DNA from: an uncultured virus (IMG/VR IMGVR_UViG_3300025127_000026)
Taxonomy: Duplodnaviria > Heunggongvirae > Uroviricota > Caudoviricetes > Crassvirales
IMG/VR virus record: IMGVR_UViG_3300025127_000026
Strand: one strand, 5' to 3'
DNA length: 64,000 bases
Positions within the stretch are counted from its first letter, which is position 1, and each line of letters begins with the position of its first letter. Under the pieces are notes generated by a model. The model ran no database searches and was not told the origin of the DNA. It saw nothing but the letters and a program-made list of their open reading frames with translations. Both the position numbers and the translations under genes were made by a program. Shown in pieces: positions 1 through 64,000 of this stretch.

Positions 1-2
1 TG

Positions 3-296
3 CAAGATCTTGAAAGACAACCTAAAAACAAGCTGCGTAAAGTAGTGTTTAAAGATGGGACAGGATTAGATAAAAAACAAAAGCTTAGTATTGTAGGACA
101 ATTAATAGGTAGAAAAAGTATGGATGAAGAAAGAATTTATCAATGTATGTTAGATTTACATGATATGGGTAAAAAAATAACTATAGGAAGGATAGCCGGA
201 CTATTAGACTGTTCAAGTAGAACAATACATAGAAATATGAGCTTAGAGCTAAAAAAAGAAAAAGATTTTTTAAATATAGAAAATGAAAAAATATAA
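3..296 (+). CDS. HTH DNA-binding protein, 5'-truncated by window edge
   Basis: Frame is open from position 3. C-terminal ITIGRIAGLLDCSSRTIHRNM resembles a helix-turn-helix. Confidence 0.6.
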   Translation, partial: QDLERQPKNKLRKVVFKDGTGLDKKQKLSIVGQLIGRKSMDEERIYQCMLDLHDMGKKITIGRIAGLLDCSSRTIHRNMSLELKKEKDFLNIENEKI

Positions 297-1035
297 TGTA
301 AAAAACTATATTAGATATAAAGAAGATGTTAAGCAATCTCAACCTGATGGAAAATTCTATGATGAATATACTAGAGGTGAATTAATAGTAAAATTCTTAC
401 CACTTGTAGAAAATATAAGTCGTAAATTTTCTACAGCACAGGAAGCTTCAGGCGTTATGTCTATTATGGATATAATACAAGAAGGTAGTTTACAATTATG
501 TAAAGCTGTAGATAAATTAAGTTGGGAAAAACTAGATGGATCTGATAATATAGAAACATCTTTAAAATCTTTTTTTGCTAAACGTATACGTGGAGGAATA
601 CGTAGAGAAATAGATAAAAACAGAGCTCAAATGAGAATACCAGAACACAAGCTTAACGAAATACGTAAAGACGGCGGAAGAGATAAAAAGATGGTTGCTA
701 TGTTTTTTAATTCTATGTTTCTAAGTATAGATAAAAAACCATACGATGATGAAGATATGTTATATCAAATACCTGATAAATCTGACCCGTACAATGAAGA
801 GATGTTAAATGCTTATATTATGAGCTTACTTATAAAACATCTTGAATGGAACGAAATGTTTACTCTTGAAAAAAGCTATGGTTTAACAGGTCCTAAATGG
901 TCTGCTAAAGAAATAGCTGATAAACTAGATATACGAGGAGTATCATCTTACGTAAGAGTTTCAGAGTTAAAAAAACAAGCTGTTAACAAGCTTATAGAAA
1001 ACGTAGATCACTCGCAAGTGGTTGATTTTCTGTAA
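283..1035 (+). CDS. phage sigma70-family RNA polymerase sigma factor
   Basis: Region 2-like ELIVKFLPLVENISRKF...DIIQEGSLQLCKAVDK...FFAKRIRGGIRREI...MRIP. Region 4-like HTH WSAKEIADKLDI...VRVSELKKQAVNKL. Confidence 0.85.
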   Translation: MKKYNVKNYIRYKEDVKQSQPDGKFYDEYTRGELIVKFLPLVENISRKFSTAQEASGVMSIMDIIQEGSLQLCKAVDKLSWEKLDGSDNIETSLKSFFAKRIRGGIRREIDKNRAQMRIPEHKLNEIRKDGGRDKKMVAMFFNSMFLSIDKKPYDDEDMLYQIPDKSDPYNEEMLNAYIMSLLIKHLEWNEMFTLEKSYGLTGPKWSAKEIADKLDIRGVSSYVRVSELKKQAVNKLIENVDHSQVVDFL

Positions 1036-1062
1036 GTTACCTATGTAAAACAATTAATAAAT

Positions 1063-1078
1063 ATGTAATTATATAACT
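1063..1078 (+). promoter_or_regulatory. putative middle/late promoter element ATGTAATTATAT
   Basis: Intergenic, with TGTAAT 9 nt before ATG 1079. Similar words occur on the minus strand at 9806-9817, about 31877-31890 and about 52440-52452. Confidence 0.35.
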
Positions 1079-1606
1079 ATGACAATTAATGAAAAATTAT
1101 CAAAAATCCAAGTAGAGTTTAAATCAAAGAAATCAAGATTTAACTCTTTCGGTAAGTACAATTTCCGTTCTGCCGAAGATATTCTCGAAGCAACAAAACC
1201 CTTTTTAAAGGAGCTAGGAGTTACAGTTACTGTAGATGAAGAACTAGTATCATTTGCCCCACCAGTTATGCAGGTTACTGCAACTGTATCCGATGGCAAA
1301 GAGACAATAAGTTCTAAAGCTGTAGTTGGTGTAGACTTAGATCAAAAGGGTATGCAAATGCCACAGAGATATGGTGCCGCAAGTTCATATGGAAAGAAAT
1401 ATGCGCTTGGTAATCTGTTCTTGATTGATGACACTCAAGACTCAGATGCAACTAACACACATGGTAAATCATCTGCCAAGCAAAAGATGACAAACGAATC
1501 GTTAGCTAAAGCTAAGGAGTACATCGCAAAAGGCGGTAGTCTAAAAGCTATTAAAGCTAAATACGAAGTAACACCTAAGCAAGCTGAATTATTAACCACA
1601 CTATGA
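1079..1606 (+). CDS. erf: ERF-family single-strand annealing protein
   Basis: K...NSFGKYNFRSAEDILEATKP and QRYGAASSYGKKYALGNLFLIDD..DSD are ERF-like motifs. Confidence 0.85.
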   Translation: MTINEKLSKIQVEFKSKKSRFNSFGKYNFRSAEDILEATKPFLKELGVTVTVDEELVSFAPPVMQVTATVSDGKETISSKAVVGVDLDQKGMQMPQRYGAASSYGKKYALGNLFLIDDTQDSDATNTHGKSSAKQKMTNESLAKAKEYIAKGGSLKAIKAKYEVTPKQAELLTTL

Positions 1607-2334
1607 AACGTGAAGAAATAATAGAAAAGCTTAGAATAGATGAGCATTATTACGGTGACTTTGGTAAACAGTATTTAAGTAATTCAGATATTAAATCATT
1701 ACTTAAAAATCCGTTAGCATTAAAAGAACCAAGTAAGACAAATGCACACTTCTTAGTAGGAGGCTATTTTCACACTGCAATACTTGAACCTAATAAAATT
1801 AAAAAGTATAAAATTATAGATTCAAGTTCTAGAAATACGAAAGTATATAAAGAAATGTCAGGAGGTGAAATGTGCTTGCTACAACACGAGGTTGACTTAA
1901 TTGATAATCTCATTTCCACGATGTTAAACAATAAAGTTTGTAGAGACTTGATAGCTGAAGAAAAAGGCGAATATGAAGTACCTGAAATAACTGAATTGTT
2001 TGGTCAAATGTGGAAAGGTAAAGCAGACGTTGTTAATCACAACGAAAAACTAATAATAGATCTTAAAACTACTTCTGATCTTGACAGCTTTAAATGGAAT
2101 GCTAAGAAATATAATTATGATTCTCAAGCATATATTTATAGAAAGCTATTTGGTTATGAATTTATATTTATAGCTATAGATAAAAAAACAGGTCAAATAG
2201 GTTTATTCGACTGCTCTGATAACTTTTACAGATCAGGTGAAGAGAAAGTTGAAAAAGCATCAGAAGCTTATGATCTATTTTATAATACAGAGGGATTTGA
2301 CCCTCACCAATATTTTATAAATCAAACATTATAA
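1603..2334 (+). CDS. RecE/ExoVIII-like PD-(D/E)XK exonuclease
   Basis: LSNSDIK, GGYFHTAILEP, KGKAD...IIDLKTT, YDSQAYIY. Confidence 0.8.
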   Translation: MKREEIIEKLRIDEHYYGDFGKQYLSNSDIKSLLKNPLALKEPSKTNAHFLVGGYFHTAILEPNKIKKYKIIDSSSRNTKVYKEMSGGEMCLLQHEVDLIDNLISTMLNNKVCRDLIAEEKGEYEVPEITELFGQMWKGKADVVNHNEKLIIDLKTTSDLDSFKWNAKKYNYDSQAYIYRKLFGYEFIFIAIDKKTGQIGLFDCSDNFYRSGEEKVEKASEAYDLFYNTEGFDPHQYFINQTL

Positions 2335-2336
2335 TT

Positions 2337-2645
2337 ATGGCAGGAATAATAAAGGCTAGTATCAATTTAAATAACATTGATAAGAGTAAAATAATAGAAG
2401 GTAAAAAAGGTAAATACTTGCCTATTACAATTACGGTGAATGACGAGCCAGACCAGTTTGGTAATCAAGGACCAGTTTGTATAGAACAATCTAAAGAAGA
2501 AAGAGAAGCTAAAAACCCTAAAACATACTTAGGTAATGTTAAAGTGGTTTGGACAAACGGAACTTTTCCAGACAGAATACCATTTGAAGGCGGAGCACCG
2601 CAAGCAAAGCCACAACCAAAAGTAGAAGAAGATCTACCATTTTAA
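2337..2645 (+). CDS. putative single-stranded DNA-binding protein
   Basis: Small beta-rich protein with acidic EEDLPF tail, lying between the exonuclease and primase-helicase genes. Confidence 0.6.
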   Translation: MAGIIKASINLNNIDKSKIIEGKKGKYLPITITVNDEPDQFGNQGPVCIEQSKEEREAKNPKTYLGNVKVVWTNGTFPDRIPFEGGAPQAKPQPKVEEDLPF

Positions 2646-2654
2646 TTAAATCAA

Positions 2655-4367
2655 ATGCAAGTCGAAGAGATAGAAATAAATGGTTTTCAAATTGAAAACT
2701 TTAATCAGCACGGCTTAGACGTAGGTAAATCGCAGGGGACTTGTCCCCTGTGTTCTTCTTCTAGGAAACCTGAAAATAGAAAAGCAAAATGCGCTAGCTA
2801 TGATTGGGAACGTGGTCTTGGTACTTGTCATAACTGTGATAGCACTTTTCAACTACATACATATAAACGTAAAGGCAAAGCTGAGCGTGATTATATTATA
2901 CCTGAACAAACAAGCGTAGGTCAATTAAATGATAAAATAATAGACTGGTTTGAAACAAGAGGTATATCTGAACAAACATTAAAAGATGTTAAAGTAGGGG
3001 TTGGTAAAGAATTTATGCCACAGACCGGTAAAACCGAGAATACTATTCAATTTAACTATTTAGTTGGCGGACAGTTAACTAATATTAAATATAGAGACGC
3101 ACGTAAAAACTTTAAGTTATACAAAGGAGCTGAAAAAGTATTTTACAATATAGATAATATAGTAGGCTACGATGAATGTATTATAGTTGAAGGCGAAATG
3201 GATGTTTTAGCTTTACACGAAGCTGGAATACCAAATGCTATATCAGTACCTAATGGCGCTACACTAAATAGTAATAACTTAGATTATTTAGACAACTGCA
3301 TAGATTACTTTGAAGATAAGAAAAAAATAATTATTGCAGTAGATAACGATCCACCAGGTCAAGCACTACAAGCAGAACTTATACGTAGACTAGGTGCTGA
3401 AACATGTTATCTAGTTACATTTGATGATTGCAAAGATGCAAATGAGTATTTAGTTAAGTACTCTAGTAAAGAGCTATTGTCACGTATAACAAATGCAAAA
3501 CCAGTACCGTTAGAAAACGTTACTACATTTAGAGATATAGAAGATGAAATTACAGACTTTGTTAAAAATGGCTTTAAGCGCGGCTATACTGTTGGCCTCA
3601 ATAATTTTGACGATATATTTAGTACTTACACTAAACAATTTATTACAGTCACTGGCATACCTAGCTCAGGCAAATCAGATTTTGTAGATCAAATGTGTGT
3701 AGGTTATAATAAAGAGTATGGTTGGAAAACAGCTTTTGCTAGTCCAGAAAATGCTCCTACATATTTACACGCACACAAGTTAATGCGTAAAGTATGGGGT
3801 GATATGCCTAACAAGGGTCATATCGGCGGATCTAAATGGAATGAAGTAGCTAATCATGTTAATGATAACTTTTTTTTCATAGATATGGAACGCTACACTC
3901 TTGAATCTGTATTACGTAAAGGTGCAGAACTTGTTAAACGTAAAGGTATTAAATGTCTAGTTATAGATCCATTTAATAAAGTTAGAGACGTTGACTGTAC
4001 AACAGAAGACGTTAATAGATATACAATGGAATATCTAACTAAAATAGAAACTTTTGCAAAGAAATACGATGTACTAGTATTTATAGTAGCTCATCCTACT
4101 AAAATGTATAAAAACAATGAAGGCAAAATTGAAGAGCCAACTATGTATAACATCAAAGGTGGTGGTGAATGGTATGATGCTAGTTATCATGGTTTGTTAG
4201 TACACCGTGATTATGAAGCTAAGACAACAAAAGTTAAAATACTTAAATGCAAGTTCCAAAACCTAGGTGAAAACGGAGCAGAAGCCTTTTTTACATGGGA
4301 ACCACGGTCAGGATGTTTTGTACCTCACGTACAACCTGATTTAGAAGAAGCAATGCCATGGGAATAA
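2655..4367 (+). CDS. primase-helicase (T7 gp4/Twinkle type)
   Basis: Zn finger CPLC..CHNC, TOPRIM IVEGEMD/DND..G/KDANE, Walker A GIPSSGKS, DnaB-type LVIDP and VAHP. Confidence 0.95.
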   Translation: MQVEEIEINGFQIENFNQHGLDVGKSQGTCPLCSSSRKPENRKAKCASYDWERGLGTCHNCDSTFQLHTYKRKGKAERDYIIPEQTSVGQLNDKIIDWFETRGISEQTLKDVKVGVGKEFMPQTGKTENTIQFNYLVGGQLTNIKYRDARKNFKLYKGAEKVFYNIDNIVGYDECIIVEGEMDVLALHEAGIPNAISVPNGATLNSNNLDYLDNCIDYFEDKKKIIIAVDNDPPGQALQAELIRRLGAETCYLVTFDDCKDANEYLVKYSSKELLSRITNAKPVPLENVTTFRDIEDEITDFVKNGFKRGYTVGLNNFDDIFSTYTKQFITVTGIPSSGKSDFVDQMCVGYNKEYGWKTAFASPENAPTYLHAHKLMRKVWGDMPNKGHIGGSKWNEVANHVNDNFFFIDMERYTLESVLRKGAELVKRKGIKCLVIDPFNKVRDVDCTTEDVNRYTMEYLTKIETFAKKYDVLVFIVAHPTKMYKNNEGKIEEPTMYNIKGGGEWYDASYHGLLVHRDYEAKTTKVKILKCKFQNLGENGAEAFFTWEPRSGCFVPHVQPDLEEAMPWE

Positions 4368-4618
4368 AACCTAAATACACTGAATGTAAGCCTCCTGAAT
4401 GGACTAAGGAAGATTTAAAAGCTTACGGTTGGTGTGTTGAACATGGTATATACATATCTGCCTTAGCAGCAGCAAAAGGTAACTTTTGTAAAGACTGGTA
4501 TATACAAGTCGAAGCTAAAGGCAAGAAAGTCGTAAGTCCTAAAACATATGGACCAGATGACTTATATAAAAAAATATTTGAATTATATAGATTTTATTAT
4601 GATAAAAACACTAAATAA
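4358..4618 (+). CDS. hypothetical protein
   Basis: ORF overlaps both neighbouring genes. Confidence 0.6.
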   Translation: MGIKPKYTECKPPEWTKEDLKAYGWCVEHGIYISALAAAKGNFCKDWYIQVEAKGKKVVSPKTYGPDDLYKKIFELYRFYYDKNTK

Positions 4619-5312
4619 TAAATTTAGAGACGCAGATGAAGCTTTTCAGTACTGGTACCAATGTATAGAACATTATGGTCAAGACTTTGCAGGAACTAAA
4701 GCTATGTTTAATGTAGGATTTGAAATAAGTAATCCTACAAATAACATAATAAGAGCTCCATGGCGTAAATGGAAGTATAAGTATGCTGAAGCTGAATGGA
4801 GATGGTACTGGTCAGGTGATCGTAACATTAAAAAGTTAGGTGAACTTTACGGTAAAGTACCTGCAATATGGAAGCGTATGGCTGACGAACACGGAAATGT
4901 TAATTCTAACTATGGTTGGCAATGGAATAGAAACTCACAAATTGACTATGTGTTAGAAAAGTTAAAACGTGATCCAAATACTAGACAAGCTACAATTAGT
5001 ATATACGACGCTAAAGAACACTCATTATATGAGCGAGATACACCATGTACTTATGCAATACAATTTACAATTGTAAATAATATGTTGAATATGTGTGTTA
5101 CGATGCGATCTAATGATCTCTGGTTTGGTTTCTGTAATGATCAGTATTGTTTTACAGAATTACAAAAAATAGTTGCAGAGGAGACGAATTATGACATAGG
5201 TACATATTATCACTTTGCGCATAATCTACATTTATACGAACGAGATCTTGGTAAATTTTTACCGCAAAGATCTAGTTCTTTGTTACAAAGTAAGTGGGAG
5301 GAGTATGGATAA
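4599..5312 (+). CDS. thymidylate-synthase-family enzyme, dCMP hydroxymethylase-like
   Basis: NSNYGW, catalytic PCT, MRSNDLWFGFCND (Asp at the substrate-specificity position), NLHLYE. Likely start is ATG 4599. Confidence 0.8.
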   Translation: MIKTLNNKFRDADEAFQYWYQCIEHYGQDFAGTKAMFNVGFEISNPTNNIIRAPWRKWKYKYAEAEWRWYWSGDRNIKKLGELYGKVPAIWKRMADEHGNVNSNYGWQWNRNSQIDYVLEKLKRDPNTRQATISIYDAKEHSLYERDTPCTYAIQFTIVNNMLNMCVTMRSNDLWFGFCNDQYCFTELQKIVAEETNYDIGTYYHFAHNLHLYERDLGKFLPQRSSSLLQSKWEEYG

Positions 5313-6138
5313 AGAAATAATATATTATTTATACCACATTCCGGGTAAAAAGATAGGCGTAACACGTAATCTTAATAAGAGAGTTACACAGCAACAGGGA
5401 TATGCCCTAGACGAATACGAAGTTCTAGATCAAAGCACAGACATCGATTATATATCGAGCCGCGAGTTAGAACTTCAAAAGTCTTATGGCTATAAAGTAG
5501 ACCTTAAACCTTATAAACAATTATATAAAATGAAAATTAACGCAACAGAACAAACCTCAACGTTTCCTGTACCATTAAACAAACTAAAAGGTAGATTAAT
5601 GGATGAAATAGGTAAAAAATGGGAAACAATGCATGGAACTTTTGAACTAACTAAAGAAACGGTTCAGTGGATAATGGAAAATGCTTCAACATCTATGTTT
5701 AATAAAAATAGATCTTATATATATAATAAAGCTTTTTATGAAAAGTTTTTAAATGAAGCTAAACTTGAAGCTCAATTTTTTTATAATCAAATAAAAGATA
5801 GAGCAAATACTCAAGTTAAACAAAACGGCAAAGCTTGGATTGATGAAGATAGATTTAAACTTATAAGAGAGTGGGCGGATAATAGAGGATTATACAAAGG
5901 TGGAGATAAAAAAACTCAATATTGTAAGTTAATAGAAGAAGCCGGCGAACTTGGTAGAGCTATATTAAAAGAGGATCAAGATGAATTTGTAGATGCTATA
6001 GGTGATATGGTTGTAGTGTTAACTAACTTAGCTCATTTAGGCGGAGTTACAATTGAACATTGTATTGATATAGCTTATAACGAAATTAAAGATCGTAAAG
6101 GTGGTATGGTTAACGGAACATTTGTGAAAAATGGATGA
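5305..6138 (+). CDS. fusion of GIY-YIG-like N-terminal domain and MazG-like NTP pyrophosphatase
   Basis: N-terminal YYLYHIPGKKIGVTRNLNKR. C-terminal WADNRGL...KLIEEAGEL...DAIGDMVVVL...AYNEIKDRKG. Confidence 0.8.
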   Translation: MDKEIIYYLYHIPGKKIGVTRNLNKRVTQQQGYALDEYEVLDQSTDIDYISSRELELQKSYGYKVDLKPYKQLYKMKINATEQTSTFPVPLNKLKGRLMDEIGKKWETMHGTFELTKETVQWIMENASTSMFNKNRSYIYNKAFYEKFLNEAKLEAQFFYNQIKDRANTQVKQNGKAWIDEDRFKLIREWADNRGLYKGGDKKTQYCKLIEEAGELGRAILKEDQDEFVDAIGDMVVVLTNLAHLGGVTIEHCIDIAYNEIKDRKGGMVNGTFVKNG

Positions 6139-6203
6139 TACAGCTTTTGCTATATTACTAGCTCAAGGTATAGGAATTTTATTAATTTTAATTATGTATT
6201 ATT

Positions 6204-6467
6204 ATGAAAGAAAAAACAATTAAATTTAGAGATCCAGTTGTTGAAACTGTTGTAGATAAGTTTGTATCAAGATCAGATGTAGGCTATGCTAAATACGGGC
6301 AAACGTTAGATAATGAACGTAAAACTGGAGTTAAAGATCTTGCAGCATATTTAAACGACGTGCAAGAAGAACTAATGGATGCAATACTATATATTCAAGC
6401 TGCACGTGACGAATTAAACGGTAAGAGAATTGGTTTACCTTATTACGTAACTGATGTTGCGTCGTAA
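6204..6467 (+). CDS. small all-alpha NTP-PPase/MazG-fold-like phage protein
   Basis: GYAKYGQTLD...QEELMDAILY contains an EExxD acidic motif. Confidence 0.55.
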   Translation: MKEKTIKFRDPVVETVVDKFVSRSDVGYAKYGQTLDNERKTGVKDLAAYLNDVQEELMDAILYIQAARDELNGKRIGLPYYVTDVAS

Positions 6468-6897
6468 GAAACGAGGTCCTGTTCGTGCTAAGAAAAAGAT
6501 TGTTGATGGAATAGAATTTAAGTCAGGACTAGAAGCTTATATGTATAAAGCTTTAAAAGAAGCTAAAATAAAAGCTAAGTATGAAGGGGTTAAATATGAA
6601 ATTGCCCCTTCATTTGACTTTAAAAATAAATGTTATGAAAGACAAAGCAATGGAAAGGGCGAGTACAAAGATCGTGGAAGCAAAAAAATACTTAAAATCT
6701 CTTACACACCTGATTTTACAGGAAGGGGATTTATCATTGAGTGTAAAGGAAGGGCAAACGAATCTTTTCCTATACGTTGGAAATTATTTAAGAAATATGT
6801 CAGCGAACGACTACGTGGCGTTACTTTATATAAACCACAAAATCAAAAAGAATGCGACGAAACCGTGAGCTTAATACTTGGGAAAAGAAAGACTTAG
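6454..6897 (+). CDS. T7 endonuclease I-like Holliday junction resolvase
   Basis: FKSGLE, YE, YTPDF, IIECKG motifs. Confidence 0.85.
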   Translation: MLRRKKRGPVRAKKKIVDGIEFKSGLEAYMYKALKEAKIKAKYEGVKYEIAPSFDFKNKCYERQSNGKGEYKDRGSKKILKISYTPDFTGRGFIIECKGRANESFPIRWKLFKKYVSERLRGVTLYKPQNQKECDETVSLILGKRKT

Positions 6898-7025
6898 CTA
6901 GGAGAAAATATGCTGAACGTAAGCTTGAACAATTTATTAAGTGGAGCGTTGAAAGTAAAGGTTATTTAAAATTAAAGGAATTATTAGAGTATGAAAGAAA
7001 ATACTTTACTAGAAATGAAAAATAA
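6852..7025 (+). CDS. hypothetical 57-aa protein (absent from ORF track)
   Basis: MRRNRELNTWEKKDLARRKYAERKL...; fills the gap between two genes. Confidence 0.45.
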   Translation: MRRNRELNTWEKKDLARRKYAERKLEQFIKWSVESKGYLKLKELLEYERKYFTRNEK

Positions 7026-7230
7026 AATCGATGCAATGACAAGAGTCATGCAACAAGTTATAAATGAAATATCCCATTTAAGAGAGCTAGGTGTTGGAAC
7101 TCTTGAAACGGTAAAACTAATGCCGGGATATGAAGACGCCATCAATAAGTTAAAACTAAAGATGGAAGAAGAAGTTAAAGAAAAGAAAAAAGTAAAAGAT
7201 AATGGAAATATCAAATCAGATACTAAGTGA
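6991..7230 (+). CDS. hypothetical coiled-coil protein
   Basis: ORF overlaps the RNR start. Confidence 0.6.
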   Translation: MKENTLLEMKNKIDAMTRVMQQVINEISHLRELGVGTLETVKLMPGYEDAINKLKLKMEEEVKEKKKVKDNGNIKSDTK

Positions 7231-9064
7231 CATAACAGTTTACATGAAGTATGCAAAATACTTACCTAGTTTAAACCGTAGAGAAACATGGAAAGAATTA
7301 GTAAAACGCAATATGGACATGCATATTAAAAAGTACCCTGATTTAGAAAAAATAATTAAAGAAAAATACAAACTAGTATATGAAAAGAAAGTTTTACCAT
7401 CTATGCGATCGCTTCAGTTCGGAGGTAAGCCGATTGAAATATCACCTAATCGTGTTTATAATTGTGCTTACTTACCTATTGATCATATTGAATCGTTTAA
7501 TGAGATAATGTTCTTATTATTAGGTGGTACTGGTGTAGGTTATTCTGTACAGCAACACCATGTAGATAAATTACCTGGTATTACAAAACCATATACTAAA
7601 AGAACTAGAAGATTTTTAATAGGTGACTCAATTGAAGGTTGGGCAGATGCTATTAAAGTATTAATGAAATCATATTTAGGTGACAAAAGAAGTTCACGAA
7701 TAGAGTTTGATTACTCTGATATACGCCCTAAAGGCGCATTGTTAGTAACGTCTGGTGGCAAAGCACCAGGACCTCAACCACTTAAAGAATGTATAGTAAA
7801 AATAACAGGAGTCTTAGATTCAAAGGAAGAAACAGATATGCTCTCCACTTTAGAAGTACACGATATAGTTTGCCATATTGCAGACGCCGTATTAGCTGGT
7901 GGGATACGTCGAGCAGCTTTGATAAGTTTATTTTCAGCAGGCGATGATGAAATGATATCTGCCAAGTCTGGAAACTGGTGGGAAACAAATCCACAAAGAG
8001 GTAGAGCTAATAACTCTGCCGTACTAATGAGACATAAAATAACTAAAAAGTTTTTTATGGATCTTTGGAAACGTGTAGAATTATCCGGAGCTGGTGAACC
8101 TGGAATTTACTTTAATAACGACAAAGACTGGGGTACAAACCCTTGTTGTGAAATAGCTTTACGACCATATCAGTTTTGTAACTTATGTGAAGTAAATGCT
8201 AGTGATATTGAATCACAAGAAGATTTAAATGAACGAGTGAGAGCTGCTGCCTTTATAGGTACATTACAAGCAGGTTATACAGACTTTCACTATTTAAGAG
8301 AAATATGGCAACAAACAACAGAGAAAGACGCTTTAATAGGCGTCTCGATGACTGGGATAGGCTCGGGGACGGTGTTAGGATACGACATGCAAAAGGCCGC
8401 AAGCATAGTGAAAAAAGAAAACGCAAGAGTCGCGAAGCTGATTGGAATTAATTCAGCTGCAAGATGTACAACCGTAAAGCCTGCTGGGACGACGTCTCTG
8501 GCATTAGGAACGTCATCTGGTATTCATGCATGGCATAATGATTATTATCTCCGTAGGATCAGGGTTGGTAAGAACGAAAGTATATATAAATATTTACTTG
8601 AAAACCATCCACTGCTAGTTGAAGATGAATTTTTTAGACCTCACGATACAGCTGTAATTAGTGTACCACAGAAAGCTCCAGCTGGATCTATACTTAGGAC
8701 TGAATCACCTTTTCAATTACTTGAACGTATAAAAAAAGTAGCTACAGAATGGGTTTTACCTGGTCATAGAAAAGGATCTAATACTCATAATGTATCTGCT
8801 ACAGTTAGTTTAAAACCTGAAGAATGGCAAGACGCAGGAGAGTGGATGTGGGACAACAGAAAATATTATAATGGCTTATCTGTACTACCTTTTGATGGTG
8901 GAACTTACACTCAAGCTCCTTTTGAGGATATTGACGAAGGAACTTATATAAATAGGTTACAACATTTAAAAGATATAAATTTAGAAAATGTACTTGAATC
9001 CGAAGACAACACTGATCTTTCTGGCGAGCTTGCTTGCGCTGGCGGTTCTTGTGAAATTAACTAG
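7202..9064 (+). CDS. nrdJ: class II (adenosylcobalamin-dependent) ribonucleotide reductase
   Basis: YNCAY, GTGVG, RRAALI, TNPCCEI, TTVKPAGT, C-terminal CAGGSCEI. No small-subunit gene nearby. Confidence 0.9.
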   Translation: MEISNQILSDITVYMKYAKYLPSLNRRETWKELVKRNMDMHIKKYPDLEKIIKEKYKLVYEKKVLPSMRSLQFGGKPIEISPNRVYNCAYLPIDHIESFNEIMFLLLGGTGVGYSVQQHHVDKLPGITKPYTKRTRRFLIGDSIEGWADAIKVLMKSYLGDKRSSRIEFDYSDIRPKGALLVTSGGKAPGPQPLKECIVKITGVLDSKEETDMLSTLEVHDIVCHIADAVLAGGIRRAALISLFSAGDDEMISAKSGNWWETNPQRGRANNSAVLMRHKITKKFFMDLWKRVELSGAGEPGIYFNNDKDWGTNPCCEIALRPYQFCNLCEVNASDIESQEDLNERVRAAAFIGTLQAGYTDFHYLREIWQQTTEKDALIGVSMTGIGSGTVLGYDMQKAASIVKKENARVAKLIGINSAARCTTVKPAGTTSLALGTSSGIHAWHNDYYLRRIRVGKNESIYKYLLENHPLLVEDEFFRPHDTAVISVPQKAPAGSILRTESPFQLLERIKKVATEWVLPGHRKGSNTHNVSATVSLKPEEWQDAGEWMWDNRKYYNGLSVLPFDGGTYTQAPFEDIDEGTYINRLQHLKDINLENVLESEDNTDLSGELACAGGSCEIN

Positions 9065-9091
9065 TGGTTGTACCACTGTAAAAGAAGGAGT

Positions 9092-9646
9092 ATGCAGATC
9101 AGATATAAAATATTCTACTTAGTATTATTAATATTGTTTAGTTGTAAAAAAATAACTAATGATTGGAATACTTTTATTATAAAAAAAGGACAACACAGAT
9201 CAACTCATGCTGTTGATTATAGTAAAGACAAGGTATTCAACTGGAATATTAAATTTGACTCTAGTGCTATCTATGAAACATTAGACAGCTTAAATCAACT
9301 AGATATAAATAAATTAATAGGTTGGAGTGACTGTGGAGAAGATCATGTAGAAGCTTCAATTAGATTTGGTTGGCGATGGATTGATGATAGTTTAGAAATA
9401 CATTGGTTTAAACATGAAAATGGAAACTTTAGTTTTGCTAAAATAACTAATGTTGATCTATGTAAACCTTATGATTATTATTTAAAAATACATGATTGGG
9501 ATTATGAAATGGCAGTTGACGGCGTTAAAGTATTTGTGCCAAGAAATTGCGTTACACACTGTAGGAAATATCAATTATTTCCTTACTTTGGAGGAGACGA
9601 AGCTGCTCCTCATGATATTAAAATCAAAATTAAGAAAAATGTGTGA
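9092..9646 (+). CDS. putative lipoprotein with beta-sandwich-like domain
   Basis: Signal peptide MQIRYKIFYLVLLILFS-C ends in a lipobox-like Cys. The remainder is aromatic and beta-rich, ending PYFGG. Confidence 0.6.
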   Translation: MQIRYKIFYLVLLILFSCKKITNDWNTFIIKKGQHRSTHAVDYSKDKVFNWNIKFDSSAIYETLDSLNQLDINKLIGWSDCGEDHVEASIRFGWRWIDDSLEIHWFKHENGNFSFAKITNVDLCKPYDYYLKIHDWDYEMAVDGVKVFVPRNCVTHCRKYQLFPYFGGDEAAPHDIKIKIKKNV

Positions 9647-9683
9647 ATTATGTGGAGGCTATTGCGGTAGCTGTTAAATAAAT

Positions 9684-9718
9684 AAAGGGTAATCGTTTAA
9701 TAACGTTTACCCTTTTTT
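9684..9718. terminator. intrinsic terminator, possibly bidirectional, at convergence of the two blocks
   Basis: AAAGGGTAA-TCGTT-TAAT-AACGT-TTACCCTTTTTT hairpin. Confidence 0.7.
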
Positions 9719-9801
9719 ATTTTTAAGTAGTGTCTCCAAAGAAATACTATGTAAGTACCTTCTAGAACTGTAGAAAGTAATACGGCTAAATATATATGCA
9801 T
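9697..9801 (-). CDS. 34-aa single-TM peptide (absent from ORF track)
   Basis: MHIYLAVLLSTVLEGTYIVFLWRHYLKIKKGKRY, preceded by TGTAAT-N9-ATG. Confidence 0.4.
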   Translation of the reverse strand: MHIYLAVLLSTVLEGTYIVFLWRHYLKIKKGKRY

Positions 9802-9817
9802 CCGCATACTATTACAT

Positions 9818-9845
9818 AAAAAAAGGGAGACTTACATCTCCCTTT
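9818..9845 (-). terminator. intrinsic terminator
   Basis: Minus strand reads AAAGGGAGA-TGTAAG-TCTCCC-TTTTTTT. Confidence 0.75.
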
Positions 9846-9879
9846 CTGGTTACAGGAACTTTGGGTATGGTGCCCATTA

Positions 9880-10152
9880 TTATTTGTTCCTTCTTCTAGT
9901 TCTTCTATTTTTCAACTTCGATCCCTTTTTCTTTTTACCACATCCCCATTTTCGTCTAGCAATATCATTAGGACAATCTCCGTTTTTATCTGGGTTTTTA
10001 CATTTTTTAATACCAGCAGATCTAGCACAATATGAACGTTTACGAGGACCACCCTCTGGTTGAGGTTTTTTTAAATTACTATCTGGATTTTCCGAATTAT
10101 GTTTATCTCTATCAGCTTGAGTCCAACTAGTTGCTAAATTATCCTTTGCCAT
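9880..10152 (-). CDS. small basic Cys-containing phage protein (DUF6321-like)
   Basis: RKRSYCARSAG...ARRKWGC motif. Confidence 0.6.
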   Translation of the reverse strand: MAKDNLATSWTQADRDKHNSENPDSNLKKPQPEGGPRKRSYCARSAGIKKCKNPDKNGDCPNDIARRKWGCGKKKKGSKLKNRRTRRRNK

Positions 10153-10295
10153 TACTTTTTCTTTTTAACTGGTCTACAAGCAGGTACCATTTTTTTGCCT
10201 TTCTTTTTCATAATAATTTTACCACTTTCATCTAAAGCAGTATAACCATCCCAACAAGGGTTTTTGTCTCTTTTTGTTCTTTTTTTTGTTGCCAT
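10152..10295 (-). CDS. 47-aa basic protein (absent from ORF track)
   Basis: MATKKRTKRDKNPCWDGY...KKMVPACRPVKKKK, TAATG-coupled on both sides. Confidence 0.7.
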   Translation of the reverse strand: MATKKRTKRDKNPCWDGYTALDESGKIIMKKKGKKMVPACRPVKKKK

Positions 10296-13200
10296 TATTT
10301 CTGTAATTCTAGTATTTTTCTAACTCTATCACCTTCATATTTTAAGGCTTTTATTTCATCGTCAGACAAACCAAGTGATCTAAGTGAATCTTTTTGTTCT
10401 GCCGCGGGTAATTCATATAGTTTTAATTCTTGAGCGTTACGTTTTTCAACAGGTACTCTATTGTTTTTAAAACTAGTATTTTCTGTAAAATTAACTTTAT
10501 TAGGTTTAGGTATAGTATCTGATTTTACTTTTTTAGGTGTAGATTTAACTTTAGGTTTAGGTTCTACCTCTATTGGTGTTATTGATTTAACATCTTTTAT
10601 TTCATCAGATTTAACATTAGGTATTTTAGAAGTATATGTTTTACCTGAACTTGCTTGAGCAGCTAGTATTGCTGTTACTCTTTGATCTTGTGTTTTTAAA
10701 CCTTTAATTTGCTCAGGCGTAAATCCATGTTGTCTTAATATATCTTCTTGTTCTGCTTTATTATATAAGCTTGGTTTTTCTATAGCTCTATAATAATGTT
10801 TAGCATCACTTTCTTTTTCTTCTCTTTTTTCTTGTTGTGATTTAGATTCAAGTTGCCACTCAGACCAACCAGCAAGCTCAAATAAACTTTTCCAAGTTTC
10901 TTGTTCTTCTGTCATTGCGTCTTTTACATTTATCATTTTCTGTAGTAATCTATCTAAAGGAAGATTAGTAATAGAAGCAGTAATCAAAGCTCCAGACATG
11001 TAAAGTGGATTTTCAATATTAAAATAATCTTTAGTTGCAGGTGAATCCATATTGTACTCATACGTGTTCATACCTCTAACAAACTTAGAAACTTTAACAT
11101 CCAATGGTGGAGCTATGTTTAAAGCTTCAAAAACAGACTTATAAAACTCAGGTCGAGGTTTTTCTTCATTAGTTGCGCGATCATATAAATCTAATCCTAC
11201 GTCTTTTATTGCTGACATTATAGACCCTGCAACACCCATACCTCTCATTAAACTAGTTAACATACCATTTAATGTAGCTATAGTTTTTTCATCTAAATCT
11301 TCTGGATCATCATTACCAATTGCAGCAAAAACAGCTTGTTGTAAAGCATTAAACATCATATTTTGTATTGCACCATAATATAATATTCTTGATATATTAC
11401 TTTTGTAATCTCCTCTACCATTAGTTAGATCAGATATTGCTTTACCTATTAATCTATTGTATTGCATAGGTGTATTAGCAAAAGCTAAAATAACTCTACC
11501 TAAACCACCAGCTTGCTCAGATGATATTTCCATAGCGTCTGATGACTGTTGAGCTTCTCTTGATAAAGAAGTCCACTCTTCATAAGCTTGAGCGGTTGCT
11601 TCTTCTTTATCCATTCCTTTACTTACTAAATCTTTAATTCTGTTTCTATAATAAGTAGCTCCACCTGAAGCAATAGCAAAGCTATCAGCGATCTGTGTTA
11701 TACTAAATCCTTTTCTTATTAATAGATTTAAAAACTCTTTAGCTTTATTTCCTTTTGAATTTTGTATATCAAATATTTCACTTTCTGATACATTTATTTT
11801 CATTCCACCTCTTCTATCAACTAAAAAGTCAGAATTAAATAAATTCATAAAGTCTTTCCAATACTGAGGTTGATTTGCAAATGCAGCAGCTGCTTTAGCT
11901 GGATTATTAAAACTCCAGTTTATATAGTTAGCCGCAGATAAAGTTTGTAATATACCTGATCTCATATTAAAGAACATTACCGCTCCAACAGAATTATTTA
12001 ACCAGTCATAAAATCTATTTTCTCTTTGAGTATTACCCATTCTTCTATTCCTACCTGACTTCATTCTACGCAACATATCTTCAAAAGATTGTCTATATTT
12101 AGAACCATAAGTCGATTCAATAGCGTTCATCAATTGACCATTAAATCTACTTCCGTTGTCTTTTCCAAATATTGTTTCTATATTTTGACTCCACTCAGCT
12201 AAAACTTTAGGTCTTTTAATTTTTGTAATACCTTGTAATAAATCATTTAACATAGTTCCAGCTCTCCAATTTGCTCCTGGATAGTAATAGTCATCTCCTT
12301 TATTAATTTTTATTAATTGAGAAGCCATTTTGTCTATAGCCATGTTAGAAGTACTTAATGCTCTAATTTTTTCCATTGTAGTTTTAGGAACTCCTTCTGC
12401 CACTATACCTTGTTTATCCCATGCTAATATTCTAATTGCATCTTCATAAGTATAACCTCCTAAACCAGGCACCGCATCATTTAATTTTTGTATAGGTTTT
12501 CCAGATCCTACAAAATTTTCTAAAGTGGCTTCAAAGTCAGCTAATAAAGTATTTTTAATAGCTGCTAATTCATTTAAAGCTCTTGTATATGGCCTAACTA
12601 AATTATCTTTTAAAAAATTCCAGTCATCATTACCCTCTTGGCCTTTACCTAAAAATTTATATAGTAAACCTGTAAAATTTTGAGTTGATGATCTTGCTAA
12701 TATGTTTTCTTTTATATCACTACCTTTTATTTCAGCTTTTATATCTGATATATTTTCTAACGCTTCCTTACTTAGTTTTTTATTTTTAGACGCGACCATA
12801 GTAAATAATCTGTCTGCTATTTTTTCTCCATCTAGAGCAAACCTTTCTTTAGCTTGCTGTACTTGAGATTTAACATCTACTACATTTAACACGTCTTGCA
12901 CAGCTTCAACATTCTGAGGAGCATCGTCGCTAAAGTAAAAATCATTAAAACCTTCACCAGCTTTTCCTACAAACCATTCTGCTTTTGCTTGTGGACTACT
13001 ATTTCCTAATCCAATTATGTTTCTAAGTGGAATATCAAAACCTTCTGACTTTAACCAAGCTTGTATAGCTTTAGCAGCTTCTGGAGCACGAGCAGTTAAT
13101 ATCATTATTTCTCTTTCACCTTCCGCCTCATACATTTTTCTAAACAAATCTAACATAGGACCCTTCTCAGGATCCACGACTCTATTAAAGTCACTAAAAT

Positions 13201-16200
13201 CAAACTCTCCACCAGCTTCTCTTATTCCATCTCCTAACGTTGCAAATCCTTCTGCTGTTAGTTCCCCAGTTGATCCATCAGGCATAGTATAAAATACTTT
13301 ACTATTTGTTTTAGCTAAAGTATCATCAAAATCAAATACCCTAAGTTTTCTTAATTCTGGCATTTTACTTCTAGCATTAATCAAAGCTGCATCTAATGTA
13401 GCCATTTTGCCTAATACTTCAGGTCCAGTTAAATCACCTTCCATTTCCATTACACCCGCATCTTCTACAGCATCATTGTTTGACTCCTTGGTTGCTTGAT
13501 CAGCTTCTATACTGTTTGTAACCGCTTCTTGTATTTCTTCGTCTGTAATTATATTTTTTTCAACTTCTTCTTGTACGTCAAGATTAGGATCTGAAACACT
13601 TACTTTATCTGGAGTTCTTGGTAAATTTGAAACTCTTATATAATCAGTAGCGTCTGTTGTACTAGTTTTATCATCTACTTTATCTGCTTCAACTTTTGTT
13701 GTGTGAGATTGATCGTACTTTCTTAATGCTAATTCGTTTTGATTTGAAAAAGATTCTAATATACCTTTTCTTTCTTGTTCACTTTTAGCATTTTGTAATT
13801 TAGCTGCAGTTTCTAAAGTACTAACACCTAAATCTGCAAAAAGATTAGAAGCTACATCTATATGTTCTCCTTTATAATTTAACTTTTTAGCTATAATTTC
13901 TTGTTGTTTTTCTACATCATTAGGAGCTTTTTCTTTAGCTTCTTTTTCAGCTTCATTATATCTTGGATGATTATAATTTACAACAAAATCTCCAGATTTT
14001 TTATCAGCAGCAGATAAAGCGTTTTTATATTTACCAGTATTAGGATTATAAAATGCAGCTTGAGGTCCTGCTAGAACTTCCATATTGGCTAATCTTGATA
14101 AAGCTCTTAAAGATTTAGTATTGTTGGTCATTGTTTCTAACCAGCGCAAAAACCCAGGTATTAAACTATTATCTTGTGCTATCGCTTGAGCAGACTTGTT
14201 TAAAATATAATCTATAGCTTTAATATTAGCTACATTTGCTTTTTGTAGTTGATCAAATATTCCACCTGGTTTTACTGTACCATCTTCATTTATTCCTAAA
14301 AGAGTTCTTTTACCTTTTATTAATTTACCATTTTCATCAGTAGTATCTTCAAGTGCTAGATCTTTATCTAAAATAGTTTCAGCTTTTGATAATATACCAG
14401 AAGTAGCGTTAATTAATCTTATATCTTCAGGAGTAAAATCTAATTCTTCATTCTCATTTAGCTTTGCTACAATAGCATTGATTTCATCTAATTCATTTTT
14501 ATATGGACCAAACTTTTCACCTTTACCTCTACTCTTATCTCCGCCGTCCAAGTATCCATACATGTAACTGAAAAAGTTAGAACCACCTAGAGCTTTAGCA
14601 ACTTTGCTATTTAGTCTAGCCATAACATCTTTAGCGTAGTTATGTATTTCCTGCATAGCTTCAGGAACACCTCTACCTAAACTTTGAGTTTGTGTTTCGT
14701 TTACTTTTCTAGCTTCTATTTTATAATTCTCAGGTATTTTAGCTTTTTCAATTAAATCTTTTATTTTCTTTTTATAACCTGTAGCTTTAGTTCTAAATAA
14801 CTGCTTTAACCTATCAAATATAGGAGCATATATACGTAGTAATTCTGGATCTAATAATTCTAACTCATCATCAAAAGCATCAATTTGTATTTGTGGATCT
14901 TTAGTAGCTTTATCGTAAGCTCTTTTTACCGCACCCATAATCTGCTTTCTAACAGTGTCAATGTCTTTAGCTGTTATACCTAAAGCAAATCTAGCCCTTG
15001 GGTCTCTATCTAACAAGTAACCTATTTCTTCTGCTAACACATCAGCTTGACCAAGTAATTGGTTACGCTCATTAAACATGTCCATTACATCTTGATCTGT
15101 TAACACTTCCATTGTAGCATCAAGACCTAATACTTTTGCTAACGTTTGAACTAGTTGTGTTTTCTTGGTGTATTTAGTTCCTTTTGCTCCAACACTTTTA
15201 GGATCTGTATGGTACTTTATCCATTTTTTTTTGTTATAAGGTTCTTTAGTATAAATAAAATTACCGGCGGTTTCTTTTGTTTTAGACTTTGATCTTGTAA
15301 TTTTACCTTCTGATTCAGCTTCTCTAGTACCTTCAACATTTAATCTATCACCTTTTACTATAAAGTCTTGAAAAGACTTATTCATAATACTTTGAGGCAT
15401 TATATCGTATATTTCCTCACCATAAGTATCTAGAAAAGCTTCAACTCCTCCCATGTCATCTATTAGCTTTCTAACAGCTTGTTCACCGTTTAATGCGTAA
15501 GCATCTTGTAAAGCTTTTTTAAGATCACCAGACTCTAACGTAGGTAATTTACCTCTGAATGTATCTTGTACAGATTTTTTTATATCTTCATAAACATCGC
15601 TACCAGGTATTAAACCTATAGCTTGCCTCATATTTATAAACTTAATAGGCGCAGCGTCTTTAATTAAAGCATCATCTTGAGTTACGGCTCCTTGATCAAG
15701 CAGACTTGGACCTTCTTCGTTGTCTCTTTTTTCTAAAGCATATTTTTTAACTAATGGATCTACTACTTGCTGCCATCTTTTTATAAGGTCACCTTGTAAC
15801 TTAAGGTGAAAAGGCATATCTTTAAATTTAGGACCACGCTTAAAAAAGTTATTGTATATATCAGAAAACTCTTTACTTCTTAATCCTTCTTCAATCTCTG
15901 ATCTTGGTACTGCAACTTTTATTTCTTCACCATCTTTAGTCACAAAAGTACCAATGTATTCGTTTCCTTTCATTTTAGAGTTAACAACCCATTGAACTAT
16001 AGGCTCTCTATTATCTTCTATAAGTTCATTTTCTGCTCTTCTCTTTGCACTTAATTTAGAATTAGGATCTTCTATTATAGCAACATTGTCCGCGTTTTTA
16101 GAAGTTCTTTTATCTCTTTTTTGTGCTTTACTTAAGCTTTCGTTTATGTCTTTTATACGATCTTGAGTTGCATCTATTTCTTTTTGATTTTTAGCTTTTC

Positions 16201-19200
16201 CATCTGCAACTAGGTCTTTGATACGATCTATTAATTTTTTCTTTTCATCTTTCATTGCGTCTAAAGAAAACCTTTCATTAACCTCTGCTTCTGACTCTAC
16301 TTCTGCTTCAGGCATAGCTTGATCAATTGGTTCAAGAATACTAGGTGGAGTTTTTCTTTTAGGTCTTCTACCTGGCGATCTTTTTACTTTTTTTGGTTTA
16401 TCAGGTAATACAGTTTTAGCGATCTCAGTAGCTTGCTCTACATCACCCTCAGCCATTAAATCTAGCAACTTCATTAACTCACCATCATTATCTAAATTTA
16501 ATTGTATTGAGTTATCAGTTTCAGCTCCAACAAAATTATTTATAGTTTGTTTTATTTTATCTAATATAGGCTTTTTAAATTCAGCTTTACGCTTTCGCAT
16601 AAAATCTCTTAAATTAGCTATTTGCTCATCAGCTACAGCAACAGGATCATCTGGAAACAAGTTCATATACTCGTCCATTTTATCTTCAAACTCTTTTTTA
16701 TCTTTTTTGCTTTTAAATACAATATCTCCATTTGCTATGGCTTTATCTATATCTGCAGCTATTTCTAATGTAATATCTTTACCTGCTATTTTTTCTAATT
16801 GTTCAGTAAAAAAGTGATCTGCTTCATGTTCAAAATCTAAAACTAGCACACCATCATTTTTATTAGCATTAATCAAAGCTACTTCTTTATTAAAGATCAT
16901 TGGTCCACCATCTTTAATAAACAACGCTGGTTGAGGTATTCCGTTTGCAAATATACTTGAACCATTTTCATTAGCTATAGCTTCTGCTTCTTCTGTTGTT
17001 TCAGCAACAACAACATTAACATCTTGCTCTTTCATTTTATTTAAAAACTCTTCAGCTTTAGTGTCAAATTCTTGAGCTTGTTCGCTTATAAACTCATCTT
17101 GTATATTACCTTCGTCGTCTGTTAATTTGTTAGTAAGATCAGTTATTTGTTCTTCAACATTCTCTAATTCTTTTTCTAACTCAACTTTTTTATTTTCTGG
17201 ATGTACTTTTTCTAATTCTTGCTCTAAAAAGTATTTATCTTTTTCTAGTTGAAACTGAGTTAATGATTCTTCTACGTCAAGCTCTAAGTCTACTTTTTGC
17301 ATAATGTCATGAATGGTTTTAACCTTTTCTTTAGACTTGTTAGCTAAATCTTGAGCTTCTTGAATTTTTTCTTTTTTCTCTTCTTTTGTTAAATCTTTTC
17401 TTTGTTTTATTTTTGATATTTTTTCTTGTAGCTCTTGATCAATCTGCTTCACAAAGTTATTTTTAACTTTTTCTATTTTTAGTAAAGCTACATTTTTAAA
17501 TTCATCTTTTAATTGATTGTAAGTTAAATCAGCAGCTTTTTTACTAGACATTATGTTAACCGACATCATACTGCCTTCTAATATACCTATTCCAGCTAAA
17601 GAAACTACGGCAACATCTTTTAGTCTAGCCATATGTTCTGCAGTCCCAAATTCAGTAGTACCATAAAGCTCAGTACCTATCTCTTGTACTTTATCATCCA
17701 TGGCTAGCTCTATAAACATGTTCATTTCCTCTTGCAAAACCTCATCAGCTACGTTAAAAGCTGTAGATGATGCACTTTTTATCAAGCCTCCATTTACCAT
17801 GTTTCTTATTTCTTGATCTATAAACTGTCTAAATGTTTGGCCTGGAGCTCTTTTCTTTATAGCTTTGTTAGTAAGTAAAACTGCTAGTTTAGGCATTACA
17901 CCTTTTCCAGCTATAAAGTCGATACCTATTTTATCCATAGAAGCTTCAATAACAGGTTTAACTAGCTCTATAACTAATAAATCTCCAGAATCTAAAGGAA
18001 ACTCTTTACCTGGATTTTTCTTTTTCCAATCTTCAATTAACTCATTAGTTTCAACAACACCATCTTGAACCAATCTAGCCATAATTGTTATAGGCATGTT
18101 CTCTGTTATAACTAGCTGTGCTAAAGCGCGTTTGTTTATTTTCCCAGTTTTATAAGCATCTATAATAATATTATTAGTTTCACCTACCATTCTTCTATTT
18201 GTAGGACTTGTAGCCCAATCAATTCCTTTTGCAAGTTTAGTTGCTCTTCCTGCTGCACTTAAACCTTTAGTACCTATAATATCCATAGTAATATCAATAA
18301 GTAAACCTACAGTTTTACCAGCAAAATGGTTTTCAATATCAATTTCAGCTAAATCAAAACGTTCTAAATCACCTCCTGGTTTAAATTTAGATCCTTCTAT
18401 TACTTTGTCAGTTTCTGTAGCGATATAATCACTTAGATTATGAACAGCGTCTGCATATTCCCTTAGAGCATTAGCAACAGAATTACCATCATCATCTACC
18501 GCGTCTATCATCGATGCTATAACTCTCGTACCCGCCTCATTTAATAATAGCACTAATTCACCCAAGCCAGGTATTATTTTTATAACGTTACCCATTACTC
18601 TATTAACGCCCCAAGCAATAGCTTGAGCCCAAGTGGTGTCTTTGTCTTTTAATGCTTGAAGTATTTGTTCATCAGCTTCTGCGGCATATTCCATTAATTG
18701 TGGTATTTGCGCTAAATTAAGATTAGCTAAATTATTTAAATAATCTAACTTTTCTTTTTCTTTTTTGTACTGATCGTGTAAATCTATTTTTTTAACATTA
18801 TTTTCTATTGCAACATCAGGCATAGCCATACCTCTAATAGTTGGAGAACTAGCTCCTTCTGATATAATAGAAGGAATACCTCCTGAGTCATCAAATCTAG
18901 TTGCTTTTGGAAATACTATTTGTAATTCAGAATTAGGTGATTTTAAAATTGTAGTTTCTATATCAACACCATCCATCATCATGTCAATACCTGAATCCCA
19001 ATTAGATTTATCTATAAAAATATCATTACCAGCTTTATCTTGATAGGTTATTGTATAGTCTGACAAAGACAAATTATTATAGTCTGTTAGTATTTGTTTA
19101 TAATTTTTTCTACTTATTTCTACTAAATCTATTCTGCCATTTATTTCTTCTTCTAGCTCTTTAGTTGGGTTTTTATTAAAATCTTCTTTTAAGCTGTTTA

Positions 19201-21220
19201 TGTAATTTATATCGTCATTTATTTCTTTGACTTTAACACCAAGCAAACTTTCCATACTTGCGTTTATAGCTCTATTTTTATTTGTTATATCAGTTAAATT
19301 TTTAAATACATCACTATTAGCTATTTGATCTCTCATGTCCATAGCTTGTTGTTGTAGTTCACTAACTTTCTCTACTGTGTCTAATAACTTTTGTTGTGGA
19401 GTTTTATCGGAAGTAGAATTATAACATTCAGCATTTTTAATCATCCAATTTTTAATGTTATTTTCTCTTGTTTTTGAAAAAGATTTAAATCTTGGTGAGT
19501 CAACAGGTATGGTTTTGCTAGGTTTTAAATATTTTAAATCTTCTTCTGTAGGTTCTTTAGATCCGTAAGCACCGCCTACACCTACAGCAACAGATTCTGA
19601 CTTCCATATACCTAATGGTATTGATGGAGCTAATCCACCATTTTTACTTAATATATCGCCTGTGTAAAAATTTGCAGTAACATCTTCAAGCATTGGTAGA
19701 CCAACAGCGTCAAAAGCAACGTTTGCATATAATCTATCATTAGCTACATAAAATCCATATGATCTTAATTCACTATTGTTTAAATCAACAGCTTCTGTAT
19801 TTAAATTAGATAAATCTCCTTTCATATTGTCCATGGCGGACTTAAATATTTTTTTAGATTTTTCACAATCAATTTCATCTGAAGATAAAATATTACCTGT
19901 ATCAGGGTCTATTAATAATTCTACATCAGGATCAAATATATCATCAGTATATTTAGTAGTAGAAGTTTCCATGAAAGTCTTTTTCTCAAACTCAGTGGCT
20001 TTATATTTTTCTTTTAGCTCTGGAGTTATTATGTCATATGATCCACCATCATCTGTGCTAGGTGTAAATTCAGCAAAGTCTAATGGAGCAACAAATGTTC
20101 TACCATCTTCTGTAGCATAAACACCTTTGTCTTGGCCTGATATTGTGTATTCAAACTCAGTTGGTGTAAAATCTAACTTCCACTCTTGTGATCCATCTTC
20201 ATTAAATATTGGAACATTATAATCATAACTAGGTATCATTACATTTTCCTTTATGTTTTCTTCTCCAGTAAATTGTACTCCTATTAATTTAGCTTCTTTA
20301 GGTACTGTAGATCCATCTACTGTAACTTTAGGGACACTTTCTTGTATTCGCGACGATAAGTCAGGATCATATTCTTCTATTTCATCTAACGTGATAATAT
20401 CGTAATCTGGATCAATGTCTGTATCAGGGTTTGTTAATGCAATGTCATTCATTAAGTTTTGAAAGTCTTCAACTTTTACAAACTCATCAACACCTCCTGT
20501 AGCAAACAAACCTTTTTCCTCATCTGTTTCTATTTTACCTTTTTCTTCTAATTTCTCAAAATCCCCAACTCTATCAGTAGATGTGTAGATGTTTAAATCT
20601 TCGTCAAATAATTTATCTTGTATTAAATCATTTAATCCATCATCGCCTGTATCAGGAATAGACCTAATATCTATATATTCTTGTCCTTCTGGTAGTTCTT
20701 CCTCAGATGTTATATTTACTTCACTAACTTTGTTTTCCTCTATAAACTTATTAATTTTATTAGTTGTATCAGGAACTTTTAGTTTCTTTTTTTCTATTTG
20801 TAATTTTCTCCAGTTAGGATTAGTGTCTATTTTATCTACACCTCTAATAGGTACAGGATTTATAGCTGTTTTAGTTTTGTCATAATTAACAGCTCTAGGT
20901 ATTCTTTTATCTTTTATAGGTTTAGGTTGACCATCAGTCCAAGTGGTTACTCCATTTGGTAAAACACTATTTTTACCTTCACCTTTTAAGGTAAATTTAA
21001 TTTTTTCTCCAACACGTAAATCACCCCAAGCATTTCTTCCATTAGCTTGATGTTTTGTTTTGGAAGTTTTTAGTCTTTTGGGTTTTATTGTATTTTTTAA
21101 ATACTTACCCTTTTGCTTTCTTTTACCAGAAACAACATTAGGATTTTTTGATTTAGCTTTTTTACGACGCTTACCTGGACCTGGACCTCCGAAATTTGAT
21201 TTACTAGAAAATGTAACCAT
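10295..21220 (-). CDS. giant (3641 aa) polyvalent internal virion/ejection protein
   Basis: Last gene of the structural operon. Contains HEADH zincin motif (16814-16828), HAD motifs DFDDT/LTAR/FSDD (about 12920-13335) and a hydrophobic helical C-terminal region. Confidence 0.75.
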   Translation of the reverse strand: MVTFSSKSNFGGPGPGKRRKKAKSKNPNVVSGKRKQKGKYLKNTIKPKRLKTSKTKHQANGRNAWGDLRVGEKIKFTLKGEGKNSVLPNGVTTWTDGQPKPIKDKRIPRAVNYDKTKTAINPVPIRGVDKIDTNPNWRKLQIEKKKLKVPDTTNKINKFIEENKVSEVNITSEEELPEGQEYIDIRSIPDTGDDGLNDLIQDKLFDEDLNIYTSTDRVGDFEKLEEKGKIETDEEKGLFATGGVDEFVKVEDFQNLMNDIALTNPDTDIDPDYDIITLDEIEEYDPDLSSRIQESVPKVTVDGSTVPKEAKLIGVQFTGEENIKENVMIPSYDYNVPIFNEDGSQEWKLDFTPTEFEYTISGQDKGVYATEDGRTFVAPLDFAEFTPSTDDGGSYDIITPELKEKYKATEFEKKTFMETSTTKYTDDIFDPDVELLIDPDTGNILSSDEIDCEKSKKIFKSAMDNMKGDLSNLNTEAVDLNNSELRSYGFYVANDRLYANVAFDAVGLPMLEDVTANFYTGDILSKNGGLAPSIPLGIWKSESVAVGVGGAYGSKEPTEEDLKYLKPSKTIPVDSPRFKSFSKTRENNIKNWMIKNAECYNSTSDKTPQQKLLDTVEKVSELQQQAMDMRDQIANSDVFKNLTDITNKNRAINASMESLLGVKVKEINDDINYINSLKEDFNKNPTKELEEEINGRIDLVEISRKNYKQILTDYNNLSLSDYTITYQDKAGNDIFIDKSNWDSGIDMMMDGVDIETTILKSPNSELQIVFPKATRFDDSGGIPSIISEGASSPTIRGMAMPDVAIENNVKKIDLHDQYKKEKEKLDYLNNLANLNLAQIPQLMEYAAEADEQILQALKDKDTTWAQAIAWGVNRVMGNVIKIIPGLGELVLLLNEAGTRVIASMIDAVDDDGNSVANALREYADAVHNLSDYIATETDKVIEGSKFKPGGDLERFDLAEIDIENHFAGKTVGLLIDITMDIIGTKGLSAAGRATKLAKGIDWATSPTNRRMVGETNNIIIDAYKTGKINKRALAQLVITENMPITIMARLVQDGVVETNELIEDWKKKNPGKEFPLDSGDLLVIELVKPVIEASMDKIGIDFIAGKGVMPKLAVLLTNKAIKKRAPGQTFRQFIDQEIRNMVNGGLIKSASSTAFNVADEVLQEEMNMFIELAMDDKVQEIGTELYGTTEFGTAEHMARLKDVAVVSLAGIGILEGSMMSVNIMSSKKAADLTYNQLKDEFKNVALLKIEKVKNNFVKQIDQELQEKISKIKQRKDLTKEEKKEKIQEAQDLANKSKEKVKTIHDIMQKVDLELDVEESLTQFQLEKDKYFLEQELEKVHPENKKVELEKELENVEEQITDLTNKLTDDEGNIQDEFISEQAQEFDTKAEEFLNKMKEQDVNVVVAETTEEAEAIANENGSSIFANGIPQPALFIKDGGPMIFNKEVALINANKNDGVLVLDFEHEADHFFTEQLEKIAGKDITLEIAADIDKAIANGDIVFKSKKDKKEFEDKMDEYMNLFPDDPVAVADEQIANLRDFMRKRKAEFKKPILDKIKQTINNFVGAETDNSIQLNLDNDGELMKLLDLMAEGDVEQATEIAKTVLPDKPKKVKRSPGRRPKRKTPPSILEPIDQAMPEAEVESEAEVNERFSLDAMKDEKKKLIDRIKDLVADGKAKNQKEIDATQDRIKDINESLSKAQKRDKRTSKNADNVAIIEDPNSKLSAKRRAENELIEDNREPIVQWVVNSKMKGNEYIGTFVTKDGEEIKVAVPRSEIEEGLRSKEFSDIYNNFFKRGPKFKDMPFHLKLQGDLIKRWQQVVDPLVKKYALEKRDNEEGPSLLDQGAVTQDDALIKDAAPIKFINMRQAIGLIPGSDVYEDIKKSVQDTFRGKLPTLESGDLKKALQDAYALNGEQAVRKLIDDMGGVEAFLDTYGEEIYDIMPQSIMNKSFQDFIVKGDRLNVEGTREAESEGKITRSKSKTKETAGNFIYTKEPYNKKKWIKYHTDPKSVGAKGTKYTKKTQLVQTLAKVLGLDATMEVLTDQDVMDMFNERNQLLGQADVLAEEIGYLLDRDPRARFALGITAKDIDTVRKQIMGAVKRAYDKATKDPQIQIDAFDDELELLDPELLRIYAPIFDRLKQLFRTKATGYKKKIKDLIEKAKIPENYKIEARKVNETQTQSLGRGVPEAMQEIHNYAKDVMARLNSKVAKALGGSNFFSYMYGYLDGGDKSRGKGEKFGPYKNELDEINAIVAKLNENEELDFTPEDIRLINATSGILSKAETILDKDLALEDTTDENGKLIKGKRTLLGINEDGTVKPGGIFDQLQKANVANIKAIDYILNKSAQAIAQDNSLIPGFLRWLETMTNNTKSLRALSRLANMEVLAGPQAAFYNPNTGKYKNALSAADKKSGDFVVNYNHPRYNEAEKEAKEKAPNDVEKQQEIIAKKLNYKGEHIDVASNLFADLGVSTLETAAKLQNAKSEQERKGILESFSNQNELALRKYDQSHTTKVEADKVDDKTSTTDATDYIRVSNLPRTPDKVSVSDPNLDVQEEVEKNIITDEEIQEAVTNSIEADQATKESNNDAVEDAGVMEMEGDLTGPEVLGKMATLDAALINARSKMPELRKLRVFDFDDTLAKTNSKVFYTMPDGSTGELTAEGFATLGDGIREAGGEFDFSDFNRVVDPEKGPMLDLFRKMYEAEGEREIMILTARAPEAAKAIQAWLKSEGFDIPLRNIIGLGNSSPQAKAEWFVGKAGEGFNDFYFSDDAPQNVEAVQDVLNVVDVKSQVQQAKERFALDGEKIADRLFTMVASKNKKLSKEALENISDIKAEIKGSDIKENILARSSTQNFTGLLYKFLGKGQEGNDDWNFLKDNLVRPYTRALNELAAIKNTLLADFEATLENFVGSGKPIQKLNDAVPGLGGYTYEDAIRILAWDKQGIVAEGVPKTTMEKIRALSTSNMAIDKMASQLIKINKGDDYYYPGANWRAGTMLNDLLQGITKIKRPKVLAEWSQNIETIFGKDNGSRFNGQLMNAIESTYGSKYRQSFEDMLRRMKSGRNRRMGNTQRENRFYDWLNNSVGAVMFFNMRSGILQTLSAANYINWSFNNPAKAAAAFANQPQYWKDFMNLFNSDFLVDRRGGMKINVSESEIFDIQNSKGNKAKEFLNLLIRKGFSITQIADSFAIASGGATYYRNRIKDLVSKGMDKEEATAQAYEEWTSLSREAQQSSDAMEISSEQAGGLGRVILAFANTPMQYNRLIGKAISDLTNGRGDYKSNISRILYYGAIQNMMFNALQQAVFAAIGNDDPEDLDEKTIATLNGMLTSLMRGMGVAGSIMSAIKDVGLDLYDRATNEEKPRPEFYKSVFEALNIAPPLDVKVSKFVRGMNTYEYNMDSPATKDYFNIENPLYMSGALITASITNLPLDRLLQKMINVKDAMTEEQETWKSLFELAGWSEWQLESKSQQEKREEKESDAKHYYRAIEKPSLYNKAEQEDILRQHGFTPEQIKGLKTQDQRVTAILAAQASSGKTYTSKIPNVKSDEIKDVKSITPIEVEPKPKVKSTPKKVKSDTIPKPNKVNFTENTSFKNNRVPVEKRNAQELKLYELPAAEQKDSLRSLGLSDDEIKALKYEGDRVRKILELQK

Positions 21221-21221
21221 G

Positions 21222-22487
21222 TTATACTTTGTCTATTTGAGTGTCTAATATGTTATTTGAATTATTTGATTCTTTTTGAGATTCTTCGTATTGGTCTTTA
21301 GCAGCTTCTGTGCTTTCTCCTTGTTTAACTAATTCTTCTCCTTTAACGTAAGGTAACACGTTTTGAGTATGATACTCGTTATTAAAATACCAACTTAATA
21401 AATCTCTTTGAAACCTAACCAACGGGGCATTGTCTTGACTGTAGTTAACTTCTGCTCCTACATATATACCCCAGTTTTCAGCTCCGTTTGTTAAATAATC
21501 CTCTACTAAGTTAATATTACTTGAATTATTTGAATTGTACTCTGAAAATATATTTAATAATTTCTTTTGCATAGGTGAAGCAGATTCAATATTTTCTGTA
21601 TCAATTGTGTTAAAAGCACTAACAGCGGTTTGTATAGCTGGTGGCCATAGTGATTGACTAGCGGGTTTATTGTTTAACATATTACTATGATCATAGGAGG
21701 AAAGTTGATTTTCAATTAACTCGTTTTGATCTATTGTATACATAGGATCTCCTTGTGGTTGCTCTAAGTTTAAGTCAACTGTAATTTGTTCTACTAGAGG
21801 CATAGCTCCTGCGCTATCCATAGGATCTACAACTAGCTTTCTTACATCACCAATTGTAGGTACCATTTCATCTGAATTTACATTAACGTTAGTTTGTTGA
21901 CTAATCAAGCTGTCAATATAAATAGGTTCGGCATCACCTGTGGTTATCATTAAATTATAATCATTATCTATTTCTAAATCTATATTGTTGTCTCCATTAA
22001 AATTAAACTCACTTAAGTATTTTAAAAAATTAGTACTTCTAGACATTAAACCTATATTTGGTGAACCAGGCGCTCCTAAAGGCTTATTTAAAGATTCTTT
22101 AAGTTTGTTATTAGCGTTTTGAAATGACTGTAGCATACCTACAACTTTATCTGGCATAGCTAATATTTTTTTCTGTAAAATACTATTGTTGTCTTCTACA
22201 GCATCATAATATAAGTCTTTTAATTTTTTATTAAAAAACTCAGGGTTACTTTTATTTTCTACAGGAGGTTGTGTTAAAGATCTTAAACTACCATCAGTGC
22301 CACCATCATAGTTATTTATTTTTAAACTATTAATTTTTTCATTAGTAAATTTATAGTCAGAATCTACAACATCGTTACCAGCACCAGATAAGTTAGTAAC
22401 TGTTTGATTATATTGTTGTACGGTGTCATCTTGAGGTTTAACACCGTGGGTTTCGCTAATTATATCTCTATTTTTATACTTACTCAT
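21222..22487 (-). CDS. putative internal virion protein
   Basis: Position between other ejection-type genes. Confidence 0.5.
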   Translation of the reverse strand: MSKYKNRDIISETHGVKPQDDTVQQYNQTVTNLSGAGNDVVDSDYKFTNEKINSLKINNYDGGTDGSLRSLTQPPVENKSNPEFFNKKLKDLYYDAVEDNNSILQKKILAMPDKVVGMLQSFQNANNKLKESLNKPLGAPGSPNIGLMSRSTNFLKYLSEFNFNGDNNIDLEIDNDYNLMITTGDAEPIYIDSLISQQTNVNVNSDEMVPTIGDVRKLVVDPMDSAGAMPLVEQITVDLNLEQPQGDPMYTIDQNELIENQLSSYDHSNMLNNKPASQSLWPPAIQTAVSAFNTIDTENIESASPMQKKLLNIFSEYNSNNSSNINLVEDYLTNGAENWGIYVGAEVNYSQDNAPLVRFQRDLLSWYFNNEYHTQNVLPYVKGEELVKQGESTEAAKDQYEESQKESNNSNNILDTQIDKV

Positions 22488-22498
22488 TTGTATTTATT

Positions 22499-23176
22499 TT
22501 ACATGCCGCCTAAGCCGACTAAGTTGCTACCCATGCCAGCTAGTGAACTACCAATGTTTCCAATAGCATTAAATTTGTTTTGAGCATGTTGTTGTTCTTG
22601 TAATCTTTTATTATCAGCTAAAGTTGCTATTCTATCTAAATCCATCATATCTCTATTTTCTTGCTGTGCAAAAGCCCATTGCTCACCTTGGGCTTTTTGA
22701 GTTTGCAAATTTTGTTCACCTTGTGCAACTGACATTTGTCTATTTTGCTCGCCTTGCGCTGCTAGTTTTTGGTTGCTCATTTCTTGTTGTTCTAAACTTG
22801 CAGATATACCTTTTTTAGATTCTAAAGCCATTCTAGCTAATGCTGTAGCTCCACCTGATCCAGCACCCATTGCTACCATTGAGTCTAACGTATTAGCTAA
22901 AGCTTGATCTGCTTGCTCTGCTTGAAATTCCGCTGCTTGAGTGGCTACACCTAAATTCGCATATGGATTTCCAACATTTTTAAAAGGATTTGTAGCATTT
23001 TCATAAGGATTTTTAATAGCTTGCATTGATGCTCTTTTATCCTCAAGTTGACCTTCTAGTATTCCTGCGTCTGTTCTAGCTTGTTTTTCTTTGCCACTTT
23101 GACTTATAGCGTTTCCAGTAGACACACCTGCTGCTACTACACCTCCTACTATTACCGCTGTTGTTACTACTCCCAT
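22499..23176 (-). CDS. putative ejection/internal virion protein
   Basis: Hydrophobic Gly/Ala N-terminus, Gln/Ala-rich helices and Gly-rich C-terminus, typical of podovirus ejection proteins. Confidence 0.6.
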   Translation of the reverse strand: MGVVTTAVIVGGVVAAGVSTGNAISQSGKEKQARTDAGILEGQLEDKRASMQAIKNPYENATNPFKNVGNPYANLGVATQAAEFQAEQADQALANTLDSMVAMGAGSGGATALARMALESKKGISASLEQQEMSNQKLAAQGEQNRQMSVAQGEQNLQTQKAQGEQWAFAQQENRDMMDLDRIATLADNKRLQEQQHAQNKFNAIGNIGSSLAGMGSNLVGLGGM

Positions 23177-23179
23177 TTT

Positions 23180-23587
23180 TTATATTTTTTTCATTAATTC
23201 ATAAGATGGTGTTTTATCCACAAACCATCCGTGTTTTTTAAATGTGTTTATTAAGTTCTTGTGTTTACCAACAAATAGTATGTATTTAAAACCTTGTGAT
23301 TTTAAAACATTTTCTGCTGCATTGACAAATAAATCTAAAGCTTGTTGTCTATCTTTATCTCTATATTCAGGATCAGATATTATATATTCTACCCATGCTC
23401 CTTTTGAATTTGTAGTATACATAAAACCAGCAAGTATTTTTCTATCTCCTTTTTCAACCATTAATCCGCATAAGCCATTTTCAGGCAAAGCTTCTCTATC
23501 AGGTGTTTTCCAACCGTTCCACTTTTCCCACCATGTTGGTAAAACTTCCCAGTCTGATTCTTGTAATCTTCTTATATTTAATTCCAT
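23180..23587 (-). CDS. GNAT-fold acetyltransferase-like protein
   Basis: IRRLQESD...YIISDPEYR...FKKHGW follows the GNAT pattern. Confidence 0.6.
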   Translation of the reverse strand: MELNIRRLQESDWEVLPTWWEKWNGWKTPDREALPENGLCGLMVEKGDRKILAGFMYTTNSKGAWVEYIISDPEYRDKDRQQALDLFVNAAENVLKSQGFKYILFVGKHKNLINTFKKHGWFVDKTPSYELMKKI

Positions 23588-23597
23588 TTAATTTTAT

Positions 23598-25367
23598 TTA
23601 TGATGACATAACGTATTTTGTCCCTATTGACCAAAGTTCTTTTAAACCTCCTACGTTTGTAGATTCATCAGTTGATATTTTTGCGGTTAAAAAATAACCT
23701 TTAACACCACTCATTTGAGATCCGTAAATTATCTCTCCAGGCCTAACAGTGCTTCTATTTATTAAGTTAGCTACATACAGATTTTCTTTTCTATCAAAAC
23801 CAGCTCTTTGTGGAAATCCATTTAATGTATATAATCCTTCATCGTAACTAGCTATAGATATAAATTGATTACTTGAAGTAGAGTCATTATATTGATTTAA
23901 GTCTACATAATTACCTGGATTAGTTATAGGTAAATCAGGATCAACTCTTTGTATATCCGAATTTAAATATACAACTTCAAAACCATTATCACCTTCGTAG
24001 TTAACTGTTTGAAATACTTTTTTAGTAGATGGTTGAGTATTAACTACAAAAACTATACTTGAAGGATTATTAATATTATAAAAAGTTCCTCTATTATTAA
24101 TTACGTCTGTAGAGTAATGTTTCCATAATTTACCTTGTTTAAAGCTATAAAAATTACCTTTTAAACTGAAATAATCTGTAGGTCTATAAGTATAATAACT
24201 ATTCCATCCTCGAACTTCTTCATCAAAACTTAAAGTACTTGTGTTTTTAATTTCTAAAGGTGTATTTAAAAACGAAAACTCTTCTATCATATCACTTAAT
24301 AAAGCTTTTTGATACGATATAGTATATTGTTTATTAAAGTTATCCCACGCACCTATCACTCTATCTTTTATATATTTAAAAAATACAAAAGATATTGTAG
24401 CGTTTTCAAATTCTAACTGCTCGCTTAATTCTACTTCATTTGTAGCATAATTTATATCTACAATATAAGCTTGCGTTTCAAGAGAATCTACTCTCACACC
24501 CATGCCTATTTCTAATCCTGTTAAATCTGGTGAAATAACAAACGATGAAGCTGGCGCGGCTGGAGGATTTAAACATTCTTTACTTATTTGATAAACTTGA
24601 AAATCATCTTCTATTAGTCCGCTTTGATCTCTTATAAAGTCATTTAATCCAAAATCCGATATGGGTGTTAATCCATCTCTAGATAATCTCATTACTTTAC
24701 CTCTGTGAACATCTGAAAAATATTGTCTAAAGCCAAACCAAGCAAAACTCTCAGGATTTTTACTTATACCATAGTCACCTTGAAATGGAACGTATTGACC
24801 TAAAACCATATTTGTAGATGTAACATTAGCACTTCCTTCAGCTGTATACAAAGCGTCTTTATCCACCAATAAATAACCTGTTTTTCTTTCTTGAAATACT
24901 GTTAAATTACTATCAGAAGTATACATTTGTTGTATACTACCGTAAAAAGGGTCAACTGATTTAGTTATTTGTTCGCCTATGGAAAAAACATTAGTTTCGT
25001 TAAAGCCTGTTCTAGAATTAAAAACTCCAGAATATATTAATGAATTAGATCTATGTAATTGGTTAGGATTATCTACATTAGCATAAGCTCTAACGCCTAA
25101 ACTAACTATAGTTTCATTAAATCCACCTTGTATTCTAGATTCTTCAATTAACCAGTTTCTATTTCTAACATATTCTCCTACTTGAGAATTATTTCTTGTT
25201 TCAATAAAACCAGGAAAATTACCATATCCACAAGGTCCATACCATATACCAGGAAATACTCCCACCCAAGGATTATACAATAGCGGGTTATTAGTAGATA
25301 TCATTCCTGTTTTCTTACCTACAAATGTGTTATAAAAAGATATGGGTATTTGTGCTGCTCCGCTCAT
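23598..25367 (-). CDS. tail/stabilisation (nozzle-like) protein
   Basis: YGISKNPESFA...YFSD..RGKVMRLSRDGLTPISD; located in the structural module. Confidence 0.65.
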   Translation of the reverse strand: MSGAAQIPISFYNTFVGKKTGMISTNNPLLYNPWVGVFPGIWYGPCGYGNFPGFIETRNNSQVGEYVRNRNWLIEESRIQGGFNETIVSLGVRAYANVDNPNQLHRSNSLIYSGVFNSRTGFNETNVFSIGEQITKSVDPFYGSIQQMYTSDSNLTVFQERKTGYLLVDKDALYTAEGSANVTSTNMVLGQYVPFQGDYGISKNPESFAWFGFRQYFSDVHRGKVMRLSRDGLTPISDFGLNDFIRDQSGLIEDDFQVYQISKECLNPPAAPASSFVISPDLTGLEIGMGVRVDSLETQAYIVDINYATNEVELSEQLEFENATISFVFFKYIKDRVIGAWDNFNKQYTISYQKALLSDMIEEFSFLNTPLEIKNTSTLSFDEEVRGWNSYYTYRPTDYFSLKGNFYSFKQGKLWKHYSTDVINNRGTFYNINNPSSIVFVVNTQPSTKKVFQTVNYEGDNGFEVVYLNSDIQRVDPDLPITNPGNYVDLNQYNDSTSSNQFISIASYDEGLYTLNGFPQRAGFDRKENLYVANLINRSTVRPGEIIYGSQMSGVKGYFLTAKISTDESTNVGGLKELWSIGTKYVMSS

Positions 25368-25376
25368 ATTATTTGT

Positions 25377-28300
25377 TTAAGGTATTACTTGAATTGCTCC
25401 TTTATATATTTGTGTAGCTCCATTTCCAGATGAAGAAGCATCTGTTAATACTATATCAAACATAATATTTACTCCCATGGTTTGAGAACTTATATTCCAA
25501 CCTAAATCAGGGCTATTAAAACTATCTGTAAAAGCAGGATTTATAGCTGTACCAGCTGAATCACACTGCTCTCTAATGTTGTCTTCACAGTATTTAGAGT
25601 TAGAGAGATCTCCATTTTTATTCCATCCAAGTAGAGGAACTATTGTGGCTTTTGGAGCGTTTGAATCTAATTTTTGACATTCATGTTCAGTGCTACCACA
25701 ATCTATACCACCATAGTAAGACCAAAAAACATCACCATTGAAGACTATTTGATTATTAACAATATTTAACCAATCACTTACATAAGGAGTTACAAATTGA
25801 TCTTTAACTATATCTAAAAAATTTTGCGATTGAGGGTCTGGTTTAAAAACATCAGCCAAAGAGTTTATGCCGTTAGGCACTTGTCCTGGACAATTTGCTA
25901 TAAATTGATCATATCCTGGTGAATTACCGACTAAATTATTCATAGCAGAGAAAACAGCCATTTGTAATTCTACATTATTTATACTAACATTTAAATCATC
26001 TTTAATATTATTGTATATTGTAGTTCCATTAGTCCAACCTAAATCACCATTATTACCCATATTAATATACGAAATGAAATCTTCTGTTGGCAAAAGTAAA
26101 GATTGAGTAGTTCCTATTCCTCTTTCTTCAGCAGCGCCTGCAAATATAGTGTTTGGTAGCGTGTAATTTCCATTACTTCTTAATGCTCTAGAAAGATTAA
26201 ATTGATAACTAAACAAAAGCGTGTTATAAGGAGAATAGTTTAGAGCTTGCTCTCCATTGTTTGGTGTGGCTTTTACTACTCCTAGACCTATACTTAAAGG
26301 TATCATGTCGGAATAATTACAAGGACACATAATGTAGTCACTATTAAATGGGTATAAAACATCACTACCATTATCGGCTATTATTTTATTCCAAAATAAA
26401 TATCTTTCACCAGGAGGTGAAGCGCCAGGTCCATTTAACTTATTTAAAAACAAATATGTTTTAACATCTGCTTTAGGTGCGAAAAAAGCTCCACCACCAC
26501 TAACCCCACCAGGGAAAGGAGTAGTTATTGCTCCTGCAGGATTTGAAGTTATGTCCGTTGATGCTATATACAGAGGATCTGCGCCGATTCCAGAGTTACC
26601 ATTCCATTGATTATGACCACCGTAACATATTAACCCCATATCCGTAGGCGGAATACTATAAGCATCCCCATTTGTTGCAATCCCACTAGTTGATGTAGTG
26701 AAAATATTCATATTTTCAAATATATTAAAATCACTTATATGGCCTCTTGTTTGAAGTCCTTGATTATAATATCTAGATACACAACCAGCACTGTAAGGTG
26801 CGTTATTAAAACTAGCTAAATTATAGTCATATGGTAAACCTTGTCCCATTTTAGGTGGTCTATTGCTCACTTCTCCAGAAAAACTTAATTGGCTTTGAAA
26901 GTTAAAAGCATCGACATCTAATGTAAAGTTTAATGTTTGTCCATTGCCATAATAAAAAACCTCATTAGCATATAATAAAAATCTACCATTTGGCTGAAAC
27001 GCATTATCTAATTGTGGAACTATAGTAAATTTTGATGCAATATTAACATTGTTACCTGTAACTGAGCTCCATGCGTAAGATAAAGTACAAGTTGCTGTAG
27101 GATCTAATATAACTGCGCCAACTTGACTTTTAAACTCTATAACTTTTACAATATCTCCAGTTACACTTACAGGTGGATTTTGTCCAGATTCGTAAACATA
27201 TATATCTTCAAAAAGAGTAAACGTCGATGGGGTTATAGATGCCGCACCAGGATTTCCGGTCTGTACTTGTTCATTTAGTTCAGATACCAATCCAGCGCTA
27301 GATGATTCGTAAAAAATATCTAAATTAGAAAATGTAGGTTTTGTTTCTAAAACACCTAATGTACTAAAGCTTTCTTTTCTCTTGGTATCATTGCTATATA
27401 GAGTACCAAAAGGTTTTAAGCTTTGGTTTTGCATTTTAGCGGTTAAAGCTGTTTTACCTTTATATAAATCTTCTATAGGTATTTCTACAGTTGCAAAATC
27501 ACCTGGACTTGTAGAGTCAATGCCATATACTGCGTTTTGAAATATAGAATCTATAAGATTAGCTTTAGGACTTGTTTCAACAAATTTACTCGTAGTATAA
27601 TCATTATTTCCAATTTGGTTAATTGGCTGTACCCTAGGAAAAACTCTTTCTGAAGCTCTATACTCCATATCGCTAGTTCCTGTTTGATCTAAATCTTTAG
27701 GTATTTTATTTATATTATCATTTACTAAAGAAAAATAAGAATCAACTGTATTGTAATACTGATTATCTAAGTCGCCTTGATCGGCAGTTTCATCAATTAA
27801 ATATGCATTAGGCATATAAACATTGTAATAATCTTGCTCTTGTTGTTTTACTACAACTTTGTAACTATACCAACCTAATGGGTTTTCTGCCGTATATAAC
27901 CCAGGATAACCTTTTTTTATTATACTTTCTGGAATAACACCATCTACATACAATATTATTTGATCTCCAAACCAATTTATAATATCATCTGCTGAAAATT
28001 TATTATCATCAGCATAAGGGTTAAACGTGGTAGCTCCCCCATACAATTTGTCTCCAATAACAACGGAATCTTGAACACTAGAAAGTATTACGTCTGATTG
28101 TCTTCCATATCTATCTGATAATACTAAACCAATTTGGTAAGTTCTATTTTGTTTTAAAGAGTGATTATATAAAGACCTATTTTCTGTATTATCTACTTTT
28201 GTAGATGTACCAACTTTAAAATTTAAAAACTCTGGAGATGTATGCTTATCGTAAAAATTACCATAAATAATTCTATTACCAGCAGACTCTTGTGATAAAG

Positions 28301-29894
28301 CTCTTATGGGAACTTGATCCGATACTCTACTAATTTCTTTTTCAGGTAAAGTTCTAATTGGTTTTTGAGATAAATATCTATACTTTAACACATTGCTATT
28401 CCCAGGAAAACCTGTAGTTTTTGTAGAAAATTTCTGTATTGCTGGAATATCTAAATTATCAATTACTTTTATACTTATTTCATCTGAAAATTTACATACT
28501 ATTTGAACTTCTGATATGTTTAGTGCTGATATAGCGCCCGCCCAAGTAGAACCTGTTGGTGATTTTATATTTAAATTAACACAATCTACTAAATTTTCCC
28601 AAAACTTTAAAATTGACGACTTAGCAGCTACAGATTCGTTGTCATCTACAAAACTTCCAAAATTTTCTGGAATAAAAGCAGCTTGAGTAAAAGGTGCCAT
28701 AAGAGAATATTCATCGTCATCATATTTAAATCTATAACTAAATCTTATAAATTTATCTTTTAAAAATTCTGAGTCACCTGAAAAAGAAGAATCGTAATTA
28801 GGGTTTTTTCTATATATTTTTATTTTATCTTCAACTGACAATGTGGGAGCAGGACTTCCAGTTGTGTCATTTTCAACTATTATATTAAGACCAATTTGAC
28901 TAACTATAGTTAAATCCATATTTTCACTCCACGTTGTATCATTAGCAGTAGATACGTATAAACCTTCTAAAGATCCATTAGCAGGAGGTTGACCTGAATA
29001 ACCTTTTATTTCATATTCTCCAGTTGCTGCGTCTACTATTGTCACTATTTCAGATACATATTCTGTAGCCATATATTTTGTAGAACAATTTTTTAAACCA
29101 AAAGCAGTAAACTTAATTTCTTCTCCTGCTGTTAAGCTAACTGGTTGATTTACGGTAATAAAAGGACTGCCCTGAGGAGGATTAGGGGTTACACCTACAA
29201 CACATATGCCGGTTGTGTTGAAAAAATCTGACTCAAAAGTTACTTGATCACCTATAATTTCGTCATCTATTTTATCAATAAATAATTGCGTAGAGTTAAC
29301 TACGTTAGATGCAAGAGTTCTAGTCTCTTCAGAATAAAATTCTATAGGTTGATAAGGATAATATTTAGCAACCGAAATTTTATCTTCAGTGTCATAATAA
29401 TTTATATTGTTTAATGCAGAATTTATATTTATTTTTCTAGGTTGATTTCTATTATCGGTCCAAAATAATAAATTTTCTATTAAATTAACACCTAATACAG
29501 GATGAGTTTTTGAAAAATTTAAAAAGTTACCTGAAACTAAAATGTTTATATTTTCAGTTTTTAAGTTAAAAACTAATATAGCATTTAAAGCAGAAGGTGG
29601 TGCAAAATTTATTAGTTGATTAGAAGAAGAGTCAGTATAGTTAGTTATAAAAATATACACGTTGTTATTAACGTCATCAGTTGTATAACCTATTACTTCT
29701 AAATTTTCATCTGTTAAATTAAAATCAGTTAATTGTGAGTTACCTAAAATATTTTGAAAAGTACCAACATCATCACCTTCTGATCTGCTTATAGTAACGT
29801 TTTGTCCTACTCTATATTCGCCACTTGGAACCAATCGATCATCAAGATCTTGGTTCATTTTAGCTTTTATAAAATTTTGCTTACTTTCTGGCAT
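25377..29894 (-). CDS. large tail protein
   Basis: N-terminal KMNQDLDDRLVP...LFWTDNRNQPRKINI; located in the structural module. Confidence 0.65.
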   Translation of the reverse strand: MPESKQNFIKAKMNQDLDDRLVPSGEYRVGQNVTISRSEGDDVGTFQNILGNSQLTDFNLTDENLEVIGYTTDDVNNNVYIFITNYTDSSSNQLINFAPPSALNAILVFNLKTENINILVSGNFLNFSKTHPVLGVNLIENLLFWTDNRNQPRKININSALNNINYYDTEDKISVAKYYPYQPIEFYSEETRTLASNVVNSTQLFIDKIDDEIIGDQVTFESDFFNTTGICVVGVTPNPPQGSPFITVNQPVSLTAGEEIKFTAFGLKNCSTKYMATEYVSEIVTIVDAATGEYEIKGYSGQPPANGSLEGLYVSTANDTTWSENMDLTIVSQIGLNIIVENDTTGSPAPTLSVEDKIKIYRKNPNYDSSFSGDSEFLKDKFIRFSYRFKYDDDEYSLMAPFTQAAFIPENFGSFVDDNESVAAKSSILKFWENLVDCVNLNIKSPTGSTWAGAISALNISEVQIVCKFSDEISIKVIDNLDIPAIQKFSTKTTGFPGNSNVLKYRYLSQKPIRTLPEKEISRVSDQVPIRALSQESAGNRIIYGNFYDKHTSPEFLNFKVGTSTKVDNTENRSLYNHSLKQNRTYQIGLVLSDRYGRQSDVILSSVQDSVVIGDKLYGGATTFNPYADDNKFSADDIINWFGDQIILYVDGVIPESIIKKGYPGLYTAENPLGWYSYKVVVKQQEQDYYNVYMPNAYLIDETADQGDLDNQYYNTVDSYFSLVNDNINKIPKDLDQTGTSDMEYRASERVFPRVQPINQIGNNDYTTSKFVETSPKANLIDSIFQNAVYGIDSTSPGDFATVEIPIEDLYKGKTALTAKMQNQSLKPFGTLYSNDTKRKESFSTLGVLETKPTFSNLDIFYESSSAGLVSELNEQVQTGNPGAASITPSTFTLFEDIYVYESGQNPPVSVTGDIVKVIEFKSQVGAVILDPTATCTLSYAWSSVTGNNVNIASKFTIVPQLDNAFQPNGRFLLYANEVFYYGNGQTLNFTLDVDAFNFQSQLSFSGEVSNRPPKMGQGLPYDYNLASFNNAPYSAGCVSRYYNQGLQTRGHISDFNIFENMNIFTTSTSGIATNGDAYSIPPTDMGLICYGGHNQWNGNSGIGADPLYIASTDITSNPAGAITTPFPGGVSGGGAFFAPKADVKTYLFLNKLNGPGASPPGERYLFWNKIIADNGSDVLYPFNSDYIMCPCNYSDMIPLSIGLGVVKATPNNGEQALNYSPYNTLLFSYQFNLSRALRSNGNYTLPNTIFAGAAEERGIGTTQSLLLPTEDFISYINMGNNGDLGWTNGTTIYNNIKDDLNVSINNVELQMAVFSAMNNLVGNSPGYDQFIANCPGQVPNGINSLADVFKPDPQSQNFLDIVKDQFVTPYVSDWLNIVNNQIVFNGDVFWSYYGGIDCGSTEHECQKLDSNAPKATIVPLLGWNKNGDLSNSKYCEDNIREQCDSAGTAINPAFTDSFNSPDLGWNISSQTMGVNIMFDIVLTDASSSGNGATQIYKGAIQVIP

Positions 29895-29896
29895 AG

Positions 29897-31081
29897 TTAA
29901 TGTTTAATCCACTTAGATTTACCTCTCATAACTTGAGTAAAAGTGTCTAGTTTTATATTTGATAATCTTATTTTAGCGTTTCTAGTTTTAGCAAATTTTT
30001 CTTTTTTATAAAATGCTTTTGTACCAGGATCTATATTTCTTCTAGTAGCTATTACATTATACATTATGGACATGTACATTGCTTCTTCAGCTAGTTTAGG
30101 AACACGCATGTCTTTATCTGTACCTAAACCATCAGAAACATATTTTAAAACTATTTGTCTTTCATGCATGTCACTTGAAAAAGAAAAAGTACCTGTTCTT
30201 TCATTTACGCTAAACCATCCATTGTAGTTGCTATATTCTGGAACTAATCCAAATCTTCTACCATATACAAATCTCCACCATACATAATCATATATACCAG
30301 CATATGTATTTAAATCATATTGTCCAGTAATATTTTTATCATTAGCATTTTTCCATGCTTCTTCAATCAAGGATTGTTGAGCTTCATTATTTTCGTGAAA
30401 AGAGTTTTGAGTTGGAATGCCATTGTTATCTTGCAATGGTAACTCTAAAGGATTAGAAGATAATCCTTCTAAAGGATTTATTGTATGTAGAACACCTGAT
30501 TTATCAGCCCAAGCTACTCTTACATAGTTTACGTAATCTTGTGGAATAGGTACTGATAAACTAGGAGGTATAGTTAATTCTTGAGATTTTAAACAAGGTA
30601 AAGTGTCATAAGATAATTCTTGTAAACTGCGCTTAGCGTGAAATAATATTGTGCTTCTTTTAACGTTATTCAAAATTTGATCTTCTCCAGTGTACCCTAC
30701 TATAAAATTATCTACTATATCATTTAAAGATATATAACTATAATCTCCATAGTTTTGATTAATAGCATATTCTTTTAATTGGCATAATATAAAATCACCA
30801 GCATTAACAGGATTTTGTAAACCTACCTCGTTTGTTGAAGGATCTATTATATAGATATCTTCTTCATCTATCATCTGTAAAGTAGTAGCATCAAACAGAT
30901 TAAAATTTGAATGAGATAATATTTGATTACCCGCTTGATTCCAAGCACTAATTAAAGTGGTATTAAATCCATTACCTGTAGCTGAATTACCAAATGTTAA
31001 AGTATTTGTAGGATTAGGTAAAGGACCTAAAACTTTTTGTCCAGAATAATATTCCGCGTTTGATTCTTTTAATAATGACAT
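29897..31081 (-). CDS. structural (tail adaptor/ring) protein
   Basis: IPQDYVNYVRV motif; gene position. Confidence 0.55.
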   Translation of the reverse strand: MSLLKESNAEYYSGQKVLGPLPNPTNTLTFGNSATGNGFNTTLISAWNQAGNQILSHSNFNLFDATTLQMIDEEDIYIIDPSTNEVGLQNPVNAGDFILCQLKEYAINQNYGDYSYISLNDIVDNFIVGYTGEDQILNNVKRSTILFHAKRSLQELSYDTLPCLKSQELTIPPSLSVPIPQDYVNYVRVAWADKSGVLHTINPLEGLSSNPLELPLQDNNGIPTQNSFHENNEAQQSLIEEAWKNANDKNITGQYDLNTYAGIYDYVWWRFVYGRRFGLVPEYSNYNGWFSVNERTGTFSFSSDMHERQIVLKYVSDGLGTDKDMRVPKLAEEAMYMSIMYNVIATRRNIDPGTKAFYKKEKFAKTRNAKIRLSNIKLDTFTQVMRGKSKWIKH

Positions 31082-31082
31082 T

Positions 31083-31832
31083 TTAACTTGCTTCTAATTG
31101 GTCTTGTTGTTGAACAGCGCTAGCGGCAGCTTGTATAATTTGAGGATCTCTTATAATAATTCCTGCGTAAGCTAGTATACGTAATATTACTTCTGTTTGA
31201 TCTATATCAGATATTTCAAAATCTTGAAACCCTGTTGGTGGTATTACACCTGGATCTACTGGATTTGTAGAATTGTTAAATGTGTATTGACCTAAACTTC
31301 CAACTGTGTAAGCCCAAACTACGTTTTTAGGTTTTCTTACATATTCAATTGTATAAACATTATTTATATCTGTTGCGGTGGCTGGAAGTATTTTAACTTC
31401 ATTTCCTACTATATAATATATAGGCCACTGTGAATTTGGCTCAGTTAAAGAAGATCTACGAAGTAAATTAAATTCCTGTTTTGTAGTTTCTTCTATTTCA
31501 ACAGGTAGATAATTATAGTTTATATATCTTAATGCACCTAATCTATGTAGATCTGTAGGTAACGTGCTAACACCTAAGTTGTTTACTGCAATAATGTCTT
31601 CAACTTCAAATGTTGCTATTTTTTCTTGTAGCAATTTAACTCTATTAGCGTATTCACTACTGTTTCCACCAACTCTTAACTGTTGATTAAGGTTTTCAAA
31701 ATAACTTTCAAATACTTCTAATTGTACTTGAGTAGCTATTTGATTAAACTCATAAGGTGTTACATAACCTCTTTGTTCTTTATTTATGATAGTTAGTACA
31801 GTTGTGTATACTTCATTTACGCTTATTGCCAT
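31083..31832 (-). CDS. structural (ring/head-tail adaptor) protein
   Basis: NKEQRGYVTPYEFN, LPTD, YVRKP; gene position. Confidence 0.55.
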   Translation of the reverse strand: MAISVNEVYTTVLTIINKEQRGYVTPYEFNQIATQVQLEVFESYFENLNQQLRVGGNSSEYANRVKLLQEKIATFEVEDIIAVNNLGVSTLPTDLHRLGALRYINYNYLPVEIEETTKQEFNLLRRSSLTEPNSQWPIYYIVGNEVKILPATATDINNVYTIEYVRKPKNVVWAYTVGSLGQYTFNNSTNPVDPGVIPPTGFQDFEISDIDQTEVILRILAYAGIIIRDPQIIQAAASAVQQQDQLEAS

Positions 31833-31847
31833 TTTAATATTTTTTAT

Positions 31848-31873
31848 AAAAAAAAGGCGGCGCTTTGCCGCCT
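31848..31873 (-). terminator. intrinsic terminator
   Basis: Minus strand reads AGGCGGC-AAAGC-GCCGCCT followed by a T run. Confidence 0.75.
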
Positions 31874-31898
31874 AATTATTAGTATTACAGGTTAAAAG

Positions 31899-32648
31899 TC
31901 AATTTAACTTTTTCTCTATAGATTTATAAACCTCAACGCCTTCGTCAGTTTTTAACCATGCAGCAAAAGCTGAATATGGATTTTCTTCAAAAGGAACTTG
32001 CATTAGTTTTTTGCCATTACTCGCCCAACTAAATGTTCTTTGATCTTGTGAAAGTTTTATAACGTTTGCTTCAGTAGCTTTAATTGCAAAATTTCTCAAC
32101 TCTACATTTTCATCATCAGCTAATTCTAAGAATAAATATGGATTTTGCTTTGCAAATATTAGTATATCTCTTTTAAGCTCCTTAGAACTCATAGAATTAA
32201 CACTAGAACCCATTTCTACTCTTAATATAGCTTCAGCATGTTCTAATTCTAGTTCTCTAGCAACAGCTTGAGCTTGGAATTCGACTTCAAGATCTTCTAG
32301 TTCATCTTTAGCTACTTCTATTACGTCTAACTCTTTGTATCTTTTATTTAAGTGAGGATGATAGATAGATAACAACTTTTGAAGATTTTGTTTTTCTTTA
32401 GGAACGTGCAACGTACCGTGTTCAAAAATTATATGTTCTAAAGTTGCCATACCAGCTTGTTCATCGACAAATGGACTTTTTTGATTTGACGCGTATCTAA
32501 GCTCTCTTTGATGACCTTTTTCTGAATCAAAATACATTAAAGGAAATCTTCGAGTATGTTTAGATGCTAACGTATATGTTAGTGGAGATCTGTCTTGAAC
32601 TAAATAATAGTTCCTGTCTTTGACCTCCCAGGTTTTTTCATTTTTCAT
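31899..32648 (-). CDS. hypothetical protein of the head module
   Basis: 249-aa ORF in the operon downstream of the capsid gene. Confidence 0.65.
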   Translation of the reverse strand: MKNEKTWEVKDRNYYLVQDRSPLTYTLASKHTRRFPLMYFDSEKGHQRELRYASNQKSPFVDEQAGMATLEHIIFEHGTLHVPKEKQNLQKLLSIYHPHLNKRYKELDVIEVAKDELEDLEVEFQAQAVARELELEHAEAILRVEMGSSVNSMSSKELKRDILIFAKQNPYLFLELADDENVELRNFAIKATEANVIKLSQDQRTFSWASNGKKLMQVPFEENPYSAFAAWLKTDEGVEVYKSIEKKLN

Positions 32649-32678
32649 AATATATAATAAAATTGTTTTTGTTTTGTT

Positions 32679-33413
32679 TTATGCTTTGTCTCCTTCTCCA
32701 AATGCCTCCATTTGAGTCTCCATGCAAGCCTCTATGCCTTTAGAAGCTTGTGCCCTAGCTTCTGTATCAGAATTAAGTCCTTCTGATTGCTCACCAGCAT
32801 CTAATCCAGCACACCAAAATGAGGTGTATGAAGTACCAGCCCAATTATTTAAACCGGGATAAGAGGGATTAGGTGTTGTTGCAGCTATTGTATCTACACC
32901 GTCAACGTTTAAAACGTATTTAGATGAATTAATAGTATTAGTACTCATTTCATCTGACCAACTTAATTGATAAGTATAATTAACATCTAAATCAACACCT
33001 CTACCTAAAAGTTCATTTAAATTAGATGCTGACTTAGTTATAGATAAACTATATCTATTTAAATTAGCTATTGGAGCTGTATGAGGTTTTTTCTTTAATA
33101 CATTTGCGTATAAAGTGTCCATGCCTGCCGATATTTCTCCAGCAACAAACTCATCAGCTCTTGTTTTTAAATAATCAGGTGAAATTTCATTAATTTGAGC
33201 AAGTAAAAAAGTTACATAAAAAGCTGCATACTTTCCATTTTCCATTTTAACTATATAGCCTGCACCTTCTTCTACTCTGTCTGTATCAAGATAAGCAGGA
33301 GAAAAACTTATAGGTTTACTAGGAAAAGTTATTATCTTAACTTGCTGAGCAACAGAGTCGTCACCAAATTGAGTAAGATAAGGATTTGCTAGTTTTATTT
33401 TTATTTTATCCAT
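32679..33413 (-). CDS. hypothetical, possible capsid accessory protein
   Basis: ORF downstream of the major capsid gene. Confidence 0.5.
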   Translation of the reverse strand: MDKIKIKLANPYLTQFGDDSVAQQVKIITFPSKPISFSPAYLDTDRVEEGAGYIVKMENGKYAAFYVTFLLAQINEISPDYLKTRADEFVAGEISAGMDTLYANVLKKKPHTAPIANLNRYSLSITKSASNLNELLGRGVDLDVNYTYQLSWSDEMSTNTINSSKYVLNVDGVDTIAATTPNPSYPGLNNWAGTSYTSFWCAGLDAGEQSEGLNSDTEARAQASKGIEACMETQMEAFGEGDKA

Positions 33414-33426
33414 AGTTTATAGTATT

Positions 33427-33453
33427 AAAAGTCCCTACCTAAATAGGGACTTT
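33427..33453 (-). terminator. intrinsic terminator
   Basis: AAAGTCCCTA-CCTAAA-TAGGGACTTT hairpin after the capsid gene and its neighbour. Confidence 0.7.
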
Positions 33454-33465
33454 ATTGTTTTTCTA

Positions 33466-34137
33466 TTATTCTCCTCCAGATATAACTACACTGTCAAACA
33501 GGTAGATATGCTTTTTAGTCATTCCTGTAGCTTCAACTGCGTCAGCAATTAAAGAACTTTCTACAAGTGATCCAATACTAGCACAACATCCTGATGCAGA
33601 GTTACAATCACACTGTGATCCAGTTATTGGATCAAAATAATAACCACTAGTAGGGCAATTACTTGTAGCGTCAGAGCAAGCAGTAGCAGCCTCTTCCCCT
33701 CTTGCTTTTGCTTCATCTATTTCGTTGTCTAGAATATCACTAGCTTTATCATTGACAACCCAAGCTAACCATTCGCTATATACAGCAGGTAAATCATTAC
33801 CCATCGCTCCAGCTATGATATCTGCTAAAGGTTCACTTAAGTCAAGATCTCTATAATCCTCATCTGTAAAATTAGCAAAAGTAGGATAACCAAAATCTTT
33901 AGGTGAAGATGCAATACATTTGTAAGCAGCTTCATTTAGCTTATCCCAATTTACTTGAGAGTCTTCAGCAACATACTTCTTAATAGTAATAGTACTAATA
34001 GTAGCTCCAGCTGAGTCTTTTTCAAGTATAACGGTGTTTTCATAATTAGTATTACCGCCTAATTCATAAGTAGAACCTGCGTTTAAACCAATTATTGTTG
34101 GTCCGTTAGAAACCGTATTTATTCTTATTGATGCCAT
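33466..34137 (-). CDS. hypothetical Cys-rich, possible capsid decoration protein
   Basis: Directly downstream of the capsid gene; Cys cluster CSDATSNC...CDCNSASGCC. Confidence 0.5.
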   Translation of the reverse strand: MASIRINTVSNGPTIIGLNAGSTYELGGNTNYENTVILEKDSAGATISTITIKKYVAEDSQVNWDKLNEAAYKCIASSPKDFGYPTFANFTDEDYRDLDLSEPLADIIAGAMGNDLPAVYSEWLAWVVNDKASDILDNEIDEAKARGEEAATACSDATSNCPTSGYYFDPITGSQCDCNSASGCCASIGSLVESSLIADAVEATGMTKKHIYLFDSVVISGGE

Positions 34138-34165
34138 AATTTATATGTTTAAAAAGGTTAATAAA

Positions 34166-35620
34166 TTACGCTACGAATAATACGAAGTTGTTAGCAGCTT
34201 GTACACAAAGACATCTTTCAGACAAGTAATGAACTTCCATAGCATCTAAAGATGATGTATAAGCACCACCTACAGAACCAGTAATCCATGACTTCATTCG
34301 TCTGTCATCAGTCTCAGAAGCTCTATATCTTACATGTAAGAAAGGTCTTCTTATGTTTGATCCTAACATCTGATCGTAAACAGTTGAAGTACCAGCAGGT
34401 ATTAACACACCTTTGATATTATCAACCATCCCTCTAGTTGAAGCGTCATTTAAATATTTCCAGTCAGTTTTGTAAAAGTCATAAGAACCTCTTCTAAAAC
34501 CAGAAAATCCAAAGTTAAGTGCCATTTCAGCTTCGTTATCGAATAAACCATAAGAAGCAGCTTGAGTAGAAGCATAACCTCCACCAGCTTGAGCAGCAAT
34601 CATATCATCAAAATCAAGAGCAGTAGCTCTGTCTAAGAATAACATGTTTTCTTCAATAGCACCTTGTAAATCTAATTGTTGCAATATTTGATCGAAATCA
34701 CCTAAAGCACCAGCACCTGGGTTAGCAGCACCTGCAAAACCAGCGTATACATTACCTCTTTCTTCAAGAGCAGCAAACATACCTTGAGTACCTGACCCAG
34801 AAGTAGCGCCACCTGCAGTTTGAACACCAGAACCAGCAGAAGCAAGTTCACCTTCAACCATTGCCATTTCTAAGTAATCCTCATATCTAAGTCTAGTTTC
34901 AGACTCAGCCTTCATATACCACAAGAATCCAGATGTTCCGTCTTCAGTAGCAACTTCAATCCAACCAATCTGAGCAGTGTCAGATCCATTAACTAAATAC
35001 TTATCTTTAATGATAATAGGTTTGTTAGAGAATTGAGTAAATGAAGGAGTTACAGAACCTTCCATACCTTCTGTACCTTTAGCAAAGTCAGAACCATAAA
35101 CAAATAGTTTAAGGTTAGCATTACCTAAAGCTCCGAAAGTTGCAGCAGTGTAACAAACAGCATCAAAAGTAAACACACCTGGGTTACCTGGATTTGGAGC
35201 AGTAGTAATTAAACCTTTTAGTGTTAATCCAGAAGCTGGATCAAAAACAACTATTGTTTGATTAACTCTTACTACACACTCGTTACCAGCTGGCACGTTA
35301 ACTGTAAAAGTAGCACCGTTTGCAGTGTTAGCTTTGCTAACATCATCATAACCGATGTGTAATCTATTTTGTTCAGACCAAATAACTTGATCCGATGTCA
35401 TTGGCATTTCAGCGCCAACCATTCTTAAAAATCCAGATAACGTTCTGTTACCGAATCTTTCTACTTCCTGCTCATATAATTCAGGTAAGTATTGTTGTGC
35501 AAAGTCAGCGAAATCTGCTCCAGCTTTATCAGTCCATTGTAAATAGTTAGTTGACAATACTGACTGATCTTGCGTAGGAGTTAATCCAGCATTTTGCACT
35601 GTAAAATTTCCTAAAGCCAT
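34166..35620 (-). CDS. major capsid protein
   Basis: 484 aa, follows portal and scaffold; QQYLPELYEQEVERFG, FRRGSYDFYKTDWKYLND, RPFLHVRYR. Confidence 0.8.
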   Translation of the reverse strand: MALGNFTVQNAGLTPTQDQSVLSTNYLQWTDKAGADFADFAQQYLPELYEQEVERFGNRTLSGFLRMVGAEMPMTSDQVIWSEQNRLHIGYDDVSKANTANGATFTVNVPAGNECVVRVNQTIVVFDPASGLTLKGLITTAPNPGNPGVFTFDAVCYTAATFGALGNANLKLFVYGSDFAKGTEGMEGSVTPSFTQFSNKPIIIKDKYLVNGSDTAQIGWIEVATEDGTSGFLWYMKAESETRLRYEDYLEMAMVEGELASAGSGVQTAGGATSGSGTQGMFAALEERGNVYAGFAGAANPGAGALGDFDQILQQLDLQGAIEENMLFLDRATALDFDDMIAAQAGGGYASTQAASYGLFDNEAEMALNFGFSGFRRGSYDFYKTDWKYLNDASTRGMVDNIKGVLIPAGTSTVYDQMLGSNIRRPFLHVRYRASETDDRRMKSWITGSVGGAYTSSLDAMEVHYLSERCLCVQAANNFVLFVA

Positions 35621-35637
35621 AATTTATTGGTTTTAAT

Positions 35638-36822
35638 TTATCGTTTTTTAATTTTTAATTTAGAACTATTAACACCGCTTACCGCTTTTACTTTAAACCC
35701 ATTTAGATAAACTGAATCATCTGGCTGGGAAATTCGCGGCTCTGTACTTATATTTTTAGAATTAGCCGCTACTGTTTTAACAGCGTCAGCTTTTCCTTGT
35801 TCATAAAAGTGCTTAGCAATAGTATCTATGTTTTTTGCAGCGAACAAAGATTTATGATATTTTTGTAAGTCTTTAACTTTACCATCATCATCGAGGAACA
35901 TCCCTAAAAATTTGGTAACATCAGATTGACTTTCTAATAACTCATCAGTGTTATTAACATTATATCTAACCTTTTTATCTCCTAATTCAAAATCAAAACC
36001 TTTGAAGTCTTCCTTAAAGAACTTGTTAGTATTGTTAATAAACTCTTGTCGAGTTTGTTTAACCGTTTCTTGTTCGTTATTGTATCTATTGAAAAAGTCC
36101 ATAGCTTTTTGTTGCTCTGTAGTTACATTTGATCTCAACTTGATTTCATCGTAATATTTAGCTTTTGTTTCGTTTAAAAACTTTTTAGCTTTGGCTACTT
36201 CTTCTTTTATACCAAGCTTACGCTTACGTATAGTCTTTTCATCGTCTTCTTCCTCATCATAAGCAAATTGATCATTTAATAAAAACTCAATTTCTTCTTT
36301 ATCTAAATGAGGTTTAGTCGTTTTATAAAATTCTTTTAATAATGAAACATCATCTATTGTAGAATAATCTGCATTTAATCTAACATAATCTTCTACTGTT
36401 CCACCTGTGTCCTCCATGAAGGAAACTAATTTTTCAATATTTTCTGGTAGTTTTTTACCTAAAACTTTTTCATCTCTAACAGCTTCTTTAAGCTCGGCTT
36501 CAACTTGTTTTGTTTCAGTTTTTACTTCTTGATCTGTTATTTCTTGGATCGGCGACCCACTCTCTTCTTGCTTTTTTTCTTCGGTAGGTTTTTGCACGGA
36601 CGATTCGGATACGCTTTTTTCCACCTCTTGTACATCTCCGGTTTGTTTATTTTCATCCATGTGCACTGCGCTTGACTCTGTAGTGGCATCTTTTTGTTTT
36701 TTGGTTAAATCAACTTTCGGATTTTCACCAGGTTTATTTGTTAATTTTTTAGGTCTACCTGGTTTTTTCTTCATTTTAAACTCACCTTCTTGAGGTATGT
36801 TTTCTTCTTGTTTGTTTTCCAT
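35638..36822 (-). CDS. putative scaffold protein
   Basis: Acidic, low-complexity and helical; lies between portal and capsid genes. Confidence 0.6.
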   Translation of the reverse strand: MENKQEENIPQEGEFKMKKKPGRPKKLTNKPGENPKVDLTKKQKDATTESSAVHMDENKQTGDVQEVEKSVSESSVQKPTEEKKQEESGSPIQEITDQEVKTETKQVEAELKEAVRDEKVLGKKLPENIEKLVSFMEDTGGTVEDYVRLNADYSTIDDVSLLKEFYKTTKPHLDKEEIEFLLNDQFAYDEEEDDEKTIRKRKLGIKEEVAKAKKFLNETKAKYYDEIKLRSNVTTEQQKAMDFFNRYNNEQETVKQTRQEFINNTNKFFKEDFKGFDFELGDKKVRYNVNNTDELLESQSDVTKFLGMFLDDDGKVKDLQKYHKSLFAAKNIDTIAKHFYEQGKADAVKTVAANSKNISTEPRISQPDDSVYLNGFKVKAVSGVNSSKLKIKKR

Positions 36823-36839
36823 GATATGATATTATATAA

Positions 36840-39194
36840 TTATTGAGTGATATTAAAGTCAGTAGGGACAGTTCCCTCTTGTCTTTGTTGTATCATTTGA
36901 CTTTGTTGTGTTGCTTGAAGTTTTGTTCTTTTGTCTTTACGATCTTCGATTCTATTTTCTTTCATTTGCATTGCTTGAACTTCCATTTCTTTTAATTGTT
37001 TGTCAAAACCAAATTGAAGTTCTTTTAATTGCTTGTCTATATCTCCTTTTGTTTGTATTTTTTGTATCTCAAATTGAGATTTACCTTGTTCAATTTGTAA
37101 AGTGGTTTGTGCAATAGCTTGTTGTTTTTGAACTTCAGCAGCTGCTGTTCTTTCTGCAGTTTGAGCTTGAGCATCAGCTTGAACTCTAGCCATTTCTTGT
37201 TGATCAGCTTGATCTTGTGCTCTTTTCTTATCTTCTTTTAGCTTTAATAATTTGTTAGCTAATTTTAGATTTTTTATTTCTCTAATATCTACAGCATCTG
37301 GTAATGTTATAGTTTGCTGTTGTAAAGCCATTTGAATATTTTGTTCTAACATAGCTCGCTCTTCTTCATCTGGTTCTATTTCTAAATATATACCAAAATC
37401 ATATAAACCTATATTAGATATTTCTTCTAATGTTTTTACATTATATAAACTTATACTATCTATTAAACTTTCTCTTAATAAATCAAATTGTAAGCTATCA
37501 GAAACTCTTAAAGATACATTTTCACAAGCCCTAAGTATTAAATACAAACTAGCATTTAATATATGACGTGTAGCTGTATTACTATTAGCAGCAGCTAATT
37601 TTTGCAAACCTACTAAGCTATCTTTTGCTGGAGTACTAGCATCTCTAGCCTCGTTTAATCCAGTAACATCTCTTATCATTTGTAAATAATATTGATAAGT
37701 ACCAATTAAAGCTTGGATTTTTTGTTGACCACTAGATGAAGTTAATTCTTGTATAGGAACCTTTCCTTGGTTATAATCACCATCTTGAGTCATTGATCTA
37801 CCAACAATACTACCAGTTTGAAAATACATATTTAATGCTTCTGCTGGATTATAACTTGTACCATTACCTAAGTCAACCTCTGCTAATCCATCAACATCCA
37901 TAAATACACCATCAGGAACTGTTCTAGATAATACTTGTTGAAGTTTTAATGATGTTAACTGTATAGTATCAGCAAAACCTATCATACGTTCTACCAATGA
38001 TTCTATACGACCCTTGTAAATATGTGGAGCTACTATTTGATAATTCATATTTACTTTACTAGTATTAGAAAATGGTCTTGTCATATTTTCCGCTACTTCC
38101 CATTCCAACATTATAGGATGTCCTAATATTTTTGCTCCTTTATATAAAACCTCTATTGATCTAGAAACTCTGTCGTATTTATCACTTGGTGGTGGATTAA
38201 AAAAATCATGTTTTTCAATAGCTTTTTCTAAACCTTGATCTGTGTATTTTATTTTATACACTTGGTCAGCAAAAGTTTTGTATTCAAAAAACATTACCTG
38301 AACAGTGTTATTATTATCTTCTCCTTGCCAGTTTCTAGTGTAGTTAGTGTTACCTGGATATTTTTGTATTTCCTCTAATTGTTTAGGAGGTATTTCAGGG
38401 TATAGTTTTTTAAGTTCTGGTATACTAAGTGATTTAACTTCACCAACATAATACAAATCTTCAAAGTTTGGATCTTCTGTATATGACCAAACTAGATTAG
38501 CTGGATCGACGTATTCTACAGTAATACCTTCTGATCTATTCCAACCTGTTTTTACAGCACCTATTCCTAATACAACTAAATCTCTATTAAATCTATTTCT
38601 TACTAAATTAAATTTATTTTTAGCTAATGTATTTTCTATTAACTCTTCTTCTGCAATTTCTATAGATTGTTTATAATCTAACTGCATGTGTATTTCTAAT
38701 TCTTCTTCTGTTTCAGGAGCACCAGCTGGAGCTTCAGAAATATCTATATTTAAAGTTTGTTGAACTTGATTTATAAATTCTCTAGTTTTTATATCTCTTA
38801 ATATTTTTTCACCATATGCAGTTCTTTTCTTTTGAGAAGCAGGATCTTGAGAATACGCCTTTATGTCATATATTTTTTCTGACATCCCATTAACTACAAT
38901 ATCAACAAATTTAGGAATTACAGGAACTGGCTTCCAGTCAAGATTTAAATAACTTAAGTCACCGTTTATAGATAACTCATCTTTGTATTTTTGTACAGAC
39001 TGTTCTCCTCTTGAGTATAATCTTCTTTGGTGAAATATATTATAATTGAAAGAATATCTTGTTCCTCCCACACCTTGAGCAAACCACTGTCCTTCTATAG
39101 CTCGTGCAACTTGCAGGCCATACTCCAAAGACATTTTTTCTTCTTGAGGAACAACTTGATCCGGAAAAGAACTTCTATTGTTGGTGTATATCAT
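36840..39194 (-). CDS. portal protein
   Basis: 784 aa after the terminase; PVIPKFVDIVVNG, IRDVTGLNEARD, Gln-rich coiled-coil C-terminus. Confidence 0.8.
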   Translation of the reverse strand: MIYTNNRSSFPDQVVPQEEKMSLEYGLQVARAIEGQWFAQGVGGTRYSFNYNIFHQRRLYSRGEQSVQKYKDELSINGDLSYLNLDWKPVPVIPKFVDIVVNGMSEKIYDIKAYSQDPASQKKRTAYGEKILRDIKTREFINQVQQTLNIDISEAPAGAPETEEELEIHMQLDYKQSIEIAEEELIENTLAKNKFNLVRNRFNRDLVVLGIGAVKTGWNRSEGITVEYVDPANLVWSYTEDPNFEDLYYVGEVKSLSIPELKKLYPEIPPKQLEEIQKYPGNTNYTRNWQGEDNNNTVQVMFFEYKTFADQVYKIKYTDQGLEKAIEKHDFFNPPPSDKYDRVSRSIEVLYKGAKILGHPIMLEWEVAENMTRPFSNTSKVNMNYQIVAPHIYKGRIESLVERMIGFADTIQLTSLKLQQVLSRTVPDGVFMDVDGLAEVDLGNGTSYNPAEALNMYFQTGSIVGRSMTQDGDYNQGKVPIQELTSSSGQQKIQALIGTYQYYLQMIRDVTGLNEARDASTPAKDSLVGLQKLAAANSNTATRHILNASLYLILRACENVSLRVSDSLQFDLLRESLIDSISLYNVKTLEEISNIGLYDFGIYLEIEPDEEERAMLEQNIQMALQQQTITLPDAVDIREIKNLKLANKLLKLKEDKKRAQDQADQQEMARVQADAQAQTAERTAAAEVQKQQAIAQTTLQIEQGKSQFEIQKIQTKGDIDKQLKELQFGFDKQLKEMEVQAMQMKENRIEDRKDKRTKLQATQQSQMIQQRQEGTVPTDFNITQ

Positions 39195-41418
39195 TATTTA
39201 TTATTTTTGAGAGTATACCATTATTGTTATACATTTTAATTCCTAAGTTAATTTTTTTAACTGTTCTATCAGCTATGGGTTTATATTTATTTCTATTACA
39301 AGCCATTATAGCTAAACCAGAACTTATTGAAGCATCATGCTTAGTTCTTTTTGTAATATCAAATTGAGCCCAATCTTCTAATGTTGATTGATGATACATA
39401 TCACCAAACATTTCGTTTTTTAATCCTACATAAGAATCTATATAAGCTTCAATAGCTGCAGCGTGAGCTTGTTTAATATCTTCACTTGAATTAGGTATAC
39501 CACCTATTTCTTTTTCAGTAACAGAAAGTTTATTCCAAACTTTATCAGGACGATTCATACTAAAACCTCTATATCCTCTTCTTTTTAAATAATACAGTAA
39601 TCGAGGTTTATTATTTTCTGCTAATAAAGGCATACCATAAAAATGTAATGCCATTAAAACTTCTTCAAAAAATATATCGGCTGTTTGTGGTCTAGCTATA
39701 TATTCTAAAAAGAAATGATTTGGCGGAGCATCTTCCATAGAGAATTTGGTTAATCCATGTAGCGATCCATTAGAACCTTTCCCATCAACAGTACCACTAA
39801 TGTCATAGCTATCGCAGCCAAAAGCTCCAATGTGTTCATTTGCAGGACATTTGATTCCATTTTTTATAATCACTTGATTTTGAAGATTTTTAGGTGGTAC
39901 CCAAGATACTTTAAATCTACCATCTTTATTAGGCATAAATATTACCGAAGTATCTTTTATTCCATCAACCCATTGAAAACTTCCTGTAGTTATACTGTTA
40001 ATGTTATTTATTTCCTCATTGTAATCTATCTGTTCGTATATTTTAGTTAAATTAAATAAAGAAGCTTTTGTTTCATCTCTAAATGCATGTTTCTCTGTTC
40101 TTGGAAACTGCCTATAATATTCATTTAAACTATCTTGATCAGACTTTAATCCCTCTACTTCATTTTCCCAGTGTTCAATGACACCAATTCTAATTGGTAC
40201 ACCATCGATTCCGATTGTTTTATTTTCTGGCGTAAGAAATACAGGTGATCCAAAAGTATCCATGAATCCTTCGTAGTTCCATTCCATAGGGATGAAAAGA
40301 GAATATAATCCGCTAGTTGTTTGTCCGTTTCTATTTCTTTTTGTAACGTCTGAATTGTAATATAATTTTTTGAAGTTATTTCCACCTTTATCTAATGCGT
40401 TTGACGTTGAGCCCATCATACATTTACCTACGACTCTACGACCTAATCTTAATGTAGTTTTTGTAACTCTCCAGTTATTTAATATATTATCAGGTCTTTC
40501 CCATTTACCACTTTCATCATGTGCTAGTAGTTTTAGTTTTTCACCATCATAAGAGTTGTCACCCGTGTTTTTCCAATCTATAGTAGTATCAAGACCTTCT
40601 AGTTCTTTTAACTTTACATTGTCATCTAATTTACGTCTAGTAAGCTTTGAAGCTGGGACTCTATAAGCAAGTTCGGTTTTAGGGCGATCCATACCGTCTT
40701 GGATCGGTTTAAAGAAAAACGGATAGTTAACGGATATTGGTACAACTTTATCTGTGAACATTTTTTTAGCATCTGCTCCAGTTTTAGAAAGTATACCGAA
40801 TCGGGAGTCAGAAGATATTGTTGCTTGGTTAACCAGTTCGGCTGATGACATAAAGCTAAACCCACTACGTCTGTTTTTAAGGTAGCACATTCCATAGCAT
40901 CTATCGTCTGCCTTGCATGCTTCCCAGAATATAAAAAAGAGTCTATTTGCTTCTCTATAATCGGGCGCTCCAACATCAATCTTTGACCATTGCAAGTACA
41001 TGTAATGAGTACCAGTAATATATACAGGACTGCCACAATTGTAGAAATGAAAACCTTCTTCTCTACGTTTAAATTCTTCATCGATATATTCATACCATTT
41101 TTCTTTAAACTCTAATGGATATTCTTCCCAGTCAAACCTAGTTTTTATTCTTTGCAGTTCTTTTGGATATTCAAACTTTTCCCAATACTGTTCCGTTTTA
41201 TTTTTGCTTCGTTTATACGGTTCATGTTCTGCTGGTAAAGCAATGCGTAAGTTTTGTATTTCAATGATTTTTCCAATTTCACCTGTTTTGCTTATACATA
41301 TAAAATTATAATCAGAGTTGTAACCATATTCCCATTTTTTAAATCTATTTTGTTTAGCTAATATTTTAGGATTTACAACGTCTGGTATTTCTTTCCAAAG
41401 TGTTTGCTGGTAATTCAT
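39175..41418 (-). CDS. terL: terminase large subunit
   Basis: Walker A-like LKNRRSGFS, Walker B LLAHDESGK, motif III GSTS, nuclease FGCDSYD...HDASISSGLA. Confidence 0.9.
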   Translation of the reverse strand: MNYQQTLWKEIPDVVNPKILAKQNRFKKWEYGYNSDYNFICISKTGEIGKIIEIQNLRIALPAEHEPYKRSKNKTEQYWEKFEYPKELQRIKTRFDWEEYPLEFKEKWYEYIDEEFKRREEGFHFYNCGSPVYITGTHYMYLQWSKIDVGAPDYREANRLFFIFWEACKADDRCYGMCYLKNRRSGFSFMSSAELVNQATISSDSRFGILSKTGADAKKMFTDKVVPISVNYPFFFKPIQDGMDRPKTELAYRVPASKLTRRKLDDNVKLKELEGLDTTIDWKNTGDNSYDGEKLKLLAHDESGKWERPDNILNNWRVTKTTLRLGRRVVGKCMMGSTSNALDKGGNNFKKLYYNSDVTKRNRNGQTTSGLYSLFIPMEWNYEGFMDTFGSPVFLTPENKTIGIDGVPIRIGVIEHWENEVEGLKSDQDSLNEYYRQFPRTEKHAFRDETKASLFNLTKIYEQIDYNEEINNINSITTGSFQWVDGIKDTSVIFMPNKDGRFKVSWVPPKNLQNQVIIKNGIKCPANEHIGAFGCDSYDISGTVDGKGSNGSLHGLTKFSMEDAPPNHFFLEYIARPQTADIFFEEVLMALHFYGMPLLAENNKPRLLYYLKRRGYRGFSMNRPDKVWNKLSVTEKEIGGIPNSSEDIKQAHAAAIEAYIDSYVGLKNEMFGDMYHQSTLEDWAQFDITKRTKHDASISSGLAIMACNRNKYKPIADRTVKKINLGIKMYNNNGILSKIINNDIHQQ

Positions 41419-41687
41419 TTACTTCTCCCTTCTGCAAACTTAAAAATTCTTTCTTTGACTTCTTCTTTTGGTTTAGCTTCTAGTATATTTTCTTCTTCCT
41501 CTATTCTACTAAGTATTTCAAAAGCATCAAAAATTGCTAACTTCTTTGTCGCAGCTGCGTTCTTTAGTCGGTCCGCAGTCACATCCTCCCCTGTGTCCAC
41601 AATCGGTTCCTTTGCTACTTTTATTAATTCTTTGACTGCTAATTGCCCAGCTTGGATTATATTCTTTTTCGTTTCCTTCGTATTCAT
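41415..41687 (-). CDS. putative terminase small subunit
   Basis: Helical 90-aa ORF, ATGA-coupled to terL. Confidence 0.45.
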   Translation of the reverse strand: MNTKETKKNIIQAGQLAVKELIKVAKEPIVDTGEDVTADRLKNAAATKKLAIFDAFEILSRIEEEENILEAKPKEEVKERIFKFAEGRSK

Positions 41688-42228
41688 GCTTTATTAAAAT
41701 ATCTTTTGATTTCATACAATATAATAGTTCCTTATCCACAACAAATTCCCATTGTCTTAAATCAGGAAAGCTAACTAAATCACCTTCGTTTATGCCTAAT
41801 GAAGTTAACTGATCATTACCATATTTAAGTATTCCTAGATTGTTAATAACCTTTTGTCCTAGTTTGCTTGATAATAAGGGCTTTATAAAACATCTATCTA
41901 AAAAAGCTTTATTACTTCCATTGTTATATAAGTAAATTTGATCAGGCGAACAGAAATATAAGTTATCTTTAAAATAAGATCTACTGTTTTGTTGCTTACC
42001 TTTCATATTATAAAACTTTCTAAATACGTTGTGGTGAACATAAACTACATCTCCAACTTTAATTGGCAAGTTATAAGCTTTGGGGATACTAATTACTTTA
42101 GCTACTTTATTAACTATTTTAAATGATTCTATCTTAGTATTTAGTATTAGGGATTTATTATCTACCTTTATTTCGTTATTATATCTTTTTCCTAGTGGTT
42201 CTATTATATAGTCATATAAACTATTCAC
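41527..42228 (-). CDS. GroES-like-domain protein
   Basis: YIIEP...AKVISIP...IKVGDVVYVHH, then a second similar unit RCFIKP...GINEGDLVSF. Confidence 0.45.
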   Translation of the reverse strand: MNSLYDYIIEPLGKRYNNEIKVDNKSLILNTKIESFKIVNKVAKVISIPKAYNLPIKVGDVVYVHHNVFRKFYNMKGKQQNSRSYFKDNLYFCSPDQIYLYNNGSNKAFLDRCFIKPLLSSKLGQKVINNLGILKYGNDQLTSLGINEGDLVSFPDLRQWEFVVDKELLYCMKSKDILIKHEYEGNEKEYNPSWAISSQRINKSSKGTDCGHRGGCDCGPTKERSCDKEVSNF

Positions 42229-42454
42229 TATAACTTAAATTATATTCTACAGCTATAGCCATATTATTGTTAAACCTTTTCCACGGTAATACTTCTTTGT
42301 TTTTTTCTATATAAATAGAGTATTCACCACTTTTTTCATTACTTAAAATATCGCAGATAATGTGACCTCCGTAAACCTCTTGACCTACGGAATAGTGCAT
42401 TGCATCGTTTTTATAATCAGAACCAATACTAATTTTTCTTATTTTACTAGACAT
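42221..42454 (-). CDS. hypothetical protein
   Basis: ORF overlaps both neighbours. Confidence 0.65.
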   Translation of the reverse strand: MSSKIRKISIGSDYKNDAMHYSVGQEVYGGHIICDILSNEKSGEYSIYIEKNKEVLPWKRFNNNMAIAVEYNLSYSE

Positions 42455-42704
42455 GAGCTACAGGTATTTCTTCTTCTTTATTCTCAACATCTTCATATTC
42501 TCCTGTTTCTAAGTTTATATTTACAGAACCATATTCTTCTTCTAATTCTTTTTTGAATTCTCCAACTTGTAAATTAACTTGAGCTATATCATGTAGTAAA
42601 GCATGTTTTTGAGCTTCTAAATTACCAATGTTAAATAATAAATTATTTAATGCTGTTTGTTGTTCTTTTATTTTATTTAATTGTTCTTCTTTTATTTTAT
42701 TCAT
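42447..42704 (-). CDS. hypothetical coiled-coil protein
   Basis: Heptad-rich, with a YGSVNINLETGEY end. Confidence 0.65.
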   Translation of the reverse strand: MNKIKEEQLNKIKEQQTALNNLLFNIGNLEAQKHALLHDIAQVNLQVGEFKKELEEEYGSVNINLETGEYEDVENKEEEIPVAHV

Positions 42705-42726
42705 TTTATTTTATTTTATTTAATTA

Positions 42727-43263
42727 TTATATAGGCATGTATGATACTATAAAGTCATACGTGCCTGGATTAGGAAATGGATCTGGATCAAGATAAGTAG
42801 GCACACCAGCTACTATTACGCTAGTAACCGCTGTTGAGTCGACCAAATTACCATTAACTAATTTTTTTACCATTGTCATGTTTTCTCCTGTAGGAGTAAA
42901 TTGTTCAATTGGACTACCACCACGAAATTTTAAAATTGCATATGTAGTTTGACCTGGTATTGTAAGGATTTGATTTAAATTTCCCGTAAAATTAACTATA
43001 CCAATAACATCATTGCCGTCATTTATAAAATTAGAAAATGGAAGTTGATTTGGTTGAGTAGGAAAATTATTTGACATTAAAGATATTGAAACATCTGGAT
43101 CTATAATACTATTATAAAATTTAAGATCTGCAATTTCTATTGCATCAGGTTGTACGTTTTGAATAACAATTTGCCAAGTTGGAGGCAGCGTGGGACTTGT
43201 TGGACCTGATGGTGGTCCCGATCTAGTTACTATACCTACTGTATTAGAAATAATTGGTGTCAT
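42727..43263 (-). CDS. hypothetical, possible virion accessory protein
   Basis: Pro/Thr-rich beta protein. Confidence 0.5.
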   Translation of the reverse strand: MTPIISNTVGIVTRSGPPSGPTSPTLPPTWQIVIQNVQPDAIEIADLKFYNSIIDPDVSISLMSNNFPTQPNQLPFSNFINDGNDVIGIVNFTGNLNQILTIPGQTTYAILKFRGGSPIEQFTPTGENMTMVKKLVNGNLVDSTAVTSVIVAGVPTYLDPDPFPNPGTYDFIVSYMPI

Positions 43264-44042
43264 TAAAATAATACTAATATTTGAGCTTCTGCAGGATCAG
43301 TAATAGCTTCTGGTTCTTCTCCAGATGTAGCAGCAGAACATACAGTAAAGCATGAAATAGGCATAAATGTTCCTGCAGGTATATTTCTATACAAAGCCTT
43401 ATTACCGCTTTCCATAACTACGTTTAGTTGGCTTAAGTCTCTTCCTATATATAAAGCAGCTCCAGGACCCCAAGTTTCTTCATCACAACTTGTTGGTTCT
43501 TCATTACCACAATTCCATTTAACAATATCTTTTTGTCTAAACGCTTTCAAAGGATTATACTCTTGTGGTATTAGTTCGTCCTCTTTTATATCAAATCTAG
43601 TTCCTATTGGCGTAAATGGACATCCAAAACCCCATTCCCCACTAAATATACCATCTACTTGAGCTAATCCCGTACAGTTAACCCCAGATGTAAAAGTTCC
43701 ACCAGCATCTGGTTGCCATATGATCGTTAATATATCTCCTATATTGTATGCGGTTCCATTAGAACATGGATCTTCGCAAATATCTACGTCTGTAATATCT
43801 CCTACTGCAGGATTATCTACTCCTGTAACTGTAACTACTGCGCCAGCACCACCAGCTGTTTCATTGTAAGTATTATAACATTCTCCTACTACAAAACCTT
43901 CACCAGGGTTACCATTAGGATCTCCTGTTAAAAAATCAAATCCTTTAGCTCCACGCCATATGCAGCCAGGTAAATCTTTTAAGTCTACCGCGTCATGTGC
44001 AAAAACTCTTGGTTGTTTTAGTGTTGTTCCTATTACACTCAT
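43263..44042 (-). CDS. hypothetical, possible virion accessory protein
   Basis: Gly/Thr-rich with ALYIG...PAGTFMPI C-terminal motif. Confidence 0.55.
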   Translation of the reverse strand: MSVIGTTLKQPRVFAHDAVDLKDLPGCIWRGAKGFDFLTGDPNGNPGEGFVVGECYNTYNETAGGAGAVVTVTGVDNPAVGDITDVDICEDPCSNGTAYNIGDILTIIWQPDAGGTFTSGVNCTGLAQVDGIFSGEWGFGCPFTPIGTRFDIKEDELIPQEYNPLKAFRQKDIVKWNCGNEEPTSCDEETWGPGAALYIGRDLSQLNVVMESGNKALYRNIPAGTFMPISCFTVCSAATSGEEPEAITDPAEAQILVLF

Positions 44043-44049
44043 AATTTTT

Positions 44050-44502
44050 TTATTTTCTTATTTTTTGTATTTTTTCATAGCCTCTACTTCCAAAGTATGC
44101 TACATAAACTGTTATTAATAGTGCTTCTAATAAAGAAACCCAACCAGTGTTTATTTCTAAAACAACAGTTGAATCTAACACTATAAATATTGTCATTGCT
44201 AAAGTTAAGTAAATTAAAGTAAGTGGTCTAGTATTTTTACTCAACCAAGAATCAGATGTCATATCACTTTGCCATCTGTTAGAAATGTTATTCATTTCAG
44301 CTATATCTTGATCTAATAACTTCAATGCCATTTCTTTGTCCTCTGGCTCTATACTACTATCACTTGATATTAAATTTTTTACAATACCTAAACCACCAGA
44401 ATCAGGTAAAAACTCTCCTACTGTGTCTAATATTTTAGGAGCTTTTTCTTTTAAAAATATTCCAACTTTAGTTTCCTTAAATTTTTTTTTAGGTTTAGAC
44501 AT
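44050..44502 (-). CDS. putative holin (3TM/GTA-holin-like)
   Basis: RWQSDM.SDSWLSKNTRP followed by two TM helices and YFGSRG.EK. Confidence 0.7.
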   Translation of the reverse strand: MSKPKKKFKETKVGIFLKEKAPKILDTVGEFLPDSGGLGIVKNLISSDSSIEPEDKEMALKLLDQDIAEMNNISNRWQSDMTSDSWLSKNTRPLTLIYLTLAMTIFIVLDSTVVLEINTGWVSLLEALLITVYVAYFGSRGYEKIQKIRK

Positions 44503-45119
44503 TATCTATTTTTTTTGAATTTCTTTATAGATCTTTCACCTTTTGCTACACAACCTTTTTTAGGGCATTTGTATAAACTTCTTCTACTACTGCTTGGTTT
44601 AAATTTTGTTTTTTTATTAAATAAAGATCTTCTACCTTTAGGTTTGGTAGTTTTACTTTTACCTAATTCTATTTCAATTTTTTTACCTTCACCTTCTTTT
44701 TTGGTATTTTCTTTTTTCTTATTTTCTTCTTTTATAATTTCTATATCTCTACCAGTAATTCCTGTAACAGTTGAAATATCAGCACCTTTTTTATTTATTT
44801 TAACAAGATCTTCATTTTGTTTTTTGTTTTTACTAGGACCTTGTCTATATTCTTTTTGAGTATTCTTTGCTTTAATATACTCATTTAAATCTGTTCCAGT
44901 AAAACCATATTTTGACTCAGCAAATCCTGACTCAATTTCTTTTTGTAATTTATCATAAACGCTTGGATCTTTTCTAGTAATTTCTTGAGGTTTATATATT
45001 TCCCTCATTTCAGTTCCTCTTGATACATCATCGGAAGTTTTCCAACTTTTACTTTGTAAAGCTTTTAATGTTTCGCAATCAACATAGTTACCGTTTTTAT
45101 CTTTACATTTATTTGGCAT
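44502..45119 (-). CDS. Lys-rich hypothetical protein
   Basis: TAATG-coupled ORF. Confidence 0.6.
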   Translation of the reverse strand: MPNKCKDKNGNYVDCETLKALQSKSWKTSDDVSRGTEMREIYKPQEITRKDPSVYDKLQKEIESGFAESKYGFTGTDLNEYIKAKNTQKEYRQGPSKNKKQNEDLVKINKKGADISTVTGITGRDIEIIKEENKKKENTKKEGEGKKIEIELGKSKTTKPKGRRSLFNKKTKFKPSSSRRSLYKCPKKGCVAKGERSIKKFKKNR

Positions 45120-45373
45120 TACTTTCTTGTTTTAGTTCTTCTTTTTTTCTTATTACTAGATACTCCACTCATATGCTCATCTAAAGCTTTTTCAGTATAT
45201 TTAGAAGTTCCAAAAGTGTTCATGTATTGTGATTTACTATACTCATTTCCATCTTTGTCTATATAAAAAGGATCATTTTTTTCAGGCAATGGTGGAGCAT
45301 TTTTTAATCTTCTTCTAGTTTGTCTTTTTTCTTTTCTACTAGGCTTGAAAGGATCTTTATCTTTTACTCGCAT
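45119..45373 (-). CDS. basic hypothetical protein
   Basis: TAATG-coupled ORF. Confidence 0.6.
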   Translation of the reverse strand: MRVKDKDPFKPSRKEKRQTRRRLKNAPPLPEKNDPFYIDKDGNEYSKSQYMNTFGTSKYTEKALDEHMSGVSSNKKKRRTKTRK

Positions 45374-45379
45374 ATCTTT

Positions 45380-45532
45380 TTATTTAAAAGCGTATAAAAA
45401 TTCTCTTAATCCCATGCCAAAAGCAATACCAGCATATAGTGAGTGAGAATGCATTATTAAAAGTAAACCAATTGCACCACACGCTATTGATTTAGATAAT
45501 GGATGATTTACTATTTCTTTTATTGTTTCCAT
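45380..45532 (-). CDS. 50-aa membrane protein (absent from ORF track)
   Basis: METIKEIVNHPLSKSIACGAIGLLLIMHSHSLYAGIAFGMGLREFLYAFK fills the gap exactly. Confidence 0.65.
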   Translation of the reverse strand: METIKEIVNHPLSKSIACGAIGLLLIMHSHSLYAGIAFGMGLREFLYAFK

Positions 45533-45534
45533 AA

Positions 45535-45876
45535 TTATTTTCTAAATTGAGCTTCTTGGTTTATCATATATTTCTCCATATCATTACTTTTCGGATTGTT
45601 GAGTAATTGAAGTTTTCCCGTTGGTGTTGTTGTTGTTGTTGGTGGTGCAAGTGCTTTTGCCGGATTAGCACTTGTAGTTGGTGCAGATGTAGAAGTTTTT
45701 GTTTTTGAATCAGAATCTCTATCATCATCTTCGCAAGCACCAGGATTATCCCTACAAAATGCAGCATCACGTTGTGATTTAGCTTCATCAGCAAAAGCTT
45801 TCATGCTATCATTGAATTTATCAATCGCAATGTTAGCATCAGCTGGAGCTATATATTTAGGTTGTCTATAACTCAT
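45535..45876 (-). CDS. hypothetical protein with Thr/Pro linker
   Basis: ORF is ATGA-coupled. Confidence 0.6.
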   Translation of the reverse strand: MSYRQPKYIAPADANIAIDKFNDSMKAFADEAKSQRDAAFCRDNPGACEDDDRDSDSKTKTSTSAPTTSANPAKALAPPTTTTTPTGKLQLLNNPKSNDMEKYMINQEAQFRK

Positions 45877-46121
45877 GATTTTCTATTTTTTAATTTACTA
45901 CCTTTTTTCAACTCTGGATACTTAGAATAAACACAGCTTTTAATAGCTTCAGGATTTTCAGCATTGTGCGCTAACTTTAAAGCAGACTTTGCTCTTCTTA
46001 AACTATTTACAGGGTATGTTTCATCTGGTCCACAAAAATCTTGTTTTGATACATTATCGTATTTATATGCGTTTGATTTTCCTGGTTCTTCTCTAAGTTC
46101 TGTTAAGTTTTCTTTTTTCAT
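45873..46121 (-). CDS. hypothetical protein
   Basis: FCGPDETYPVNSLRRAKSALKLAH. Confidence 0.6.
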   Translation of the reverse strand: MKKENLTELREEPGKSNAYKYDNVSKQDFCGPDETYPVNSLRRAKSALKLAHNAENPEAIKSCVYSKYPELKKGSKLKNRKS

Positions 46122-46123
46122 AA

Positions 46124-46312
46124 TTACTTTTTATTATAAGGAAACATATTGTTTAATTTTTCTTTTCTTTTAGCGCAACCGCAACCACCAGGTATTTTAT
46201 CAGCTAATTTTTTTATACCAGTAGCTTTTGTAAATTTTTCAATACTATCTCCAAGTCCTGTTGATTTATTTGATTTCATTTTATTTATCTTTTTTATTTT
46301 GTAATTTTCCAT
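46124..46312 (-). CDS. small protein with GLGD...CGC motif
   Basis: STGLGDSIEKFTKATGIK...GCGCAKRKEKLN. True start may be 46279. Confidence 0.65.
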   Translation of the reverse strand: MENYKIKKINKMKSNKSTGLGDSIEKFTKATGIKKLADKIPGGCGCAKRKEKLNNMFPYNKK

Positions 46313-46556
46313 CTACCTCTCTACACCAAAACAATATTTCATCTACTTTTTCTTCTAAATCACTTATATGTTCGGTTTGCCATTGTTGTTTTAGATCATA
46401 CTCAATACGATCTATAACTGCAGGTGGTAATTTTTTAGCATCTTCTATATCTGACTGCAATGTGTAATACATGCCAACAAACATTGAAGTAACTACTATT
46501 ATACTTATTACAGTTTTTATGTCAATTTTAAATTCTGTTCCTTCAGATATTTTCAT
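46281..46556 (-). CDS. single-TM coiled-coil protein, possibly lysis accessory
   Basis: TM segment VISIIVVTSMFVGMYY then coiled coil; overlaps the amidase end. Confidence 0.55.
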   Translation of the reverse strand: MKISEGTEFKIDIKTVISIIVVTSMFVGMYYTLQSDIEDAKKLPPAVIDRIEYDLKQQWQTEHISDLEEKVDEILFWCREVDGKLQNKKDK

Positions 46557-46956
46557 ATTCATTAGTAGCATCAAATGATGGACATGCTTTATTAGCAAAA
46601 TCCTTGTGTGAATGTATTTTAGCACTTGGGTACATAGCTTTTAAAGTTCTAAGTACAGCAATTAATGCTTCTTTTTGACAATCAAGTCTAGTATCTTTGG
46701 GAGTCTTACCATCTGCTTCAACGCCTCCGCAATAGCATATACCAATCGAATTACGATTGTGCCCCTTCGTATGAGCTCCCATTTTAGCTATATCTCTACC
46801 TTTGTGTATTTCTCCATATAGGTCGATATAGAAGTGGTAGCCAATATCGCTCCAGCCACGTCCTTCAACGTGCCATCTACGTATTTCAGCTACATCAAAA
46901 TTTTCACCTTCTCTTGTCGCGGAGCAATGTACAATTATTTTATCAATCTGTCTCAT
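46543..46956 (-). CDS. N-acetylmuramoyl-L-alanine amidase (T7 lysozyme-like endolysin)
   Basis: IIVHCSAT, WSDIGYHF, GAHTKGHNRNSIGICY, HKDF..KACPSF. Confidence 0.95.
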   Translation of the reverse strand: MRQIDKIIVHCSATREGENFDVAEIRRWHVEGRGWSDIGYHFYIDLYGEIHKGRDIAKMGAHTKGHNRNSIGICYCGGVEADGKTPKDTRLDCQKEALIAVLRTLKAMYPSAKIHSHKDFANKACPSFDATNEYENI

Positions 46957-47102
46957 TTACCTTTTTTCATAATCCACCACTTGTGAGCAGTATAACCTAT
47001 TGTCACAAGTAATAAAGTTATTTTTAACATTGGTTCAAGCCAATCCATCATAGTTACTCCAAATGCACCTGCATTTAACAAGTATAATTTTAAATCTTCC
47101 AT
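46953..47102 (-). CDS. 49-aa hydrophobic holin-like protein (absent from ORF track)
   Basis: MEDLKLYLLNAGAFGVTMMDWLEPMLKITLLLVTIGYTAHKWWIMKKGK, ATGA-coupled to the amidase. Confidence 0.65.
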   Translation of the reverse strand: MEDLKLYLLNAGAFGVTMMDWLEPMLKITLLLVTIGYTAHKWWIMKKGK

Positions 47103-47103
47103 C

Positions 47104-47283
47104 TTACTGGTTGGCACGTAGTACTACGTTGCCTTTGTAGGGTATATTATCTATAGCTAGATCAGAAACAATATTCTTATCTCTTGACATCATTTTTCTT
47201 TCTCCTGCTGTTCCTTTGTAATAATTGTGATTACACATTTTCTTTTTACCCGCAGGCATTTGTTTTTCTCCGTAACTTGGCAT
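47104..47283 (-). CDS. 59-aa hypothetical protein (absent from ORF track)
   Basis: MPSYGEKQMPAGKKK...PYKGNVVLRANQ fills the gap. Confidence 0.6.
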   Translation of the reverse strand: MPSYGEKQMPAGKKKMCNHNYYKGTAGERKMMSRDKNIVSDLAIDNIPYKGNVVLRANQ

Positions 47284-47294
47284 AATATTTATTT

Positions 47295-47510
47295 TTAACT
47301 CATTTGTATAGGTTGTCCTGTAGAAGGATCTATTTCAGTTGTTCCACCTAACTGGTTGAACTTGGCTGTGGTAGAGTAAACAGGATTCATTGGTAAAGTA
47401 CCTGCACCCGATATATCTTGATACTGCTGAAACGTTCTATTCATTTGTGGATCTTGTGCTGCTTGAGGCACGCCGCTAAGTATCTTGTTTGGTTTAGAAT
47501 TATTAATCAT
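47295..47510 (-). CDS. hypothetical protein
   Basis: ORF within the operon. Confidence 0.55.
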   Translation of the reverse strand: MINNSKPNKILSGVPQAAQDPQMNRTFQQYQDISGAGTLPMNPVYSTTAKFNQLGGTTEIDPSTGQPIQMS

Positions 47511-47528
47511 AATTTTTATTTTTATTGA

Positions 47529-47957
47529 TTATCGCTTTTCAAGTAGTTGACCGTATGGTGTGTTAAATGTTTTAACTTCATAAGATTTTGGACCTTTTTT
47601 TCTTTGTTTACTCAAGTCTGTTTCGCTTAAACCAAAATCACTACCACCTAAATAATCACCTTCTTTAACTGGTAGTTTACCTGTAAATACAGTATCGCCA
47701 ACAGCTGGCGTGTTTGCTCTTCCTCCAAAAGATCCTTCAGGAGCATTCATACCAGAAAATCCTGTCCAATCTGAATCAGAACCTTCTCCTCCATATATTC
47801 CATATAGCTTACCTTTGCTGTCTTTTTTTAACGCAGGCATACTTTCACCAGCCATTGTTTTACTTGGTGGATCCGTAGGTTTTTTGTTTCCTAACACATC
47901 AGTGCTTGTATTTTTAAATTTATCAAAATCTTTTTGGTTATTTTTTCTTAGTGCCAT
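47529..47957 (-). CDS. hypothetical protein
   Basis: ORF within the operon. Confidence 0.55.
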   Translation of the reverse strand: MALRKNNQKDFDKFKNTSTDVLGNKKPTDPPSKTMAGESMPALKKDSKGKLYGIYGGEGSDSDWTGFSGMNAPEGSFGGRANTPAVGDTVFTGKLPVKEGDYLGGSDFGLSETDLSKQRKKGPKSYEVKTFNTPYGQLLEKR

Positions 47958-47962
47958 TTTTT

Positions 47963-48208
47963 TTATTTATATGATTTTTCATAATCACCCATATCATAAT
48001 CATAATGATCTGTGCTTCCTGTTTCATGAAAACTATCTAAAGCACCTTTTTGTTCTTTAGTTAGTTTAGGAGAATTAAATTTATCTAGATCAGCTTGCCT
48101 TGTGTTATATTCATCTAATTTAGCTTTTTGCTTTTTAGTTAAATTTTTCTTAGCTGCAAGTTTTTTCATACGTCTAGCTTTTCTATTTCCTTTTCCTAAT
48201 TTACTCAT
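47963..48208 (-). CDS. basic hypothetical protein
   Basis: TAATG-coupled ORF. Confidence 0.55.
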   Translation of the reverse strand: MSKLGKGNRKARRMKKLAAKKNLTKKQKAKLDEYNTRQADLDKFNSPKLTKEQKGALDSFHETGSTDHYDYDMGDYEKSYK

Positions 48209-48636
48209 TACCTTGTTTTATCTTTATTTACGTTGTTTATGGAAGTTTTTAAAACAACGTCCATATAATTACTTTTAAGTCTTTTGCTAGGCATATCTTC
48301 TTCGCCTAGCATAATTCGGTACATACGACTAATTAACTGTTTACACTTTGTAGAAACTTTATATATATTGTATTTCTGTGTTGTTCTATTTCGTTCTCTC
48401 CAAACTACTATCCAACCACTTTTCAACAACCTGTTCCAGCGTCTGTTATCCCAGCTGTATGAGTACGTACCGGTTTTAAAATCTTGTTTTGTAAATAAAT
48501 TTACTGCTTCTAAATATATTAATAATTCTAAATCAGCGTCATTTAAGTTATTTGTTTTGCAAGCCCACTTGCGTATTATTCTATAATGTTTAAGTAAATT
48601 TAATTCTCTAAGATCACTTGACGTGAGCTTTCTCAT
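48208..48636 (-). CDS. winged-helix-like DNA-binding protein
   Basis: LNDADLELLIYL...RWNRLLKSGWIVVW...YKVSTKCK is a MarR-like pattern. Confidence 0.5.
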   Translation of the reverse strand: MRKLTSSDLRELNLLKHYRIIRKWACKTNNLNDADLELLIYLEAVNLFTKQDFKTGTYSYSWDNRRWNRLLKSGWIVVWRERNRTTQKYNIYKVSTKCKQLISRMYRIMLGEEDMPSKRLKSNYMDVVLKTSINNVNKDKTR

Positions 48637-49091
48637 TTATTTCTTTTTTGTCCTTTTTTTCTAGCATTAACTTTGTGTCTTTTTGTTTCTACCTCTCCTC
48701 TAACATTCCCGTATTTATCAGCTTTAGACCCAGTTTGTTTAATCTTATATCCTCCTCTAAACTCACTAGTGCCTCTTGATTTTTCTTTACTTTTTTCTAC
48801 AGCAGATCCATCTTTTTTAACTCTTGCTTTTTCTTTTTCTTTATGATAATCTGTTTTGTGAGTTTTCTTTCTTTTTACAACATTACCATCAGCGTTTTTA
48901 GTTGATTTTCTTTTATACGTACCTTTTTCGCCTTTACTCTTGTATTTTTCTACTGTTTTTCCAGATCTTTTTTTAATGGTTTTTTTAGTAACTGTTTGAC
49001 CATCGTCTCTAGTTTCTCTAGTTTTTTCTACCATACGTCTCATGCGTTCTTTACTTCCCGCACTTCCGCTTTCTTTTAAGTCTTTTGCCAT
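48633..49091 (-). CDS. highly basic protein, paralog A
   Basis: K/R-rich; N-terminus shared with 49102-49509. Confidence 0.6.
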   Translation of the reverse strand: MAKDLKESGSAGSKERMRRMVEKTRETRDDGQTVTKKTIKKRSGKTVEKYKSKGEKGTYKRKSTKNADGNVVKRKKTHKTDYHKEKEKARVKKDGSAVEKSKEKSRGTSEFRGGYKIKQTGSKADKYGNVRGEVETKRHKVNARKKGQKRNK

Positions 49092-49101
49092 TATTATTAA
49101 T

Positions 49102-49509
49102 TTACAATTCTGTATTTTTATACTTTTTGTTTTTACGTTTTTTTATTCTGTTATATTTTTTTTCAGAAATTTCTTTCCCTTTGCCATAAGTAATTACCGT
49201 GGCCCCAAATTGATTTTTGCTTTCCACTGGTTTTCTTAAAGGCTTATATTGAGTATATGTATTTTCTCCTGTAGGTGTCCATTTTCCACTACCTCCTTCA
49301 ATACCGTCATCATCGACAAATTTTCGCTTTATGTGTTTGTCTAATCCACCTTTGTATTTTCCTTTTTTTGAGTATGATGTACTTTCGTATCTATCAAATC
49401 CATCCATAACACTTCCTCGAAGCCCGGTTGACTCATAACGTTTTTTAACCATTTTCCTCATACGGTCTTTACTTCCTGCACTACCACTTTCTTTTAAATC
49501 TCTACTCAT
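49102..49509 (-). CDS. highly basic protein, paralog B
   Basis: K/R-rich; N-terminus shared with 48633-49091. Confidence 0.6.
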   Translation of the reverse strand: MSRDLKESGSAGSKDRMRKMVKKRYESTGLRGSVMDGFDRYESTSYSKKGKYKGGLDKHIKRKFVDDDGIEGGSGKWTPTGENTYTQYKPLRKPVESKNQFGATVITYGKGKEISEKKYNRIKKRKNKKYKNTEL

Positions 49510-50003
49510 TATTTAAAGTTTTTTCCTAAGTTTCTTTTTCTAATACCTTTTGTTATTGGTCTATCAGCATCATCACTAGGTAGAAGCTTTACTCTTCCTT
49601 TTTGTAGTGCTCCACCAGTAAAATAAAATTCACCTTTTTCCGTGTTGTATTCATCTATATTTTGTTGAGGAGTTACAGCTCTTTCAAACCGAGTACCGGT
49701 CATTTTAGTTTTTCTATCTGTATAACCTTTTTTAAATTCTTGAATAGCTTTTTTTCTACTAGTAGGCTCTGGAAAAGGTGTGTAAACTTCATCTTTTAGT
49801 TTTTTATATCTATCAGTTTCAGTTTTTCCTTTCTTTTCCATTTTTCTTACTTTAGCAAGTTTTTTAACTTGTTTATCTTCACGCTTTTTTTCCTCCCACT
49901 CTCCATCTTGCTTCATTTCTCTTCTTCGTCGTAGTTTCTCTAATATACCTTCTCCTCTTACTTCATCAGGGCGTTTTGATCTTTTTTTAGAACTTGGAAA
50001 CAT
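49509..50003 (-). CDS. highly basic hypothetical protein
   Basis: TAATG-coupled ORF. Confidence 0.6.
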   Translation of the reverse strand: MFPSSKKRSKRPDEVRGEGILEKLRRRREMKQDGEWEEKKREDKQVKKLAKVRKMEKKGKTETDRYKKLKDEVYTPFPEPTSRKKAIQEFKKGYTDRKTKMTGTRFERAVTPQQNIDEYNTEKGEFYFTGGALQKGRVKLLPSDDADRPITKGIRKRNLGKNFK

Positions 50004-50008
50004 AATTA

Positions 50009-50269
50009 TTATATTACTATTACTATATCTTGCTCTTTGATAACTTTGAACATTTTATCTTTTATTTCAATATTAAAACCAGCGTGCCTATCATAATATA
50101 TTTTATCACCAGATTTTAATAATGTTACATCAGAACCTGGGTTTAACACCTCAGCTTTTTGATATCTTATATCTTCTCTTTGTTTATCAGACAAAAGTAA
50201 ACCACCTTTTGTTTTAGTAGTTTTTTCTTGCAATTCTTTTATTACTATATATTTACCTACTGCTTTCAT
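50009..50269 (-). CDS. groES: co-chaperonin GroES
   Basis: KTKGGLLLSD mobile loop, LKSGDKIYY, IKEQDI; adjacent to groEL. Confidence 0.9.
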   Translation of the reverse strand: MKAVGKYIVIKELQEKTTKTKGGLLLSDKQREDIRYQKAEVLNPGSDVTLLKSGDKIYYDRHAGFNIEIKDKMFKVIKEQDIVIVI

Positions 50270-51806
50270 TTGCTCTCAAATTATTGATTACACAATCAGT
50301 TGATAAAATCGTGGTTGCTACTGAAGCCGCGTTTTTTAAAGCGCTTTTAGTAACGAGTAGTGGATCTATTATTCCGGCTTTTACCATATCCACGGAATTT
50401 CCTGTAACCACGTCTAATCCTAATCCTTCGTCTTCGCTTTTGGTATTTGTTATACCTGCATTTTTTAAAATAGTATCATATGGCGATGTTATAGCTTTTA
50501 ATAATACTTTTTCTCCTTCAGATTCAGGTTTTATATTTTGTGAAGCATTTAGCAAAGCTATTCCTCCACCTGGAACTATACCTTCCTTTATCGCGGCTTT
50601 TGTAGCACATATAGCATCTTCAACTCTATCTTTTTTTTCTTTTAATTCTACTTCTGAATTAGCTCCTACTTTAACAATAGCAACTTTACCTGTTAATCTA
50701 GCTATTCTTTTTTCTATTTGTGTAACTAATGTAGGATTTGAAGTTTCTTTTATTTGTTGTTTTAAATCATTGATAATTTCATCAATATCTTCAGAAAAAT
50801 AATCTCTTTGTATAATGGTTTCAGCTGAATTACTTACTGCTTTCAAGCAACTACCTAGATGGTCTTCAGTGATCATTTCCATATCATCACCTAAATCTTC
50901 ATTTATAATAGTAGCACCTGTAATTAAAGATAAATCTTTTAAAGTGTTTAATTTATTTACCCCATATGTAGGAGCTTGTATAACGTTGACTTTAATATTA
51001 CCTTTTATTTTGTTCATAGCTAATGCAGACGAGACACTTGGTTCTACATCTCCAATTATTAATAATGCCTTATTTCTTTTTATAACATGTTCTAATACAG
51101 ATTGTATTTGTCTAATGTTTTCAATTTTGTTTTCTACTAAAAGAACTAATGCATTATCTAATTCTGCTACACCTGTATCTTGATTTGTTATAAAATGAGG
51201 ATTTAAAATTCCTTTTTCATATTGAGCACCATCTACTACTTCTACTGTTGTTTCAGCTAAATCATGTGTTTCCATCATTACTATGCCTGTTTCGTCAACA
51301 GCTTTAAATGCATTAGCAATAATTTCTCCAAGTTTTTTATCATTATTAGCCGATATAGAAGCAACTTGGTTTATCGATTTACCTGAAACTTTTTTAGACT
51401 TTTTCTCTAAATATTTAACAACTTTGTCTACACAAGAATTTATACCTTCTTTTATTTCTCTGGTGTTGTTATTTGCTAAGTTTTCATATGCAGTATTAAG
51501 TATAGCATGTGCTAATACTGTAGCTGTAGTTGTACCATCTCCAGCTTCTTTTACTGTTTTTCTTGCAGCTTCTTTTAATAATTTAGCTCCCATGTTTTCA
51601 ACTGGATCTAATAATATTATACTATCAGCCACTGTTACACCGTCTTTTGTTATTTGCGGATTTCCTAAACTATCTTCAAGTATTACACACTTGCCGCTAG
51701 CTCCTAATGTGGAGCTAACAGCTTTAGTAAGTTTTTCAATACCTTTAAAAATAGTTTCTTTTGCATCTTTACCGAAGTTAAGATGTTTAACTATTGTTTC
51801 GTTCAT
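50253..51806 (-). CDS. groEL: chaperonin GroEL
   Basis: ITKDGVTVA, GDGTTTAT, EKKDRVEDA, GIVPGGG, GIIDP. Confidence 0.97.
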   Translation of the reverse strand: MNETIVKHLNFGKDAKETIFKGIEKLTKAVSSTLGASGKCVILEDSLGNPQITKDGVTVADSIILLDPVENMGAKLLKEAARKTVKEAGDGTTTATVLAHAILNTAYENLANNNTREIKEGINSCVDKVVKYLEKKSKKVSGKSINQVASISANNDKKLGEIIANAFKAVDETGIVMMETHDLAETTVEVVDGAQYEKGILNPHFITNQDTGVAELDNALVLLVENKIENIRQIQSVLEHVIKRNKALLIIGDVEPSVSSALAMNKIKGNIKVNVIQAPTYGVNKLNTLKDLSLITGATIINEDLGDDMEMITEDHLGSCLKAVSNSAETIIQRDYFSEDIDEIINDLKQQIKETSNPTLVTQIEKRIARLTGKVAIVKVGANSEVELKEKKDRVEDAICATKAAIKEGIVPGGGIALLNASQNIKPESEGEKVLLKAITSPYDTILKNAGITNTKSEDEGLGLDVVTGNSVDMVKAGIIDPLLVTKSALKNAASVATTILSTDCVINNLRANESSR

Positions 51807-51848
51807 TTGATTAAATTAAATTGGTTTTAAGTGGTGGTATATAAAGTT

Positions 51849-52115
51849 TTATTTTCGACCTTTATTGTAAGATGCAACTTTTTTATTATATCCCATAACA
51901 GCTTTTTTATTTTTACTTGCAGCTTTTCCAGCTTTCTTTTGCAATTTCATTCCTGTCTTGTTAACTTTCTTAGCTGTCTTAGGATCTGCTTTTCCACCCA
52001 TTCCAGCTATTTTTTTGTTTAATGCAGCTATTTTTTTATTTGCAGCAGCTAACTTAGCAGCTGTTGAAACCACTTTTTTCTTTTTAGGTGGTTTAGGTTT
52101 ACTTCCGTATGCCAT
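51849..52115 (-). CDS. Lys/Ala-rich histone-H1-like small protein
   Basis: Composition dominated by K and A. Confidence 0.55.
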   Translation of the reverse strand: MAYGSKPKPPKKKKVVSTAAKLAAANKKIAALNKKIAGMGGKADPKTAKKVNKTGMKLQKKAGKAASKNKKAVMGYNKKVASYNKGRK

Positions 52116-52126
52116 TTTATTTTTTT

Positions 52127-52414
52127 TTATTTTGTAAATGTTTTGACCACTTTTGGTCCTTTAAGAAATTCTAATTTCTTTGTATAATGTTCTATAGATC
52201 CATCAATAGCGGCTTCAGCACCATCCATTGTTTCTCTCCTTGTTACATCGATCCAGTCGTCTTCTTCTGGATGTTTATATTCTGTTTGGAAAAATCCATT
52301 TGGTAACTGAACAATTCTCCAATTGCTTTTTTCGGTTATATGTTTCCAATGGTTGATCATACTTTGATCGGGTTGTGTAGCAGCTCTAAAGCTACTGGTA
52401 TATAAAAACGTCAT
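52127..52414 (-). CDS. hypothetical protein
   Basis: NWRIVQLPNGFFQTEY...WIDVTRRET. Confidence 0.65.
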   Translation of the reverse strand: MTFLYTSSFRAATQPDQSMINHWKHITEKSNWRIVQLPNGFFQTEYKHPEEDDWIDVTRRETMDGAEAAIDGSIEHYTKKLEFLKGPKVVKTFTK

Positions 52415-52471
52415 GGTTTTATGTTTTTTGGTTATTATTATACTATCACATGATAGTTTGTTTTTCTACTA

Positions 52472-54235
52472 TTATTCTAAACATTGGTCAGGTAAACTGT
52501 CACAAGTGAAATTAGCCCCAGTTAAAATTGCTATGTTTGGTGTTACTTCCTTGTCTGTTACTGATCCTTTAACATAACAACAAGATAAAGATTTATCTAC
52601 AGTTGATTCAAATATTAAGTTATTTAATAATGCAGATGATTCAGCTTCAAAATAAATTGGATCTGGCATGCCATCACAAGCTTCACCTGCTACATTAGCA
52701 CATTTTGTATATTCAAATCTTTCTGTTGGATTTTCTTGAGTCTCTCCTTTATAAAAATGAAGAGATAACCTATACGCACCAGATGCTTCAATTTCTCCAC
52801 CAGGAAGAGAACTTTGAACTTGAGTTACAGTTTCGCCTAAAGTTAAATCAGCTGCTTGAACTCGATCACCTGCAACTCTTTGAGCTAGCCAAGATTGAGT
52901 TGGCGTATCAGATACTCCTTTGCCTAATAGTCCACCAACTGTTGAAGGTTTAGACCACATTATAATAATGTCATCTCCTGCTTCAATAGTTATATCATTA
53001 CCAGTAGATGTTCCATCATCGCTTAAACTCATAGTGTTTATACCAACAGATGTTCCTGATGGCATTTCACCCCAACCAATTAATGTAGCAGAACTACCGG
53101 CTGATGTATCTAAAGTTCCTTTAAACAATGCAATTGTAAATTCTTCACTGTTTCCTCCTATAGCACCATAATCAACTTTGTTAATTACACATGCATCTTC
53201 AACTACTGTTTGACAAAAAATAGTTTCTTCTACACCAGCGCCTTGACCAGCTTTACCATCGTATATGCTTAATGGAGTAAAACCGTTGTCAGTACTTCCA
53301 CCGCCGCCGCCAGTTGTAATAGACACATTGGTATTACCAGCTTGATTAGCTGTAAATGTATTAGGTGTTCCATCAACTGTTATAGTTAACGTACCGTCAT
53401 TTACAGTTTGTGAATTTGGTATTTTAACAACAGCAGTACACTCTGCAGCGCTTGTTGGATCTTCCGTAGATATTGTTTCTACAGGATAATAATTACCTTC
53501 TGACGAAACAGATGGCACTTCAATATTAGTTACTTTACCTGTTTTTATACCTCCTAGAGTAGTTGGAGTAGAACAAGGTAATACGTAGGAAGATGAGGAT
53601 GGTATTCTTACAACAGCTGTGCATTCCTGCGAAGGTAGAATAAGCTCGTTTTTTAATACTTCTATTGGGTAATATAAACCATCTTCTGATGGAGTTGGTA
53701 TTACGCTTGTACTAGTATTTTGAAAAGCTTTTATACCGCCTAAAGATGTCGACCCAGCGCATGGAAGTTCATAAGTACCACTCGCTTGTATACCTACAAC
53801 AGCTTTACATCCATCTTCAATTATTTGTACTGGATAATATACTGGGTTATCTGCAGCTTCTGGTTGTTCTATTTCTACAGTATCCGCTGAAATACCACCT
53901 AACTCATCTTTACTAGCACATGGTAAAACATAAGGATCTGGTATCGTGACTTGTAAATCTATACCGTTGCCAATGCTAGTTATTGAAACGCTGCTATCAG
54001 CTGAGGTTAGTGCCATTGGTGAACATGCTGCTGCTGCAAATAGGTTAGCTCCTTGACCATCAACAATGGAAGTAATTGCTGTACTACATCCATCTCCACC
54101 TCCACCTGGAATTAATCCTGCTATTTGACTTAAAGTTATTTGTTTAGTAAACTTTTTATCGTTTGGATCTGTAATAACAACTAATTCATCACCTACTGGA
54201 TTTTTTAACTTAGGATATGTATATATTATAGGCAT
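52472..54235 (-). CDS. putative fibre/decoration protein with internal repeats
   Basis: Three YxLPC...LGGI...YYP...CxAVV repeats; Thr/Ser/Gly-rich. Confidence 0.55.
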   Translation of the reverse strand: MPIIYTYPKLKNPVGDELVVITDPNDKKFTKQITLSQIAGLIPGGGGDGCSTAITSIVDGQGANLFAAAACSPMALTSADSSVSITSIGNGIDLQVTIPDPYVLPCASKDELGGISADTVEIEQPEAADNPVYYPVQIIEDGCKAVVGIQASGTYELPCAGSTSLGGIKAFQNTSTSVIPTPSEDGLYYPIEVLKNELILPSQECTAVVRIPSSSSYVLPCSTPTTLGGIKTGKVTNIEVPSVSSEGNYYPVETISTEDPTSAAECTAVVKIPNSQTVNDGTLTITVDGTPNTFTANQAGNTNVSITTGGGGGSTDNGFTPLSIYDGKAGQGAGVEETIFCQTVVEDACVINKVDYGAIGGNSEEFTIALFKGTLDTSAGSSATLIGWGEMPSGTSVGINTMSLSDDGTSTGNDITIEAGDDIIIMWSKPSTVGGLLGKGVSDTPTQSWLAQRVAGDRVQAADLTLGETVTQVQSSLPGGEIEASGAYRLSLHFYKGETQENPTERFEYTKCANVAGEACDGMPDPIYFEAESSALLNNLIFESTVDKSLSCCYVKGSVTDKEVTPNIAILTGANFTCDSLPDQCLE

Positions 54236-54238
54236 AAT

Positions 54239-54910
54239 TTATAATTTTTTTACTTTTTTTGCTGTTTTTGCTGTTTTTGTATATCGCCTTTTACTCTTTG
54301 GACTCATTGATTTAGACTTAGGTCTTTGAGGTTTAGGACCTTTTCTAGTTACAGTTGGTGGTTTTACAGCTCCTCCAGCTTTTTTAAATGTTAATTCAGC
54401 AGGTTCTGCTGATTGCTGAGATGAACTACCTAAATGCGCCTCTTTTAATTCCATATCTCTTTTAGATGGAGTGAATGTTTTATTGGATGCTGAACTAGTT
54501 TTCTTTGGTTCAGACCAAGTTGCTTTTAATGGGCCCAACTTTGGGGGTTCGATTTTTTCAGCTAATGGCTGTTTAATTGCCTTAGGCATTTTAGGTTTTG
54601 GCATTACAGTTGCTTTTGCTAATCTTGATCCTAAGTCAGCTGCTAATCCTGATTTTAATGCATTTTTCAACATAGCATTCATAGCCACTGTGTTACCTAA
54701 TTTTTTAGTTGAACCTTGAAAGCGTTTTACAACAGGCTCTTTAGATCTATTTACTACAGGATTTTCTGTAAGTAAGTTTTTTCTTTCTTGCTTAGCTGAC
54801 TCTTTTTTAACTTTTCTAGGAACTTTCATAGGTTTAGGTCCTTTACCTGACCTACGACCTTTGTTTTCGTTGTCGTCTTTTTTTCTTTTTGGTTTATCTC
54901 CGTATTCCAT
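54239..54910 (-). CDS. Lys/Pro-rich disordered protein
   Basis: Amino-acid composition. Confidence 0.6.
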   Translation of the reverse strand: MEYGDKPKRKKDDNENKGRRSGKGPKPMKVPRKVKKESAKQERKNLLTENPVVNRSKEPVVKRFQGSTKKLGNTVAMNAMLKNALKSGLAADLGSRLAKATVMPKPKMPKAIKQPLAEKIEPPKLGPLKATWSEPKKTSSASNKTFTPSKRDMELKEAHLGSSSQQSAEPAELTFKKAGGAVKPPTVTRKGPKPQRPKSKSMSPKSKRRYTKTAKTAKKVKKL

Positions 54911-54920
54911 TGTGAATATT

Positions 54921-55136
54921 TTAAGATCTTGAACCCATATGTTTCATTACTTTGCTTCTCGAATGTCTATGGAAAGCATCGTCGTGTGCATCTCTTTTTA
55001 AAGCATGTGCGTGATCAAAATCATTTTCAGCATTTGCCATCTTTCCGTGAGCAGCTTCGTATCTACCGTCAATTCTTAACTTTCTTTCGTGAGAGTAGTC
55101 ATCCATAGCCGCTTCTTTGTCTTGATATTTGTTCAT
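54921..55136 (-). CDS. small His/Asp-rich protein, first gene of the minus-strand block
   Basis: MNKYQDKEAAMDDYSHE...DHAHALKRDAHDDAFHRH; likely start is 55136. Confidence 0.55.
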   Translation of the reverse strand: MNKYQDKEAAMDDYSHERKLRIDGRYEAAHGKMANAENDFDHAHALKRDAHDDAFHRHSRSKVMKHMGSRS

Positions 55137-55230
55137 AATTATGATTTTTTTTAATATTTTTAGTTTTATACGTATAATATAGTTATTTACAGGTAAAATT
55201 ACAAATTTACTTAAAAAAATAAGGGTACAC

Positions 55231-55277
55231 TGTGACAATAGGGTACTACTCTTAATATTTAACTAGCTTATGTCACT
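55231..55277. repeat. 47-bp inverted-repeat element, copy 1
   Basis: TGTGACA-N33-TGTCACT, same geometry as 56085-56131. Confidence 0.75.
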
Positions 55278-55455
55278 ATTTTTATAGCCCGGCTTAGATA
55301 TATAGGGAATTTTTGCTATACTTTGAAATTTTATTTTGTTTTTTTAAAAAAAATTGAATTTATATTTTGGCCCCTACGTGTTTTTTGATATATTTTTGCG
55401 TATATTTTTATGTTTTCAATGTTATATTTCATGCTTTTCATGTTTTGTTTTATAT

Positions 55456-55486
55456 TATAAAATAAATACGGATATTTCTAGATAAT
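55456..55486 (+). promoter_or_regulatory. early promoter-like motif, copy 1
   Basis: TAAATACG(55463)-N10-GATAAT. Confidence 0.7.
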
Positions 55487-55512
55487 AATTATAAATAATA
55501 AAACTAATAACA

Positions 55513-55767
55513 ATGAATATAAATAAATTACCTCAATTAAATAATAATCACGAATATCTAATTGACAACTCAGATTACTCAGAATTATTTGAACGACTAA
55601 ACTATAATACAGAAGACTACCTCATCGTCTACTCATATATTCACGACATAATAGACGTAGTAAAAGAATTAATAAACTACAATGTAGAATTCTCACATCA
55701 CTCTTGTCATTTATCTGACGAATCATACTTACTAATTAACTACAAAGAAGAAAATCTACATATATAA
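55513..55767 (+). CDS. hypothetical early protein
   Basis: ORF downstream of motif copy 1. Confidence 0.55.
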   Translation: MNINKLPQLNNNHEYLIDNSDYSELFERLNYNTEDYLIVYSYIHDIIDVVKELINYNVEFSHHSCHLSDESYLLINYKEENLHI

Positions 55768-55769
55768 AT

Positions 55770-55800
55770 TATAAACTAAATACGACTAACAACAGATAAT
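55770..55800 (+). promoter_or_regulatory. early promoter-like motif, copy 2
   Basis: TAAATACG(55777)-N10-GATAAT. Confidence 0.7.
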
Positions 55801-55841
55801 AATATAAACTAAACTAAATTAATAATAAATAAATAATAACT

Positions 55842-56078
55842 ATGAAAAATTCTAAATTAACAACAAAAAGATTTGTAATAAGAAAATCTTTAATCGGTGA
55901 AAATACAATTATAACTTTCACTAACAAAAAATCTCAAACTTTCACTTATAATCACGACGAAATATACTCACTATTTCAAGAAAAATTTGAGTCAATGCCA
56001 TGCTTTCAAGAATATGGAAGTTATACTAACTCTAACATTGTACCTAAATTCTGCAGAGAATATAGTGAAATGTCATAA
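55842..56078 (+). CDS. hypothetical early protein
   Basis: ORF downstream of motif copy 2. Confidence 0.65.
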   Translation: MKNSKLTTKRFVIRKSLIGENTIITFTNKKSQTFTYNHDEIYSLFQEKFESMPCFQEYGSYTNSNIVPKFCREYSEMS

Positions 56079-56084
56079 GTAACA

Positions 56085-56131
56085 TGTGACAGTAGCCTGT
56101 TACTATTATATACTAACAAGCTATTGTCATA
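56085..56131. repeat. 47-bp inverted-repeat element, copy 2
   Basis: TGTGACAGTAGC...GCTATTGTCACA. Confidence 0.75.
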
Positions 56132-56245
56132 CTATACTTATATGAATAACGTTACATACTAATGTAAGTTATCGCGAGACTTCGCGCAACAATACTAAAC
56201 TAAAAATAATAACTAAACTAATATACACCTTTAAAATTAAATAAA

Positions 56246-57305
56246 ATGTCTAAATATAAAATACAAGAAACATTAACATATATCTTCCTTACTTCATGGC
56301 TAATTGGAATTATCTTAATCTCAATTGTCAACTAAATACGATATAGTAACGATATTAATAATAAATAAATAAACATGTAGTTGATCGCCATAATTTAGCA
56401 TGTATAAATAATACGAACACTTGGCGCAGCACAACTTTTTAAAATTAATACTTATGCAAAAATTAAATCTTATACACTCAATTTTAAATCACAAAAACCT
56501 ATTTAAACCTCAACCAAAAACAGGCAATAATTACTCAGACCCTATTACTCCAAATATGCTTTGCTCTAATTATTTATTTAACTACTATTACTACTTAAAT
56601 AATTCTGACCTAACTCATATTTTAAGCAACTTAAATAAACTAAAATAATAACTTTAAAAATTAAATACTATGTATAATATAAATAATCCTTCAAACTGGT
56701 CATGGTCAAAAGCGTTTGACGAAATGGCTAAAACAGTAAATCAAGCTGAACTCACTCAGCAATCTATAAATCATGTACTCGATTATCCTGGTGAAGCTAA
56801 TGGTGTTTTCATGACACTAAGTAAATCAAAACAAGATGATGTTTACGAAATACTAAATCAAATACTATGAATAATCTAAATACAACTATAGATAAAGTAG
56901 CAATGTCAGAGTTTGGTATTCACTACTATTTACTCGGTGAAAACGAGCAACAATGGTGTCACGATGAATTAGTAAATAACCCTAAATGGCTATCAAAAAT
57001 ATGAAAACTAAAATATACTCAAATCAAACACTAACTGTACTAGATTTTGGCAGTGGTGAAATACATCAGTATCACGATGTAGACTATGAGAAATATCAAA
57101 TGGAACTTGACGAGTTTGTCGGAGTACAACTCGGTTATAACTTAAATGAAGTAGAATATATGTTCCATACTGACAAAACCGTTTATAACTTGACACTTGA
57201 ACTATGAAAATAACTAATAAGCAATTTAATATAATAACAATAATGATAGCAACTATGTTACTAATAGAATTAATAAAAGTAGCTACATTTATATAACTTA
57301 AATAA
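56246..57305 (+). other. cluster of small early ORFs (56246-56335 TM peptide, about 56454-56648, 56670-56870, 56867-57004, 57001-57207, 57204-57305)
   Basis: Tightly packed, often ATGA-coupled short ORFs with no recognisable function. Confidence 0.5.
56326..56356 (+). promoter_or_regulatory. early promoter-like motif, copy 3
   Basis: TAAATACG(56333)-N10-GATATT. Confidence 0.6.
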
Positions 57306-57306
57306 T

Positions 57307-57681
57307 ATGAAAAAAATAATAATGACAATAGGTGCTTTCGCTATGTTAACACTTGGCCAATCACAAAACTGGAAAGCTAACGAAGCACTAAATACATTAG
57401 CAGATATGGAAGAGTGGATGCGTGAAGATGTAGCTAACGGCAGAATAAATCCTGAATTAGGCGAAGAGTATATTAATAATATTCAAAGCGTACTAAAACT
57501 AGTATTAACTATTGATGACGAAGATGCTTGTGTTAGAGATAACGACATAGAGTTTGACAGATTAAATAGTAGAAGTGAAATAGATACTGACCCTACTTAT
57601 TACGAACGTAAAAAGAAAAGGTCATTCACTTTATTCAAAATAGTAATTGAAAATCCAGTTGCTTCTAACGACTCTTTATAA
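57307..57681 (+). CDS. secreted/periplasmic hypothetical protein
   Basis: Signal-peptide-like MKKIIMTIGAFAMLTLGQSQ. Confidence 0.6.
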   Translation: MKKIIMTIGAFAMLTLGQSQNWKANEALNTLADMEEWMREDVANGRINPELGEEYINNIQSVLKLVLTIDDEDACVRDNDIEFDRLNSRSEIDTDPTYYERKKKRSFTLFKIVIENPVASNDSL

Positions 57682-57707
57682 TATAAATACGATTACTATC
57701 AGATTAT
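57677..57707 (+). promoter_or_regulatory. early promoter-like motif, copy 4
   Basis: TAAATACG(57684)-N10-GATTAT-N6-ATG. Confidence 0.7.
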
Positions 57708-57713
57708 AATAAT

Positions 57714-58148
57714 ATGAAATGTAAATGTAATAAAATTATTCCACCTGCTCGTGTTGCACTCGGTTATACTACTTGTGTCGAGTGTTCCACAGTTGAGCGG
57801 TATGGTTGTATAGATACTATTAACCACAAAACAGGTAACTCAATACAAGTTATGTCACGTAGCGATGCAGATAAAGCTAGTAAATTACTAAAACGCGCAG
57901 GTTACTCAACTCTTCGTGCTTTATCAGGTAAATCTGTAACTAAAAAATCTAAAATCAATAAAGGTTGTCGCTTAACTAATATAGGTAATCAACAACTATA
58001 CGAACAAATAGGTAAAATGTATGTAGATTACTACGATGTTGATGAGAAATTAGCAAATCGTTATTTACTACGAGCATTAAACAACTTAGAAATAAATCAA
58101 CTACAGTACAATACTATTATAAAACTAACACAACTAATTACAAATTAA
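57714..58148 (+). CDS. protein with N-terminal DksA/TraR-type C4 zinc finger
   Basis: CKC..IIPPARVALGYTTCVEC. Confidence 0.6.
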   Translation: MKCKCNKIIPPARVALGYTTCVECSTVERYGCIDTINHKTGNSIQVMSRSDADKASKLLKRAGYSTLRALSGKSVTKKSKINKGCRLTNIGNQQLYEQIGKMYVDYYDVDEKLANRYLLRALNNLEINQLQYNTIIKLTQLITN

Positions 58149-58169
58149 ATACGAACAAGTAACGATAAT
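58139..58169 (+). promoter_or_regulatory. early promoter-like motif, copy 5
   Basis: TAAATACG(58146)-N10-GATAAT-N6-ATG. Confidence 0.7.
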
Positions 58170-58175
58170 ATAAAT

Positions 58176-59978
58176 ATGATGCACGAATCAATAGAAACAT
58201 ATATAATGACCGATAACCTCGACGCTATCATCTACAAAGATGGCGATATGAAGCTCCAAATCTTCAATAAATACAAATCTCCATACGGTTGGTCACCAAG
58301 AAAGCTAATGCTTAGTTGCTATGGCGTGCAAGCAAACGAATTCACTTACGATTATGTAAGTAACAAGGTAGATGAGGTCTATTCTACCTTTAACAAAGAC
58401 GAAATAGACGAGTTAATAACAAAAGTAAATAAATACAAATGCTTAAAAAAATAAGTATATTACTTATAGCTTGTAATTCATGTGCTATGAATGAAAATGT
58501 GATATTCTATACACATAATGTAAAAAAATGTGTACATAATTTACAACAAATAGAGTCATGGATCCACCACGATATAGAAAATGGTAAAATACCAGTTGAT
58601 ATTGGTGAAGACTACATGATAGCGATAACACATACTAAAATTAGTTTACAAGAAAAATACAAGAAACATGATAAGTAAAAAAATTAAACAACTTCAAAAC
58701 CTGTACTCATGGAATGAGTTTTACCAAGGCACAGGTAATAAAACACAGATGAGAAAGTGCCAAACTGAAATCCACCAGTTGAAAAGTGAGATTAACGAAT
58801 TAAAAACTAAGAAAAAGTGAAAGATACTAACGCGATAGAAAAAGCACTTAAAGTTAAAGTAAGCGAAGAGTGCAGAGAAATAGTAGACAAATTCATTACT
58901 GATTTAGAAAAACTATCAAACAAGTATGGTGGTTGTAATTTTTACGACTTTAAAAAACCTAGTGATGAAAACTATGAATTTATGGTAACAGGAACTCACG
59001 GAGTAACTAGTGTACTACATAGAATGATATTAGATAATCACGGTGGACAAATGTTGAAACAAAAGTCACAAGAGCTAATCAAAAAACTAGATTTAATATG
59101 ACTGAGCAAGAAGTAATATGGAAAGTGTGTGACAGAATAGTTGATACACTATATAACGAGCTAGACTACTATATGTTTGAAGAATTAGGTTATACTGAAA
59201 CTGACGACAAGTATGTTGAAGACGCTGACAAACTAATAACTAAAGTAATAAATGAATTAATAAAATAACTATGGCAAATATGAGTTACTGCAGGTTTGAA
59301 AACACTGCAAGAGATTTAGTAGACTGTGTAAACGCTATAAGACAAGGTGATATACACGAGTTGAACAACTACGAGCTAGATGGTTTAAAAGATATACTAG
59401 ATCTAGCTGAACAAATAGTAGAAGATAAAGAATATATACAAGAAATTATAAACAATGACTGAAATACAGAAAATACAGGCGATAACACAAGATATATTAG
59501 CCGGATATTATGGTAGCGTACAGAAATGCGGTACAGAAACACAGAAATATACTTACGCTTTTGAACAAGCTAAGAAAATATTTGCAGGTGAATTACTAAT
59601 AGATCCTAATCACTTTCCTACAATATGAGCGATCACAGAACAATACAAGAGTATTTAACTTACCAAGAAGAGGTTGCAATACCGAAATTAAGATGGTTAC
59701 AGGTCAAAACTCTTAAAGAACAATACCCAAATGATCAAGAATTTGGTTCAAAAGTAAGAGAACTTGTTAATAATACAAAATAAATACGAATAGTAATCGA
59801 TAATAAAAATATGAATACAATAAAAACACATACAGCAGATCGATCAAAAGTAACAATAACCAAAATAATCGATGGTAAAACAGAGAAAAGAACTTATAAA
59901 GGTTATACTATAAATAATATACCAGAAGAGTGTAATCACTGGTTCAACTACAAAGGTTTGACTTTTGTAATAAACTAA
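58176..59978 (+). other. cluster of small early ORFs (58176-58454, 58439-58678, 58817-59101, 59271-59462, 59811-59978 and shorter ones)
   Basis: Contiguous coupled ORFs. 59271 begins MANMSYCRFENT, a common phage hypothetical motif. Confidence 0.55.
59774..59804 (+). promoter_or_regulatory. early promoter-like motif, copy 6
   Basis: TAAATACG(59781)-N10-GATAAT-N6-ATG. Confidence 0.7.
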
Positions 59979-59987
59979 AAACCACGA

Positions 59988-60158
59988 CTTCAACACACCG
60001 TGTCGTAGCGGTGAAGAAGACAAACAGTGGGGTTGAGTGACGGCTCAGCTTGGACAGCGAGGTCAGGTTTAATAATGAGATATAGGTTAAGCGGAAGACA
60101 CACCTAGCGTTATTAATGACTGTTCTAGACATGAGAGGTTCGACTCCTCTCTCTCGCT
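59988..60158 (+). ncRNA. structured RNA with tRNA-like 3' domain
   Basis: T-arm AGAGG-TTCGACT-CCTCT, acceptor-like AGCGAGG/TCTCGCT, long internal stem and two upstream hairpins. Confidence 0.6.
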
Positions 60159-60160
60159 CT

Positions 60161-60295
60161 ATGAAAACAATAAAAGTAACTATGAAGGAAATATACGACG
60201 CTATGCGTCCTTCAGTGCAGAAAAATAAAAAGAAGTACACACGCAAAACTAAACACAAGAAAAATGGCGAAGAAAAGAACTATAAACGAACTTAG
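60161..60295 (+). CDS. 44-aa basic ArfA-like peptide (absent from ORF track)
   Basis: MKTIKVTMKEIYDAMRPSVQKNKKKYTRKTKHKKN... Confidence 0.55.
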   Translation: MKTIKVTMKEIYDAMRPSVQKNKKKYTRKTKHKKNGEEKNYKRT

Positions 60296-60695
60296 ACAAA
60301 CCAAAGATGCGGTCTATACTAATCCAAGCGCTAATAAAGGTTGGGATATAGAAGGTCACATAAAATATAATAAAGAAATAAGCAATCAAGGTGGTGACTT
60401 TATAAAACCAACTAACGAACCAGCTAAAACAACAGGAGAAATAATGAATCCAAGTAAATACACAGAAAACGATTTAGAACAAGCTAAATGTTCTATAGCA
60501 GAAAAAATAACTAAGCATATGAATGACACTATATTCGAAATAGTGTGCGAAGAAATGAGTAATAACTATTTATTTCAATCAGATAATTACTTAACTGAAG
60601 CAGGCTATGATATGTTTGAAGATGAGTGGTTTGAATTTTACCACGAACATCACGGAGATATTATGCATCAAGTAATGCAAAATATTACAAACTAA
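60264..60695 (+). CDS. hypothetical early protein
   Basis: 143-aa ORF. Confidence 0.6.
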   Translation: MAKKRTINELRQTKDAVYTNPSANKGWDIEGHIKYNKEISNQGGDFIKPTNEPAKTTGEIMNPSKYTENDLEQAKCSIAEKITKHMNDTIFEIVCEEMSNNYLFQSDNYLTEAGYDMFEDEWFEFYHEHHGDIMHQVMQNITN

Positions 60696-60716
60696 ATACG
60701 AACACTAACAGATCAT
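60686..60716 (+). promoter_or_regulatory. early promoter-like motif, copy 7
   Basis: TAAATACG(60693)-N10-GATCAT-N6-ATG. Confidence 0.7.
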
Positions 60717-60722
60717 AATAAT

Positions 60723-62171
60723 ATGAAAAAATTTAATCAAATGGAGTCTAATCTTATCTGCGATGCTTTACAATTTTATGTAGCTCAAGTAGAAAGAGAT
60801 ATATTACAAATGGAAAAAGATGGTAAAAGATCTATCTTTGCACAAGGTTTTTATACTCAAGTATCAAAAGAGCTAAAAGACAAAGTTAAGACTATGACTA
60901 AAAAACAAAAAGTATGACACTATACGACAAACTTAAACCAGAAATCAAAGCTAAACTCGAAGAAAACTATAAAGAATATAAAACAGTAAGCTTTATCTTT
61001 GATAAATTAAAATCAACAGACTATTACTCTGAGTTAACTATTGATGATATAAGATCTATATGCACATTCGGCGACGTATGGCATCACGATCTTACTCAAA
61101 CACAGTTAATTTATGGAGAATGGCTAACAAATAAACCACAAATATAAATCTAATGACAGAAAAACAATATGAAGATGCGTTAGTTGCACTAGGTTGCAAA
61201 GACGTTACAAGTAAAACACAAAAGAAAAACGGCACTACAGCATTTAGGATGCCTGATGGTAAAAACATGGTTACTGAACACAAGTCAGGCTATATTAGAA
61301 GAACAATGCTAAGTCCAACAGGTAGAGTAAGAAGTTGCTATCAACTAAATCCTCAATACCTTACAGATTATAAGTACTTTGACACTCATGGTAACGAAAA
61401 AACTTTTAAAAGAAATAACAGAGCTCTTATATGGTCAAGAAAAGCAAGACTTAAAAGACTATTTTTATACACAATTAAAGCAGTAAATAATGGGTAATTA
61501 CGCAAGAGAAGGACATATGCTTGATGAAAGAATGATTGAGCTTGTCAAAAATCATTTAGAACTATCAATATCTCAAAATATAAATGATTTTGATAACGTA
61601 GATTGTATGATCTATAATGAGTCAAGTGCAGATGGATATGATCTATGGGTTGTAACCAATGACAGTAGAAACGTTAGTATATGTGAAAATGTTTACTATT
61701 ATGAAAATGATCTTGCAAATGCTTTTGAAGAGCAAGTAAGATGGGGTGATAAAACTTTTTATATTGATAACTATGTGTACGAAGACGCTTACATTGAAGA
61801 TAAACTCATTGAGATGTTTTCAGAAAATGTCGAAGATATTGTAGAAAATGATGAACTAGATATTACATTAGAAGAAGTTAATTATTTAAAGAAAGAATAT
61901 GAACTCGAAGAAACTGAAGAAGCCGACAGCCCCGAAGTGGTTTAAAGGCATGATATATACAAAAGGTGAGAAAGTTCAAAACCCTTTTTCAGGTGAAAGT
62001 TATGAGCTAACTGGTTTAGAACTAAGCATTTACGACTTTATTATAGGTTGTCAAATGGTTTTTGACTCAGCACCTAATACTATGACAAATAAAAGAATAA
62101 CTGAATTTCAAAAAGCATTGAACTGGTTTAGGGTGAATAACCCTGAAGCATACTACGTGTTGTTAGATTAG
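60723..62171 (+). other. run of hypothetical early genes (60723-60917, 60914-61147, 61153-61497, 61490-61945, 61899-62171)
   Basis: Overlapping or coupled ORFs with no recognisable function. Confidence 0.6.
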
Positions 62172-62185
62172 TAGTAGTTTAGTTT

Positions 62186-62354
62186 CCGCGAATAAGCGCG
62201 TGAGATGTGTAGAATAGCAACTGCTCTGAATGTCAGACTTTCGAGTCCATCATCAGGACTATTCATCTTACTCACTTGGCAAGCTCGTACTTAAGATACC
62301 TCAGTCATGGCTGTATAGCTATATGAAGCGGGTGACGGTACGGGCTATTCGTGG
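62186..62354 (+). ncRNA. about 170-nt structured RNA (three-way junction)
   Basis: Closing stem CCGCGAATA/TATTCGTGG with two long arms and a UUCG tetraloop; locally GC-rich. Confidence 0.65.
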
Positions 62355-62355
62355 T

Positions 62356-62553
62356 ATGAAACAATTCTTAAAATTTACAGTAATATGGATAAGTCAAAAC
62401 TTAGCAACTCCATTTTGGATTGTAGGTCATATACACTTATCTGTTAATGTATACAAAGATATTTACGAAATACTAAGCTCTATAGGTTTAAATATTATAG
62501 TAGCAATAGGTTTTTATATAGATTATAAAACAAATACGAATACTAATAGATAA
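62356..62553 (+). CDS. small membrane protein
   Basis: MKQFLKFTVIWISQNLATPFWIVGH...; likely start is 62356 rather than 62230. Confidence 0.6.
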   Translation: MKQFLKFTVIWISQNLATPFWIVGHIHLSVNVYKDIYEILSSIGLNIIVAIGFYIDYKTNTNTNR

Positions 62554-62554
62554 T
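62524..62554 (+). promoter_or_regulatory. early promoter-like motif, copy 8
   Basis: CAAATACG(62531)-N10-GATAAT-N6-ATG. Confidence 0.7.
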
Positions 62555-62560
62555 ATTAAT

Positions 62561-62857
62561 ATGGATAAAAAAATAATGAATGAACTAGCTGATCTTATTG
62601 TAGCTAAGCTAGAATTAAAACAACAACAATGGGATGATGAATTTCACAATTCTATTGCTGACATGTATGGTAAAGAAGGTCATAAAGAAGCTTTTGTAAT
62701 GACAGAAGAAGAAATGTTAATAGGTGAATTAGCGAGACTTCAAACTATATTAATGATATATGAAAATAACGAAGAATACGAAAAAGCTGCTATTGTACTT
62801 AGTAAGCTTAATGCAGTTAAAACAAAATTAAGAAAAGGAGATTACAATGACGATTAA
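62561..62857 (+). CDS. protein with C-terminal UVR-like coiled coil
   Basis: ENNEEYEKAAIVLSKL. Confidence 0.55.
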   Translation: MDKKIMNELADLIVAKLELKQQQWDDEFHNSIADMYGKEGHKEAFVMTEEEMLIGELARLQTILMIYENNEEYEKAAIVLSKLNAVKTKLRKGDYNDD

Positions 62858-63677
62858 ACCTATGCTAGCGCATAAATATAACCCTGACAAAGCTGATTAC
62901 CCTGCATACATACAGCCAAAACTAGACGGCGTAAGATGTGTATTTACAAAAGACGGCGCATACAGCAGAACAGGTAAAGAGTTTATGAATGTAGATCACA
63001 TTAAAAAAGCACTTAAAAACTTTTTCAATGCTAATCCTACATTTATACTAGATGGTGAATTATATAACCACGGACTAAAAGATGACTTTGAAAAGATTAT
63101 ATCTTTAGTAAGAAAAACTAAACCAACTGAAGAACACAAGCAAGAAGCTGCAGAACTTATACAATATCACGTGTATGACGTAGCTAATCTTGCTCATGCT
63201 ACATACACTAACAGACTAAACATACTAACTAGCTCATTTACGTATACATATCCTATATGTAAAGTTGAAACTAAAATTGTACTAGACTATGACGAAGCTG
63301 TTAAACAACACAATAAATACTTAAAACTAGGTTACGAAGGTAGTATATACAGATCTACAGATGGTAAATATAAAAATACTAGATCATGGGACTTAATGAA
63401 GTTCAAAGATTTTGAAGACTCAGAAGCTACGATCGTAGGCTATGAAATAGGTAAAGGTAAGAGACAAGGCACGGTTGGTAAGTTCATCATGCAAGATGAC
63501 GAAGGCGTAGAATTCGGTTGTCCACCGGGTAAAGGCTACAACTACAAGGATCTTGCAGGTATGCTCGATAACATTAGTGACTATATAGGTCAACGTGCTA
63601 CCTTTACTTATTTTCAACGAACTCAAGCAGGTTCTTACAGGCATCCGCTATACAAATGTATTAGGAACTATGAATAA
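62847..63677 (+). CDS. ATP-dependent DNA ligase
   Basis: QPKLDGVRC (KxDG), ILDGELY, YDV, GYEGSIYR, LMKFK, OB-fold C-terminus. Confidence 0.93.
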   Translation: MTIKPMLAHKYNPDKADYPAYIQPKLDGVRCVFTKDGAYSRTGKEFMNVDHIKKALKNFFNANPTFILDGELYNHGLKDDFEKIISLVRKTKPTEEHKQEAAELIQYHVYDVANLAHATYTNRLNILTSSFTYTYPICKVETKIVLDYDEAVKQHNKYLKLGYEGSIYRSTDGKYKNTRSWDLMKFKDFEDSEATIVGYEIGKGKRQGTVGKFIMQDDEGVEFGCPPGKGYNYKDLAGMLDNISDYIGQRATFTYFQRTQAGSYRHPLYKCIRNYE

Positions 63678-63765
63678 ATGTGAATTTTGCGGCAAGTTTA
63701 TGACAGAAAAAGAATATAACTTCTGTGATATTTGCCCTAATTGTAGAGATGAAAATGAAGAATGA
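63670..63765 (+). CDS. 31-aa zinc-finger peptide (absent from ORF track)
   Basis: MNKCEFCGKFMTEKEYNFCDICPNCRDENEE. Confidence 0.55.
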   Translation: MNKCEFCGKFMTEKEYNFCDICPNCRDENEE

Positions 63766-63973
63766 AGAAGAACACTGTCATTACTCAGGTTTACCTTCAC
63801 CTAAAGCTTATGAAAAAGATTTAGATTATGACGGTATGGGTAATCAAGGTAGAATACCTAAACCAAAAGAACAATATGGTTTAGACTATGCTAGAATATT
63901 TTTATATTGTGCAATAGTTTTATTTACTGCACTTTTAATACACTTTATATATGAATATATTTTATTTACATAA
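63755..63973 (+). CDS. hypothetical protein with C-terminal TM
   Basis: HCHYSGLPSP...DGMGNQGR...then a TM helix. Confidence 0.55.
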   Translation: MKNEEEHCHYSGLPSPKAYEKDLDYDGMGNQGRIPKPKEQYGLDYARIFLYCAIVLFTALLIHFIYEYILFT

Positions 63974-64000
63974 AGATCCAGTTAAAGCTGCGCAGTATCA
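63951..64000 (+). CDS. pyrimidine-dimer DNA glycosylase/DenV-like protein, N-terminal fragment
   Basis: MNIFYLHKDPVKAAQY matches the characteristic MNIFxLxxDPxxAA start; only 16 codons visible. Confidence 0.6.
   Translation, partial: MNIFYLHKDPVKAAQY

Follow-up and report, generated by a model that had tools for sequence, protein, structure and literature searches.

A predicted dCMP 5-hydroxymethylase gene adjoining a gene for a T5orf172-like/MazG fusion protein in the genome of an uncultured marine phage

The thymidylate synthase (TS)-fold enzyme encoded at 4599-5312 of the window, by which we mean the whole 64,000-nucleotide stretch of uncultured-virus DNA analyzed here, is likely a folate-dependent dCMP 5-hydroxymethylase that forms a cassette with a MazG domain encoded by the next gene. 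The parts of this reading, which we draw from sequence and model comparisons, differ in strength. It is highly probable that the enzyme carries out C5 chemistry on the cytosine of a deoxynucleotide, and a hydroxymethyl group is its rather probable product; the phage DNA in turn probably contains 5-hydroxymethylcytosine (5hmC). The features of the module are as follows.

4358..4618, + strand: 86-aa ORF that overlaps the TS start by 20 nt (homologue upstream of TS in 49 of 80 related loci)
4599..5312, + strand: predicted dCMP 5-hydroxymethylase (product 5hm-dCMP), 237 aa, TS fold (PF00303, PDB relatives, signature)
5037..5048, + strand: codons of D147-T-P-C150, equivalent to ThyA 143-146, with an acidic residue at the L143 site and the catalytic Cys, followed by T151, equivalent to 147 (ThyA alignment)
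5103..5141, + strand: MRSNDLWFGFCND motif, residues 169-181 of the 237-aa protein, holding R166, S167, D169 and D177 in ThyA numbering (alignments)
5305..5499, + strand: T5orf172/MUG113-like (GIY-YIG superfamily) domain, a probable nuclease or homing-endonuclease-derived module, the ~65 N-terminal residues of the 277-aa protein (sub-threshold Pfam, topology)
5530..5739, + strand: conserved middle domain of the 277-aa protein, residues ~76-145 (conserved block; pLDDT 85-92 in the model)
5836..6138, + strand: MazG nucleoside-triphosphate pyrophosphohydrolase domain, residues 178-277, proposed dCTPase (Pfam, ligands, fold)
6204..6467, + strand: conserved orphan ORF, 87 aa, helical hairpin (in 69 of 80 related loci)

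The 237-aa protein matches Pfam family PF00303 (E 1.5e-27; 96.8 bits, cut-off 24.3) and the PHROGs family phrog_160 "thymidylate synthase" (E 7.5e-44), scores at which its membership of the TS family is not a chance match. The first-pass annotation of this DNA had foreseen that such a gene would be named thymidylate synthase, and this is indeed the label used by PHROGs and, at JGI, for several family members. Among solved structures (PDB, phmmer), the best relatives are 5b6d (E 1.4e-18), 1b49 (E 3e-17), and ThyA 1bko (E 2.2e-15); MilA and T4 gp42, both of which are cytosine hydroxymethylases, outrank every ThyA. Assignment as a ThyA equivalog was considered and rejected, with all seven matched NCBIfam models scoring below their cut-offs (the best at 82.2 bits against 327).

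Numbered by alignment to the E. coli ThyA of NC_000913, the active-site signature of the window enzyme is E58, Y94, R126, D143, C146, T147, R166, S167, D169, D177, H207, and Y209. The TS-fold catalytic set (C146, Glu58, Tyr94, Arg166, His207, and Tyr209) is complete and is kept in 200 to 201 of 201 family sequences; D143, C146, T147, R166, S167, D169, Y94, and R126 are found in all 201, and D177 is found in 200, with Tyr in the remaining one. An alignment with fetched references reveals identity with T4 gp42 at D143, C146, T147, S167, D169, and D177, whereas E. coli ThyA and RB69 td carry L143, H147, and N177. The dUMP hydroxymethylase-type homologues of SPO1, phiW-14, and M6 carry N147 and N177, and RB69 gp48, a 5-hydroxy-dCMP synthase, carries E143 and N169. 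The enzyme of the 5-methylcytosine (5mC) phage PaMx74, the sole 5mC-type reference in our alignment and tree, carries N143, P147, and a ThyA-like RSSDVFVGLPYD motif.

Several of these positions have reported meanings. The preference for dCMP is described as arising from N177D, an acidic residue at 143 as correlating with hydroxymethyl products, and D169N as marking 5-hydroxy-dCMP synthases (PMC13326640); positions 177 and 147 are reported to separate modified from unmodified metavirome contigs best (PMC8670742). Ser167 and Arg126, both present in the window enzyme, are given as marks of deoxyribose-specific enzymes, the CMP-specific MilA having Ala and Lys instead (PMC5175136). The methyl/hydroxymethyl rule for position 143 is a published correlation, and at this site PaMx74 carries Asn instead of a bulky hydrophobic residue. 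The Asp at the ThyA N177 site that the first-pass annotation had picked out (D181 of the protein, nt 5139-5141) is thus present together with every other published dCMP hydroxymethylase marker, which makes cytosine C5 modification at the nucleotide-pool level the best reading. That annotation had left the base as 5hmC, 5mC, or a related one; the residues, from which we infer substrate and product, favor 5hmC over both 5mC and 5-hydroxycytosine.

The closest characterized enzyme is T4 gp42 (deoxycytidylate 5-hydroxymethyltransferase; PDB 1b49/1b5e/6a9a), which has the same TS fold and is identical at 14 of 15 compared active-site positions, although overall similarity is weak (phmmer E 3e-17 over residues 61-215) and R127 is Gln in the window enzyme, unlike in gp42. 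Both proteins have NSNYGW, MRSND..FGF.ND, and a short C-terminus without the ThyA tail. The MRSNDLWFGFCND motif lies exactly where it was first read, NSNYGW occupies residues 102-107, and the gp42 motif quoted in the first-pass annotation proves correct, since the HMMER alignment to 1b49 pairs "mrsndvvfgfrnd" with the query motif and "insnygw" with "nsnygw." In T4, gp42 acts with the gp56 dCTPase, the gp1 dNMP kinase, and glucosyltransferases, and T4 and the window both encode a nucleotide pyrophosphatase alongside the hydroxymethylase or its predicted counterpart. This pyrophosphatase is of the gp56 type in T4, whereas that of the window is a MazG domain in fusion with a T5orf172-like module. 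Furthermore, unlike in the T4 system, no dNMP kinase, glucosyltransferase, or DNA polymerase of the phage's own was found in the window; for RB69 and DLP3, dCTPase and dNMP kinase homologues are listed (Lee et al., NAR 2026, PMC13326640).

The predicted hydroxymethylase gene lies in an early replication operon in the order primase-helicase, 86-aa ORF, hydroxymethylase, T5orf172-MazG fusion, 87-aa ORF, DUF1064 nuclease, and class II ribonucleotide reductase. The fusion ORF (5305-6138, + strand, 277 aa) overlaps the TS stop by 8 nt. Its N-terminal domain matches PF10544 below threshold (E 0.013, 16.4 bits, cut-off 20); across the family, PF10544 matches 37 of 51 members at E up to 1 (best E 1.2e-4) and PF13455 matches 30 of 51. 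This domain has a predicted beta-beta-alpha-beta-alpha topology that fits the GIY-YIG core, and Y7, Y10, K16, G18, T20, R26, and E54 are invariant in 57 of 57 sequences; comparing the N-terminal 170 residues with the PDB by profile returned chance-level matches only (E 0.15 and above). The middle domain is characterized by invariant T84, T86, F87, W106, W122, Y140, and N141, and was barely probed by the fold searches, where the rows for the 277-aa model are filled by the MazG domain.

The C-terminal domain is clearly of the MazG type. It scores 26.8 bits with PF03819 and 24 bits with PF01503, above the respective cut-offs of 22 and 21.3, and the metal ligands of the EExxE...ExxD motif (E211, E212, E215, D230, and D234) are invariant in 57 of 57 sequences. 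The domain model superimposes on 1vmg with a Z score of 9.6 (VIA; rmsd 2.4, 81 of 83 residues aligned), the top 11 VIA rows for the 277-aa model are all MazG or HisE proteins, and the Foldseek TM score is 0.79 when normalized by target length. Mouse and human DCTPP1 appear at Foldseek ranks 12 to 26, no higher than other MazG proteins. The first-pass annotation had two MazG-fold proteins following the TS gene, as possible analogues of gp56; the fold stands for the first ORF, a three-part fusion of which only the last ~100 residues are MazG, and finds no support in the 87-aa ORF. By analogy with T4, the MazG domain might well be the dCTPase of the pathway, an assignment that we make tentatively.

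The 87-aa ORF has at least 7997 database relatives, with Pfam domains absent from all 120 of those listed. D10, R23, S24, G27, K30, Y31, E38, D52, Q54, E55, E56, D59, and Y63 are invariant. Neither the window protein nor 52 members match a Pfam family; profile searches gave no PDB match below E 1.5 and, among the listed matches in a large protein collection, close, unnamed relatives only. Alignment against MazG gives an hhalign probability of 2.3%, and against the DUF6378 protein of the related locus L036, 2.5%. Fold searches gave no match (Foldseek best E 2.9; VIA best Z 4.6, level with coiled coils), with one putative NTP pyrophosphohydrolase at Z 4.0 and rmsd 6.3 (VIA). The 86-aa ORF has no match in Pfam or PHROGs.

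Hydroxymethylation may be the right reading of the enzyme and its neighbors nevertheless not be its partners, an account to which we give a sizable minority probability. The MazG domain would then be a general house-cleaning NTP pyrophosphatase or a dUTPase, the T5orf172 domain a homing-endonuclease remnant that became joined to it, and the 87-aa ORF unrelated. Matches to this MazG type are found in 1086 deposited phage records (a count in which the TS content of the records plays no part), many named for Streptococcus, Staphylococcus, or Enterococcus hosts, so the domain need not be a dCTPase; no dut gene is seen in the window, a gap that a dUTPase role would fill. The fused architecture is absent from deposited phages, with none of the 1086 records covering ≥80% of the 277-aa query, and the nearest ESM Atlas clusters (score 0.97) are stand-alone viral proteins of 145 to 193 aa, 12 to 48% of which carry T5orf172, that resemble the N-terminal 165 residues. 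Putative homing endonucleases are reported typically to have T5orf172 domains (PMC8263062). On the other hand, the invariance of the N-terminal residues, Tyr, Arg, and Glu among them, in all 57 sequences argues for a maintained function, and the overlap between the TS and fusion genes also speaks against unrelated neighbors. In all 80 IMG/VR loci, the TS gene is followed by a MazG homologue; these loci mostly represent one syntenic lineage and not 80 independent events. Seven of the 80 lie on other phage backbones, where the MazG protein is stand-alone (94-100 aa); L036 and L017 are the annotated ones of these seven, and L017 carries consecutive TS, dCMP deaminase, and MazG genes. TS-MazG adjacency occurs on at least three backbones, including minimal TS-MazG and TS-deaminase-MazG arrangements. 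Co-occurrence of TS with PRA-PH/MazG domains is also reported on cytosine-modified contigs, where it is enriched (PMC8670742).

Contigs of relatives extend across the module in four RNA-library runs from two studies, mostly at 85 to 95% likeness, and two such contigs cross the TS/MazG junction (5105-5558 and 5105-5742). DNA carry-over is possible in these libraries, so the contigs are no evidence of transcription.

We next consider the chemistry of the TS-fold enzyme itself. A phylogeny against ThyA and the dUMP and dCMP hydroxymethylases, which the first-pass annotation had suggested as a check, did not serve as a classifier. In the free tree, the window family forms its own clade (support 90/87), separate from T4 gp42, with weak deep nodes and long branches, and PaMx74 clusters with true ThyA (98/92). 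In AU tests of groups that were named after the tree had been seen, a clade of all signature-sharing rows including T4 gp42 is not rejected (p-AU 0.363), union of the dUMP hydroxymethylases and the window family is rejected (p-AU 0.016), and a tree constrained to unite the window family with ThyA and PaMx74 is worse by 24.3 log-likelihood units, a borderline result (p-AU 0.050).

These data bear on whether the enzyme is instead a dCMP methyltransferase of the Xp12/PaMx74 type, with the cytosine of the phage replaced by 5mC, which we consider improbable. Homologues that make 5m-dCMP also have Asp at 177, so Asp177 alone does not imply hydroxymethylation, and five of seven tested deaminase-linked metavirome TS homologues are reported to have given 5m-dCMP (bioRxiv 10.1101/2024.12.05.627091). 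The window enzyme, however, has D143, T147, and FGFCND like T4 gp42, where PaMx74 has N143, P147, and GLPYD; the grouping of PaMx74 with ThyA and the cost of forcing the window family there point the same way, and no dCMP/5mC deaminase was found in the window.

Ordinary thymidylate synthase activity, dUMP hydroxymethylation, and CMP (ribo) hydroxymethylation are all very improbable for the enzyme. Family members do bear the source name "thymidylate synthase," and MilA, a CMP hydroxymethylase, is nominally the top PDB match. N177, H147, and L143 of ThyA are nevertheless all substituted, and the NCBIfam ThyA scores fall far under their cut-offs; the dUMP enzymes have N177 and their union with the window family is rejected, and the MilA-specific Ala176 and Lys133 (PMC5175136) are Ser and Arg, the deoxy type, in the window enzyme. 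Least probable of all is a flavin-dependent 5-hydroxy-dCMP synthase of the RB69 gp48/DLP3 gp80 type, starting an ether-linked glycosyl-cytosine pathway: 5-hydroxy-dC has recently been reported as a product of diverse viral TS homologues, and gp48 and gp80 have the TS fold, D177, an acidic residue at 143, and T147 in common with the window enzyme, but they are described as having N169 and binding flavin (PMC13326640), whereas all 201 family members keep D169, the folate-side motif resembles that of T4, the G173 and FGF region resembles T4 and not gp48, and no glycosyltransferase was found in the window.

For the favored dCMP 5-hydroxymethylase, the chemistry would proceed as follows. Cys150 would attack C6 of dCMP, a one-carbon unit would come from methylene-tetrahydrofolate, and the exocyclic methylene would be resolved by water instead of hydride to yield 5-hydroxymethyl-dCMP. 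The MazG domain of the next, translationally coupled gene would turn dCTP (perhaps dUTP) into the monophosphate, a reaction that would both feed the hydroxymethylase and deplete the canonical dCTP pool. After phosphorylation by host or unrecognized kinases, the 5hm-dCMP would be built into phage DNA, where 5hmC may protect against restriction; we infer this incorporation and the extent to which 5hmC would replace cytosine. In the window, which is nearly a whole genome, no dNMP kinase and no DNA polymerase was recognized, and, as the first-pass annotation had stated, there is no glycosyltransferase by Pfam or PHROGs, so the steps past 5hm-dCMP have no identified phage enzyme. A strict Walker-A scan for a nucleotide kinase returned the primase-helicase and a chance match in the amidase only, and Pfam and annotation searches of the window found no carbamoyltransferase or deaminase. 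A 587-aa ORF, examined as the missing DNA polymerase, was set aside; it has no PDB sequence match, and its Atlas neighbors are fiber- or lectin-like.

Comparable systems are found in other phages and in metaviromes. The TS homologues on modified contigs identified by MetaGPA (Yang et al., eLife 2021, PMC8670742), from sewage and coastal viromes, are reported likewise to have Asp177 and a non-His residue at 147, with a PF01503/PF03819 pyrophosphatase on the same contig, as in the window; the dCMP deaminase of the MetaGPA network is present in the relative L017 and was not found in the window. The best deposited match is copy b of Bacteroides phage BF503P2 (45.1% identity over 97% of the query), which has the same signature and is annotated as a dCMP hydroxymethyltransferase; unlike the window, this phage also has a second, more divergent TS copy and a dut gene. 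TS homologues with the same signature and 34 to 35% identity occur in Enterococcus phage VPE25 and Lactobacillus phage ATCCB; they adjoin annotated beta-glucosyltransferases in a T4-type arrangement, whereas no such gene was found in the window. Megablast of the first 20 kb of the window against deposited phages gave no match, and the two deposited phages with the closest terminases, MW202828.1 and a Flavobacterium elemo phage, are without PF00303 and without a primase-helicase homologue.

Replacement of cytosine by 5hmC is a well-known phage strategy, and the window enzyme is a further representative of a known type (T4, MetaGPA metaviromes) with no new mechanism. The sole element without a described counterpart among the deposited phages searched is the fused nuclease-like/MazG protein. 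Our literature search returned nothing pairing a hydroxymethylase with a Cellulophaga phage, or a dCMP hydroxymethylase with a marine Flavobacteri- phage. In the cytosine exclusion of T4, EndoII destroys unmodified host DNA and gp56 removes dCTP. A stripped-down system is conceivable in which a ~64-kb marine phage swaps cytosine for 5hmC with two dedicated proteins, the T5orf172-dCTPase fusion uniting the roles of EndoII and gp56 and the 87-aa and 86-aa proteins serving as new accessory factors, but as a whole we think this unlikely.

The family is large, with at least 7989 database proteins at E 1e-10 or better, many from ocean surveys, and 314 IMG/VR stretches encode a relative of the window TS-fold enzyme. 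If the dCMP 5-hydroxymethylase reading is true, annotation would be affected, because such genes are now named thymidylate synthase, and the active-site residues would offer a cheap re-annotation rule. DNA containing 5hmC would then be common among marine phages of this lineage, which would bear on the biases of virome sequencing and cloning and on the evasion of restriction and CRISPR in the sea.

The 237-residue protein encoded at 4599-5312 on the plus strand belongs to the thymidylate synthase (TS) fold, matching PF00303 in Pfam (E 1.5e-27) and phrog_160 in PHROGs (E 7.5e-44), and widely misses all NCBIfam ThyA equivalog cut-offs (best 82 bits versus 327). Its best solved relatives in an HMMER search of the PDB are the cytosine hydroxymethylases MilA (E 1.4e-18) and T4 gp42 (E 3e-17), with ThyA structures ranking lower (B. 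subtilis, E 2.2e-15; E. coli, E 4e-12). The motif MRSNDLWFGFCND lies at exactly nt 5103-5141, where the first-pass annotation had placed it, NSNYGW is likewise present in the translation, and the T4 gp42 motif given there for comparison is borne out by the HMMER alignment to PDB 1b49.

We aligned this protein with the products of the reference genes E. coli thyA, RB69 td, T4 gene 42, and RB69 gene 48 and with further TS homologues from SPO1, phiW-14, M6, PaMx74, VPE25, ATCCB, AB434P2, MW202657, and BF503P2.

Active-site residues of TS homologues (E. coli ThyA numbering)
Window protein: D143, C146, T147, S167, D169, D177
T4 gp42 (5hm-dCMP): D143, C146, T147, S167, D169, D177
ThyA (E. coli, RB69 td): L143, C146, H147, S167, D169, N177
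SPO1, phiW-14, M6: D143, C146, N147, S167, D169, N177
RB69 gp48 (5-hydroxy-dCMP): E143, C146, T147, S167, N169, D177
PaMx74 (5mC phage): N143, C146, P147, S167, D169, D177

Of the 15 positions compared between the window protein and T4 gp42, 14 have identical residues; the sole mismatch is R127Q in the window protein, a substitution also found in SPO1 gp29. Passages of PMC13326640 associate N177D with dCMP preference, correlate an acidic residue 143 with hydroxymethyl products, and describe D169N as diagnostic of flavin-dependent 5-hydroxy-dCMP synthases. In PMC8670742, the best discriminators between cytosine-modified and unmodified metavirome contigs are positions 177 and 147, and an excerpt of PMC5175136 gives Ser167 and Arg126 as marks of deoxy-specific enzymes, with Ala176 and Lys133 in MilA. 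Across 201 sequences, not all independent (the window protein, 80 IMG/VR loci, and 120 collection proteins), Y94, R126, D143, C146, T147, R166, S167, and D169 are invariant (201/201) and D177 is found in 200. By these residues the gene most likely encodes a dCMP 5-hydroxymethylase; the phage DNA most likely contains 5hmC.

dCMP methylases can also have Asp177, and Xp12 and PaMx74 carry 5mC, as stated in parts of bioRxiv 10.1101/2024.12.05.627091. The PaMx74-type 5mC class is ruled out for the window protein by its residues, as PaMx74 has N143 and P147; the PaMx74 protein also harbors a ThyA-like RSSDVFVGLPYD motif. The newly described 5-hydroxy-dCMP synthase class is ruled out by D169, where N169 would be expected. 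In a maximum-likelihood tree of 27 rows, in which deep nodes are open, the window family forms a separate clade (support 90/87), PaMx74 groups with true ThyA (98/92), and three dUMP hydroxymethylase-type homologues cluster (95/88). With groups chosen after the tree had been seen, AU tests do not reject a single clade of all signature-sharing rows including T4 gp42 (p 0.363), reject a union of the window family with the dUMP hydroxymethylases (p 0.016), and give a borderline result when the family is joined to ThyA and PaMx74 (p 0.050). Given the open deep nodes and these outcomes, phylogeny neither proves nor contradicts the hydroxymethylase call based on residues.

The window amounts to almost the whole phage genome of about 64.7 kb; in relatives, its start gene lies ~0.7 kb from the gene that follows its last ORF. 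G+C content is 29-36% along its length, and the terminase shares 63% identity with that of MW202828.1, the genome of an uncultured podovirus, and 45% with those of Flavobacterium "elemo" phages; Cellulophaga phage records are among the matches. ORF calls with Pfam and PHROGs place the TS-like gene within a tightly packed plus-strand replication operon.

Replication operon
283-1035, plus: sigma-like factor heading the operon (phrog_351, E 1.3e-15; Sigma70_r2 slightly under cut-off)
1079-1606, plus: Erf
1603-2334, plus: exonuclease
2655-4367, plus: primase-helicase
4358-4618, plus: 86-aa ORF
4599-5312, plus: TS-like gene
5305-6138, plus: 277-aa gene
6204-6467, plus: 87-aa ORF
6454-6897, plus: DUF1064 nuclease
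7202-9064, plus: class II ribonucleotide reductase

Primase-helicase, ligase, Erf, exonuclease, and ribonucleotide reductase are all present, and no DNA polymerase is recognizable in this near-complete genome; a 587-aa ORF at 52472-54235 was rejected as a polymerase, being fibre- or lectin-like. Pfam and PHROGs reveal no glycosyltransferase, carbamoyltransferase, deaminase, dut, dNMP kinase, or DNA polymerase among the window ORFs scanned, and a strict Walker-A scan of the window adds nothing further toward a dNMP kinase. The TS-like enzyme was not found in the two nearest deposited phages. RNA-library contigs from relatives cover the TS/MazG module but do not prove its transcription.

Elsewhere in the window, a giant 3641-aa ORF (10295-21220, minus) lacks a Pfam family, its sole PHROG stretch being polynucleotide-kinase-like (residues 2615-2804). 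The neighboring 589-aa protein (23598-25367, minus) harbors the C-terminal domain of the crAss "muzzle" (PF25729, E 1.3e-7), which points to a virion module of crAss-like type that includes a cargo protein. Within 50009-51806 and 41527-42228 (both minus), the phage also encodes GroEL (517 aa, PF00118, E 5.6e-58), GroES (86 aa), and another ORF whose N-terminal region is GroES-like (phrog_13932).

When 57 homologues are aligned and the structure is modelled with AlphaFold (mean pLDDT 82), the 277-aa protein divides into four parts and is more than a simple MazG.

Parts of the 277-aa protein
Residues 1-65: beta-beta-alpha-beta-alpha domain (AlphaFold model)
Residues 76-145: conserved middle domain (57-homologue alignment)
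Between residues 76-145 and 178-277: variable linker
Residues 178-277: MazG domain (Pfam, above cut-offs)

The first domain conserves invariant Y7, Y10, K16, G18, T20, R26, and E54 among the 57 homologues and gives consistent sub-threshold Pfam matches to T5orf172 (37/51 members) and MUG113 (30/51), both of the GIY-YIG superfamily. A T5orf172 domain serves as a nuclease in phage ICP1, according to PMC8263062. Residues 1-165 resemble viral proteins, 145-193 aa long, that stand alone. In the MazG domain, the EExxE...ExxD ligands are invariant across the 57 homologues and the fold is clear (VIA Z 9.6 to 1vmg; top 11 rows all MazG or HisE). The fusion of a MazG domain to a T5orf172-like module is, as judged from these comparisons, newly recognized. 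Two MazG-fold proteins had been proposed to follow the TS homologue; we find a single MazG domain, in the 277-aa protein. The 87-aa ORF, an abundant orphan in a large protein collection and a predicted helical hairpin, has no detectable link to MazG by PDB profile search, Pfam, hhalign, Foldseek, or VIA.

In all 80 of the 80 IMG/VR loci, most of which are one syntenic lineage, the TS gene is succeeded by a MazG homologue, and the 87-aa ORF is found in 69/80. In seven loci on other backbones, MazG is stand-alone (94-100 aa) and adjoins the TS gene; of two annotated examples, the TS gene precedes MazG in L036 (5745-6937), and a dCMP deaminase separates the two in L017 (5477-7378). Both loci encode, upstream of the TS gene, a protein of the DUF6378 family (PF19905, E about 1e-13); its C-terminal "DNLLDAIAYL" loosely resembles "EELMDAILYI" of the 87-aa ORF, a likeness insignificant by profile comparison (2.5%). 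The neighboring MazG domain may act as a dCTPase. Against a role dedicated to dCTP, hits to this type of MazG come from 1086 deposited phage records, counted without regard to TS homologues, and the names of many point to Streptococcus, Staphylococcus, and Enterococcus as hosts; the fused T5orf172-like/MazG architecture is found in none of the 1086.

Several cultured phages harbor related enzymes. The homologue in Agathobaculum phage AB434P2 (3838-4500) is annotated "deoxyuridylate hydroxymethyltransferase," yet aligns with Asp at 177 and Thr at 147, the cytosine-type signature; the base named in that annotation is probably incorrect. Bacteroides phage BF503P2 has two TS homologues (3109-3915 and 5989-6669), both with D177 and with a dut gene between them; in the more divergent copy, Leu replaces the conserved Glu58 and Leu is found at 173. 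The closest cultured-phage homologues with the signature, from Enterococcus phage VPE25 (within 3995-6353) and Lactobacillus phage ATCCB (within 3989-5893), adjoin annotated beta-glucosyltransferases, which implies glycosylated 5hmC in these two phages; that of ATCCB also adjoins a UDP-galactopyranose mutase.

Finally, the window cassette, with its predicted hydroxymethylase and 5hmC in DNA, follows the T4 paradigm and agrees with the TS and PRA-PH association published from metaviromes. To these the present analysis adds the residue-based exclusion of the 5-hydroxy-dCMP and PaMx74-type 5mC classes, and a single MazG domain, rather than two, that is fused to a T5orf172-like module.

Follow-up and report, generated by a model that had tools for sequence, protein, structure and literature searches.

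The sequence at positions 62186–62354 (+ strand) of the window, the whole stretch of 64,000 nucleotides of DNA from an uncultured virus of the Crassvirales that was analyzed here, is, as comparison with its relatives shows, one decorated copy of a repeated hairpin cassette located at early-gene boundaries of related phages. Only a skeleton of about 40 nt is conserved, which consists of an outer clamp helix, P1 (CCRCGAA/UUCGUGG), a core hairpin, P3 (AGCUCRUAC...GUAYGGGCU), and a short U run, and it occurs one to five times per complete related phage genome, on one strand only. A preliminary description had presented the element as a single novel 170-nt RNA with a three-way junction, a view that we do not retain, since the junction varies among the relatives and the element belongs to a repeated family. 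The parts of the window copy are as follows.

62169..62185 (+): stop codon of the upstream early ORF, then the conserved 5′ flank TAGTAGTAGTTTAGTTT, which has stop codons in at least two frames; in relatives the flank is also found at two different upstream genes
62186..62194 (+): 5′ strand of the P1 clamp helix, CCGCGAAUA, with its partner at 62346-62354; the motif across the family is CCRCGAA
62195..62213 (+): 5′ half of the arm 1 base module, AGCGCGUGAG followed by 2 hypervariable nt and GUGU...
62214..62262 (+): arm 1 apex module, AUAGCAAC...GACU-UUCG-AGUC...GGACUAU, a self-contained hairpin
62263..62281 (+): 3′ half of the arm 1 base module, UCAUCUUACUCACUUGGCA
62282..62291 (+): 5′ strand of the P3 core hairpin, AGCUCGUACU, with 10 pairs to 62337..62346
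62292..62336 (+): arm 2, an optional hairpin module within the P3 loop, known from 15 distinct copies
62337..62346 (+): 3′ strand of the P3 core hairpin, GGUACGGGCU
62346..62354 (+): short U-rich tract (UAUU; UUUU in most copies) and 3′ strand of P1, UAUUCGUGG
62355..62553 (+): U62355 and the small early ORF (ATG 62356, 65 aa), with the translation start region inside P1/P3

Arm 1 extends from 62195 to 62281, and arm 2 as first described comprises the P3 helix (10 bp) with a further hairpin in its loop.

The window covers most of the phage genome, and the relatives form a clade of uncultured marine phages of about 63–68 kb. Genes for the portal protein, the large terminase, GroEL- and GroES-like proteins (50253-51806 and 41527-42228) and lysis, as well as an ORF of 3641 aa, are encoded on the − strand, and the + strand contains genes for replication and nucleotide metabolism, a sigma-like protein and, beginning at about 55.5 kb and reaching the end, a series of small ORFs of early type. 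The sole match of the 3641-aa ORF (10295-21220, −) was to a polynucleotide-kinase-like sequence, at residues 2615-2804 (PHROG 415, E 2.4e-9), with no match in Pfam or among the PDB sequences. A Flavobacteriia-type host is likely: members of the Flavobacteriia are the hosts of the nearest cultured relatives, and the primase-helicase has its best cultured match, with 43% identity, in Cellulophaga phage phi10:1. Start codons in the phage follow A/T-rich, unpaired upstream regions that lack Shine-Dalgarno (SD) motifs, a loose SD pattern being seen before 5 of 46 starts. No match to the region 61900–62900 was obtained with blastn against cultured phages, and the region is absent from the nearest record (G001).

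All helices of the preliminary description are present in the sequence. The closing stem is formed by CCGCGAATA at 62186-62194 and TATTCGTGG at 62346-62354 (9 bp, one G.U among them), and it ends at 62354, so that ATG 62356 follows after 1 nt. Arm 1 contains GTGAG 62200-04 / CTCAC 62271-75, GAATAG 62212-17 / CTATTC 62259-64, CTGA 62226-29 / TCAG 62253-56 and the GACT-TTCG-AGTC cap at 62236-47, and arm 2 contains GCTCGTAC / GTACGGGC at 62283-90 / 62338-45, TACCT / GGGTG at 62297-301 / 62330-34, TCAT / ATGA and GGCT-GTAT-AGCT. Folding with ViennaRNA reproduced the three-way junction and paired GUGAGAUG with CAUCUUAC at the base of arm 1, which is a register different from the GTGAG/CTCAC pairing proposed earlier; the comparative data are compatible with either pairing and favor neither. 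The minimum free energy is −56.3 kcal/mol on the + strand (z −2.08; 8 of 200 shuffles were equally good) and −44.1 kcal/mol on the − strand (z −1.49), so the fold energy by itself is weak, mild support for a structure. The element is also GC-rich, as had been claimed, with a GC content of 0.40–0.42 versus 0.22–0.35 in the adjacent DNA. That the fold at 62186–62354 is real and conserved in structure is indicated by the homologs, which keep P1, P3 and arm 2 with compensatory and wobble changes and thereby place it beyond chance.

Homologs to the protein from the upstream early ORF, 61899-62171 (+), are encoded by 13 viral contigs, and in 9 of these (L001-L009) an element that has the ends of the window copy and a different interior comes after the ORF. 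The minimal copy, from L002, is about 48 nt long (CCACG-UUC-GCUCGUAC-loop-GUACGGGC-UUUU-CGUGG), and other relatives have unrelated arms. Exact searches with a 19-nt tail motif yielded 51 matches in 48 viral loci, and a covariance model of the core hairpin plus tail yielded 62 matches from 57 sources. The five relatives rated 100% complete (63-68 kb) contain 5, 2, 1, 2 and 2 copies, with each set located on one strand within a few kb; the window itself has 1 copy, and across the family the copies sit behind at least 5 different upstream genes. Tandem cassettes before a single downstream gene were observed in two relatives, with two cassettes in L005 (2788-3093) and three in L011 (3185-3513) and other hairpin modules between them. 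Bacterial genome contigs gave 6 matches, of which 4 were to short, AT-rich, phage-like contigs in MAG bins and the other 2 to GC-rich sequences without the 5′ half of the hairpin, which we took as chance; thus, no bacterial chromosomal copies were found among the genome contigs searched. A search with a loose hairpin pattern recovered mostly unrelated sequence and was used for three variant copies and for the use of the stem in terminators.

The core hairpin provides the clearest comparative signal. Standard pairs account for 98.4% of 576 cells in P3, versus 28–48% when the partners are slid. One P3 pair is split between G-C (29 rows) and A-U (28 rows), the closing pair alternates between U.G, U-A and C-G, and 55 of 58 rows retain a U.G wobble, an indication of the + strand. 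In arm 2, for which the 15 distinct copies are 96% identical, 99.4% of the cells are paired, compensatory changes occur at 2 pairs (U-A / U.G / C-G and U-A / C-G), and all one-sided changes are wobbles that are functional on the + strand only. The assignment to the + strand, previously made from the G-U pairs, therefore stands, as the wobbles of P3 and arm 2 fit a + strand RNA only, and we consider the structure of P3 and arm 2 to be under selection on that strand, as far as can be judged from the alignments. Because the copies are related, the covariation amounts to few independent events, and several strands, including the 3′ strand of the arm 1 base, which is therefore uninformative for covariation, were fixed by the search patterns.

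For P1, compensatory variants were identified in the form of CUACGAA/UUCGUAG (3 copies) and ACACGAAA/UUUCGUGU (1 copy), and one more copy has UUAUGAA/UUCGUAG with two U.G pairs. The 3′ strand of P1 was fixed by the first search pattern, and these variants came from other searches. Among the copies with a UAUU tail, 11 of 12 have a matching ...AAUA on the 5′ strand of P1. A Watson-Crick partner of the tail of at least 7 bp is located upstream in 50 of 103 copies, versus 5% after shuffling; when G.U pairs are allowed and the partner is at least 5 bp, the figure is 98% versus 92% in shuffles, so the existence of a partner alone proves little. The support for P1 is accordingly taken from the Watson-Crick statistic and the compensatory variants. 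The 5′ motif ACGAA of P1 is also found in unstructured 27-nt linkers of the phage, and it may be conserved for another reason than pairing.

These patterns bear on a role at the level of DNA, in which the element would act as a promoter, as a palindrome or cruciform bound by a protein, or as a target into which small mobile DNA is inserted at the hairpin loop. A block of about 20 nt is near-invariant across sites, as such a role might predict, and the same modules recur at places whose flanks are unrelated (P3 loop, arm 1 apex, junction, outside P1), a pattern that resembles insertion and not homologous exchange. We nevertheless consider this role very unlikely: the U.G wobble and the one-sided changes fit + strand RNA only and would be A.C mismatches on the other strand, the distance between the 5′ and 3′ strands of P3 varies by up to about 50 nt, unlike a promoter, and neither the 13 + 34 proteins scanned nor the PDB search revealed a virion RNA polymerase, a transposase or a homing endonuclease. 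A hairpin promoter of the N4 type was considered separately and rejected, in that the 3641-aa ORF had no RNA polymerase match in Pfam, PHROGs or the PDB sequences, and the conserved U.G corresponds to an A.C mismatch on the template strand.

The arms differ from the skeleton in that they are optional, self-folding modules that are swapped, nested and moved among copies. Being self-folding, they leave the skeleton intact. The arm 1 base module is common to 41 distinct copies and carries at least 9 different apex modules; a metagenome scan with its 3′ strand recovered 57 loci, of which 3 were unrelated and GC-rich and 47 were further distinct family members. The apex module of the window is also found in L185, L209 and L213, and in L011 it is located directly at the P1/P3 junction, without the arm 1 base, where the flanks differ and still pair. 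An exact 28-mer from the arm 1 apex gave 0 matches in the viral contigs. The P3 loop contains either 7-8 nt or one of at least 6 inserts. A GAGACAG... module serves as the arm 1 apex in some copies and as the P3 loop insert in others, a ACUGUCGU... module was found in three contexts, and hairpin modules are also nested within one another’s loops, with UUCG and GNRA-type caps present. The forms in the relatives thus range from a plain hairpin of about 48 nt to multi-branched structures, in which P1, P3 and the tail are the only constants. A two-hairpin module of about 48 nt, CGGGYATGAGTGTGATRCYGTAACTYGAYCYAAAAACAWACRAGCG, was observed in L015, L046, L054, L057, L005, L007 and L011, placed inside P1, outside P1 or between tandem cassettes; its loops are conserved, its stems both show compensatory changes (GGCAU/AUGCU vs GGUAU/AUACC; CUCG/CGAG vs CUUG/CAAG), and it has no match in Rfam.

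The replacement of the arms bears on two further explanations, the first of which is that the element is part of a protein-coding gene, namely an ORF of 107 aa at 62230-62553. The ATG at 62230 is in frame with that at 62356, and conservation of this frame at the codon level had been named beforehand as an observation that would speak against an RNA. The frame is not conserved: stops are present in 10 of the 11 upstream in-frame stretches retrieved from relatives (one more was empty), and the arms are swapped for unrelated sequences of other lengths, while the protein starting from ATG 62356 is conserved. A coding role is thereby refuted, and we assign it next to no probability. Among the homologs it is thus the base pairing that is conserved, not the reading frame.

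A second explanation is that the element is excised as a stable RNA that acts in trans, as a decoy or sponge for a host RNA-binding defense or RNase, with the exchanged modules as its working parts. P1 unites both ends, as in many processed stable RNAs, and the turnover of modules between close relatives is very fast; the presence of tRNA-Met in the same slot in L010 and L013 and of a tRNA-like element at a sister slot in the window has the same tendency. However, no loop or unpaired motif is common to all copies, and the minimal copies are bare hairpins. There was also no match to Rfam and no similarity to CRISPR repeats or tRNAs. We regard an excised trans-acting RNA as quite unlikely. Since there is no conserved unpaired core and the three-way junction itself is not kept as a fold, a ribozyme, one of the options listed previously, or a riboswitch is also unlikely.

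The claim that no known RNA family could be recognized was borne out by searches against Rfam 15, in which the whole window gave 0 matches at the gathering threshold. At E <= 10 the sole match overlapping the region was to sR30 on the − strand, with 17.1 bits versus 38, and 34 related loci at E <= 0.5 gave 1 irrelevant match. A resemblance to a hammerhead or C/D box on the − strand (CUGAUGA...CUGA) was dismissed, the only match being that to sR30 at about 17 bits and the GAAA core of a hammerhead being absent on visual inspection. ARAGORN identified 0 tRNA or tmRNA genes in the window; a degenerate tRNA at the element was rejected, as ARAGORN found nothing and the 8-nt match to the tRNA of L010 is within chance.

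The element is always located directly after a stop codon, which in the window is that of ORF 61899-62171. Among 107 distinct copies, 73 have an ATG at a distance of one base from P1, 4 have GUAUG there and 4 have UAGAUG; 11 copies run into a second repeated motif, 8 into another module or element, and 7 into other sequence. Complete ORFs at that ATG encode 40 aa or more in 47 of 49 cases and belong to at least 8 gene families. The 65-aa ORF at 62356 is a conserved gene on the + strand with 12 distinct variants. Its description as a membrane protein is plausible from two hydrophobic segments, of which the one at residues of about 35-57 is clear and that at 5-30 is weaker. Behind different upstream genes, the element is found together with the same families of downstream genes, and the homolog of ORF 61899 is followed by four different contexts among the relatives, so that the element and the downstream gene represent a moving unit. 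The small ORF in the window is bounded by a near-direct repeat (62355-62364 TATGAAACAA / 62524-62533 TATAAAACAA). Three relatives that do not have this ORF (L001, L024, L056) show GTGGTAT joined directly to ACAAACTAAATACGA, a joint that suggests deletion or insertion through short-homology recombination.

A second repeated unit, ATACGAAnAnTAAnnGATnATAAnAAT, is a linker of 27 nt from the stop codon of an early gene to the next ATG. It is spread over 55464-62560 (+), for example at 57682-57713, 58149-58175, 59784-59810, 60696-60722 and 62530-62560; the + strand of the early region has 8 matches, and the window as a whole has 10 versus 1.6 expected. The linker contains a GAT(A/T/C)AT hexamer at −12 to −7 relative to the first base of the ATG, and its ACGAA is the same as in the 5′ strand of P1 in the hairpin cassette.

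We observed here a structure, its strand, its repetition, its position relative to stop and start codons, and the swapping of modules and genes. From these we infer transcription through the element, processing or attenuation, an effect on translation, and which of the steps dominates. In the explanation that we favor, and to which we give about an even chance, the cassette is a cis-acting intercistronic element of early mRNA and also a recombination joint. A cis role for the ORF at 62356 was one of several options proposed earlier, and it is the one that fits best. The 5′ strand of P1 comes after the upstream stop codon and its 3′ strand stops one base short of the next start codon. P3, a hairpin of 9-10 bp, precedes a run of 3-4 U; arm 1 branches off where P1 meets P3, and arm 2 occupies the loop of P3. 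Stacked on one continuous 3′ strand, P1 and P3 would form a stable barrier between the cistrons of an early polycistronic RNA and a probable processing point for an endonuclease, comparable to the RNase III sites of T7 early RNA and to REP hairpins. The stack would protect or end the upstream message, and P1 would keep the next start region closed until the RNA is cleaved or unfolds. At the level of DNA, the skeleton would move with the downstream gene and serve as a joint for the exchange of small early genes, in the manner of the PeSLs described below.

Several observations relate to individual steps of this favored explanation. RNA-library contigs cover the early region, with possible DNA carry-over, and one of them spans 62001-62290, which is a weak hint of co-transcription; the two RNA runs, represented by contigs only, have no cover over 62278-62545. 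A sigma-70 scan identified no promoter-like site inside the element, which also contains no TTTG...TAnnTTTG of the Bacteroidota type (10 in the window vs 5.6 expected, not enriched). In Flavobacterium, initiation is lowered by structure around the start, unpaired A-rich start regions are favored, and leaderless mRNAs make up about 5% (PMC6847099, PMC9723704). Given these rules, poor use of a start placed against P1 is to be expected as long as the helix is neither cleaved nor unfolded.

A purely translational effect might be achieved if P1 masked the next start and translation depended on ribosomes that terminate upstream and melt P1, or that reinitiate across its base in a shunt-like manner. 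The stop is located 0-18 nt before the 5′ strand of P1 and the AUG 1 nt past its 3′ strand, so that the fold joins stop and start whatever the length of the insert, and the inserts that are tolerated are self-folding only. Yet within this 0-18 nt distance from stop to P1, sites A and B are too far for a terminating ribosome to open P1, and 30 of the 107 copies have no adjacent ATG. Such a dependence is in our opinion rather unlikely.

Alternatively, the element may be a plain leaky intrinsic terminator, that is, an attenuator of the upstream early gene, in which P3 and the U run would stop part of the transcription and P1 and the arms would be incidental. P3 is GC-rich and followed by U’s, and near-identical stems with long U runs are textbook terminators in other AT-rich phage contigs (e.g., L064, L171, L063). 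The cassette itself has UAUU in the window and UUUU or UUU in the relatives, which is only 3-4 nt and below the canonical number of about 6 or more, and neither the window copy nor the minimal copy was called in a terminator scan, whereas the clear terminators of this phage have 6-12 U. The short U run, the missing call and the lack of room for a promoter make a canonical terminator unlikely; with the ATG directly after the element, read-through must be the rule. The compensatory changes in P1, and the fact that the element moves with the downstream and not the upstream gene, also argue against an attenuator, which we rate as improbable. Canonical terminators, hairpins with long U runs, were observed at 9680-9725 and 9821-9850, in the convergent gap between the + and − strand gene blocks, and they contrast with the short U run of the cassette.

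A variant with more emphasis on processing is that the cassette acts as RNA punctuation, with excision at the base of P1 releasing near-leaderless mRNAs (U-AUG...) from the early genes of an SD-less host, and the excised, end-paired RNA acting in trans through its swapped modules, for example as decoys against host RNA-binding defenses. The excision would be analogous to that of tRNAs from mitochondrial transcripts, and the same scheme would have its variants in the genuine tRNA-Met of the distant relatives and in the tRNA-like element that the window has at a sister slot. We hold this combination to be unlikely. Among 44 loci searched with ARAGORN, tRNA-Met was found at the homologous slot in L010 and L013 only. 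These tRNA-Met (CAT) genes of the two most distant relatives (L010 2774-2847, L013 2922-2996) are located about 16 nt (L010) and about 190 nt (L013) downstream of the homolog of ORF 61899, in the region that contains the cassette in close relatives.

The sister slot in the window contains a second structured, GC-rich, non-coding stretch of about 185 nt at 59979-60161 (+), after the gene 59811-59978. It has a canonical T-arm-like sequence, GAGAGGTTCGACTCCTCTC, an acceptor-like AGCGAG/CTCGCT pairing and the end ...CTCGCTCT-ATG (ATG 60162), and may be a tRNA-like element. Its fold has a z of −1.6, it is kept in L005 except for a replaced apex of the long hairpin, and neither ARAGORN nor Rfam gave a match within it.

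Among described systems, the closest is that of the PeSLs (promoter-early stem-loops), which are cassettes found in T4-type phages (Arbiol et al., 2010, PMC2839356; Comeau et al., 2014, PMC4122927). The two share a repeated intergenic motif in a plastic early region that flanks small orphan genes, a stem-loop with G.U pairs whose 3′ end lies against the start codon of such a gene, and copies that mark the insertion, loss and exchange of genes, which is seen here as shared downstream families with varied upstream genes. The stem-loop of our cassette is well supported, its U run is short, and the terminator scan was negative. In contrast to the PeSLs, the defining promoter (sigma-70-like in T4-type phages) was not found in the cassette, which is hence no strict PeSL. 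The cassette furthermore has no SD, which the host type lacks, and has an outer clamp helix and nested swappable modules; it is present in 1-5 copies per genome versus dozens, in an unrelated phage lineage.

Other well-known systems share individual features with the cassette. The RNase III sites of T7 early RNA are sequence-related irregular hairpins of about two turns between cistrons, each with a lower stem, an internal loop and an upper stem. The cassette similarly has P1 of 5-9 bp and P3 of 9-10 bp with a continuous 3′ strand, in 1-5 related copies per genome, and by analogy a predicted cut would leave the hairpin with the upstream message and free the next start; it differs in the side arm at the junction in many copies and in a start codon that is much nearer to the helix. 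The REP/BIME elements of enterobacteria are transcribed extragenic palindromes after stop codons that form hairpin mosaics and affect mRNA stability; they are chromosomal, occur in hundreds of copies and are tied to RAYT transposases. The cassette is likewise a mosaic of hairpin units after stop codons, but it is located in phages in 1-5 copies, and no transposase was found among 47 proteins scanned. With intrinsic terminators it shares a GC-rich hairpin followed by U’s, and nearly the same stem serves as such in other phage contigs, but its U run of 3-4 nt is part paired in P1 and a gene starts at once. Unusual about the cassette are its clamp helix, a start codon placed at the base of this helix where SD sequences are lacking, and hairpin modules that are nested and mobile.

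Cassettes at gene boundaries that combine expression signals with recombination joints help to explain how phages shuffle their small early genes, many of which are involved in host takeover or counter-defense. The family described here extends this idea, in an unusual form, to uncultured marine phages of SD-less hosts. It consists of a tiny conserved RNA skeleton that tolerates, and seems to collect, nested hairpin modules moving among its loops. The start codons also abut a stable helix, which is at odds with present knowledge of how translation begins in Flavobacteria. Should processing at P1 be demonstrated, the cassette would represent a small natural tool by which cistrons are insulated and released, and if the modules act in trans, they would represent a new kind of hypervariable phage RNA.
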